Assembly (NCBI RefSeq): GCF_015182315.1
Contig: NZ_PRDL01000001.1
Coordinates: 1,460,580-1,492,579 of the forward strand
DNA length: 32,000 nt
Reading direction: 5' to 3'
DNA from: Cellvibrio polysaccharolyticus
Lineage (GTDB): Bacteria > Pseudomonadota > Gammaproteobacteria > Pseudomonadales > Cellvibrionaceae
How positions within the stretch are numbered: the stretch's first letter is position 1; each line of letters opens with the position of its first letter. Made by a program: the position numbers and the translations under genes. Of the stretch, positions 1 to 32,000 are shown one piece after another. The notes beneath the pieces were generated by a model. The model was given only the letters and a program-made list of their open reading frames with translations, made no database searches and had not been told where the DNA came from.

Positions 1-37
1 GACCGCAAGGCCTGTTCAATCTCAAAGTGCGTCGCTA
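1..37 (+). CDS. 3' end (11 codons + TAG) of an ABC-transporter permease gene, presumably UrtB-type
   Basis: Frame 2 reads PQGLFNLKVRR followed by TAG at 35-37, just before the AGGAGG Shine-Dalgarno of the next gene. Identity rests only on operon context (urtC-urtD-urtE follow). Confidence 0.35.
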
Positions 38-50
38 GGAGGAAAGTCTG

Positions 51-1196
51 ATGTTACAGCAACATTTACGTACGCTGATGGGTGGCAAAGAGTGGGTCGG
101 CTTTTTGATTCTCGCTGTTTTGCTCATCGTGGTTCTTCCTCTGACGCTGGATATTTTCCGTCTTAATCTGGTCGGCAAATATCTTACCTGGGCTTTTGTG
201 GCGATCGGGCTGGTGTTGTGTTGGGGTTATGGTGGCATTCTCAGTTTGGGGCAAGGCATTTTCTTCGGCATTGGCGGTTACGTCATGGCGATGTTTCTCA
301 AACTGGAATCGTCTGATCCGGAAAGCACAAAAATTCAATCTACGCCGGGCATCCCCGACTTTATGGATTGGAACCAGCTCACCGAATTGCCCTGGTTCTG
401 GCAACCGTTTGACAGTTTTCTGTTCACCATCATCGCCATTTTGATATTGCCTGCGTTGTTGGCTTACATCATCGGTGCCGCCATGTTCAAACGCCGCGTA
501 GGCGGGGTGTATTTCGCCATCATCACCCAGGCCATCGCCGCCATTGCCACCATTCTTATTATTGGTCAGCAAGGTTATACCGGCGGTGTGAACGGCATTA
601 CTGATTTACGCACCTTGATGGGCATGGATATTCGTACCGATAGCGCGCGATATTTCTTTTACTTTGTATGTGTTGCCTTGCTGTTTGTGAGTCTGTTTGT
701 TGCGCAATACATCCGTAAAAGTAAATTGGGCCGCTTGCTGGTTGCCATGCGTGATAAGGAAGACCGGGTACGTTTTTCCGGTTACGACGTTGCCAGTTTC
801 AAAATCTTTGTGTTCTGTATGGGCGCGGTATTTGCCTCGGTGGGTGGTGCCATGTTCACCCTGCAGGTAGGTTTTATGTCGCCCACACTGGTCGGTATTG
901 TGCCTTCCATTGAAATGGTCATCTTCTGTGCGGTTGGCGGTCGCCTCTCTATTATCGGTGCTGTATACGGTGCGCTGATTGTTAACTGGGCCAAAACCGC
1001 ACTGTCAGAAAGCTTCCCGGAATTGTGGCTGCTGGCCATGGGCGCACTGTTTATTGGTGTGGTCATGGCTTTCCCTAACGGGCTGGCCGGTTTGTACAGC
1101 GCCCACATTGAACCGCGACTGCTCAAACTCTTGCCAAAGAAAAATACACCTGCTGCACCTATAGCATCACCGGTTAAAGAGGGCACTTCATCATGA
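51..1196 (+). CDS. urtC: Urea/short-chain-amide ABC transporter permease, UrtC (LivM-like)
   Basis: 381-aa ORF with multiple hydrophobic TM segments and LivM/UrtC-type motifs (GQGIFFGIGGY, LLVAMRDKEDRVRFSGY). AGGAGG lies 8 nt upstream of the ATG. The stop overlaps the next start (ATGA). Confidence 0.85.
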   Translation: MLQQHLRTLMGGKEWVGFLILAVLLIVVLPLTLDIFRLNLVGKYLTWAFVAIGLVLCWGYGGILSLGQGIFFGIGGYVMAMFLKLESSDPESTKIQSTPGIPDFMDWNQLTELPWFWQPFDSFLFTIIAILILPALLAYIIGAAMFKRRVGGVYFAIITQAIAAIATILIIGQQGYTGGVNGITDLRTLMGMDIRTDSARYFFYFVCVALLFVSLFVAQYIRKSKLGRLLVAMRDKEDRVRFSGYDVASFKIFVFCMGAVFASVGGAMFTLQVGFMSPTLVGIVPSIEMVIFCAVGGRLSIIGAVYGALIVNWAKTALSESFPELWLLAMGALFIGVVMAFPNGLAGLYSAHIEPRLLKLLPKKNTPAAPIASPVKEGTSS

Positions 1197-1942
1197 TGAC
1201 GACTAACACCGACTTCGTATTGGCGGTTGAAGGGTTAACGGTTTCTTTTGATGGTTTCAAAGCGGTGAGCGATCTCAGTTTTTATGTCGATGAAAATGAA
1301 ATTCGCGTAATTATCGGCCCCAATGGGGCTGGTAAAACCACTGTGCTGGATTTGATTTGCGGTCGTACCCGTGCCACGGAAGGCTCTATAAAATTCAAAA
1401 ACCGCGAACTGACCAAACTCAAAGAGCATGACATCGTTAAAGCCGGCGTTGGCCGTAAATTTCAAAATCCATCTATCTACGGCGATTTAACCGTATTTGA
1501 AAACCTGGAGATTTCTTTTCCGCGTGGGCGCTCGGTGTGGGGTGCTTTGACTTTTAATCGCGATGCAGAAGTTATTAACAAAATCCATGAAATTGCCGAG
1601 ATGATTTTTCTCAAGGATCTTCTCCATCACCAGGCCGACCTGCTCAGCCATGGACAAAAGCAGTGGCTTGAAATTGGCATGCTGCTGATTCAGGACCCGC
1701 AATTGCTGATGCTGGATGAGCCGGTGGCGGGTATGTCGGTAGGTGAGCGCCAACAAACGGCGGAGTTACTGCGCAAAATTACCAAGGGGCGCTCGGTTAT
1801 TGTTATCGAGCACGATATGCAATTCGTGGCACAAATCGCTGACAAGGTAACGGTATTGCATCAGGGAAAAATTCTTGCAGAAGGTTCGGCAGAAAAAGTT
1901 AAACAAGACCCGAAGGTCATTGATGTGTACCTGGGTCATTGA
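1193..1942 (+). CDS. urtD: Urea/amide ABC transporter ATP-binding protein UrtD (LivG-like)
   Basis: Walker A GPNGAGKTT, ABC signature SHGQKQWLEIG, Walker B LLMLDEP, H-loop IEHDM. Translationally coupled to urtC. Confidence 0.9.
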   Translation: MMTTNTDFVLAVEGLTVSFDGFKAVSDLSFYVDENEIRVIIGPNGAGKTTVLDLICGRTRATEGSIKFKNRELTKLKEHDIVKAGVGRKFQNPSIYGDLTVFENLEISFPRGRSVWGALTFNRDAEVINKIHEIAEMIFLKDLLHHQADLLSHGQKQWLEIGMLLIQDPQLLMLDEPVAGMSVGERQQTAELLRKITKGRSVIVIEHDMQFVAQIADKVTVLHQGKILAEGSAEKVKQDPKVIDVYLGH

Positions 1943-1990
1943 TTCAATAAATTGGGGCGGAACCAGTTAACCTGGAGAGGAAACCTTATT

Positions 1991-2680
1991 ATGCTGGATG
2001 TTGCTGATTACCGTGTTGCTTACGGGCAAAGCGAAGTGATTCACGGGTTGAATTTTTCTTTAAAGCCCAACGAGATTGTGGCCATTCTCGGCCGTAATGG
2101 TATGGGAAAAACCACACTGATGAAGTCCCTGATGGGCGTTATTCCTTCCTCATCGGGTAGCGTTAAACTGGATGGTGCCGAAGTCAGTTCCATGAAAAGT
2201 TATCAACGGGTTAAGAAAGGTTTTGGGTTTGTTCCTCAGGGGCGCATGATTTTTTCCAGTATGACGGTAAAAGAAAATATCGAAACCGGCTTGACGACTA
2301 CCGGTCGGCGGAATGTTCCTCGTGATCTTTACGATATGTTTCCGGTGTTACTGGAAATGCGTAATCGGCGCGGCGGTAACCTTTCCGGCGGTCAACAACA
2401 GCAGTTGGCGATTGCCCGTGCACTGGCGAGTGATCCCAAGGTGTTGTTGCTGGATGAGCCTACCGAAGGTATTCAACCGTCGATTATTCGTGAGATGGGA
2501 CGAACGCTTAAACAGATTCGCGACCAGCGGGGTTTGTCGATTATCGTTTCCGAGCAGGTGTTAAGTTTTGCGCTGGATATTGCCGATCGGATTCTGGTAA
2601 TCGAGAAAGGCAATATCGTTTTCGAAGAAACCCGCGATAAAGTAGACGAAGCCAAAGTGGCCTCATACCTGTCGGTATAA
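1991..2680 (+). CDS. urtE: Urea/amide ABC transporter ATP-binding protein UrtE (LivF-like)
   Basis: Walker A GRNGMGKTT, signature LSGGQQQQLAIARAL, Walker B LLLDEPTEGIQP. The ORF track starts at TTG 1952. I prefer ATG 1991, 10 nt after GGAGAGG (1974-1980), which gives the usual MLDV... N-terminus. Confidence 0.9.
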   Translation: MLDVADYRVAYGQSEVIHGLNFSLKPNEIVAILGRNGMGKTTLMKSLMGVIPSSSGSVKLDGAEVSSMKSYQRVKKGFGFVPQGRMIFSSMTVKENIETGLTTTGRRNVPRDLYDMFPVLLEMRNRRGGNLSGGQQQQLAIARALASDPKVLLLDEPTEGIQPSIIREMGRTLKQIRDQRGLSIIVSEQVLSFALDIADRILVIEKGNIVFEETRDKVDEAKVASYLSV

Positions 2681-2734
2681 GAACGCTTTTGCCTTTAAAT
2701 TTTCCCACCCGCAAGTTCTTTCCTGTCAGGGGGG

Positions 2735-2824
2735 CCAACTACACCATCAGGACCGTCTGCCGCATGGATGCGGCAGTCGAGCCCCCAGGGAAGGGTTTAC
2801 GGCGAGTCCTGATGGTGTAGGTGG
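2735..2824 (+). repeat. Structured long-hairpin repeat, copy 1 (19-bp inverted arms + 52-nt conserved core)
   Basis: Arms 2735-2753 and 2806-2824 are reverse complements (1 mismatch; the 15-bp ctacaccatcaggac/gtcctgatggtgtag part is perfect). The core is CGTC-[ctgccgca TGGA tgcggcag]-GTCGAGC-[ccca GGGA aggg]-TTTACGGCGA. It lies 55 nt after the urtE stop. Confidence 0.8.
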
Positions 2825-2939
2825 TTCTCTGACAATTCCCCCTTGTCACATGCTCAATGCGCTCTTGAGTATTTAGCGCATTTGAAGAAGTTTTCTTCCA
2901 CCTATGTATAGCTTGTTACAGTATGAATATTACCGTGAC

Positions 2940-3047
2940 AAGCAGACGATCCCCCAAACCATTGGACTCGCCGTGAATGCATCCATGCAGGCTCGACTGC
3001 CGCATCCCTGCGGCAGACGGTCCAATGGTTTGGGCGATCATCTGCTT
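2940..3047 (-). repeat. Structured long-hairpin repeat, copy 2 (28-bp inverted arms, inverted relative to copy 1)
   Basis: Arms 2940-2967 and 3020-3047 are reverse complements at 26/28. The 52-nt core 2968-3019 matches the reverse complement of the copy-1 core except in a 17-nt stretch (13 substitutions). That stretch still forms a hairpin (tgca TCCA tgca). Confidence 0.8.
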
Positions 3048-3087
3048 ACAAACATTAGTTTTCTGTGTGGAGAATAAAAGCATTTGC

Positions 3088-3107
3088 ACTACGTCATTTA
3101 ACGTAGT
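3088..3107. promoter_or_regulatory. 7-bp inverted repeat ACTACGT-N6-ACGTAGT upstream of fmdA (candidate operator)
   Basis: Perfect inverted repeat seen directly, about 120 bp upstream of the fmdA ATG. No cognate regulator identified. Confidence 0.25.
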
Positions 3108-3223
3108 CACCGGGATAATTGTCGTATTGTTGCACCCCTGTCATGACCGGATACTGTGTTCCGAAGCGCTGCGATTTCTTACATCGAAAGCCAACCTCCA
3201 ACCATTGCCAAAGGGTAATCAGC

Positions 3224-4456
3224 ATGACAGAGACAATTATCAAGATTGACTTAAAAAAATCCCCTTACGAAAACGCTCAAATACACAACCGCTGGCATCC
3301 GGATATTCCCATGGCGGCAATGGTAAAACCGGGTGATGATTTTATTATTGAATGTCACGACTGGACCGGCGGGCAAATTAAAAATGATGACAGCGCCGAT
3401 GACGTGCGTGATGTGGACCTCACTCAGGTTCACTTTCTTTCCGGCCCGGTAGGCGTGGAAGGCGCAGAACCTGGCGATTTGCTGGTTGTGGATATTCTGG
3501 ATATCGGTACTTTTGAAGACAGCCAATGGGGCTTTAACGGTTTCTTTTCCAAAAATAACGGCGGCGGTTTTCTGACAGAACATTTTCCCAATGCGCAAAA
3601 AACCGTGTGGGATTTTAAAGGCATGTTCACCAGCTCGCGTCATATTCCCAATGTGGAATTTGCGGGCTTGATTCACCCCGGGTTGATTGGTTGTTTGCCT
3701 TCCAAAGAAATGCTGCTGGAGTGGAACAAGCGCGAGAAAGAACTTTACGACACCAATCCCGAGCGCGTACCTGCCTTGGCAACTTTGCCCTTCGCGAAAA
3801 CGGCCCATATGGGAGCAATGCCGAGCGAGGCGGCGAAGGCAGCGGCGGAAGAGGGCGCGCGTACCGTGCCACCCAGAGAGCACGGCGGTAACTGCGATAT
3901 TAAGGATCTGTCACGCGGTTCGAAAATCTACTTCCCGGTGTACGTGAAAGATGGTGGCCTGTCCGTTGGCGATTTGCACTTCAGCCAGGGCGATGGCGAG
4001 ATTACCTTTTGCGGTGCCATCGAGATGGCCGGTTGGATTCATCTGCGTGTGAATCTGATCAAAGACGGCATGGCAAAATATGCGATTAAAAACCCGATCT
4101 TCAAACCCAGCCCGATTGCGCCGAAATATGATGATTATTTGATCTTCGAAGGCATTTCGGTGGATGAGTACGGCGAGCAGCATTATTTAGATGTTCATGT
4201 CGCCTATCGTCAGGCGTGTCTCAATGCCATCGAGTACATGACCAAATTCGGTTATACCAAAGATCAGGCCTATTCGCTGTTGGGCTGTGCGCCGGTGCAG
4301 GGGCATATCAGTGGCGTGGTGGATATCCCCAATGCCTGTGCGACCTTGTGGCTGCCCACCGATATCTTTGATTTTGATATCAACCCGTCAGCCGAGGGGC
4401 CGACTAAAAAGGTGACCAGCCAGGTTAAAGTCCCGTTGTCTTACGATAAGGAGTAA
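3224..4456 (+). CDS. fmdA: Formamidase (acetamidase/formamidase family)
   Basis: 410 aa from ATG 3224. The N-terminus MTETIIKIDLKKSPYENAQIHNRWHPDIP... and the length match FmdA-type formamidases as I recall them (Methylophilus FmdA, about 407 aa). The extra 35 codons in the ORF track (from 3119) are Cys/Pro-rich and unlikely to be coding. Confidence 0.9.
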   Translation: MTETIIKIDLKKSPYENAQIHNRWHPDIPMAAMVKPGDDFIIECHDWTGGQIKNDDSADDVRDVDLTQVHFLSGPVGVEGAEPGDLLVVDILDIGTFEDSQWGFNGFFSKNNGGGFLTEHFPNAQKTVWDFKGMFTSSRHIPNVEFAGLIHPGLIGCLPSKEMLLEWNKREKELYDTNPERVPALATLPFAKTAHMGAMPSEAAKAAAEEGARTVPPREHGGNCDIKDLSRGSKIYFPVYVKDGGLSVGDLHFSQGDGEITFCGAIEMAGWIHLRVNLIKDGMAKYAIKNPIFKPSPIAPKYDDYLIFEGISVDEYGEQHYLDVHVAYRQACLNAIEYMTKFGYTKDQAYSLLGCAPVQGHISGVVDIPNACATLWLPTDIFDFDINPSAEGPTKKVTSQVKVPLSYDKE

Positions 4457-4462
4457 ATCATC

Positions 4463-4837
4463 GTGCCTGTTTATGACTATAAATGTGCTGAACACGGGTT
4501 GTTTTATGAATTGGCTCCGGTCGCCGAGGCGTCGCAACCTTGTGCCTGTCCTGTTTGCGGCACCTTATCGGCAAGGATAATCATCATGGCGCCGTTCATG
4601 AATGACATGAGCGAAACCAATCGCAAGGCCCATACGCAGAATGAGAAGAGTCGACATCAGCCTGTGTTCTCAAGTACAGAAATCCGTCAGGAACAGGCCG
4701 ATCGTAATAAACATGACAAGCAGGGGCGGGGTTGTTCCTGCCACGGTGACAAGCCTATTCGTAAATCGGCACTGTTTTATACGGCAGACGGCAACAAAAT
4801 GTTTCCCTCAATGCGGCCATGGATGATTAGTCACTGA
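4463..4837 (+). CDS. fmdB: FmdB-family zinc-ribbon putative regulatory protein
   Basis: N-terminus MPVYDYKCxxHG...CPVCG (paired CxxC zinc ribbon typical of the FmdB family). GTG start 6 nt after the fmdA stop. The fmdA-fmdB order is as in Methylophilus. Confidence 0.75.
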   Translation: MPVYDYKCAEHGLFYELAPVAEASQPCACPVCGTLSARIIIMAPFMNDMSETNRKAHTQNEKSRHQPVFSSTEIRQEQADRNKHDKQGRGCSCHGDKPIRKSALFYTADGNKMFPSMRPWMISH

Positions 4838-4863
4838 ATAAAAAGTTCATTTTTTTGAGAATT

Positions 4864-4891
4864 CGGGCGCGTTTTCAGCGCCCGTTTTTTT
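4864..4891 (+). terminator. Rho-independent terminator of the urt-fmd unit
   Basis: 7-bp GC stem cgggcgc/gcgcccg (4864-4870 / 4878-4884), 7-nt loop, then T7 (4885-4891). Confidence 0.85.
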
Positions 4892-5310
4892 GTGCGACCG
4901 GCATCCCAAATTTTTATTTTAGTTATAAGCAAAAAAGAATAATGCGCCAATGTGACGTTTAAAGTGCGCTTTTATATGAATTGTTTACTTGATTATTTAT
5001 TTTTATTACTGTTTATATGGGTTTTATAGTTTTATTTAGCGTTATTCTATTTTTTTATAATAATTAAACGATCTACCTTTTTTCTTGTTAAATAACCTTC
5101 CTTTGCTAGCCTTCCATTTGATTATGCGTTTTTTCGAAAACGAAATCGTATCAGGGGTGTGTCATTTTATGACCTGAAGAGTTAACGCACGCACAAGGAT
5201 TGATTGCTTTATCTATGATCGGCGTGTTGATCAGCTACCTGGCGCGGTACACAGTTGCGCCCTGACCGATAGCATGTCGGCTTTGATTAACGATTGGAAG
5301 GAAAAATATT

Positions 5311-6342
5311 ATGAAGAAAGTTACTGGTGTAAAACACATATTGAGCAGTTTGGTCGCGATGAGTGTATTGGGGTCTGCGGCCGCATGGGCTGCTGAAGAT
5401 CCATATCGTGGCAGTTATTTCGGTGCGCGCGCCGGTTACTCCTACAACGACAATTCCTGCGATAGCAGCGCAATCAAGTGCGATAAGGAAGAAGAGGCTT
5501 ACGGCCTGTTCTACGGCTACGACTTTAGCCGTTATGTAGCACTGGAGTTGTCTGCCAACGATATCGGCGATACCCGTGCCACCTATCCGGGTGACCTGAG
5601 ACTGCGTGGCGACCTGTTTGCTTCCGACCTGTCGGTGAAATTCTCCAAGCCCATCTCCGAGCGTACCCGCTTGTACGCCAAATTCGGTGCGGCTTACTGG
5701 CGTGCAGAGCTGCTTGGCGGCCCGACTAAACTTAAAGATTCAGGCTATCGTCCGTTGGCCGGTGTGGGTGTTGAGTTCCCGCTCTCCGACCGTCTGGCTG
5801 GCCGTTTTGAATATCAGTACATTGATAAAGTCGGTAACAACGACATTGGCTATGCCGACCCGCATTATGTAGGTTTGGCACTGGTCTGGAACTTCTCTTC
5901 CCGTGCAGCTCGCCCGGCACCAGAGCCGGTAGCACGTGTTGAGCCTACTCCGCAGCCGGTAGCCGAGCCACCCAGAGAAACCCGTATCGTGGTTGATGAG
6001 AACCGTCATGGTCCTCTGTTCGCCTTCGACAAGTCAGAGGTTGCCAACACTGCGTCTATTGACCCGGTTGTCGATATGCTGAAAAAGGGTCCGGAATTGC
6101 GTGTCCACGTAATCGGCCACACCGACTCGGTAGGTTCTGACACCTATAACCAGGGTCTGTCAGAGCGTCGCGCCCAGGCGGTTGCCCGTTATCTGGAAAG
6201 AAACGGCATTGCTAACAACCGTATTACGGTTTCCGGTAAAGGTGAATCCGAGCCGGTAGCAGATAACAGCACTAACGACGGCCGTGCACAAAACCGTCGT
6301 GTAGAGTTTGTTATCACCGGTGTGAAGGTTGTTGTTCAGTAA
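5311..6342 (+). CDS. OmpA-family outer-membrane protein (N-terminal beta-barrel + Pro-rich hinge + C-terminal OmpA peptidoglycan-binding domain)
   Basis: Signal peptide MKK...AAAWA|AE, barrel-like alternating aromatic strands, hinge APEPVARVEPTPQPVAEPP. The C-terminal domain has HTDSVGSDTYNQGLSERRAQAV and NRRVEF. Confidence 0.85.
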   Translation: MKKVTGVKHILSSLVAMSVLGSAAAWAAEDPYRGSYFGARAGYSYNDNSCDSSAIKCDKEEEAYGLFYGYDFSRYVALELSANDIGDTRATYPGDLRLRGDLFASDLSVKFSKPISERTRLYAKFGAAYWRAELLGGPTKLKDSGYRPLAGVGVEFPLSDRLAGRFEYQYIDKVGNNDIGYADPHYVGLALVWNFSSRAARPAPEPVARVEPTPQPVAEPPRETRIVVDENRHGPLFAFDKSEVANTASIDPVVDMLKKGPELRVHVIGHTDSVGSDTYNQGLSERRAQAVARYLERNGIANNRITVSGKGESEPVADNSTNDGRAQNRRVEFVITGVKVVVQ

Positions 6343-6378
6343 GCGGTGAGTTCAGAGTTTTTTTGATCTCAATAGAAA

Positions 6379-6411
6379 GCGGGCCGTGGGTCATCCACCG
6401 GCCCGCTTTTT
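6379..6411 (+). terminator. Rho-independent terminator after the ompA-like gene
   Basis: 8-bp stem gcgggccg/cggcccgc (6379-6386 / 6399-6406) followed by T5. Confidence 0.85.
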
Positions 6412-6799
6412 ATAAAAACAGTTATGCCGTTAGAACCAAAAATGAAAAGCAGCAATTTTTTGCGTAGAAATGGAAATTGACACGCCACCCCTTAACAAAA
6501 CTTTGCAAATAGCTAAAAGCAAGTTGTAAATAGAGGCAGGCGCACAAACGGGAATTTTTTCGAATAAGAATATTTTTTATCAAGTTGCAGCCCCTTGTAA
6601 ACTCAGGGCTTTTGCAGCATTAAAACACGGTTGTCTGAGGGCCAATAATGGCTTTAAGGTTAAAATATGATCGTTTTGGCGCGTAAAATTAAATATACCT
6701 GAGCCAATAATAGTATTGGACACTGCGCCATTGATTGATCTAGTATTAAACCAAGCATCAACATCATCTTGTTTGATGTGGATCAAATGGGTATCAGTA

Positions 6800-7096
6800 A
6801 TGCGTAAGGCTCTGCTGTTAATCAAGGTTGTTTTACTGCTGACTGCGTTCATGGGTCTCAGTAATATTCATGCCGCCGAGTTCGGTAGCAAGAGCTTCCT
6901 TGCGACCTCCATTTGTGACCTCAATGCTAATACCTCCAATCAGCAATCCGGCAATGACGATGAGGAACTCACCTCGAGTGAATCCCATTTTCTGACTACC
7001 CGTTCTGCCGCGATAATTGCCGGTGACTATGCATTTGCCACCTACGGTGCAGTTGCAACACGTCCCTTCGCTCGTGCCCCACCTTCAACCCTCTGA
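6800..7096 (+). CDS. Hypothetical small secreted protein (98 aa)
   Basis: ATG 6800 gives a convincing signal peptide MRKALLLIKVVLLLTAFMGLSNIHA|AE. There is no recognisable domain, the SD is weak, and a competing 90-aa ORF lies on the opposite strand. Confidence 0.35.
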   Translation: MRKALLLIKVVLLLTAFMGLSNIHAAEFGSKSFLATSICDLNANTSNQQSGNDDEELTSSESHFLTTRSAAIIAGDYAFATYGAVATRPFARAPPSTL

Positions 7097-7264
7097 ATAT
7101 CTGTTGCTTCAACCAGGTGTATTAACTTGATCAGAAGCCGGGGCTATCGCTCGTGCAGCCCAGTTTTCTATCACCCTGGTTTCACCGCTGCTGATAATTT
7201 GCAGTAGCAATTAAGACCAAAAACGCCCCGATTACGGCGTATTGGCAACATTCAGAGGTGTATT

Positions 7265-7828
7265 ATGAAAAATTTAAACGTATTTTCTGTTGATGCAATC
7301 GATCACCTGGTTCAACCGGACGAGTTTGATGATGTAACAGCTGAGTCGTCTGCTTTGACTATTCTGACCGACTTCAGAAGCCACAGACCGCACGTTGTTG
7401 AAGCGCACATTTCTGCTTCCGAAGCTGTTGAATCCATGCTGCAGGAAAACGTAAGCCTGAAGCTGGTGGTGGATACCCACGGCGAATTTATCGGTCTGGT
7501 CAGCTACGAAGACCTGTCTGACCAAAGTATTGTGTTGATGCAAAGTGCCAACCGGGTGCGTCGTCAGGAAGTGCTGGTTGCTGACCTGATGCATTCCCGT
7601 GAATCTATCCATGCCATCAACTACGAAGATTTCAAACGTGCCAGCGTGGCCGACATCATCTACACGCTGCAACGTCATGGTCACCAGTACTATTTGGTGG
7701 TTGACCGCAATGAGCACCATATCCGTGGTGTCGTGTCTTCTGCGGAAATTTCCCGTCGTTTGCACAAACCGGTACTGGTTGAAAAAATCCCTACCGTTGT
7801 TGATATTCTGAGCGCTGTCAGAGGCTAA
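7265..7828 (+). CDS. CBS-domain pair protein
   Basis: Two CBS-like repeats (..LKLVVDTHGEFIGLVSYEDL.. and ..YYLVVDRNEHHIRGVVSSAEISRRL..). 187 aa, no other domain. Confidence 0.8.
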   Translation: MKNLNVFSVDAIDHLVQPDEFDDVTAESSALTILTDFRSHRPHVVEAHISASEAVESMLQENVSLKLVVDTHGEFIGLVSYEDLSDQSIVLMQSANRVRRQEVLVADLMHSRESIHAINYEDFKRASVADIIYTLQRHGHQYYLVVDRNEHHIRGVVSSAEISRRLHKPVLVEKIPTVVDILSAVRG

Positions 7829-7912
7829 TCGCTTATCTCCTTCTTTATTGTTTTTATCGGCGAACCCGGACGGGTTCGCCACGCCAGTTAAGTCTATCCG
7901 CTTTTTAAACCC

Positions 7913-7945
7913 ACCCGCTCCACTCTTTAGGATGCGGGTTTTTTT
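7913..7945 (+). terminator. Probable rho-independent terminator after the CBS gene
   Basis: Stem acccgc/gcgggt (7913-7918 / 7934-7939), 15-nt loop, T-run 7939-7945. A separate 9-bp GC hairpin without a T-run lies at 7859-7880. Confidence 0.55.
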
Positions 7946-8144
7946 GTTTTTGTACCCCGGAAAAGCACCCGCCTGATGATGAAACTTGAGGCGCCAGCGC
8001 CGCAGATTCAGCGGTTTGTCATGGTAAGGCGTGAATATAATCCGGTGGCGTTATATCGGTTATTTACGCACAGGTGTCGGCAGCAGAGATTCCTGCCAAC
8101 TTGGTGTATACTTCGCCCACATTTTGTACAACAGGTAGGATATT

Positions 8145-9695
8145 TTGATAGGTAAATTCATTAACAAGCTTATCGGGCAAAAGCAGGAGAGCGTTCAGCC
8201 CGCCGAGCAAAAGCAGCAAAACCGGCAGGAAAACCGTTCCCGCAATAATAGACGCGGGCCAAAACCCCGTCACGAGAAAGCGGAAACCACCAGTCCTGAA
8301 GTCACCGGTGATGCGGCAAAGCCGGCTAATCGTCAGCCTCGGCCTGCCAGCAGTCGTCCGAAAGCAGCGCCAAAACCGGTTACTCCCTGGGATATTTCGA
8401 TGTTTCCTGTCGAGCCGGAAGCCGGAAAAACCCGCTTTCACGATTTTGACCTTGAGCTGCCCTTAATGCAGGGTATTGCCGATCTTGGCTTTCGCTATTG
8501 CTCGCCGATTCAGGCGCAATCCTTGCCGCATGCGTTGAAAGGACGTGATGTGGTGGGTAAAGCACAAACCGGTACGGGCAAAACAGCCGCATTTTTAACG
8601 GCCATCATCGACGATTTGCTGAAAAATCCCATCACCGAGAAGCGTTATGCCGGTGAAGCCCGCGCCCTGATTATTGCGCCGACCCGCGAACTGGTTATTC
8701 AAATCGCGGAAGATGCCAAATTATTGTGCAAACACACCGGATTGGAAATTCATACGCTGGTAGGTGGTATGGATTACGCCAAGCAGCAGCGTCGCTTGCA
8801 TGACAAGTATGTGGATATTCTGGTCGCTACCCCGGGCCGTTTGCTGGATTTCTGCGGCAATAAAGACGTTTATCTGGATCAACTGGAAATTCTGGTTATC
8901 GACGAAGCTGACCGTATGCTGGACATGGGCTTTATCCCCCAGGTTCGCCAGATTGTCCGCCAGGCGCCGCACAGGGAAGAACGTCAAACCCTGTTCTTCT
9001 CGGCCACCTTTACCGATGATGTTCATAACCTGGTATCGCAGTGGACTTACAACCCGATTACCGTTGAAATTCAGCCGGACAGCGTTGCAACCGATACCGT
9101 AGAGCAACATGTTTATCTGGTTTCCACCGAAGAAAAATACACGCTGCTGTATAACCTGATCCAACAGGAGCATGCCGAGAGCATGATCGTGTTTGCCAAC
9201 CGCCGCGATGAGTGCCGCGATTTGCAGGAAAAACTGCAGCGCCATGGTATTGAAGCCGGTTTGTTATCCGGTGAAATTACCCAGAGCAAGCGCGTTTCCA
9301 CCCTGGATGCCTTCAAGCGTGGCGATATGAAAGTGCTGGTGGCTACCGATGTGGCTGGCCGTGGTATTCATATCAGCGGTATCAGCCACGTGGTGAACTT
9401 TACCTTGCCGGAAGAACCGGAAGACTATGTTCACCGTATTGGTCGTACCGGTCGTGCCGGAAAAAGTGGTACCTCGATCAGCTTTGCCTGTGAAGACGAT
9501 GCTTTCCGTCTTGAGCCGTTGGCCAAGTTGCTGGGCAAGCCGATCAAGTACGAACAGCCGCCCGAGCATTTGCTGTTGTCGCCACCGGAATTGCCGCCGG
9601 CGCCGCGCCGTCAAACCTCGCGGGGCTCCGGTGGGCCGAACAACCGGGGCAGAGGTGGCAGCCGCCCCCATTCGCGCCGTACACCGCAACGCTAG
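8145..9695 (+). CDS. rhlB: ATP-dependent DEAD-box RNA helicase RhlB with basic low-complexity N- and C-terminal tails
   Basis: [26 protein letters not shown] and [10 protein letters not shown] motifs. The core is colinear with E. coli RhlB as I remember it (e.g. [13 protein letters not shown]..., [14 protein letters not shown]). TTG start at 8145 follows AGGTAGGA. Confidence 0.85.
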
Positions 9696-9700
9696 ACCCG

Positions 9701-9730
9701 AAAAACCGCTGAAATTCAGCGGTTTTTTTT
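9701..9730 (+). terminator. Rho-independent (bidirectional-looking) terminator after rhlB
   Basis: A5 - ccgctga aat tcagcgg - T8. The 7-bp stem is 9706-9722 and the T-run is 9723-9730. Confidence 0.85.
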
Positions 9731-9883
9731 CGCCTGATGGTTGGGCCAGCCGCCTTTTATTGCAACAATTATCCCGCTTGTCCGAAATCCGGCAGGGACC
9801 TTTCGGGCATCATCTATAACTAATGATTTACACGACAATGCTGCTACACTACAGGGATTGGCCCAGTGCTCAGGAGAATGTAT

Positions 9884-11149
9884 ATGCCAGCGAACAAACG
9901 GATTCTGATTGTCGAAGACAGCGAAATGGTCTCGAAAATATTACGTCATTTGATGTTGCATCAACCCGGTTTTGATGCGGTTTTCGCCTATTCTCTCGCT
10001 GAAGCCCGCGCCTTTTGTGAAGCGGCAGAAACGCCTTTCTTCGCCGCACTGGTTGACCTCAATTTGCCCGATGCGCCCCAGGGCGAAATTGTTGATTATG
10101 TATTAGGGCAGAAAATTCCCACCATTGTTCTCACCGGCAGCTACGACGAAAAGCGCCGCGAACAATTGTTCAATAAAGGTATCGTCGATTACGTTACCAA
10201 AGAGGGTCGCTACGCCTACGCCAAGGCGGTGGGCATGCTCGAACGTCTGGTGAAAAACCAGTCGATACGTGTGCTGGTGGTGGATGATTCCGACCTTGCG
10301 CGCAAGCATTTGGCCAATTTGTTGCGCCGCCATTTATTCCCTGTAGAAGAAGCTTCGGATGCAAAAGAAGCGATTGGTATTTTGTTGGCCAACAATGACA
10401 TTCGCCTGTTGGTGACGGATTACAACATGCCCGGTATGGATGGCTTTGAGCTGGTCAGAAATCTGCGCTATCAGTACGAAAAAAATGATTTGATCATGAT
10501 TGGTATTTCCGGAGACAGTAATGAAGCGCTGTCGGCCAAGTTTATCAAGCATGGCGCCAATGATTTTCTGCGCAAACCCTTTCACCCGGAAGAATTCTAT
10601 TGCCGGATTACCCACAACGTTGAATCATTGGAAATGATGGAGCGCATCGCATCAACGGCGCAGCGCGATCATTTAACCGGTCTTTTTCACCGCTACCATT
10701 TCTTCAATGTGGCTCGGGAAAAACACCGCATCGCCCGCGAGCAACAATCGCCGCTCACGGCAGTAGCTTTGGATATTGATAATTTCAGTGAGATTAACCG
10801 CGTGTACGGCAATGATTGCGGTGATGCGTTGTTGCAGTCATTTGCGCAATTACTGGAGCAATTTCTCGGCCGCTTTCTTCTCGCGCGCGCCGATGGTGAT
10901 GCCTTTTATGCGTTATTTCCCGGGGTGGGGCGCGATAAAACGATCGCATTGATCTCCGGTATCAAACAGCGCATGCAGCAGGAACCTTTTATTTTTGATG
11001 ATAAAGCAATCGCCTTTACCTTCAGTGTCGGGGTTACTGACCAACTGTTGCAAGGTGTAGAAGCTCAAATGAGCCGTGCGGTTACTTTGTCCGAGTATGC
11101 GCTCGACGCTGGCGGCGATATGACCGTGGACGACGAATCAGAGAATTGA
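9884..11149 (+). CDS. Response regulator, REC-REC-GGDEF architecture (PleD-like) with degenerate GGDEF motif
   Basis: Two receiver domains (ILIVEDS...VDLNLPD...; VLVVDDS...VTDYNMPGMDG...LRKPF). The C-terminal GGDEF-like domain (DHLTGL..., LDIDNFSEIN) has ADGDAF in place of GGDEF (10892-10906 encode DGDAF). I prefer the second ATG (9884), 6 nt after AGGAGA. Confidence 0.8.
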   Translation: MPANKRILIVEDSEMVSKILRHLMLHQPGFDAVFAYSLAEARAFCEAAETPFFAALVDLNLPDAPQGEIVDYVLGQKIPTIVLTGSYDEKRREQLFNKGIVDYVTKEGRYAYAKAVGMLERLVKNQSIRVLVVDDSDLARKHLANLLRRHLFPVEEASDAKEAIGILLANNDIRLLVTDYNMPGMDGFELVRNLRYQYEKNDLIMIGISGDSNEALSAKFIKHGANDFLRKPFHPEEFYCRITHNVESLEMMERIASTAQRDHLTGLFHRYHFFNVAREKHRIAREQQSPLTAVALDIDNFSEINRVYGNDCGDALLQSFAQLLEQFLGRFLLARADGDAFYALFPGVGRDKTIALISGIKQRMQQEPFIFDDKAIAFTFSVGVTDQLLQGVEAQMSRAVTLSEYALDAGGDMTVDDESEN

Positions 11150-11899
11150 TGGCGTTGTGGCAGCGCCTTTTTGGTGGTGGTCCAGCCAGTAAAGGGTGCT
11201 GGCTGCCACCGCGACCGGCATCATAAAAATATTCAGCACCGGAACAATACTGCCCAAAATAATCAAACCGCCGAGACTGAAACTGCTCAATGGTTTTTGC
11301 CGCAACCTCGCTCGCATATCCTTAAAGGCAACCTGATGGTTGTCTGCACTGTAGTCGGTGTATTGAACGGTCATGCACCAGGCCGACCACAAGCTACTGA
11401 TCAACAAGCCGCCGAAACTGCCGATCAGGGGAATAAAAAATAACGCAATAATCGCAATAAAAATCAACACACCGCGGCTGATAAAATACCAGAGTTTGAC
11501 CAACTCCCGTTTGAAGGTGCGCACGATGAGGCTGGCAAGTGGTTCAGCGGGGGCGCTGTTGCCGGTTACGCGTTGTTCAATTTTTTCTGCCAGAAACCCG
11601 TAAAAGGGTGCTGCTATCAGGGTGGTTAACAGATTAAATGTATAACCGTAGACCAGCAGCGCAATCAATCCTGCGAACAACCAGAACAATAAAATCAACC
11701 AGGCTAACCAGTCGTTTTGCTCAACAGCGCTGCTGTAATAATCACTGAAGGTATTAACCGCCCAGGTGGTAAGCAAAATAAAAACAACCAGGTTGATCAG
11801 TAACGGGATAATGACGAAGCGTTTTAACCCCGGTTGTAGCAAGAGCTTTGCGCCGGAAACAAGGTACTGGAATACTTTCGCTGGATTATCCTGAAACAT
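11138..11899 (-). CDS. cysZ: Sulfate transporter CysZ
   Basis: 253 aa, colinear with E. coli CysZ as I recall it (GxKLLxQPGxxRFVIxPLLxN..., APFxGxLAEKxE, QYxDYxxDNH, NxFxMPVAV). The 3' end overlaps the convergent response-regulator gene by 12 nt. Confidence 0.85.
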   Translation of the reverse strand: MFQDNPAKVFQYLVSGAKLLLQPGLKRFVIIPLLINLVVFILLTTWAVNTFSDYYSSAVEQNDWLAWLILLFWLFAGLIALLVYGYTFNLLTTLIAAPFYGFLAEKIEQRVTGNSAPAEPLASLIVRTFKRELVKLWYFISRGVLIFIAIIALFFIPLIGSFGGLLISSLWSAWCMTVQYTDYSADNHQVAFKDMRARLRQKPLSSFSLGGLIILGSIVPVLNIFMMPVAVAASTLYWLDHHQKGAATTPSIL

Positions 11900-12047
11900 A
11901 CATCCCCGCAGTTGCTTGATAGGTTGATGGCATTCTGCTGAGTATAAGACATTATAAAGAGGGTGAATTTTTTTGTATTCACCGAAGACGGGCGCACTGC
12001 TATTTGAAAGGCGGCGGTGTTAACGCAGGGGATTCAGTAAAGCCGGC

Positions 12048-12070
12048 CTGCTGGCAGTGAGTGCCAGCAG
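12048..12070 (-). terminator. Hairpin 14 nt downstream of the last operon gene (weak terminator candidate)
   Basis: 9-bp stem ctgctggca/tgccagcag with a 5-nt loop. On the minus strand only a short TTT follows, so termination efficiency is unclear. Confidence 0.4.
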
Positions 12071-12083
12071 ACGGATAGAACAA

Positions 12084-13082
12084 TCAATTCACATCAAAAC
12101 GGAAGCGGCCATCAACCACTTGCGGCGCCTGGCGGCGGTCACTGCCTGGCAGTTCAGCAACAAAAATACCGTCAATATAATCAATGCGCTTGTCGGCCAG
12201 TAACTCAATCGTGGTTAATTGAATGCGGCATTGACCACCGTTCGCGGATGAATATTTATCGCTGCCGACAACCTCAAGAGTGATGTGCGTAGTGGCGTTA
12301 CAAGGGTAATCCACATTGGTCTGCAAATTATTGGTGTCAATAACAAGGGTCCAGCTGTCGCCTGACTGGTTGTTGCCGTTAAAAAACAAACCACGTTCAT
12401 CAGCATACACGGAGGTTTCCGTGGGTGTGTGATAAAGCAAAAACAGCTGGTTATTTAACGTTCCGGCAATACCGTTATTGATTAAGGTATTGGGATTTTG
12501 TACCCAGCCTGGCAGCGACGCCCGGCTTGTCAGGTTTACACCGGTGCGGTTCCCGCGTTGAACATATTCGATATCCCGCACACTGCCATCGGCCCGGGTG
12601 AATAAAATAACGGATGCAAGGGGATGCTCTGCGCGCGGTTGTATGATCAGCTTGCCGGGTTCCCGGGTAATGGTGTCAATGCTGTCTGCAATTAGTGACA
12701 ACCCGGTATTCTGTGCAAATTGAATGTCGCCATTCGGTGAAATTATCAGTTGTGACCAGTCAATTGAATCGCCCTGGTATTGCGCTGCGGGCGTGTAAGA
12801 ACCTTGAAGGCAACCAATTTGAGACGCGCCAGTGGTATTTTCACAATCGTTTGCAGATGAACTTGAGGCGCTACTGACAACAGATGAACTGCTGAACAAA
12901 CTACTGCTGGAACTGGAACTGGAACTGGAACTGGAACTGGAACTGGAACTGGAACTGGAACTGGAGGCAGGCGCCGGTATTGATGATTGATTGTTGCTGC
13001 CACCACCGCTACCGCCGCCGCAAGCGGTGAGCAGCAGTGTTGCTAATACCAATGTTGCAGAACCCGAAGAAGAGAAAGACAT
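12084..13082 (-). CDS. Lipoprotein of unknown function with polyserine tether (operon gene 8)
   Basis: Lipobox LLTAC at the N-terminus, GGGSGGGS then about 40 residues that are nearly all Ser. A 250-aa C-terminal domain has 4 Cys and no motif I recognise. The start is 2 nt after the upstream stop. Confidence 0.75.
   Translation of the reverse strand: MSFSSSGSATLVLATLLLTACGGGSGGGSNNQSSIPAPASSSSSSSSSSSSSSSSSSSSSSLFSSSSVVSSASSSSANDCENTTGASQIGCLQGSYTPAAQYQGDSIDWSQLIISPNGDIQFAQNTGLSLIADSIDTITREPGKLIIQPRAEHPLASVILFTRADGSVRDIEYVQRGNRTGVNLTSRASLPGWVQNPNTLINNGIAGTLNNQLFLLYHTPTETSVYADERGLFFNGNNQSGDSWTLVIDTNNLQTNVDYPCNATTHITLEVVGSDKYSSANGGQCRIQLTTIELLADKRIDYIDGIFVAELPGSDRRQAPQVVDGRFRFDVN
12908..12965. 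repeat. Perfect hexanucleotide microsatellite (TGGAAC)x9.7, coding (AGT-TCC = Ser-Ser on the minus strand)
   Basis: Counted directly: 9 perfect TGGAAC units (12908-12961) plus TGGA. It lies inside the polyserine tract of the 12084-13082 gene. Confidence 0.95.
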
Positions 13083-13084
13083 AA

Positions 13085-14347
13085 TCAGTTACCGTTAAGC
13101 GATGAAAGTGATTGAGTAAAAGGCGTCCAGGCAAAGTGAGTGGCTACCGCTTCGTCGTAGGCCTGTTGCAAAAGTAATAAGGTCGTGCTGTCGAGTTTGT
13201 CGGCTTGCGCCAGCACGGATAAAAAAGTGCGCTCGTAATGTTCGCGAGGTTTTACCAGAACCTGAATTTCAATCCGGTCATCGGCGTTTGGCTGTGCCGG
13301 TAATAACCCCTTGATAAATCGCGTTTCACCGGCAGCAATACGGGTATCAAAACTTTCTTCCTGCAGTGATACATCCACTTGCCAGCCGATCACATCTTCC
13401 GACAATTTTTGCCGGTGGCCGGTACGGCTTACCAGCCAGAGTTCGATGTAAACCTTGGGCACCATGTAAGTCGGAAAGTGATGCCCGGCCCCGCTATTGG
13501 TAATTGCAGCCGTCACCTGGTTTTCATCGCGACTTACCTTGAATGAAAGCGCTGTGCGCACCATGTCGGGCGAATGGATGCCTTGCCATTGATGTTTGCG
13601 ATCCGGCATATGGCAAGACTGGCAATGTTGTTGCTGCGACGGATATTGGCTGGCCTGCCATTGTGTCAAAGTGTCTTCGCGCAATTTACCGGCAGTACGC
13701 GGGCCATCTTCCGGAAACTGATGGCAAGTCGCACAAAAACGGCTGTCTTCAAATGCTGCTGAAACGGTAAAGCCGTTGTGGAGCAGGTTGCTGTCGGGCA
13801 ACTCGTTACGCGGTTGCGGGCCAAAGCGTTGATGTTCCCGCACATGGCAAGCGGCGCATACCAGCCCCTCGTGGCCTAATTGCGGCGGTACATAAGCCGG
13901 TGGTGACGAAGCCGGCGCATTGGGCCACTGGTGTTCTATGGCCAGTAAGGCTTTTTGTTCTGCCAGGGGGGCGTGACAGTTTAAACAGCCGTTGGCTTGC
14001 TCCTGTGGCATTAACCGTAATTGCCATAGAATCCCCGGCCCCATGGTCTGGCTGTGCAAACTGTTTTTCCAGTCGGCGTATTGTTCTGTATGGCAAGCAC
14101 CGCACACTTGCGGCGCGAGGGAGGCTTCAATCTCTGAAAAATGTGCTGGCGGGTTTCCTTGCGGTGGTAAAGGATGGTGCCAATGCTTTTGCAAAAACTG
14201 ATCGACCGCATCACCAATGGGTGGCAGTGGTGCCGGGTGGTTAAGCGAAGGTGCCACAGGGGCGGGTGCCGGTTTTTGTACCAGCACTGCACCTGCCGCG
14301 ATAGCGCCAATAATAATTAGCACACTGATGACCAGACCTGTTTTCAA
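13085..14347 (-). CDS. Membrane-anchored pentahaem c-type cytochrome (operon gene 7)
   Basis: Five CxxCH motifs (CGACH, CLNCH, CAACH, CATCH, CQSCH). N-terminal hydrophobic anchor MKTGLVISVLIIIGAIAAGAVLV followed by a Pro-rich segment. The last 150 aa or so are haem-free. TTG start is 2 nt after the TusA-like stop. Confidence 0.85.
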   Translation of the reverse strand: MKTGLVISVLIIIGAIAAGAVLVQKPAPAPVAPSLNHPAPLPPIGDAVDQFLQKHWHHPLPPQGNPPAHFSEIEASLAPQVCGACHTEQYADWKNSLHSQTMGPGILWQLRLMPQEQANGCLNCHAPLAEQKALLAIEHQWPNAPASSPPAYVPPQLGHEGLVCAACHVREHQRFGPQPRNELPDSNLLHNGFTVSAAFEDSRFCATCHQFPEDGPRTAGKLREDTLTQWQASQYPSQQQHCQSCHMPDRKHQWQGIHSPDMVRTALSFKVSRDENQVTAAITNSGAGHHFPTYMVPKVYIELWLVSRTGHRQKLSEDVIGWQVDVSLQEESFDTRIAAGETRFIKGLLPAQPNADDRIEIQVLVKPREHYERTFLSVLAQADKLDSTTLLLLQQAYDEAVATHFAWTPFTQSLSSLNGN

Positions 14348-14349
14348 TA

Positions 14350-14619
14350 TCAGGCCCGGCGTATTTTCCAGGTGAAAGTACCGCCGTCTTCCTGACGATC
14401 CAACAGCGTGTCGCCGTTAGCGGTGCACAGGTAAGTAATCGATTCCCCGGAAGACGGGTTATCAAAAACCAGTGTCAGTTCGTTGCCGCTGGTCAGCTTT
14501 TTCAAGGCTTTTTCTGCATAAATTTGCACATGCGGACAACCGTAACCTTTTACGTCCAGCAACCAGTTGTTATCGGATTGTTGTTCAAATTTGACCGTTT
14601 CTTTCAGTTTAATTGCCAT
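14350..14619 (-). CDS. TusA/YeeD/SirA-family sulfur-carrier protein (operon gene 6)
   Basis: 89 aa. LDVKGYGCPHV (conserved Cys-Pro, Cys28), then LTLVFDNPSS...YLC, matching the TusA fold pattern. Directly downstream of a YeeE-family gene, as in the E. coli yeeE-yeeD pair. Confidence 0.8.
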   Translation of the reverse strand: MAIKLKETVKFEQQSDNNWLLDVKGYGCPHVQIYAEKALKKLTSGNELTLVFDNPSSGESITYLCTANGDTLLDRQEDGGTFTWKIRRA

Positions 14620-14641
14620 AATTGTTTACCACTTTTTAAAC

Positions 14642-16084
14642 TCAAAAATCAAAACCGCTGCGAGCCAGGCGCCAGTCAATCCAGGCTTTGATGCCTTTTA
14701 CCGCAATATAGCCACCCACAATCATGCCTGCCAGGAAAATCCAGCCGCTGATATCACCGTTGGTGACGGTGGCAAAAAAGGCGCCGATATTACAGCCCAT
14801 GCCAATGCGTGAACCTATCCCCATCAGTGCGCCACCCACCAGTGCCAATATTACGGTTTCGTTGTTGGGCCATTTCCATTTAAATTCGCCGGTGATATTG
14901 GCCAGGATAGCGGCGCCCAGAATAATACCGATAGACATCATCCCCGGTGCGTTTAACAACGGATTGGGTAAGCCGTTGTCGAGGCCAAAGAAAATGTTGT
15001 CCATCATTTCAACACCGAGCAATTGTAAAAACCAGCCGCCCCATTGTGCTTCCTGGGTGGTGATGTACCAGTAACCCGGGTCAAAAACGCTGTCCTGAAT
15101 CGAAAGCCCGTCCAGGTAATCCATCTGCGCCAGTAATTCACCGAAGTTGAAAATATTGTAGTGATCGCGCAATTCACCGGTCACAAGCATCTGCAAACCG
15201 GCAAAAATACCCAGCCCCAAACCGGCGATTGCGGTGTTGCGCGATTGGGTAAACATGGACCATACGCCGCGTAATTCATAACCCAAACCGCTTTCATTGG
15301 TGCGGTTACGGATATAAATTTTGCGGTAATTGAAGGTGTACAGCAGCAGCAAAATAACCAGCGCCGGTAAAATCGCCACTACCAGCGCATTACCAAAAAG
15401 ATAGCTCCAGAGATTGGCTGGCAGTGCGAAAAAATCTACCAGCGTAGTGCCGCTTAATTCCCACAAATAACCCGCAGTAAACTGGTCAAACCAGCCATCG
15501 GTTACGCTCAGCTCTTCCGGCATTTGCGCCTGAGCGGCGGTTTCTGTCCAGCTCGCGGGTACCAGATGGTTCAACCAGCCACCGGCGCTGGCAAGCCACG
15601 CCTGCGAAAAAGAAATGGAGAACAACACCAGTACTGACCCCAGATTACCTTCGCCGGTTTTATACAGCGAACTGGAGGCGCAGCCACCTGCAAACACCAT
15701 CCCCAAACCAAACAGCAAACCGCCAATAATGATATGCCAGCCAAGCGGATGCGCATGGAAAGTATTAAAACCGGCTTGCTGAATCAGTGCAGAAATAATG
15801 GCGTAAAGTATTACCGCAATGAGTACGCCTACCGCCATGCGCGGCACACCCACCGCAAACAGATCCCGCACCGCGGACGCCATACAAAAGCGACCGTATT
15901 GTAAAAATACGCCATAGATGACACCAAACCAGGTGTAAACCAGCAAATAAACGAAGCGCTGATCTATCGAAAGATAAATCAGCGAGGTAATCACAACCAG
16001 CGTTGCAATTACCGCAGCAATTAAAAATCCCCGGCGACGGGAGGGGTGTTTGGTCGCCGGGTTAATAGCAGCCTGAGCGGGCAT
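14642..16084 (-). CDS. YeeE/YedE-family sulfur-compound (thiosulfate-type) transporter, enlarged form (operon gene 5)
   Basis: 480-aa polytopic membrane protein carrying the three Cys motifs characteristic of YeeE (GRFCMASA Cys67, AGGCASSS Cys135, GMGCNIGA Cys431). AAAGG SD lies 8 nt upstream. Confidence 0.8.
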   Translation of the reverse strand: MPAQAAINPATKHPSRRRGFLIAAVIATLVVITSLIYLSIDQRFVYLLVYTWFGVIYGVFLQYGRFCMASAVRDLFAVGVPRMAVGVLIAVILYAIISALIQQAGFNTFHAHPLGWHIIIGGLLFGLGMVFAGGCASSSLYKTGEGNLGSVLVLFSISFSQAWLASAGGWLNHLVPASWTETAAQAQMPEELSVTDGWFDQFTAGYLWELSGTTLVDFFALPANLWSYLFGNALVVAILPALVILLLLYTFNYRKIYIRNRTNESGLGYELRGVWSMFTQSRNTAIAGLGLGIFAGLQMLVTGELRDHYNIFNFGELLAQMDYLDGLSIQDSVFDPGYWYITTQEAQWGGWFLQLLGVEMMDNIFFGLDNGLPNPLLNAPGMMSIGIILGAAILANITGEFKWKWPNNETVILALVGGALMGIGSRIGMGCNIGAFFATVTNGDISGWIFLAGMIVGGYIAVKGIKAWIDWRLARSGFDF

Positions 16085-16100
16085 TGGACAAACCTTTCAA

Positions 16101-17270
16101 TTACAAAATGAACTGGAGACCCAGGGTCGTTTGATAATTATCTTGCAGTACCGGTGTAGACGGATGCGGGTTGGCATAGTCGTATTCGCGGTGTTCAAGG
16201 GTAATTTTCAAACTCTGTCCGTTGATGTAATAGTTGGCACCAAAGGCGTTAACGCGGCGATCCAGTAATCCGCCGGGCAGCTGGTATTCAGAGCCATCGT
16301 GGCGGGCGAAAAACTGCAAACGACCAGGGCCGACCGGGTTGGGTAACAAGTAACCGGCTTTTACGTAAAAGCCTTCCAGCTCGGTGGTGGTGGGCAGCAG
16401 CGGGTCAGGGGATTTGTTGATCGCGTTACCCAGACCATAATCGAAATATGCGGCCGACAAGGTGTAGGTACCACTTTTAAAGGGGTACTCAAAAAACGCA
16501 TCGGCGGTCCAGGCTTTGTAATCCTGAATGCCGGTTTTTTGATCGTAATCATCATAGGCCGCATCGGCCTGGAAATCGTAAGCAACACCAAAGGTGAGAA
16601 TTTTACGAGTACCCAGATACGTGCCGCGATAACCGTAATCGTATTCCGGATCCAATGCGCTCCAGTGCAAACGGGTCGTCACGCGGGGTGATTTTTTCGG
16701 TACTACCTCGCCTTCACGGCCATCGGCAACCAATACCCGGTATTGGAATGCTGCATCGCTCAGGTTGCCCCAAATGGCGAGGCCGGTATCACGCGAGCCG
16801 GCAAAGGGGGTGTAAGAGGCATCGCCACGATCCAGTGATAAGGGCTCAAGACAGGCTTCGAGATTTTCACGGGAAAAGGTATTTTTAAAACGGCCAACAA
16901 TGAAACGCAGTTCATCGGTGTAATCCAGTGTTATATAAGCATCGCGGTAATAAATTTCGCGATCGTCATTACCGGCCTTGCTGTCGTTACCGGATTCCAG
17001 CTGTGCATAAAAACCGATGTAATCATTGTACTGGCCACTGAAGGTAAGCCGGTTGCGACGCAAATAAACGTCGGTGCTGGAACCATCATGCGTGGCGGAT
17101 GTGTAACTGCTGTTGGTTGCCCAGACTTGCAGTGCGTAGTTAATTTGCAGAGAGCTGTTTTCACCGAACTCAATAATCGGGCCCGCTTGACTTACAGCAG
17201 GTAACACCGCTGCCGCCGCCAAACCGGCCAGCAAGGAACGGCGAAATGAACGTGTATGTTTTTTTTTCAC
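16101..17270 (-). CDS. Outer-membrane beta-barrel / porin-like protein (operon gene 4)
   Basis: GTG 17270 gives the signal peptide VKKKHTRSFRRSLLAGLAAAAVLPAVSQA|GP. Alternating amphipathic strands rich in Y/F/G, an LRRNRLTFSG motif reminiscent of OprO/P-type porins, and an aromatic-rich C-terminus (LGLQFIL). The ORF-track ATG 17336 would overlap the upstream gene by 53 nt. Confidence 0.7.
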   Translation of the reverse strand: MKKKHTRSFRRSLLAGLAAAAVLPAVSQAGPIIEFGENSSLQINYALQVWATNSSYTSATHDGSSTDVYLRRNRLTFSGQYNDYIGFYAQLESGNDSKAGNDDREIYYRDAYITLDYTDELRFIVGRFKNTFSRENLEACLEPLSLDRGDASYTPFAGSRDTGLAIWGNLSDAAFQYRVLVADGREGEVVPKKSPRVTTRLHWSALDPEYDYGYRGTYLGTRKILTFGVAYDFQADAAYDDYDQKTGIQDYKAWTADAFFEYPFKSGTYTLSAAYFDYGLGNAINKSPDPLLPTTTELEGFYVKAGYLLPNPVGPGRLQFFARHDGSEYQLPGGLLDRRVNAFGANYYINGQSLKITLEHREYDYANPHPSTPVLQDNYQTTLGLQFIL

Positions 17271-17283
17271 TTGAAAAATACCT

Positions 17284-17856
17284 TTATTCCAGATGTTCGA
17301 ATAAACGTGGGCTGATAGTGCGCCACGTATCGGCAAGATCTTTTACTTCGCCGGCGGCGTGACAACTGCCACAGGTTTTCTCCGGCACGGTTAATGGGTT
17401 AACCACGAGATTTTTGTGAGCAATTTCCTGCTTGAGAATGCGCGGGTTACCCTGGTGACAACCGGTACAGGAATAATTCACCTTGGCGTGTTGGTGGTGC
17501 CAGGGTGCGATATCCGGCGTGCTCTCGGGCAGCGCAGCACGTTTGCCGTTGTGGCAACGAAAGCAGCTGGAGGCACCCAGGCCGCAAGCATTGGCCAGCG
17601 CTACCGGCGAAAATTGTTGCGCCTGGCTTTTTACGATATCAATGGCTTCAACGCCCCACCCGCTGTGTGCTGCGACCAGTTCATTCACCGCGTCGGACGC
17701 GGCTGTATCCGGTTGCGTGGTCGCTTGCAATAACAGCGAGCTGATGCCGATAACCGAGGTGACGGTAACCACCGCCAACCAGCCGGTTGCACTGATCAAT
17801 GTCAGCTTGCCGGCATTTTTAAGATGTCGGTTTAAAATGTTAATAAGTGCTTTCAC
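17284..17856 (-). CDS. Membrane-anchored trihaem c-type cytochrome (operon gene 3)
   Basis: Three CxxCH motifs (CFRCH, CTGCH, CGSCH). A long N-terminal hydrophobic segment LTLISATGWLAVVTVTSVIGISSLLL. GTG start with a TAAGG SD that overlaps the upstream stop codon. Confidence 0.8.
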   Translation of the reverse strand: MKALINILNRHLKNAGKLTLISATGWLAVVTVTSVIGISSLLLQATTQPDTAASDAVNELVAAHSGWGVEAIDIVKSQAQQFSPVALANACGLGASSCFRCHNGKRAALPESTPDIAPWHHQHAKVNYSCTGCHQGNPRILKQEIAHKNLVVNPLTVPEKTCGSCHAAGEVKDLADTWRTISPRLFEHLE

Positions 17857-17867
17857 GGTTATATGCC

Positions 17868-18170
17868 TTAATTTTTTTGCAGAGCTTCAAGTTTTTTTGA
17901 ATTGCGTTTCTGGCTCGCCATGATGTCGTTTTCAGTCAGGCCGTCTGCGCACATGCACACCGGACCGTCGCGAAAACGCAAGCGACTGCCTTTTTTCTTC
18001 GCTGGCTGATCGTCTGCTTTTTCTGCGTCCTGCTGTACCGGTTGTGCTTGTGCAGTTGTCGATGACGCAGCGTTTTCTGTTTCTGCAAAAACAGGGGCAG
18101 CCAATCCAAAAAACAGTACAACCGACATCAAACGAAGAGAGAAACACATCGTGAATGGTGGGTGATACAT
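17868..18170 (-). CDS. Small secreted protein with CMC motif (operon gene 2)
   Basis: GGAGG lies 5 nt before ATG 18170. Signal peptide ...LMSVVLFFGLAAPVFA|ETE. The roughly 70-aa mature part is charged and probably disordered, with a single PVCMCADG motif. No homology recognised. Confidence 0.6.
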   Translation of the reverse strand: MYHPPFTMCFSLRLMSVVLFFGLAAPVFAETENAASSTTAQAQPVQQDAEKADDQPAKKKGSRLRFRDGPVCMCADGLTENDIMASQKRNSKKLEALQKN

Positions 18171-18188
18171 ACTTGCCTCCGTAGCGAA

Positions 18189-18208
18189 GAGGGTGACGAA
18201 GCACCCTC
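18189..18208 (-). other. Intercistronic 7-bp GC hairpin between operon genes 1 and 2
   Basis: gagggtg-N6-caccctc seen directly in the 47-nt spacer. No U-run follows on the minus strand, so it is more likely an mRNA stability/processing element or attenuator than a terminator. Confidence 0.4.
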
Positions 18209-18217
18209 CGTTAACGA

Positions 18218-19771
18218 TTAACCGCCGCAGGGGTTAGGTGGCAGAACCACGCCGCCGCCATTACCGGCACTGCTGCTACTGCTACTGCTACTGGAGCCGC
18301 CGCCATTACCGGTATCCGGTGTGGTGGCTGGCGTGATGTAGGCTTTGTCTTCCGCAATAATGGCGTTGGTGTTATCGCCGTAGGGGTCAATAATACGCGG
18401 TGCGGTGTTGGTGAAATCTGCACCACGCGCGTTGATCAGCTCCGGCTTGTTGGGGAAGTAAGGGCCTGAGAGTTCATCGGTTCTCCAGGGCGAGTCAGCG
18501 GGCAAAACGGGGTTGCCATTTTTATCGAGCGCACCACCGGTCAGTGAATTCCACTCAATCATTGCCGCATCGTACAAACGGGTTGGCAGGCCGAGAATCA
18601 CCGCACTGGCTACCTGGGAAACCGCAGCGCGAGCAGAGGTTTCACACCACAAATACACCAGGTCGCCATTTTGATAGGCGTTGCCAAAACCGAGACGCTG
18701 GTAGGTGCCGTCAACAAAGCCACGGCCAAAGGCGTCGGCACCACCGGTGATGTAATTGCGCAAATCTGCTTTGCTCTTGTACAGGCCGGTTGAGGTGTCA
18801 ATCAGGTTGGTCCAGTTCAACTGCACCGAACCACGTGGATGGCCCTGACGGCTGCCACCATTCTGGAAGCTGCTGTAGCGTTGTTCCTGAGTCAGGGTTT
18901 GCCCCGATTCGGTAGCTTCGCCAGCGCTGTACTGATCCAGGCTACGGCCATCCCACAGGAATACGCCGTCCTGAGTGTCGTTTTCATCGCGCAGTGGCAG
19001 CACGTTAATAACGTCTTCCAGCGTGGCTTGCAGAACGGTGTTATCCACTAACAGATCGCGAATGCTGGAAACCTGCTTGTTGATAATCGGGCTTGGCTGT
19101 ACCGCAACCGCACTGGAGAAAGGTTGTGCGGTAAAGTCAGCGGCTGTCCAGTTGCTGCCAAGGTGATTGTTGCCACCGTTCAGTACCGCGAGATTTTTTT
19201 GATCAACGCCCCAGTAACGGAAGGTGTACCAGCAGCGACCCTGATCCATCGCGGCGTTGCCGCCGGTGCCTTGGGCACAAACAATCAAATCGTTTTTAAC
19301 ATCAATGCCGTAACGACGAATCAACTTATCGGTCGTGGGGCCGGAGATAACAATGCCGGCAATTTCGGTTACGCCATTAACGCGCGGTTCTCTCCAGTTA
19401 CTTTCCAGATAAGTGAAAACCTTTTTGTTATCCGGTTTGATAAATTCATAACCGACCGGCCCACGGGTTGCCTGAATAATAACCAGCTTGCCGGTGATGC
19501 CGGCCGGGCGTTGGTTTTCCCAATCGTTAATCCAGCGCTTGAGCGTGGCACCGGTAACAAGGCCATTGACGTTATCGTCGTAGTTTTCTGCCGATTCCTG
19601 CGCGATATCCGCCGGTGTATTTACCAGCAAGGTGGGCTTTGGCTCAGGTGTAACCACCGGTGTGGTGTCTTTACTGCGTTCACCGCCACAACCGATTACT
19701 GACAGGCTCAAAGCAATGGCCAATAAGGTGGCCGATTTGCCGGGGCCGTTTTTTCCAATCAAATTTTTCAT
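18218..19771 (-). CDS. Lipoprotein with tandem rhodanese-like domains and a C-terminal Ser/Gly linker ending -PCGG (operon gene 1)
   Basis: Lipobox SVIGC. Domain 1 ends with the classic inactive-rhodanese pattern RCWYTFRYWGVDQKNLAVLNGG. Domain 2 has GHPRGSVQLNW, the active-site-like loop YLWCETSARAA and ...YDAAMIEWN. The tail is TGNGGGSSSSSSSSSAGNGGGVVLPPNPCGG-stop. Confidence 0.75.
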   Translation of the reverse strand: MKNLIGKNGPGKSATLLAIALSLSVIGCGGERSKDTTPVVTPEPKPTLLVNTPADIAQESAENYDDNVNGLVTGATLKRWINDWENQRPAGITGKLVIIQATRGPVGYEFIKPDNKKVFTYLESNWREPRVNGVTEIAGIVISGPTTDKLIRRYGIDVKNDLIVCAQGTGGNAAMDQGRCWYTFRYWGVDQKNLAVLNGGNNHLGSNWTAADFTAQPFSSAVAVQPSPIINKQVSSIRDLLVDNTVLQATLEDVINVLPLRDENDTQDGVFLWDGRSLDQYSAGEATESGQTLTQEQRYSSFQNGGSRQGHPRGSVQLNWTNLIDTSTGLYKSKADLRNYITGGADAFGRGFVDGTYQRLGFGNAYQNGDLVYLWCETSARAAVSQVASAVILGLPTRLYDAAMIEWNSLTGGALDKNGNPVLPADSPWRTDELSGPYFPNKPELINARGADFTNTAPRIIDPYGDNTNAIIAEDKAYITPATTPDTGNGGGSSSSSSSSSAGNGGGVVLPPNPCGG

Positions 19772-20042
19772 CGTGTGTGTGTTTTCCTGTTACGAATGTC
19801 TTGATGGTATGAGGAGAGCCGTAATAGAACTGCAAGCCATTCGGAGAGGGCGTTGAGCTATAAGGGTGATGTATTACGGTTGCCAATCTGACGTTTTACG
19901 GAATGAGGGGTGTTGCGGATTTTCCTTCTCTCTGCAAAAGGCGTTAATAGCTTTTGCAACTCACTCGCTCGTATTTCAACTGCATCGTTCCTGTTTTTTG
20001 TCATCGTCCTGATTTTTGTGCAGGTGTCAGTGAGCAGGTTTT

Positions 20043-20058
20043 TGCAGCATCTGTGCCA
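20043..20058 (-). promoter_or_regulatory. Sigma-54 (-24/-12) promoter for the eight-gene operon
   Basis: The minus strand reads TGGCAC-AGATG-CTGCA, against the consensus TGGCAC-N5-TTGCW. GG (20057/20056) and GC (20045/20044) have the canonical spacing. A sigma-54 activator gene is divergent. It lies about 270 nt upstream of the first ATG. Confidence 0.6.
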
Positions 20059-20111
20059 GAAAAGTTTTTTGTGAGCGAATGCACGGTTTTTAAAGCATAT
20101 TACGCGACTTG

Positions 20112-20127
20112 AAGAAAATATTTTCTT
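20112..20127. promoter_or_regulatory. 16-bp AT-rich perfect palindrome AAGAAAATATTTTCTT (candidate bending/IHF-type site)
   Basis: Perfect palindrome seen directly, 54-69 nt upstream of the -24 element, between the promoter and the GCAGCA palindromes. It does not match the IHF consensus well. Confidence 0.3.
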
Positions 20128-20156
20128 TCAGAAAAAAATCATAATGTGTTGAATAA

Positions 20157-20173
20157 GCAGCATGAGTTGCTGC
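20157..20173. promoter_or_regulatory. Inverted repeat GCAGCA-N5-TGCTGC (candidate enhancer/UAS for the sigma-54 activator)
   Basis: Perfect 6-bp arms, about 100-115 nt upstream of the -24 element. The TGCAGC/GCTGCA half-site recurs at 20224-20231 and 20268-20275. Confidence 0.35.
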
Positions 20174-20185
20174 CTGGTGGTCAGT

Positions 20186-20201
20186 TGTTGATTAATCAAC
20201 A
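20186..20201. promoter_or_regulatory. 16-bp perfect palindrome TGTTGATTAATCAACA
   Basis: Seen directly in the divergent intergenic region. Binding protein unknown. Confidence 0.3.
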
Positions 20202-20223
20202 TACCTCTTGCTGAATAATAAAC

Positions 20224-20275
20224 AATGCAGCTATAAGCTAATAACCCGAAGTTAATTACCTTCGGTTGCTGCATT
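20224..20275. promoter_or_regulatory. Nested inverted repeats AATGCAGC...GCTGCATT enclosing CCGAAG-N8-CTTCGG
   Basis: 8-bp outer arms (20224-20231 / 20268-20275) and 6-bp inner arms (20246-20251 / 20260-20265), seen directly. Could be a second UAS or the operator/leader of the activator gene. Confidence 0.3.
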
Positions 20276-20419
20276 TGATATATTGCATGTAGACGCAGTC
20301 AGTGAAAGATATTTTCTATCTTCACCAAAGCACTGTTCGGTGAACAAGCAGTTTGATTTTCAAACGCATTCACTCCCTTCCGGAACGGAGTCCCTGATAC
20401 TGACTTTATCGAGCTCACC

Positions 20420-21526
20420 TTGCCACTGCTTACCAACCCTGATGATAAATCTGTCGATGCCAGAACGCTGGTTCGCGAACGCGCTACCGCGTTGGTGTTT
20501 GAAGACCCAACCTCCTGTGAGTTGCTGGCCCGCATAGAGCGACTTGCGCCCAGCGAAGCCAGTGTATTAATTACCGGCGAAACTGGCACCGGTAAAGAAT
20601 TGGTGGCGAGGCATGTGCATCAATTAAGCCGCCGATCGCAGCGCCCCTTTGTGGCATTAAACTGCGGTGCGCTCACTGAATCCCTGATTGAAAGCGAGCT
20701 GTTTGGTTACGAAAAAGGCGCTTTTACCGGTGCCTTGACATCGCGCCCGGGCTGGTTTGAAGAAGCCCATGGCGGTACGCTGTTTTTGGACGAAATTGGT
20801 GATTTACCCTTTTCCATGCAAGTAAAATTATTGCGTGTGCTTCAGGAAAAAGAAGTGGTGCGGCTGGGGTCGCGGGTCAGCCATCCGGTGGATGTAAGAA
20901 TTATCGCGGCAACCAACATCAATTTATTTGACGCAGTCGCTGCCGGTCACTTTCGTGCAGACCTGTTCTACCGCATCAATGTTGCTACGCTCAATCTGTT
21001 GCCCTTGCGAAAACGTCGCGGCGATATTATGCCGCTGGCACGACATTTCGTGACGCAATATTGCAAACGACTGGGGCATAACAGCGCGCAGATCAGTGAA
21101 GCCGCAGAAACCGCCCTCATGGCTCACCTATGGCCTGGCAATATTCGTGAATTGGAAAATGTCATTCATTACGGCCTGCTGGTGTGCCGGCAGGGGCGTA
21201 TTCAGGCGGGTGATTTGCATCTGTCGCGCTTGCAGGTTCCTGCAGAAAATTCCATTGCCTTCGGTGCAACAGAAAGCCCTTCTATCGAATCCCGCATGGC
21301 GTCATTGCTGGCAGAATTGTTTGAAGAGCAGCGAACCGGTTTATACGATTCCCTTGAGGAAATGCTTGTAAAAACAGCCTGGCAATATTGTCATGGCAAC
21401 CAGAGCCGGGCGGCAAGATTGTTGGGTATCAGCCGCAATATCTTCCGCGCCCGTCTGGCGCGCGCCGGTGTTATTGGAGTTTCCGATTCGACCAGTGAAG
21501 AAGCCTGGTTACCCAATGCGCTTTAG
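20420..21526 (+). CDS. Sigma-54-dependent transcriptional activator (bEBP) lacking an N-terminal sensor/receiver domain
   Basis: AAA+ sigma-54 interaction domain (Walker [15 protein letters not shown], Walker [16 protein letters not shown]). C-terminal Fis-type HTH ([23 protein letters not shown]). Only about 45 aa precede Walker A. A stop lies 21 codons upstream in frame, and the only start is TTG 20420 (or TTG/GTG about 25 codons later). Confidence 0.85.
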
Positions 21527-21605
21527 TGACTCAACAAATAGCTTTGAATAGCCGTTGTTTAACTGGCTTTTATTGACACTATTATTTATTCAGGACAGAT
21601 GGATT

Positions 21606-22430
21606 ATGAGTCTTTTCCCTTTATTACTACAGCCGGCAGAGTTGGCTGGCCGTTTGAACGAACCGCGATTGCTGATTCTTGATGTAGGTAAAGAAGCTAT
21701 CTATCAACAAGCGCACCTGCCAGGCGCTATTTTTCTGGATTACCGGCGACTGCAAAAAGGCGTACCTCCAGCACCAGGTTTGTTGCCGGAGGCCGAAGCT
21801 ATTGCGCAATTATTTTCCGATATCGGCTTGCAGGCAGATACTCACGTAGTGGCTTATGACGATGAGGGCGGCACCCGCGCTGCGCGTTTATTGTGGTTGC
21901 TGGATGCCGCCGGGCATCAGCATTACAGTTGGTTGAACGGCGGTATTCACGCGTGGCTGGATGAAGATTTGCCGATCGAAACCGAAGCGGTTTATGCCAT
22001 CCCTTCGCAGGTTACTGCTGCCCAACTGGATTTGAAGCCACAAGTCGATCTTGAATATCTGCTGGCGCATTACCAGGATGAGAACCTGGTTATATGGGAT
22101 GCGCGCACGGCGGAAGAATTTGCCGGAAGCCGTGTGATGGCTGCGCGTGGCGGACACATTCCGGGGGCGGTCAATTATGATTGGTCGTTGTTAATTGATC
22201 CTGCGCGAAACAATCGTCTGCTGCCGCTGGAAACTATTCAGAAACAACTGTCGGCGTTGGGTATCGACTCATCAAAAACGGTAATCACCCACTGCCAGAC
22301 GCACCATCGCTCAAGTTTCAGTTGGCTGGCCGGAAAAATTCTCGGATTCAAACAAATTTTCGGCTATCCGGGTGCCTGGTCAGAGTGGGGTAATAACCCG
22401 GATACACCGGTAGCGGTAGGCAAGGATTGA
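21606..22430 (+). CDS. Cytoplasmic tandem-domain rhodanese (thiosulfate sulfurtransferase), RhdA-type active site
   Basis: Two rhodanese domains with the active-site loop HCQTHHRSS, identical to the CQTHHR loop of Azotobacter RhdA as I recall it. ATG 21606 is preferred over the TTG at 21555 (the added residues look non-native). Confidence 0.85.
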   Translation: MSLFPLLLQPAELAGRLNEPRLLILDVGKEAIYQQAHLPGAIFLDYRRLQKGVPPAPGLLPEAEAIAQLFSDIGLQADTHVVAYDDEGGTRAARLLWLLDAAGHQHYSWLNGGIHAWLDEDLPIETEAVYAIPSQVTAAQLDLKPQVDLEYLLAHYQDENLVIWDARTAEEFAGSRVMAARGGHIPGAVNYDWSLLIDPARNNRLLPLETIQKQLSALGIDSSKTVITHCQTHHRSSFSWLAGKILGFKQIFGYPGAWSEWGNNPDTPVAVGKD

Positions 22431-22431
22431 C

Positions 22432-23013
22432 TCAGCGCACTTGCCGCTGTATCCACAGTAATATCAGCCCGGCAAAAGTACCTGCAACGGCGCCCCACAG
22501 GTGCGCGTCTACCGCCACGGGTACCGGTAGCAATGCGTGTTGCGGATCGAACCAGGGGGTGTGTTCGTAAATAACCTTGCCCCAAATCACCAGCAATGCC
22601 AGCGCATTAATGGTTGGAGTTTGTGGCAGGGTTAACAGCAACCCGGCAATAATCAGTCCGTGCAGGGTGCCTGACAGACCCGCATAAAAAAACAGCTCGG
22701 GATCAAAAAACCATAAGCCGATTCCGGTTACTGCAAGGCAGGTGATCAAGGTGGCCAGGTAATGTTTCACTGCAGCATCGCGCCACAGTGCGGCATTAAT
22801 GATGACCAGCGCCGCTGCATTCATCAGCAGATGATAAACCCCGTAATGAATGAACTGACTGGAGATCAATCGCCACCATTCGCCTTGGGCAATGGCATTG
22901 CGATCAAATTGTAGCAGGGGTTCGGTAATGGTTTGGAAGAGCCCGGCGAGAGCGAGCAGGGCGACCAGCAGGAGCGTCAGAATATCCATCCGGTTTAAAG
23001 TAAAAGCTGGCAT
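22432..23013 (-). CDS. Rhomboid-family intramembrane serine protease, rhombosortase-like
   Basis: 193 aa, 6 TM-like segments. Motifs: EWWRLISSQFIHYGVYHLLMN, catalytic-Ser YAGLSGTLHG, catalytic-His DAHLWGAVAG. The size and YxGLSGxLHG pattern resemble rhombosortases rather than GlpG. Confidence 0.7.
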   Translation of the reverse strand: MPAFTLNRMDILTLLLVALLALAGLFQTITEPLLQFDRNAIAQGEWWRLISSQFIHYGVYHLLMNAAALVIINAALWRDAAVKHYLATLITCLAVTGIGLWFFDPELFFYAGLSGTLHGLIIAGLLLTLPQTPTINALALLVIWGKVIYEHTPWFDPQHALLPVPVAVDAHLWGAVAGTFAGLILLWIQRQVR

Positions 23014-23129
23014 GGAACATCCTGAATTTTTGTGGTCCGACTTGAAGTTTTATCAGATTTAAAATTAATCACAGTTTATTGAGAAACTCCCCTGTTTTTT
23101 CGAGGCTGTACGGTAAGCGCCTTCTGTCC

Positions 23130-23218
23130 GTTTGCCATCAGGATGTTTGTTCCAAAACCGCATTATGCCGGTAGGGGGGCAGCAGTCTGAGATTAAAAAT
23201 CAATCAGTGGTTTATGCA
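23130..23218 (+). repeat. Degenerate copy 3 of the long-hairpin repeat (left arm + partial core, no right arm)
   Basis: 23130-23157 matches the copy-4 left arm at 21/28 (gtttgCcatcagg...ttccaaaa). It is followed by ccg..., a gcagcagtctgag segment resembling core gcggcagtcgagc, and a tttatgca end motif. No complementary right arm was found. Confidence 0.45.
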
Positions 23219-23277
23219 AAGAGTTGCAGGGATTGCCACAGAAGGAACTGATTGATCTTGCTGGCTGCACCGTTCGA

Positions 23278-23383
23278 GTTTGTCATCAGGTGCCTTGCTC
23301 CAAAACCGTCGAGTCAGGGATGACTCGTCGGAGCTACAGGGATGTATTTATGCATTTTTGGAGCAAGGCACCTGATGACAAAC
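23278..23383 (+). repeat. Structured long-hairpin repeat, copy 4 (perfect 28-bp inverted arms + 50-nt core)
   Basis: Arms 23278-23305 and 23356-23383 are perfect reverse complements. The core is CCGTC-[gagtca GGGA tgactc]-GTCGGAGC-[taca GGGA tgta]-TTTATGCA, the same architecture as copy 1 with different but still complementary stems. Confidence 0.85.
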
Positions 23384-23475
23384 GTACAGATGGCACCTGC
23401 TAAATATTCGGAAAAAACAAGCGAAGTTGTAAACAATCCGCATGCCGAATCGACAGATTGTTTATTCGAGGCAGG

Positions 23476-23775
23476 TCACTGAGCCCCGGCAGCTTCCAAC
23501 GCTTGCACATAGTCATCCGACAGGCGGTGCGTTTTAATCGTTTGCAACAAGGTTTTTCCTTCCGGCCCAACCGCATTCAAATCGCGGCCAGCTTCTTTGA
23601 AAAACGTAATAAAGGTGGCGAAATTTTCACTGCGCATACCGCGGTAAGCGCGCTCCAGTAAATGGTAATCGGCGGTAATACCTTTTACCGGACCTGTATA
23701 TTGCAGAAAGGTTTTGATGCGCTCGTCATCAAAATGCTCTCCCAGTACTTTCTCTTTGTCTTTACGTGTGCTCAT
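23476..23775 (-). CDS. Small conserved hypothetical protein downstream of gatB
   Basis: 99-aa ORF with sensible composition. It occupies the position of the small conserved ORF that follows gatB in Pseudomonas-type genomes. No catalytic motif recognised. Confidence 0.6.
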   Translation of the reverse strand: MSTRKDKEKVLGEHFDDERIKTFLQYTGPVKGITADYHLLERAYRGMRSENFATFITFFKEAGRDLNAVGPEGKTLLQTIKTHRLSDDYVQALEAAGAQ

Positions 23776-23805
23776 GGATAACCGGTTCCTGTTTCTGTAG
23801 TAGCA

Positions 23806-23827
23806 AGCCCGCCTTTACAGGCGGGCT
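23806..23827 (-). other. 8-bp GC hairpin between the gatB stop and the small ORF
   Basis: agcccgcc-N6-ggcgggct seen directly. No U-run follows on the minus strand. Possible partial terminator or stability element. Confidence 0.4.
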
Positions 23828-23834
23828 GTTGCAC

Positions 23835-25280
23835 TTATCCGTTCAGCTTTTTCAGCAGAATCTCGTTCAATGTTTGCGGGTTGGCCTGGCCTTTACTGGC
23901 CTTCATTACCTGACCAACAAAGAAGCCAATCATCTTGCCGCGTTTACTCTCGTCGGCTGCGCGGTAACCTTCTACCTGCGCGGCATTATTGGCAAGCACT
24001 TCGTCAACCAGCTTTTCAATGGCACCGGTGTCGGAAACCTGTTTCAAACCTTTGGTTTCAATAATGGTATCGGCATCACCTTCGCCATTGCTGATAGCTT
24101 CGAAAACCTGCTTGGCAATCTTGCTCGACAAGGTGCCATCTTTAATGCGCACCACCAGACCTGCCAGCAATTCCGGGGTTACGGTTGATTGGCCAATGCG
24201 CTGCTCGGTGCGATTGAGGAATGCAGACAAATCAGCCATTACCCAGTTGGCAGCGAGCTTGGCTTCACCACTGATTGTTGCGGTTTTTTCAAAAAACTCA
24301 GCGGTAGCGCGATCTACTGTCAGCTGGCCAGCATCGTACTCGCTCAAACCGTAATCGCTAACAAAGCGGGCGCGTTTGGCTTCTGGCAGCTCCGGCATTT
24401 GTTGACGAACCTGTTCAATATATTCGTCATCAATAATAACCGGCAACAAGTCGGGGCAGGGGAAGTAACGGTAATCGTTGGAATCTTCCTTGCTGCGCAT
24501 GGAGCGGGCTTTTTTGGTGTCCCCATTGTACAGGCGGGTTTCCTGTACGATTTTTCCGCCGCTTTCCAGCACGTCAATTTGACGCTCAACTTCCAGCTCA
24601 ATGGCCTCTTCCATAAAACGGAAGCTGTTGAGGTTTTTGGTTTCGGTGCGGGTGCCCAATACTTCGGAGCCGCGTGGACGAATGGAAATATTCACGTCGA
24701 AACGCATGGAGCCCTGCGACATTTCGCCATCACAAATTTCCAGCGATGTCACAATGGAATGCAGTTTTTTAGCGAAGGCAACGGCTTCTTCGGCGCTGCG
24801 CATATCCGGTTCGGTTACCACTTCAATCAGCGGCGTGCCTGCGCGGTTCAGATCAATGCCACTCATGCCGGCAAAATCTTCGTGCAGGGATTTTCCGGCA
24901 TCTTCTTCCAAATGCGCGTGGTGAATGCGAACGCGTTTGGTGCGGCCGCCTTCCAGTTCCAAATCTACATGGCCGGGACCGACAATCGGTTCTGCCAGCT
25001 GTGTGGTCTGGTAGCCTTTTGGCAAATCCGGATAGAAATAATTTTTACGCTCAAACACAGAGCGCTTGCCAATTTCTGCATTCACCGCCAAGCCAAACAT
25101 GGTGGCAAAGCGAAATGCTTCGGCATTGGCAACGGGCAATGTGCCCGGCAGCGCCAAATCAATGGCGCAAGCCTGGGTGTTGGGGGCGGCACCGAAGGCA
25201 GTGCTGGCGCCGGAGAAAATTTTGGTTTTGGTGGCGAGCTGTACGTGTACTTCCAGCCCGATAACGGTTTCCCATTGCAT
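23835..25280 (-). CDS. gatB: Asp-tRNA(Asn)/Glu-tRNA(Gln) amidotransferase subunit B
   Basis: 481 aa. Canonical GatB N-terminus [23 protein letters not shown] and C-terminal YqeY-like tail (..[17 protein letters not shown]..). Confidence 0.95.
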
Positions 25281-25292
25281 GCTTGAATCCTC

Positions 25293-26747
25293 TTACTCGA
25301 TACCGGGTGCTGTCAGTTGATGGAAGTTGGTCGCTTGCTGGAATTGATGGGCTGCATTCAGCAACAGGCCTTCAGCAAAATCGTTTCCAATCAATTGCAG
25401 GCCGACCGGTTTGTTATCCACCAGGCCGCAAGGAATGGACAGACCTGGCAGGCCGGCGAGGTTGGTTGCAATGGTGTAAATATCTTCAAGGTACATCGCC
25501 ACCGGATCTTTGGTTTTGGAACCGAAGGCGAAGGCCGGGGATGGCGATGTCGGGCCGAGGATCACATCAACTTGCTTGAAGGCATCGACGAAGTCCTGAC
25601 GAATCAGGCGGCGAACTTTTTGTGCTTTGCTGTAATAGGCATCGTAATAGCCTGCGGACAGCGCGTAGGAGCCTACCAGAATGCGGCGTTTTACTTCATC
25701 ACCAAAAGCTTCCGTGCGGGAGCGCTTGTAAAGGTCGGCGAGGTCGGTCGGGTTTTCGCAGCGATAGCCGTAACGCACGCCATCAAAACGGGACAGGTTG
25801 GCAGAACACTCGGCCGGTGCGATTACATAATAAGCCGGTACCGCCAAATGGGTGTGCGGCAGGCTGACTTCGTGAATGCTGGCGCCCAGGCTTTCGTATA
25901 CCTTGATGGCATCCTGCACGCGAGCCGCGGTGTCTGCATTCAGGCCTTCACCGAAATATTCACGCGGTACACCGATTTTCAAGCCTTTCAGGCTGTTATT
26001 CAGCGTGGCGGTGTAGTCGGGCACGTCGCGTTCAATGCAGGTGGAATCTTTTGCATCGTAGCTGGCCATGGTGTTCAGCAGCAGCGCGGCGTCTTCAGCG
26101 GTGCGCGTCAGCAATCCGGCCTGATCGAGGCTGGAGGCAAAAGCAATCATGCCCCAGCGGGATACGCGGCCATAAGTTGGCTTGATGCCGGTAAGGCCAC
26201 ACAGCGCTGCCGGCTGGCGAATAGAGCCGCCAGTATCCGAGGCAGTCGCAGCCGGTGCCAGGTGTGCAGCCACCGCAGCAGCCGAGCCACCGGAAGAACC
26301 GCCGGGCACGCAATCGGTTGCCCAGGGGTTTTTCACCGGGCCATAAAAACTGGTTTCGTTGGAGGAGCCCATGGCGAACTCGTCCATATTGGTTTTGCCG
26401 AGAGTAATGACGCCATCCGCCAGATAATTTTCAACGATAGTGGCGTTGTAAGGGGCGATGAAGTTGTCGAGCATCTTCGAGGCGCAACTGGTGCGAATAC
26501 CATCGGTACAAAAAATATCCTTGTGCGCAATCGGTACGCCGCACAGCAGCGGAGCGTTACCGGCAGCAAGGCGGCGATCTGCCTCGGCGGCCTGTTGCAA
26601 GGCCAGTTCCGGGGTCGGGGTAATAAAGCTGTTGTACACCGGGTCAAGGCGCGCAATGCGGTCGAGATAATGGCGGGTCAGCTCGGTGCTGGAAAAGTCC
26701 TTGTTGCGCAGGCCTTTTACCAGTTCGGCAATAGTGAGTTGATGCAT
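25293..26747 (-). CDS. gatA: Asp-tRNA(Asn)/Glu-tRNA(Gln) amidotransferase subunit A
   Basis: 484 aa. Amidase signature [21 protein letters not shown], and [11 protein letters not shown] with the catalytic Ser. Confidence 0.95.
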
Positions 26748-26818
26748 TACAAATATTCCTGGGTCATTGTCACTCCGGACGTCACAAGCGGCCGGTCGGG
26801 GTGCCGTATCGAGGGTAG

Positions 26819-27106
26819 TCAGTCAATAACTTGCGGGACCAGATAAAGTCCATCCTGGGTGGCCGGGGCGATGGCCTGGAAGCGCTCGCGCTGATCCGGC
26901 TCGGTGACCACATCGGCACGCAGGCGCTGGATGGCATCAAGCGGATGCGCCATCGGCGCAACGCCATCGGTATTCACGGCTTGCAGTTGATCTACCAGGG
27001 CCAGTACATCGGAGATACTCCTGGCTACTTCATCAGCAGTATTTTCTGAGATGGCGAGGCGTGCCAGCTCGGCCAGTTTTGCAATATCGGAACGATCTAC
27101 AGCCAT
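26819..27106 (-). CDS. gatC: Asp-tRNA(Asn)/Glu-tRNA(Gln) amidotransferase subunit C
   Basis: 95 aa, typical GatC size and pattern ([14 protein letters not shown]...VDQL...), upstream of gatA-gatB. Confidence 0.9.
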
Positions 27107-27498
27107 TGTCGGGTTTACTCCAAAAAAACATCGACCCCCAAACAGGTGTTAAACAGGTCGAATAACGTAAGAAAAAATCGAATCTTGCCAAATCGGGCGC
27201 TAAAGTTATCACATTTGCGCCTTGCCCTAAATCCCTCTCGTTGATAGAGTGCCAGCACCCGTGAGCGCTTCGTGAATACCTCCTCTCCAGCTGGAAAAAA
27301 CAGCATGGTGAGGCACTGATATTCCAGCGGCTCCCCAGGAGAAATTTTCAGGATTTGCTGGTCGAATATGCCTGATCAGGCAACGCCCGCGACCGGCAAG
27401 TCGTAACCATATCGCTGCGTGATGATAAATCGGACGCACCGCCGTTAGTGGCGGTAGCGGTTTCTATTTTGAAAACAGCAGAAAAACAGAATATTTAA

Positions 27499-28548
<1,050 letters not shown>

Positions 28549-28605
28549 TGATAGGTTGCAGGCGCGTTTGCTGGCGCGCCTGCCACTTCTGCGGGAGTAG
28601 CCACT

Positions 28606-29439
28606 ATTAAACCCCTGTTTACCAAAGGCGCTGCGGCTTCTTCGCGGGCGTTTTTTTTCATTCTGGTCATGATTGGCCTGATCTTTACCAGTCTGTACAC
28701 CGACTGGCTTCAGCCCGTGCGCGCCACAATGAAAGAGGCGGTTGCACCTTTCTACGTGATTACCGACATCCCCCGCCAGATCAATGAATGGCGGCAAAAT
28801 ACCTTTTCCAGCCGTAGCGACTTGTTAATCGAGAACGAAGCGCTGCGTACCGAACTGCTGATTCATCAACGCAAACTGCAACAAATGGCTGCGCTGGCCG
28901 CTGAAAACGTGCGTCTGCGGCAGTTGATGAACGCCACCGATATGTTGCAGGACAAGGTGCTGATCGCCGAGTTGATTGGTGTATCACCCAACCCGCTCAG
29001 CCATACCGTGTGGATTAACCGCGGTCATCAACAAGGCGTATATGAAGGTCAGCCTTTGCTCGACGCCTTCGGTTTGATGGGGCAGGTGATTGAGGTTCAG
29101 GACAATACCAGCCAGGTATTGTTGATTTCCGATGTGACTCACGCGTTGCCGGTGCAGGTAAATCGCAATGGCGTGCGTGCTATTGCGGAAGGCACCGGTG
29201 ACCTTAACCGTCTGCGTTTACGCCATGTTTCCAACACCACCGATATTCGCGTCGGCGATCTGGTGGTCAGCTCCGGTTTGGGCGAGCGCTTTCCGACCGG
29301 TTATCCGGTGGGCGAAGTTGACTCCATTATTCGCGATCCGGGTCAGCCCTTTGCTACGGTGATTGTTCGCCCTATGGCAAGGCTGGATCGCAGCCGTCAT
29401 GTGCTACTGGTGTTTGACTCCAGGGAGGCCGGGCATTGA
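28606..29439 (+). CDS. mreC: Rod-shape-determining protein MreC (probable non-canonical ATT start)
   Basis: Coiled-coil and beta-rich periplasmic domain typical of MreC. From 28606 the in-frame reading is I-KPLFTKGAAASSRAFFFILVMIGLIF..., aligning with the MKPLF(A/T)KGPS N-terminus of Pseudomonas-type MreC. GGGAG lies 8 nt upstream of ATT 28606. The first ATG (28669, ORF track) falls inside the TM helix. Confidence 0.85.
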   Translation: MKPLFTKGAAASSRAFFFILVMIGLIFTSLYTDWLQPVRATMKEAVAPFYVITDIPRQINEWRQNTFSSRSDLLIENEALRTELLIHQRKLQQMAALAAENVRLRQLMNATDMLQDKVLIAELIGVSPNPLSHTVWINRGHQQGVYEGQPLLDAFGLMGQVIEVQDNTSQVLLISDVTHALPVQVNRNGVRAIAEGTGDLNRLRLRHVSNTTDIRVGDLVVSSGLGERFPTGYPVGEVDSIIRDPGQPFATVIVRPMARLDRSRHVLLVFDSREAGH

Positions 29440-29930
29440 GTGCGGGTCGTCCCTGGGTTACCTGGGCAGTCATCGCCAGCACCTTTCTGGTGGCGATGCT
29501 GCTGAGTGTCTATCCCTTGCCGATTGGCTGGCGCTGGTGGCGCCCCGAGTTTGTGCTGATGGTGGCGATTTACTGGATTTTTGCGCAACCCTTGCGCATG
29601 TCGCTGGTGGCTTTATGTTTGCTGGGCGTGTTTCAGGATGTGCTTGAAGGCACGCCGCTCGGGCAACATGGTCTGGCACTGGTCATTGTCGCCTATATTT
29701 GTTTGCTTTCCTGGCAGCGGGTTCGGAACTATTCCTTGTGGCAACAATCTTGCTGGGTATTCGTATTAATTGCGATTTCGCAGCTTACTGACAGTTGGGT
29801 GCAGGCAATCAGCGGCATGGCGATATCCGGCCCGGAGTTTTTAATCCCGGCTTTTGCCAGCGCCTGTTTCTGGCCAGTGTGTTATCTGATCCTCGAATTT
29901 GTTCGTCGTCGTTATCAGATCATTCAATAG
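29436..29930 (+). CDS. mreD: Rod-shape-determining protein MreD
   Basis: 164-aa polytopic membrane protein directly after mreC. TTG start overlaps the mreC stop, with GGGAGG 7 nt upstream. Confidence 0.8.
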   Translation: MSAGRPWVTWAVIASTFLVAMLLSVYPLPIGWRWWRPEFVLMVAIYWIFAQPLRMSLVALCLLGVFQDVLEGTPLGQHGLALVIVAYICLLSWQRVRNYSLWQQSCWVFVLIAISQLTDSWVQAISGMAISGPEFLIPAFASACFWPVCYLILEFVRRRYQIIQ

Positions 29931-30020
29931 CCGGTCCGTTTATAAAACCGCGTAATAATCCTACGTGCAACAACAATAACTAACCTGTTCGCCTGCAGCG
30001 AAGAGTGAGGAGAGCCCGCG

Positions 30021-30632
30021 GTGAGTGTTGCCGTTCAGCCTGATCTTTATCTTGCATCACAATCGCCCCGCCGCAGCCAGCTGTTGGCGCAAATCGGTGT
30101 TCGCCATCAGGTCATTAGCGTCGATGTACCGGAACAGCCGGAAGCCGGTGAATCTGCTGCCGCCTATGTTGAACGGCTCGCCTTGTCCAAAGCCCGTGCA
30201 GGTTTTTCACGCGTGCAGGAAGAGTCGCTGGCGGTTTGCCCGGTAATGGGTGCAGATACCATTGTGGTCTGTGATGGCGACATCCTTGAAAAACCCCGCA
30301 ATCAGCAACATGGCGCAGCCATGCTGGCCAATTTGTCCGGTCGTGTGCATCAGGTTTTTACCGCAGTTGCTTTGTGCGCGCCCGGTCAACAACAGGTCGA
30401 ACGCAACATTACCGAGGTACGGTTTCGCATTTTGAGCAATGAGGAAATAACAACCTACTGGCTTACCGGGGAACCCCGTGATAAGGCCGGTGGTTATGCT
30501 ATACAGGGACTGGGTGCTGTTTTTGTTGAAGAAATTCGTGGTAGCTACACCAATGTCGTCGGTCTGCCGCTGGAAACCACTCGTCAATTGTTACAAGCCT
30601 TCCGGGTGCCCTGGTGGCAAACGAATCATTGA
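30021..30632 (+). CDS. maf: Maf-family nucleoside-triphosphate pyrophosphatase (septum formation protein Maf/YhdE)
   Basis: LYLASQSPRRSQLL...GADTIV...KAGGYAIQG motifs. GTG start 8 nt after GAGGAG. mreBCD-maf-rng synteny. Confidence 0.88.
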   Translation: MSVAVQPDLYLASQSPRRSQLLAQIGVRHQVISVDVPEQPEAGESAAAYVERLALSKARAGFSRVQEESLAVCPVMGADTIVVCDGDILEKPRNQQHGAAMLANLSGRVHQVFTAVALCAPGQQQVERNITEVRFRILSNEEITTYWLTGEPRDKAGGYAIQGLGAVFVEEIRGSYTNVVGLPLETTRQLLQAFRVPWWQTNH

Positions 30633-30641
30633 GAATTATCC

Positions 30642-32000
30642 ATGAGTGAAGAAATCCTCATCAACGTGTCTCCGGTAGAGACGCGGGTTGCCCTGGTGGA
30701 AAACGGGGTGGCGCAAGAGTTGTATATTGAGCGTAGCTACGGCAAAGGTTATGTGGGCAATATCTACAAGGGCAAAGTGGTGCGGGTTTTACCCGGCATG
30801 CAAGCTGCGTTTGTCGAAATTGGCCTGGAGCGCACCGGCTTTATTCACGTTGCCGATATGCTGCCGGAGTCGGTTGAAGGCGAATCCCGCCGTCACGATT
30901 TACCCGACATTCGCACCCTGGTTCGCGAAGGGCAAACCTTGCTGGTGCAGGTTGCCAAAGACCCTATCAGCACCAAAGGCGCCCGTTTAACGACTCACCT
31001 CACGCTGTCGTCACGCTATCTGGTTTACATGCCTAACAGCCTGCACATCGGTGTGTCTGCTCGTATCGAAGAAGAGCAGGAGCGCGAACGGCTGCGCCAT
31101 ACCCTTGAAACCGCTATTGCCGAGCAGGGCATCAAAGGCGGTTTTATCGTCAGAACCGTTGCTGAAGGCGTGAGTACCGAAGAGATTGTTGCTGATATTC
31201 CTTTCCTGCAAAAGCTCTGGTCAGACCTGAGTGCCAAGGTACCGGAAGTGGGTGTACCTTCCGTGATTCACCAGGATATGCCGCTTTACCTGCGAGCATT
31301 GCGCGATCTGGCGCGGGCTCCTATTGATAAAATCCGTGTGGATTCCCGCCTTACCTGGAAGTTGATGCAGGACTTTGCCAATAGTTACTACCCGCAGCTG
31401 GTCGAGTTGATTGATTGCTATACCGGCGAGCGTCCGTTGATGGATCTGTACGGTGTAGAGGAGGAAATCCGGCGCGCGCTGGATACCCGCGTACCGCTGA
31501 AATCCAACGGCTATTTGATCATCGAGCAAACCGAGGCGATGACCACGGTGGATGTGAATACCGGCGCTTTTGTCGGCCATCGCAACCTCGAAGAAACCAT
31601 TTTTAAAACCAACATGGAAGCGGCGACCGCGATCGCCCGCCAGCTGCGCCTGCGCAATCTGGGCGGCATTATTATTCTCGACTTTATTGACATGCAGGAC
31701 CCGGAGCACCAGCGCCAGGTGTTGCGTACACTGGAAAAAGCGCTGGAAAAAGACCACGCCAAAACCCGTATTACCGGTGTGTCGGAACTCGGGCTGGTAG
31801 AGATGGCTCGCAAGCGTACGCGGGAATCGCTGGGGCAAATGTTGTGCGAACCTTGCCCGGTGTGTCGCGGTCGCGGTCAGGTCAAATCTGCCGAAACCGT
31901 CTGCTACGAAATTTTCCGGGAAATTCTCCGCGAATCGCGTACCTACAACAACGACAAATTTCTGGTGCTGGCATCGCCGGTGGTGGTGGATCGTTTACTG
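30642..32000 (+). CDS. rng: Ribonuclease G (CafA), 3'-truncated by the window end
   Basis: Not in the ORF track because no stop is reached. My hand translation from ATG 30642 stays open for 453 codons to position 32000. S1 domain (GNIYKGKVVRVLPGMQAAFVEIG) and the RNase E/G catalytic core (EQTEAMTTVDVNTGAFVGHRN...RLRNLGGIIILDFIDM) closely match E. coli RNase G as I recall it. Confidence 0.92.
   Translation, partial: MSEEILINVSPVETRVALVENGVAQELYIERSYGKGYVGNIYKGKVVRVLPGMQAAFVEIGLERTGFIHVADMLPESVEGESRRHDLPDIRTLVREGQTLLVQVAKDPISTKGARLTTHLTLSSRYLVYMPNSLHIGVSARIEEEQERERLRHTLETAIAEQGIKGGFIVRTVAEGVSTEEIVADIPFLQKLWSDLSAKVPEVGVPSVIHQDMPLYLRALRDLARAPIDKIRVDSRLTWKLMQDFANSYYPQLVELIDCYTGERPLMDLYGVEEEIRRALDTRVPLKSNGYLIIEQTEAMTTVDVNTGAFVGHRNLEETIFKTNMEAATAIARQLRLRNLGGIIILDFIDMQDPEHQRQVLRTLEKALEKDHAKTRITGVSELGLVEMARKRTRESLGQMLCEPCPVCRGRGQVKSAETVCYEIFREILRESRTYNNDKFLVLASPVVVDRLL

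Follow-up and report, generated by a model that had tools for sequence, protein, structure and literature searches.

Organisation of the operon

What might be done by a gene cluster that combines a rhodanese-like lipoprotein and an outer-membrane porin with multihaem cytochromes and a sulfur importer? The window (the whole stretch of 32,000 nucleotides that was analysed) carries eight tightly packed ORFs on its minus strand, from 19771 to 12084, with intergenic gaps of 47, 11, 13, 16, 22, 2 and 2 nt, as an earlier preliminary description had reported. These genes (g1 to g8) read as one predicted operon, in which the lipoprotein g1 and an ExtI-type porin are combined with two multihaem cytochromes and a YeeE-TusA importer. 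It is proposed here that they may encode a sigma-54-controlled pathway spanning the envelope, which would capture sulfane sulfur (S0 or polysulfide), redox-process it and import it to the cytoplasm, a proposal whose chances of being right or wrong we judge to be equal.

The 3' end of the operon is probably marked by two stem-loops downstream of g8 (12072-12046 and 11983-11962, minus strand, feature 11962..12072), the T-tracts of both being weak. As these hairpins lie in a 184-nt spacer that precedes cysZ (11138..11899, minus strand, Pfam EI24 1.9e-41), cysZ is probably a separate transcription unit. The preliminary description was right about the identity and position of cysZ on the same strand, but the gene is a neighbour, outside the conserved module; its position in L001, the closest syntenic relative, is on the opposite side of the cluster, and no other locus has a detected cysZ.

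Lipoprotein, secreted protein and porin

The product of g1 (18218..19771, minus strand) is a predicted outer-membrane-type lipoprotein of 517 aa with an ExtH-like tandem rhodanese fold. It has no Pfam match, its likeness to ExtH of NCBIfam runs over the full length at 91 bits (E 7e-26), under the cut-off of 200, and its AF2 model (pLDDT 82.4, with the tail at 485-517 below 50) matches tandem rhodaneses in Foldseek (E 1e-8, TM about 0.7). Three cysteines are 97-99% conserved in 72 sequences, these being C28 of the lipobox, C376 of the active-site loop C-E-T-S-A-R, and C515. The last of these belongs to a feature that the preliminary description had not reported, a disordered Gly/Ser tail with a terminal N-P-C-G-G, which is the terminus of g1 in 58 of 70 loci and resembles the cysteine on SoxY's carrier arm (PMC5336275).

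The small secreted protein g2 (17868..18170, minus strand, 100 aa) has a signal peptide and a C-x-C motif, with neither a Pfam nor an NCBIfam match. The CxC is 100% conserved across homologues, within the invariant motif R-L-[KR]-[FY]-[RK]-x-G-P-x-C-x-C-x-x-G-[LM]-x-E-x-[DE]-I, and in 44 loci the trihaem gene is immediately preceded by an ORF with this motif.

The porin is encoded by g4 (16101..17270, minus strand, 389 aa) and belongs to the ExtI family, scoring 328.5 bits against NCBIfam NF040900 porin_ExtI, over the equivalog cut-off of 150, with a Pfam match to Porin_O_P at 7e-10. By direct inspection of the DNA the most likely start is the GTG at 17270 rather than the ORF maximum at 17336, and the AAGG Shine-Dalgarno of g4 overlaps the stop codon of the trihaem gene g3.

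Cytochromes

The first of the two cytochromes, g3 (17284..17856, minus strand), is a c7-type trihaem protein (Pfam Cytochrome_C7 7.6e-8) whose N-terminus carries a hydrophobic anchor or signal sequence. All three CxxCH motifs and three distal histidines are invariant in 79 sequences, as is an extra cysteine, C91, that sits in C-x6-C-x2-C-H.

The second, g7 (13085..14347, minus strand), is a pentahaem cytochrome assigned to the PHC/MccSep superfamily by profile and Foldseek, with a haem cap, a C-terminal Ig-like domain and five CxxCH motifs that are invariant across homologues. When a profile of 20 homologues was compared with PDB chains MccSep (9wt8) was the best match (E 1.7e-10), with 5ze8 at 4e-8, whilst 5ze8 was the top Foldseek match (3e-10); the score against NCBIfam ExtKL is 46.7 bits with a cut-off of 250. 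On these comparisons g7 is read as a distant homologue of MccSep/ExtKL. In MccSep the catalytic haem-ligating Cys239 and Sec325 are essential, whereas g7 is without both, with M295 aligned to Sec325 and no conserved cysteine in its homologues beyond the five CxxCH motifs. Because these two residues are missing, polysulfide reductase activity is not transferable to g7 by homology. Among the operon genes there is no quinol dehydrogenase, nor any other evident source or sink of electrons. Both points count against the proposed pathway.

Predicted importer and accessory lipoprotein

The 480 aa product of g5 (14642..16084, minus strand) is a predicted inner-membrane sulfur transporter of the YeeE/YedE family (Pfam Sulf_transp 1e-48), which aligns with S. 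thermophila YeeE/TsuA (PDB 6leo, 1e-22) over both halves and the three Cys motifs, with C67, C135 and C431 invariant across homologues. It is longer than TsuA, having a central segment of about 215 aa compared with about 125 aa, and falls under all NCBIfam TsuA/YedE cut-offs. The neighbouring g6 (14350..14619, minus strand) encodes a putative cytoplasmic sulfur carrier like TusA, YeeD and YedF (Pfam TusA 8e-13; PDB YedF 1je3 2e-5 and TusA 1dcj 8.5e-5), with an active-site Cys28 in the motif G-Y-G-C-P-H and with C28 and C65 invariant across homologues. The last gene, g8 (12084..13082, minus strand), encodes a lipoprotein of 332 aa with a poly-Ser linker and no family match in Pfam or NCBIfam. 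The YeeE, TusA, rhodanese, cytochrome and porin assignments of the preliminary description are thus borne out by Pfam, NCBIfam, conserved motifs and AF2/Foldseek.

Transcriptional control

A sigma-54 type -24/-12 element, TGGCACAGATGCTGCA (20043..20058, minus strand), with one mismatch to consensus and GG-N10-GC spacing, precedes the first ATG of the operon by around 270 nt. On its own this element is weak, as the pattern with up to two mismatches is no commoner in the window than in shuffled sequence (22 observed, 24.9 expected), and there are three matches with one mismatch. The orthologous operons of L001 (TGGCACAAATACTGCT) and L005 (TGGCACAAAATCTGCT) carry the same element upstream. In a survey of 80 loci, sites with up to two mismatches lie upstream of g1 in 19/69, of g3 in 44/77 and of g5 in 12/66, compared with 2-6 of about 70-80 for internal control genes. 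The putative promoter, which had already been proposed, is supported by the L001 and L005 copies and by this enrichment 5' of operon-leading genes, although the element is absent from the Cellvibrio and Solimonas loci, which counts against the proposed pathway.

Candidate activator-binding sites (20147..20224, minus strand) lie about 90-170 bp further upstream, consisting of a perfect palindrome, TGTTGATTAATCAACA, at 20186-20201 and two copies with two mismatches at 20147-20162 and 20209-20224; L001 has TGTTGA-N4-TCAACA around 75 bp upstream of its sigma-54 element. A divergent gene (20420..21526, plus strand) encodes a sigma-54 activator, or bEBP (Pfam Sigma54_activat 2.8e-70, residues 27-191; HTH_8), which like PspF consists of an AAA+ domain and HTH with no N-terminal sensor or receiver domain. 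Predicted to be co-transcribed with it is a cytoplasmic two-domain rhodanese with a CQTHHR active site (21555..22430, plus strand, Pfam Rhodanese 1.4e-32, two stretches), whose start is probably the ATG at 21606 by comparison with the orthologue in Alkalilimnicola (L013). Both genes had been recognised before, and in Alkalilimnicola the activator shares this architecture and is again paired with the rhodanese. At the window-type loci, namely L001, L003, L005-L008, L013 and L025, the operon has this rhodanese as its divergent partner.

Conservation of the core

A search of gene neighbourhoods recovered a seven-gene core (lipoprotein, CxC protein, trihaem, porin, YeeE, TusA and pentahaem) as one unit across relatives in the Beta- and Gammaproteobacteria. 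The core is co-located in essentially all of 57 well-flanked loci, whose hosts include Thiobacillus, Thiohalomonas, Thioalkalivibrio, Sideroxydans, Cellvibrio and Solimonas, with g3, g4, g5 and g6 each in 57/57 and g1 in 55/57, in a census that was seeded on g7 and so shows the companions of g7, not the converse. A sigma-54 activator is present at 46/57, usually adjacent to the core. The eight-gene set first described is conserved for seven of its members, but g8, an accessory gene outside the core, is found in just 4/57 loci, with weak matches in three further loci. In a set of 1.84 billion representative proteins just 9 clusters match g8 at E<1e-10.

The core is kept in hundreds of proteobacteria, both sulfur-oxidising and heterotrophic. 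Sulfur oxidisers dominate the hosts (Thiobacillus, Thiohalomonas, Thioalkalivibrio, Thiohalobacter, Sulfuricaulis, Ectothiorhodospira and Ca. Thiodiazotropha), although Cellvibrio, Solimonas, Hydrocarboniphaga and probably the window organism too are, so far as is known, ordinary heterotrophs, which counts against the proposed pathway. In most relatives the core is joined to a DsrE-like sulfur relay, and in the commoner gene order extra small ORFs lie between TusA and g1, the first of these in Thiohalomonas (L004) being DsrE-like by Pfam. This matches the YTD/DsrEFH type II relay (PMC13293266).

A possible pathway

The operon reading, the sigma-54 control and the idea of a module for capture, redox processing and import, put forward in the preliminary description, have survived these tests and are greatly strengthened by comparative genomics, with the core kept in almost every locus. 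In this scheme sulfane sulfur would be taken onto the rhodanese Cys376 of g1 at the outer membrane and then carried, in persulfide or polysulfide form, by the cysteine of the flexible NPCGG arm, with the ExtI-type porin g4 providing the crossing of the outer membrane. Within the periplasm the MccSep-like g7, the anchored g3 and the CxC protein g2 may redox-process the bound sulfur chain. Since g7 has neither the Cys nor the Sec nucleophile found in MccSep, the reactive thiol would probably come in trans, from the g1 arm or g2. The three-Cys pore of g5 could then pass the product to g6, and from TusA the sulfur would go to the cytoplasmic tandem rhodanese in the window organism, or to the DsrE-like relay in most sulfur-oxidising relatives, and on to assimilation or oxidation. 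Expression would be driven by the PspF-like activator, bound at the three candidate palindromic sites that lie 5' of the -24/-12 element.

Comparison with known systems

To our knowledge the sole YeeE/YeeD pair tested experimentally serves thiosulfate uptake, which counts against the proposed pathway. SoxT proteins, which are YeeE-like, import sulfane sulfur (PMC11582611), and the YeeE-TusA pair of the window corresponds to a YTD/SoxT-type import relay (PMC13293266, PMC11582611). The sole phenotype of ExtI, which is needed for selenite and tellurite reduction, also counts against the proposed pathway (PMC5877670).

A literature search found no paper on this gene combination, yet the earlier statement that it matches no characterised pathway is right only in part, as besides the YTD/SoxT-type relay g1, g4 and g7 are related to ExtH, ExtI and ExtKL of Geobacter respectively. 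Work of August 2026 identified ExtKL as MccSep, a periplasmic polysulfide reductase of S0 respiration that is induced by S0 in Geobacter, with the route of polysulfide over the outer membrane stated as unknown (PMC13510729). The Geobacter cluster, in its published descriptions, is without the YeeE, TusA and trihaem of the operon in the window (PMC5877670, PMC6148476). As these three are added here, and g7 is without the catalytic residues of MccSep, the cluster does not read simply as the ExtH/ExtI/ExtKL pathway of Geobacter.

Organisation of the operon and its surroundings

Eight ORFs on the minus strand, running from 19771 down to 12084, had been read in the preliminary description as one tightly packed operon, and the coordinates bear this out, with gaps of 2-47 nt that are free of terminators. 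In operon order the genes, here called g1 to g8, encode a rhodanese lipoprotein (g1, 19771-18218, 517 aa), a CxC protein (g2, 18170-17868, 100 aa), a trihaem cytochrome (g3, 17856-17284, 190 aa), a porin (g4, from a GTG at 17270 to 16101, 389 aa from this probable start), a YeeE protein (g5, 16084-14642, 480 aa), a TusA protein (g6, 14619-14350, 89 aa), a pentahaem cytochrome (g7, 14347-13085, 420 aa) and a poly-Ser lipoprotein (g8, 13082-12084, 332 aa). Direct reading of the g3/g4 junction makes the GTG at 17270 the most likely start of the porin gene, its Shine-Dalgarno sequence AAGG overlapping the TAA stop of g3, and with this start the gaps from g1 to g8 are 47, 11, 13, 16, 22, 2 and 2 nt. 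No terminator-like site was found in any gap between g1 and g8; two stem-loops on the minus strand (12072-12046 and 11983-11962) lie inside the 184-nt spacer that leads from g8 to cysZ.

The cluster is flanked on one side by the housekeeping genes gatB, gatA, mreB and maf and on the other by a DEAD-box helicase gene and one for a GGDEF-domain response regulator. The G+C content is flat over the region, and with these housekeeping flanks there is no sign of recent transfer, so that an origin as a mobile island was rejected. Genes gatB, gatA and mreB adjoin the cluster in the window (22432-28548), gatB alone of these does so in L001, a JGI metagenome contig that is the closest syntenic relative among the loci examined, and mreB-gatCAB adjoin it in the distant Thiohalomonas denitrificans (L004, 1-3816). 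These common neighbours hint at an old chromosomal position that has been kept vertically. The response regulator (9866-11149) has two receiver-like regions besides its GGDEF domain and converges on cysZ (11138-11899), the 3' ends of the two ORFs overlapping by 12 nt; the same GGDEF gene likewise flanks the cluster in L001. Further away (51-4456) are genes for a branched-chain/urea-type ABC transporter, with a permease and two ATPases, followed by a formamidase/acetamidase gene, and a formamidase gene is also near the cluster in L001.

Two genes considered for the core of the module, cysZ and g8, were rejected, as neither is conserved with it. In L001 cysZ is on the opposite side of the cluster, and it was not detected in the other loci searched, which are the best 80 of at least 556 g7 matches. 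The g8 gene occurs in 4 of the 57 well-flanked loci among these best 80, and its family is tiny, a search of 1.84 billion representative proteins giving 9 clusters at E<1e-10. In its product the lipobox is followed by about 20 consecutive Ser, and the family representative P0241 is 100% identical to residues 128-332. Pfam has no match for the proteins of 517, 100 and 332 aa (g1, g2 and g8).

Regulation

The predicted promoter of the operon is a -24/-12 element, TGGCACAGATGCTGCA (20058-20043, minus strand), with one mismatch to the consensus. It has the form TGGCAC-N5-CTGCA with the correct spacing of the -24 GG and the -12 GC, and a gene for a sigma-54 activator (bEBP) is divergent from the operon. 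On its own TGGCACAGATGCTGCA is not significant within a 32-kb window, and in L001 and L005 the same element precedes the operon orthologous to this one. In a scan for sites with at most two mismatches, these were found upstream of the leading genes g1 (19 of 69), g3 (44 of 77, the position before the g2-g3-g4 block) and g5 (12 of 66), and upstream of the internal genes g7 (3 of 81), g4 (2 of 76) and g6 (6 of 68). The sigma-54 promoter with a divergent activator that was put forward earlier thus appears to hold, given its conservation in L001 and L005, the enrichment before leading genes, a palindrome upstream of it and the assignment of the activator by Pfam. As no such element was found at the Cellvibrio and Solimonas loci, sigma-54 control seems to be common and not universal.

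Upstream of the promoter is a perfect 16-bp palindrome, TGTTGATTAATCAACA (20186-20201), with a two-mismatch copy on either side, giving three TGTTGA-N4-TCAACA sites, one of them perfect, between 20147 and 20224. L001, at whose locus there is no activator gene, has a TGTTGA-N4-TCAACA site (4123-4138) about 75 bp upstream of its own element, at the matching relative position. With a transcription start predicted near 20032, the g1 leader would be about 260 nt long (19772-20042), the leaders in L001 and L005 being about 210-330 nt, and an Rfam search of the leader and the whole window found no family.

The divergent pair on the plus strand consists of the activator (20420-21526; Pfam Sigma54_activat, 3e-70) and a cytoplasmic rhodanese with the motif CQTHHR (21555-22430; Pfam Rhodanese, 1e-32). 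The activator has only an AAA+ domain and an HTH, as does its orthologue in an Alkalilimnicola MAG (L013, 22-2016), which has the same cytoplasmic tandem rhodanese as its partner. It is speculation that the rhodanese might be the sensor for the activator, acting in trans. PspF is alike in being an AAA+ sigma-54 protein with a C-terminal HTH and no sensory domain, although there is no PspA-like partner here and the co-transcribed gene is that of the rhodanese. In most relatives the cluster is flanked by a histidine kinase and a sigma-54 response regulator; sulfur oxidisers are known to have sigma-54 two-component systems such as TspS/TspR of Acidithiobacillus.

The rhodanese lipoprotein and its C-terminal arm

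The two rhodanese-like domains that the preliminary description gave to g1, which Pfam misses, are recovered in the AF2 model (pLDDT 82.4, pTM 0.81), with Foldseek matching it to the two-domain rhodaneses CysA3, bovine rhodanese, SseA and YnjE (E about 1e-8, target TM about 0.7). Against the NCBIfam ExtH model (NF040901) g1 scores 91.2 bits (E 7e-26), below the cut-off of 200, with the alignment spanning nearly the whole model (positions 14-416 of 430). It has the lipoprotein signal, the tandem rhodanese fold and the catalytic Cys of ExtH-type proteins. Conservation in 72 homologues is 97% for the lipobox Cys28, which has Gly after it, and 99% for Cys376 of the C-E-T-x-x-R loop at the rhodanese active site.

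A third Cys, Cys515, is 97-99% conserved in the same homologues; the tail whose end it occupies is disordered and rich in Gly and Ser (residues 485-517, pLDDT <50). The protein ends in L-P-x-N-P-C-G-G-COOH in 58 of 70 loci and in close variants of this in most others. At the level of codons (18218-18320) the linker is poly-Ser in the window, and the terminal P-x-N-P-C-G-G is almost invariant over L001-L084; this Cys-Gly-Gly tail had gone unreported in the preliminary description. The C-terminus of SoxY, the sulfur carrier with which it invites comparison, is G-G-C-G-G, likewise a Gly-flanked Cys on a flexible C-terminal peptide. Pathway intermediates are bound covalently to the Cys of the SoxY arm, which offers them to the partner enzymes (PMC5336275). 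The g1 arm resembles that of SoxY as a mechanistic analogy and would not make g1 a SoxY, being part of a 517-aa rhodanese lipoprotein without the SoxY fold; genes for SoxZ, SoxAX and SoxB were not seen among the window ORFs examined.

The porin, the CxC protein and the trihaem cytochrome

The porin g4 scores 328.5 bits against the NCBIfam ExtI model (NF040900), above the equivalog cut-off of 150, with residues 38-408 aligned to model positions 12-400 of 403, and also matches Pfam Porin_O_P (7e-10). ExtI is needed to reduce selenite and tellurite, a phenotype that comes only from extI of G. sulfurreducens, and unstudied homologues have already been listed in Thiohalobacter and Thioalkalivibrio (PMC5877670).

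The CxC protein g2 has a signal peptide and the invariant motif G-P-x-C-x-C-x-x-G, and in 44 loci an ORF with this motif immediately precedes the gene for the trihaem protein. The trihaem cytochrome g3, which matches Pfam Cytochrome_C7, has an N-terminal hydrophobic segment, and its three CxxCH motifs, three distal His and an extra Cys91 are invariant.

The pentahaem cytochrome and MccSep

Among characterised proteins g7 is closest to MccSep, a selenoprotein of the Geobacter periplasm with five haems, whose identity with ExtKL was shown in August 2026; this S0-induced enzyme reduces polysulfide, and S0 respiration requires it (PMC13510729). As a single sequence g7 has MccSep (9wt8) as its best match in the PDB, weakly (E 0.005), and a profile of 20 homologues finds 9wt8 at 1.7e-10, followed by Thermochromatium tepidum c552 (5ZE8) at 4e-8. 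The score against NCBIfam ExtKL (NF040886) is 46.7 bits (E 2e-12), below the cut-off of 250, and Pfam gives weak matches to multihaem families. Like MccSep, g7 has five CxxCH motifs, all invariant, and a C-terminal Ig-like domain, and within an AF2 model of mean pLDDT 70.6 this C-terminal beta-sandwich (residues 267-366) is mostly at 83-97. The best Foldseek match of the model is 5ZE8 (E 3e-10, TM 0.45-0.48, 408 columns), in a library older than the release of MccSep. Sequence identity between g7 and c552 is only 18%, and we know of no function for c552. A PHC family that groups ExtKL, Gsu2801 and c552 has been proposed for cable bacteria (PMC11976967).

What defines the MccSep family is a conserved Sec/Cys (U325) along with five haem motifs; catalytic haem 2 has the strictly conserved Cys239 as its distal ligand, and neither Cys239 nor U325 is dispensable (PMC13510729). 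The only conserved Cys in the g7 family (20 sequences) are the ten of the five CxxCH motifs. U325 aligns with Met295 of g7, in the invariant motif N-x-G-A-G-H-H-F-P-T-Y-M-V-P-K, and none of the 20 sequences has a Cys at this position. Cys239 aligns within K221-L-R-E-D-T226, a low-confidence stretch with no Cys nearby; from a gapless register on a conserved Trp we would infer that the invariant Lys221 stands opposite Cys239. Candidate ligands for haem 2 of g7 are Lys221, Tyr294 and Met295, unless this site is open. R83 and K372 of MccSep are outside the aligned regions. The fold of g7 is that of MccSep, but as g7 has no Sec and no conserved Cys beyond those of its CxxCH motifs, the chemistry of MccSep would be impossible for it in cis. 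Judged by these residues, g7 is a homologue of MccSep and not a member of the MccSep family. The Cys515 arm of g1 suggests itself as a possible source of the thiol that is missing from g7.

The YeeE and TusA proteins

That g5 belongs to the YeeE/YedE family is clear from Pfam Sulf_transp (PF04143, 166.8 bits, 1e-48), and it aligns with the crystallised Spirochaeta thermophila YeeE/TsuA (6leo) over both halves and all three Cys motifs, the three Cys (equivalents of TsuA C22, C91 and C293) being invariant in 74 sequences. It falls below the NCBIfam cut-offs for YedE/FdhT (154 bits, cut-off 350), for two TsuA models (111 against 400 and 91 against 645) and for seleno_YedE (56 against 200), and being below every TsuA/YedE cut-off it forms a separate subfamily. 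Compared with TsuA and SoxT it is about 130-150 aa longer, with a central segment about 90 residues longer than in TsuA. Strongly conserved stretches that look extra-membrane and are absent from TsuA include G-W-F-D-x-F-T-A-G-Y and V-F-D-P-G-Y-W-Y-I-T-T-Q-E-A-Q (within 14642-16084), at which partners in the periplasm or cytoplasm could dock.

The TusA protein g6 matches Pfam TusA (48.4 bits, cut-off 28.6, E 8e-13), which makes it one of the TusA/YeeD/YedF proteins, and its active-site loop G-Y-x-C-P-H is invariant. It is below every NCBIfam equivalog cut-off (YedF 34 against 79), and its closest structures are YedF and then TusA. Pfam bears out Sulf_transp, TusA, Rhodanese (in the divergent gene), Sigma54_activat and, for the trihaem protein, Cytochrome_C7.

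Conservation and gene orders

Homologues of g7 number at least 1586 in a protein collection, with at least 556 confirmed matches in a collection of one genome per species, and the nearest named relative among the matches listed is a homologue in an uncultured Cellvibrionaceae MAG, about 61% identical. For a census the loci of the best 80 of the at least 556 matches had all their ORFs translated and searched with the window proteins; as it is seeded on g7, it tells what accompanies g7 and not the converse. The seven-gene core, g1 to g7, is kept with g7 in nearly all of the 57 well-flanked loci among these 80, as the earlier suggestion of a self-contained gene set would have it: g3, g4, g5 and g6 are in 57 of 57, g1 is in 55, and a sigma-54 activator is in 46. 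Only one locus of the 80, a Bacteroidota MAG (L045, 9300-11107), has a g7 homologue without partners, and this short contig may be a binning contaminant.

Among the best 80 of at least 556 matches the carriers include the heterotrophs and MAGs Cellvibrio, Cellvibrionaceae, Solimonas and a Moraxellaceae MAG, gammaproteobacterial sulfur bacteria (Ectothiorhodospira, Alkalilimnicola, Thiohalomonas, Thiohalobacter, Thioalkalivibrio, Thiogranum, Sulfuricaulis and Ca. Thiodiazotropha) and, from the Betaproteobacteria, many Thiobacillus, other Hydrogenophilales, Sulfuricellaceae, Sideroxydans, Gallionella and Rubrivivax.

Two gene orders recur. Type A, the order of the window, is found in 11 loci and runs g1-g2-g3-g4-g5-g6-g7, with the cytoplasmic rhodanese usually divergent. 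Type B, found in 44 loci, runs g5-g6-small ORFs-g1-g7-g2-g3-g4-histidine kinase-sigma-54 response regulator. In Thiohalomonas denitrificans, which is of type B, three small genes follow that of TusA, and the first of them matches Pfam DsrE at 24.8 bits (cut-off 22.7). The ccmA-F genes for cytochrome c maturation come directly after the cluster and a two-component regulator at this locus (L004, 16627-21212). In Hydrocarboniphaga the seven genes are alone, as a stand-alone operon.

A possible route for zero-valent sulfur

What is shown is the identity of the genes, the conserved residues and the co-location; the reading that seems most likely, which we would hold with about as much belief as doubt, is of a system for the capture and import of zero-valent sulfur. 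The outer-membrane anchored g1 would accept on its Cys376 the sulfane sulfur of S0 or polysulfide and hand it on to the Cys515 arm, with the ExtI porin g4 serving for passage across the outer membrane. The pentahaem g7, with g3 and g2, would then carry out redox processing of the thiol-bound sulfur chain, the nucleophile being supplied in trans. YeeE would hand the product to TusA, and the next acceptor may be the cytoplasmic rhodanese in the window or, in sulfur oxidisers, a DsrE-like relay. No quinol-linked entry or exit of electrons is encoded in the operon. Counting against the capture and import of zero-valent sulfur are the missing MccSep catalytic residues of g7 and that several carriers are, as far as is known, ordinary heterotrophs, and likewise that thiosulfate is what the tested YeeE/YeeD pair takes up and that the ExtI phenotype is one of selenite and tellurite (PMC5877670).

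A further-reaching proposal, which we offer tentatively and with more doubt than belief, is that the operon encodes a complete, undescribed route by which zero-valent sulfur would pass from beyond the outer membrane into the cytoplasm by way of the g1 arm, the ExtI porin, g7, YeeE and TusA. As g7 has lost the Cys/Sec nucleophiles of MccSep, it would on such a route work on substrate bound to a protein thiol in trans, and g1 would present the sulfur chain to g7 in or near the porin. Were this so, it would be a long-sought means for the mobilisation and import of insoluble or polymeric sulfur in many sulfur oxidisers and some heterotrophs, and a new mode of haem-based catalysis in which the substrate is carrier-bound.

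Acquisition of thiosulfate or tetrathionate for assimilation, with import by YeeE/TusA as by YeeE/YeeD in E. coli, is rather unlikely. The cytochromes would in that case reduce tetrathionate or another polythionate to thiosulfate in the periplasm, or the rhodanese would cleave thiosulfate. Homology of g5 to YeeE/TsuA, a thiosulfate transporter that has been crystallised, and of g6 to YeeD/TusA speaks for it, as do the fold of g1, which is that of thiosulfate sulfurtransferases, the presence next to the operon in the window of cysZ, a sulfate transporter gene, and the many heterotrophic carriers, which need sulfur for assimilation only; however, g5 is far under both NCBIfam TsuA cut-offs (111 against 400, 91 against 645), cysZ is not conserved with the module, and a soluble anion has no obvious need of a dedicated carrier-arm lipoprotein. 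Furthermore, MccSep is inactive on thiosulfate and tetrathionate (PMC13510729), and TusA and DsrEFH type II of cable bacteria are not persulfidated by thiosulfate (PMC13293266). The ExtI cut-off passed by g4, whose NCBIfam name is 'selenite/tellurite reduction operon porin', brings in selenium and tellurium, with selenite or tellurite entering through the porin and being reduced by the cytochromes, either for detoxification or for a YedE/YedF-type import that leads to selenophosphate synthesis. Deletion of extI impairs reduction of both anions (PMC5877670), MccSep reduces selenite too (PMC13510729), the best NCBIfam matches of g5 and g6 are YedE/FdhT (154 bits) and YedF, and YedF is also the best PDB match of g6. 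We nevertheless regard this as improbable, since the YedE and YedF scores are far under their cut-offs (154 against 350, 34 against 79), g7 is without the Sec by which MccSep has been proposed to attack selenite, MccSep prefers polysulfide as its substrate, the window ORFs examined showed no selD, selA or selB, and most relatives among the best 80 of at least 556 are sulfur oxidisers, with the module fused to a DsrE-like sulfur relay.

Electron transfer and export are both very improbable. A porin-cytochrome conduit for extracellular electron transfer with minerals (Fe, Mn) or an electrode, as first proposed for ExtHIJKL, would account for a porin encoded alongside multihaem cytochromes and for homologues in the Fe(II) oxidisers Sideroxydans and Gallionella, and ExtHIJKL has a part in Mn(IV)/Fe(III) oxide reduction in Geobacter strains with only this cluster (PMC6148476). 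It leaves YeeE and TusA superfluous in 57 of 57 loci (among the best 80 of at least 556), there is no extracellular cytochrome, the outer lipoprotein being a rhodanese, and eight haems in two small proteins are few for an outer-membrane wire; ExtKL is moreover now a periplasmic sulfur enzyme (PMC13510729). Export, in which excess cytoplasmic sulfane sulfur would leave through TusA and YeeE, be oxidised by the cytochromes and be released through the porin as a form of detoxification, suits a gene content that is symmetrical as to direction, and the rhodanese partner of the activator could serve as a sensor of sulfane sulfur in the cytoplasm. Sulfane-sulfur stress systems under sulfur-sensing regulators such as FisR do exist. 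The outer-membrane capture lipoprotein is hard to account for in this way, all characterised YeeE-family members mediate uptake (PMC11582611), and the relay from TusA to DsrEFH type II feeds oxidation inward (PMC13293266).

The operon bears on two questions, how zero-valent sulfur in insoluble or polymeric form gets past the outer membrane and how it reaches the cytoplasmic machinery of oxidation or assimilation. The outer-membrane route for polysulfide is stated to be unknown in the MccSep paper (PMC13510729), and sulfur import is called poorly understood in that on SoxT (PMC11582611). One operon here holds candidates for every step, from capture, outer-membrane passage and redox processing to import and hand-off, and as carriers such as Cellvibrio, Solimonas and Thiobacillus denitrificans are culturable and tractable, the question is directly testable. 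It also follows that the automatic names 'selenite/tellurite reduction operon porin ExtI', 'SseA' and 'cytochrome c554' are unsafe for hundreds of proteobacterial genes, and that the MccSep fold exists in a large clade without Sec/Cys chemistry.

Comparison with known systems

The preliminary description had found no match to any characterised pathway. In view of the ExtI equivalog, the ExtH and ExtKL matches and the identity of MccSep this needs revision, there being known relatives both in ExtI/ExtH/ExtKL and in YeeE-TusA; what stands is that the combination as a whole is undescribed in the full-text literature searched, an absence that is no proof.

The ExtH, ExtI, ExtJ and ExtKL proteins are encoded in a G. 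sulfurreducens cluster that was first proposed to be an outer-membrane conduit (PMC6148476). Likenesses to the window cluster are a tandem-rhodanese lipoprotein, a Porin_O_P-like ExtI porin, a secreted protein that is about 100 aa long and, in g7, a pentahaem protein with a haem cap and an Ig-like stem. The window cluster differs in adding YeeE, TusA and a c7-type trihaem cytochrome, in gene order, in having g1 and g7 below the NCBIfam cut-offs, and in a g7 that lacks the haem-ligating Cys239 and Sec/Cys325. Of the other Ext families tested none was above its cut-off, with ExtM and ExtS giving weak sub-cut-off matches to the trihaem protein, and the genes for Rieske, cytochrome b and large multihaem proteins (ExtM-ExtS, PMC5877670) are absent among the eight. 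Regulation is by LysR/TetR for ExtHIJKL (PMC6148476) and apparently by sigma-54 here, and the hosts are Desulfuromonadales there and aerobic or denitrifying Beta- and Gammaproteobacteria here.

The second set of relatives is that of YTD, SoxT and TsuA-TsuB, with which the window shares a three-Cys YeeE-family transporter immediately followed by a TusA-like carrier. The YTD cluster is now named YeeE-TusA-DsrEFH type II, and in vitro work has shown it to pass sulfur on from TusA to DsrC; the small ORFs after TusA in type B loci, the first being DsrE-like in Thiohalomonas, follow the published layout (PMC13293266). The window operon is not a YTD cluster, as g7 begins 2 nt after g6 with no DsrE-type genes, the divergent cytoplasmic rhodanese being there in their stead. 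The literature searched has no description of a YTD cluster that is combined with a porin, with a rhodanese lipoprotein or with cytochromes.

A similar logic is seen in Wolinella succinogenes, where Sud is a periplasmic rhodanese-like polysulfide-sulfur transferase that feeds the polysulfide reductase Psr, a molybdoenzyme with a quinol-oxidising membrane subunit. The likeness, of logic only, is that a rhodanese-type carrier brings polysulfide sulfur to a periplasmic reductase, whereas the redox partner here would be a haem protein with no quinol module encoded, and by sequence the two systems are related only in the rhodanese fold. Conduits of the Mtr/Pcc type have a large periplasmic cytochrome (8 or more haems) and an outer-surface multihaem lipoprotein around a porin; the cytochromes here have only three and five haems and the lipoprotein is without a haem motif.

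Each part of the module is therefore from a known family, and two sub-assemblies are known, ExtH/ExtI/ExtKL in Geobacter and YeeE-TusA(-DsrEFH) in several phyla. New are the union of both with a trihaem cytochrome and a CxC protein in one module that is conserved across Beta- and Gammaproteobacteria, a clade of the MccSep fold without Cys and Sec, and a SoxY-like arm on a rhodanese lipoprotein.

Follow-up and report, generated by a model that had tools for sequence, protein, structure and literature searches.

Introduction

Why a predicted sulfurtransferase carried by a lipoprotein should end in a low-complexity tail tipped with a cysteine is the question raised by a locus in the window, i.e. 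the whole 32,000-nucleotide stretch of Cellvibrio polysaccharolyticus DNA analysed here. The protein in question ends in ...TTPDTGNGGGSSSSSSSSSAGNGGGVVLPPNPCGG-stop, and an earlier note had considered it as a rhodanese lipoprotein with an in-cis carrier arm for sulfane sulfur. The features of this open reading frame (ORF) are as follows:

18218-19771, reverse strand: ExtH-like, predicted tandem-rhodanese outer-membrane lipoprotein of 517 aa (ORF, NCBIfam, AF2, Foldseek)
19688-19771, reverse strand: signal peptide with its lipobox (LSVIG-C28), evident from the sequence itself
18629-18646, reverse strand: putative rhodanese catalytic loop C376-ETSAR (conservation, profile alignment and AF2 pattern)
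18230-18337, reverse strand: flexible low-complexity linker, residues 479-514, with a conserved LPPNP at its end (pLDDT and length survey)
18221-18229, reverse strand: terminal Cys515-Gly-Gly-COOH (Cys515 codon at 18227-18229, stop codon at 18218-18220)

Fold and active site of the lipoprotein

Since the 517-aa lipoprotein gave no match in Pfam, even at E<=10, nor in a PDB sequence search, its fold was taken from an AF2 model and Foldseek. The model is confident over residues ~45-485 (mean pLDDT 89.3) and was matched by Foldseek to CysA3, bovine TST, MST and YnjE, the TM reaching 0.74 and the probability 1.00; as modelled, the protein is a two-domain rhodanese fold. Regarding the active site, C376-ETSAR was aligned by hhalign to the C-QTHHR of the Pfam-positive rhodanese of the window with a probability of 90%, and the C376 loop exhibits a strand-loop-helix pattern in the AF2 model. 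Cys376 is kept in 116 of 121 homologues, the lipobox Cys28 in 120 of the same 121, and Sec occupies the catalytic position in some relatives. By its alignment and conservation, C376 is the catalytic Cys and heads the six residues of the active-site loop, located in the C-terminal domain, with a predicted sulfurtransferase activity. The designation of rhodanese used in the earlier note can thus be retained by way of the fold and the hhalign alignment of C376, but it is not readable from Pfam.

The cysteine-tipped tail

Translation of the ORF bears out the low-complexity tail with a Cys in third position from the C-terminus that had been noted before; the 34 residues quoted at the time correspond to 18221-18322, the end then given at 18325 taking in one extra Thr, which is trivial. 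In the AF2 model, residues 490-517 are disordered (pLDDT <50), which agrees with the proposal of a flexible tail on a confident rhodanese core.

The refutation proposed along with the arm, namely that homologues would lack the terminal Cys or the variable linker, did not materialise, as alignment showed both to be kept. A Cys lies 1-3 residues from the C-terminus in all 121 homologues (46-99% identity), in 100 of 101 further relatives and at no fewer than 79 of 80 genome loci, the commonest ending in these three sets being NPCGG (80/121, 91/101 and 61/80, respectively). In the family of the window protein the consensus of the tip is NPCGG, NPCG or NACGG, and GGCGG itself is the ending of one distant relative, P0138. 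Overall, the terminal Cys is kept in more than 330 sequences down to ~27% identity as the linker sequence drifts, and a Gly/Ser-rich tail ending in Cys is found in 49 of the 95 full-length representatives at 50% identity, about half of the 150 listed representatives being fragments.

Between the core and the Cys, the linker is unalignable low-complexity sequence across homologues; in the window gene, its Ser run is encoded by a CTGCTA repeat (x3.5) at 18273-18293, and two proteins that are 99% identical differ there by two Ser. Among 215 window-type proteins, the stretch between the xDxxY motif and the Cys measures 17 to 36 residues with a median of 22, the window protein having the longest at 36, and a floor of 17-18 residues is found in two subfamilies with <35% mutual identity. 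A linker free in composition but kept above a minimum length suggests a requirement for reach, an argument based on contour length only. Altogether, a functional Cys-tipped arm on a predicted rhodanese is well supported by the alignments and the model. Of the other explanations for a C-G-G ending, a GlyGly-CTERM substrate of a rhombosortase was rejected, as the ORF stops at C-G-G without a TM helix or basic cluster; a neighbouring rhombosortase is not conserved near the gene in 80 genomes either.

Membership of the ExtH family

Against the NCBIfam equivalog model ExtH NF040901, the lipoprotein scored 91.2 bits (E=6.8e-26, residues 18-464), which is under the cutoff of 200, compared with 415 and 298 bits for the true ExtH members P0240 and P0254. 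It is nonetheless a rhodanese-like lipoprotein, with its lipobox at Cys28, adjoining an ExtI porin, the latter encoded in the same operon and recognised at 328.5 bits. By sequence, the lipoprotein is a divergent ExtH relative and falls within the ExtH/ExtI (extHIJKL) system, which had been named before. Besides, all 118 full-length true ExtH proteins carry a Gly-rich linker and a Cys at the very end (...SGC-COOH), and the Cys-tipped arm is, on these alignments, a family-wide ExtH feature. A search of the literature found no paper describing the Cys-ended tail of ExtH. The earlier note knew of no described rhodanese with such an arm, which agrees with this search, but the family that bears it already has a name. 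Current family models miss the Cys tail, be it Pfam or the NCBIfam ExtH model, which stops before it. A C-terminal Cys of ExtJ was also considered as a general feature and discarded, ExtJ being missing from four further Geobacter-type loci.

The ExtI porin and its association with the arm

The porin gene lies in the same orientation as the gene of the lipoprotein:

16101-17336, reverse strand: ExtI-type outer-membrane porin with a single Cys162 (codon 16851-16853) in the block FSRENLEAC (NCBIfam porin_ExtI NF040900, 328.5 bits for a cutoff of 150)

Cys162 is the sole Cys of the porin, is present in 72 of 72 sequences within the most conserved block, and is retained in distant ExtI relatives; the ExtI of Geobacter sulfurreducens likewise has only one Cys (Jahan 2018, PMC5877670). 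By counting the short turns NDY, TDE and SDA, this Cys and its RENLEAC motif would belong to loop L3, a placement made by hand count alone since the single-sequence AF2 model of the porin was unusable (pLDDT of only 32.7). A PDB sequence search with the porin gave no match.

All 85 Cys-tailed genes with enough flanking sequence adjoin an ExtI-type porin, none being without, compared with two out of nine tail-less genes, both apparently frameshifted or truncated (Fisher p=3.5e-9, phylogeny not being corrected for). The catalytic Cys persists in the tail-less paralogues, as an invariant C364 in alignment A5. P0129, which of the tail-less relatives comes nearest to the window type, is isolated among tailed relatives, outside any module. 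A third variant of the tail, ending in -PGY, is also porin-linked; one of its members, L106, has a Gly-rich tail devoid of Cys and still adjoins an ExtI porin.

The neighbouring genes

Around this pair, the module comprises the following genes:

17868-18170, reverse strand: small secreted protein with an invariant CxC (C72, C74) (ORF)
17284-17856, reverse strand: trihaem cytochrome of the c7-like type, with a membrane helix at its N-terminus and an additional Cys91 (Pfam Cytochrome_C7; three CxxCH)
14642-16084, reverse strand: YeeE/YedE (TsuA-like) inner-membrane sulfur transporter (Pfam Sulf_transp, E=1e-48)
14350-14619, reverse strand: TusA/YeeD-like sulfur carrier with GYGCPHV (ORF; weak NCBIfam matches to TusA/YedF/YeeD)
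13085-14347, reverse strand: pentahaem c-type cytochrome, distant relative of ExtKL/MccSep without a Sec/Cys active site (NF040886, 46.7 bits for a cutoff of 250)
20420-21526, forward strand: divergently oriented sigma-54 activator, likely the regulator of the module (Pfam Sigma54_activat)

Across 80 genomes, YeeE, TusA and the pentahaem cytochrome are each found 77 times, the trihaem cytochrome 76 times and the porin 74 times, the misses corresponding to short contigs; the sigma-54 regulator is present at 60 of the 80 loci. The hosts of window-type modules are mainly sulfur oxidisers, and the modules include YeeE/TusA importers of thiosulfate or sulfur. Every other protein of the module has an invariant non-haem Cys, except the pentahaem cytochrome, whose 10 Cys all belong to its five CxxCH motifs. 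This concerns the CxC of the small secreted protein (28 of 28 detectable homologues), which is without a family match in Pfam and NCBIfam, as well as Cys91 of the trihaem cytochrome (77/77), C67, C135 and C431 of YeeE (present in 76-77 out of 77) and two Cys of the TusA/YeeD-like carrier (78/78). Considering its low score and its lack of a Sec/Cys site, the pentahaem cytochrome was not retained as an MccSep orthologue, i.e. as the ExtKL of the operon.

Cytochromes, the porin and YeeE had all been suggested as partners of the arm. The porin can be singled out from this list by its adjacency and its invariant Cys, but a direct reach of the arm to YeeE in the inner membrane is geometrically unlikely.

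A putative carrier arm and the alternative explanations

A disordered arm of a minimum length is conserved across the ExtH superfamily and is strictly associated with an ExtI porin that bears a Cys. With a probability of roughly one in two, this tail acts as a built-in carrier arm moving sulfane sulfur between Cys376 of the rhodanese and Cys162 of the porin, in the manner of SoxY though unrelated to it. The first step would be the uptake of sulfane sulfur by Cys376, as a persulfide or polysulfide, or possibly of selenium in Geobacter, and the second its exchange with Cys515 of the arm. The arm would then enter the adjacent ExtI porin and exchange sulfur with Cys162 in the RENLEAC loop, by which sulfur is proposed to be handed covalently across or along the outer-membrane channel; finally, periplasmic partners, namely the CxC protein and the cytochromes, followed by YeeE/TusA, may process it further. 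We infer that sulfur is loaded on Cys515 and that this residue contacts both Cys376 and Cys162 of the porin, as well as the sense in which sulfur would flow and the membrane face on which ExtH would sit. Two points count against the carrier arm: the host appears to be a heterotroph of the Cellvibrionaceae type, and the Cys-free tail of L106 still goes with an ExtI porin. A broader version, considered possible though on balance doubtful, is that the arm Cys of ExtH and the loop Cys of ExtI form a covalent persulfide or polysulfide relay through an outer-membrane beta-barrel, common to sulfur reducers and to sulfur oxidisers or assimilators.

The strict tracking of the porin by the arm and the invariance of the porin Cys would also be expected from a structural tether or plug, in which the tail threads the ExtI barrel and forms a stable disulfide with the porin loop Cys, so as to lock ExtH to ExtI, to gate or plug the channel, or to help in an ExtI-dependent placement of ExtH, in the absence of any carrier chemistry. 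Along this line, the title of Jahan 2019, as cited in PMC13510729, attributes to ExtI a role in the subcellular localisation of ExtH. The porin-linked -PGY variant, with its Cys-free member L106, further suggests that docking outweighs the thiol, and that binding of the porin, and not thiol chemistry, could be the main task of the tail. The lipoprotein is however already anchored in the membrane, the arm is borne by a predicted sulfurtransferase with a conserved catalytic Cys, and the invariant non-haem Cys of the CxC protein, the trihaem cytochrome (Cys91), YeeE and TusA better fit a relay than a single bond. The tether is thus rather unlikely, without being negligible.

The terminal Cys could instead work within its own polypeptide. 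As a resolving residue, Cys515 would attack the Cys376 persulfide to yield sulfide and a Cys376-Cys515 disulfide; as a protective one, it would cap the site against over-oxidation outside the cytoplasm, where thioredoxin and glutathione are absent; in neither case would sulfur be handed off. Such an intramolecular role is favoured by the usual resolution of rhodanese and MST persulfides by thiol acceptors, by an arm whose length allows it to fold back onto a domain of ~440 residues, and by the encoding of this arm in cis in every lineage. It leaves unexplained, however, both the tail-less paralogues that have the catalytic Cys but no porin and the porin's own invariant Cys, and the conserved rigid tip LPxNPCGG resembles a recognition motif for a defined site. 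An intramolecular Cys is consequently regarded as distinctly unlikely.

Binding of a ligand by the terminal thiolate, be it selenium (as a selenotrisulfide), a metal ion or the haem iron of a partner cytochrome (His/Cys ligation as in SoxAX, TsdA and MccSep), is less probable still and can be considered remote. It would be in keeping with the annotation of the ext cluster, which links it to selenite/tellurite reduction (PMC5877670), with the Sec found at the catalytic position in some relatives, with the Cys-ligated haem of MccSep (PMC13510729), and with module cytochromes that have no obvious Cys ligand of their own, Cys91 of the trihaem cytochrome excepted. Conversely, the sulfur-oxidising hosts of window-type modules and their YeeE/TusA importers, the absence of evidence for metal-binding motifs and the weakness of a single thiol as a metal site all go against it. 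As for a neutral, functionless extension, the repeat-prone and partly hexamer-encoded Ser/Gly tract with its two-Ser variation would allow it, but the conservation of the terminal Cys despite linker drift, added to the 17-residue floor and the strict porin association, effectively refutes it.

Significance

The passage of elemental sulfur, polysulfide and related species over the outer membrane is an acknowledged gap. ExtKL/MccSep was reported in 2026 as a periplasmic polysulfide reductase, the route of polysulfide over the outer membrane being one that "remains unclear" (PMC13510729), and a proteomic investigation of the same year states that, for thiosulfate, sulfurtransferases or porins of the outer membrane "have yet to be identified" (PMC13490349). 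A Cys-armed rhodanese lipoprotein together with a porin exhibiting one invariant Cys provides a concrete and testable candidate, the pair being conserved from Geobacter to Thiobacillus, Thioalkalivibrio, Rubrivivax and Cellvibrio. If the relay holds true, it would represent a previously unrecognised route for insoluble or reactive sulfur (or selenium) over the outer membrane, in which ExtH/ExtI would feed the MccSep polysulfide reductase in reducers, and ExtH-like/ExtI the cytochromes and YeeE/TusA in oxidisers or assimilators. G. sulfurreducens is genetically tractable, and extI-deficient as well as extHIJKL-deletion strains exist (PMC5877670, PMC6148476).

Comparison with known systems

Flexible C-terminal extensions bearing a Cys or Sec are known to shuttle sulfur, electrons or a ligand from an active site to a partner in DsrC/TusE, thioredoxin reductase (-GCUG) and MerA (-CC), which are cytoplasmic and of unrelated folds; to our knowledge, none of them is coupled to an outer-membrane porin. 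In Wolinella succinogenes, Sud is a periplasmic polysulfide-sulfur transferase of the rhodanese type, whose Cys-bound polysulfide sulfur is handed to a respiratory enzyme; it is a soluble, single-domain protein without lipid anchor, and we know of neither a C-terminal Cys arm nor a dedicated porin associated with it.

In SoxY, every intermediate of the Sox pathway is bound to the Cys of the GGCGG at its C-terminus (PMC6067878, PMC5336275). The window protein shares with it a Cys third from the C-terminus followed by Gly-Gly-COOH on a mobile peptide, as well as an extracytoplasmic location alongside c-type cytochromes and sulfur enzymes. The resemblance pointed out in the earlier note holds as an analogy, the C-G-G-COOH ending being common, but not as homology: the lipoprotein has no SoxY domain (no Pfam family at E<=10), is a tandem rhodanese fold by Foldseek where SoxY has an Ig-like fold, and ends in NPCGG instead of GGCGG. 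Besides, the arm of SoxY is a short extension on a dedicated carrier, whereas that of the window-type proteins is a disordered linker of 17-36 residues, in cis on an enzyme. Neither SoxZ nor other sox genes are found among the annotated ORFs of the window.

The closest system remains the ext cluster of G. sulfurreducens, from which the window module differs in several respects. The window protein is only ~30% identical to Geobacter ExtH, below the equivalog cutoff, and the tip is LPxNPCGG-COOH in the window type versus SGC-COOH. Its partners are a trihaem and a Sec-less pentahaem cytochrome and YeeE/TusA, under sigma-54 control, where Geobacter has ExtJ, ExtKL (the MccSep selenoprotein) and the bc-type ExtMNOPQS set, under LysR control. 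The hosts of window-type modules, unlike Geobacter, belong to the Gamma- and Betaproteobacteria, and many of these hosts oxidise sulfur. Beyond these differences, both proteins belong to the same superfamily of lipoproteins with a tandem rhodanese fold and an adjacent ExtI porin gene, in both clusters the downstream genes include those of a small secreted protein and of multihaem cytochromes, the Cys block of the porin, FSRENLEAC, is identical in the two, and Geobacter ExtH, just as the window protein, terminates in a Gly-rich tail that ends in Cys.

Identity of the ExtH-like protein

The translation of the 517-aa ORF (18218-19771, minus strand) establishes the anatomy of the protein, with a signal peptide and lipobox at the N-terminus (MKNLIGKNGPGKSATLLAIALSLSVIG-C28), a catalytic-loop stretch (YLWC376ETSARA) and the C-terminus EDKAYITPATTPDTGNGGGSSSSSSSSSAGNGGGVVLPPNPC515GG-stop. 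The lipoprotein, CETSAR loop, Ser/Gly linker and terminal -PCGG described in the earlier note were each found there; the tail had also been correctly located, save for an end coordinate that includes one Thr too many. Since no domain was detected in Pfam up to E<=10 and no relative was returned by a PDB sequence search, the rhodanese label needed testing. The sole NCBIfam match is ExtH (NF040901, 'selenite/tellurite reduction operon rhodanese-like protein'; E=7e-26, residues 18-464), at 91 bits below the cutoff of 200. An AlphaFold2 model built with 67 homologues (mean pLDDT 89.3, pTM 0.85) is ordered at residues ~45-485, and the tail is predicted to be disordered, with pLDDT <50 in the final ~28 residues. 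Against the PDB, Foldseek matched this model to tandem rhodaneses only, namely M. tuberculosis CysA3, bovine TST, human MST and YnjE (TM-score up to 0.74, identity 15-18%), and profile comparison (probability 90%) paired C376-ETSAR with the catalytic C-QTHHR of the Pfam-positive rhodanese of the window (21555-22430). Taken together, these lines of evidence bear out the rhodanese call and define, as modelled, a divergent lipoprotein of two rhodanese domains, with a disordered tail at its C-terminus. It belongs to the ExtH superfamily as a divergent member scoring below the threshold, and its module departs from the Geobacter ext cluster.

Operon and genomic neighbourhood

The ExtH-like gene is the first of a minus-strand operon, from which a sigma-54 activator gene diverges.

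Features of the operon and of the region just upstream of the module
22432-23013, minus strand: rhombosortase
21555-22430, plus strand: canonical tandem rhodanese (CQTHHR loop), Pfam-positive
18218-19771, minus strand: ExtH-like lipoprotein
17868-18170, minus strand: small secreted protein, 100 aa, no family match
17284-17856, minus strand: trihaem c7-like cytochrome with an N-terminal membrane helix
16101-17336, minus strand: ExtI-type porin, passing the ExtI equivalog model (328 bits vs. cutoff 150)
Between the porin and TusA/YeeD-like genes, minus strand: YeeE/YedE
14350-14619, minus strand: TusA/YeeD-like ORF, 89 aa, GYGCPHV motif
13085-14347, minus strand: pentahaem cytochrome, distant ExtKL/MccSep relative
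12084-13082, minus strand: Ser-rich lipoprotein, 332 aa, ~30 consecutive Ser, no family match

Across 80 genomes, the neighbours of the ExtH-like gene are YeeE (77), TusA (77), the pentahaem (77) and trihaem (76) cytochromes and the porin (74), the absent ones being on truncated contigs, and the module occurs in two gene orders. Its hosts include Cellvibrionaceae (the closest, 78%), Solimonas, Ectothiorhodospira, Thiohalobacter, Thiobacillus, Thiogranum, Thiohalomonas, Rubrivivax, Sideroxydans/Gallionella and Ca. Thiodiazotropha. The TusA/YeeD-like ORF (77 of 80 related loci) occupies what seemed a 294-bp gap, with YeeE on one side and the pentahaem cytochrome on the other, and the Ser-rich lipoprotein is confined to the closest relatives (4/80 loci). 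The pentahaem cytochrome reaches 46.7 bits, short of the cutoff (250), and has no non-haem Cys and no Sec; its assignment as a true ExtKL/MccSep was rejected, as the defining Sec/Cys catalytic residues and the Cys haem ligand are missing. The small secreted protein, with an invariant C-x-C (RFRDGPVCMCADGL) in 28/28 detectable homologues, holds the position of ExtJ without similarity to it. A bona fide ExtJ is found in Trichlorobacter lovleyi (locus L004, 11111-11392; NF040942, 64 bits vs. cutoff 52.5), where this small secreted protein ends in ...AAALQGC-COOH, giving the ext cluster a second protein with a C-terminal Cys; four more Geobacter-type loci lack ExtJ.

The annotated ORFs of the 32,000-nt window include no sox genes, and its remainder beyond the module is housekeeping. 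The tail was also considered as a GlyGly-CTERM signal and rejected as such; since, in addition, the rhombosortase is not conserved as a neighbour, the rhombosortase/rhodanese adjacency looks coincidental. The 47-bp spacer from the ExtH-like stop codon to the next gene (18171-18217) contains a GC-rich inverted repeat, GAGGGTG...CACCCTC, which may form an intra-operon hairpin or attenuator.

Conservation of the Cys-tipped tail

A Cys lies 1-3 residues from the C-terminus in 120/120 homologues of the window type (46-99% identity), with NPCGG (80), xNPCG (~23) and NACGG (10) as endings, and in 100/101 of a second set; at least 79 of 80 species-representative genomes share the same ending. In an alignment of 121 sequences, the terminal Cys is kept in 121/121, compared with 120/121 and 116/121 for those of the lipobox and catalytic loop. 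From the last helix (xDxxY motif) to the terminal Cys runs an unalignable Gly/Ser/Pro/Thr/Asn stretch of 17-36 residues (median 22, n=215), with a floor at 17 and the window protein as the longest; the homologues keep both the terminal Cys and a low-complexity linker of variable length, the check proposed in the earlier note. In the gene, a perfect CTGCTA x3.5 tandem repeat (18273-18293) underlies part of the Ser run, and this run is shorter by two in P0001, a metagenomic protein 99% identical to that of the window. This suggests that slippage drives variation in length. The linker thus tolerates indels while the tip is unchanged.

An exhaustive search in 1.8 billion 50%-identity representatives found 253 relatives, and tail classes were scored on those 95 of the 150 listed that are full-length. 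A Gly/Ser-rich tail with Cys within the last four residues occurs in 49 of them and a Gly-rich one with GY at its end in 4; a further 31 have no tail and end directly after an EDKAYK-like motif, and 11 belong to none of these classes. The relatives P0240 (415 bits) and P0254 (298 bits) pass the ExtH equivalog model, the profile of which terminates ahead of the tail, and both end in ...GGGSGC-COOH. Of 120 P0240 relatives, 118 are full-length, and all of these, including NCBI-named ExtH of Geobacter, Trichlorobacter lovleyi, Oryzomonas, Geomonas and Desulfuromonadaceae, have a Gly/Ser/Thr linker of 18-29 residues (median 21) with Cys as the final residue. The linker minimum is thus comparable (17 vs. 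18) in two subfamilies <35% identical to each other, and, judging by these sequences, the Cys-tipped arm characterises the ExtH superfamily as a whole.

Association with the porin and its invariant Cys

Considering all loci with sufficient flanking DNA, an ExtI-type porin lies within a few kb of the Cys-tailed gene in 85/85 cases and is absent at 7/9 tail-less genes (Fisher p=3.5e-9, without phylogenetic correction). The two porin-linked exceptions (loci L049 and L119) look like truncated or frameshifted tailed genes, and the tail-less relative nearest to the window type (P0129) is set among fatty-acid genes.

As regards non-haem Cys, invariance was scored across 80 loci: YeeE has three invariant Cys, TusA two, and the trihaem cytochrome a seventh (Cys91; 77/77), lying seven residues ahead of the first CxxCH and possibly serving as a haem ligand or in sulfur binding. 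The sole Cys of the porin, C162 (codon 16851-16853, minus strand), is invariant (72/72) within FSRENLEAC, which is the protein's most conserved block and is identical in Geobacter-type ExtI despite ~40% overall identity; in more distant ExtI relatives, the Cys is kept as RE-x-N/L-E-x-C. The ExtI of G. sulfurreducens likewise has a single Cys (Jahan et al., PMC5877670). Outer-membrane porins do not usually have a lone invariant Cys, and the ExtI paper does not discuss a function for it. By count of strands and short turns, the block is tentatively placed in loop L3, usually the constriction loop.

A putative carrier arm

As the best-supported reading, with a probability of about 0.5, we propose that the tail is a built-in carrier arm moving sulfane sulfur between the rhodanese and porin Cys. 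A persulfide would form on Cys376 and the tip Cys515 would trade sulfane sulfur with it; the reach of the arm would then let the tip into the neighbouring ExtI channel for exchange with the porin Cys. The 17-residue minimum corresponds to a contour length of ~60 Å, against an assumed barrel height of 35-50 Å. Further down, periplasmic Cys proteins and cytochromes would intervene ahead of YeeE/TusA, a direct hand-off to the inner-membrane YeeE, as previously envisaged, being unlikely given the distance. The data establish how the tail is built, its conservation, minimum length, predicted disorder and occurrence together with the porin; the chemistry of the arm, what it touches, which way sulfur flows and on which face of the membrane ExtH sits are inferred.

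A third, smaller class carries poly-Gly tails with -PGY or -GGY at the end (loci L106, L116, L118; proteins P0213, P0221, P0230, P0246), with Cys, if any, at the tail base, and its genes still adjoin that of an ExtI-like porin with a Cys, a hint that the ancestral function may be tail-porin docking. A structural ExtH-ExtI disulfide or plug, a less probable reading, is nonetheless quite plausible, because the -PGY tail of L106 (7872-9125) has no Cys at all and is still porin-linked, and because ExtH localisation is reported as ExtI-dependent. An intramolecular resolving or protective role of the arm Cys is more doubtful, and a ligand for selenium, metal or haem is improbable.

Besides, ExtH-like genes at loci L107-L110, L114 and L115 (e.g. 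L108 from 4520, L114 from 2824) have an in-frame TGA at the catalytic Cys position (…TAYTY-U-RTGIRAA and …THMY-U-RISARGA), the frame running on into a poly-Gly tail with PGY at its end; they adjoin ExtI-like porins and are predicted to encode selenocysteine-active-site rhodanese lipoproteins.

Comparison with known systems

The ExtH family and the carrier-arm principle are already known, and DsrC, thioredoxin reductase and MerA have C-terminal arms functionally similar to the ExtH-like one. The tail is not described in the full-text literature covered on ExtH, GSU2940 and rhodanese with lipoprotein/C-terminal cysteine, a coverage that leaves out the BBRC paper of 2019 on where ExtH is localised, nor in that joining YeeE, porin and rhodanese; a rhodanese with a cis carrier arm, as well as the strict pairing of the arm with a Cys-bearing porin, appear undescribed so far. 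In the extHIJKL cluster, ExtH is a rhodanese-family lipoprotein (PMC6148476), ExtI a porin required in selenite and tellurite reduction (PMC5877670) and ExtKL corresponds to MccSep, a pentahaem selenoprotein of the periplasm that reduces polysulfide and is essential for S0 respiration, the authors of that work considering the route of polysulfide into the periplasm unclear (PMC13510729); thiosulfate uptake is carried out by YeeE-YeeD (PMC11073785). The arm-porin pairing bears directly on an open question of sulfur microbiology. As for the resemblance to SoxY pointed out in the earlier note, the rhodanese fold sets the protein apart from the SoxY family, and the likeness is a functional one, between its C-terminal Cys arm and the GGCGG swinging arm of SoxY (PMC6067878, PMC5336275).
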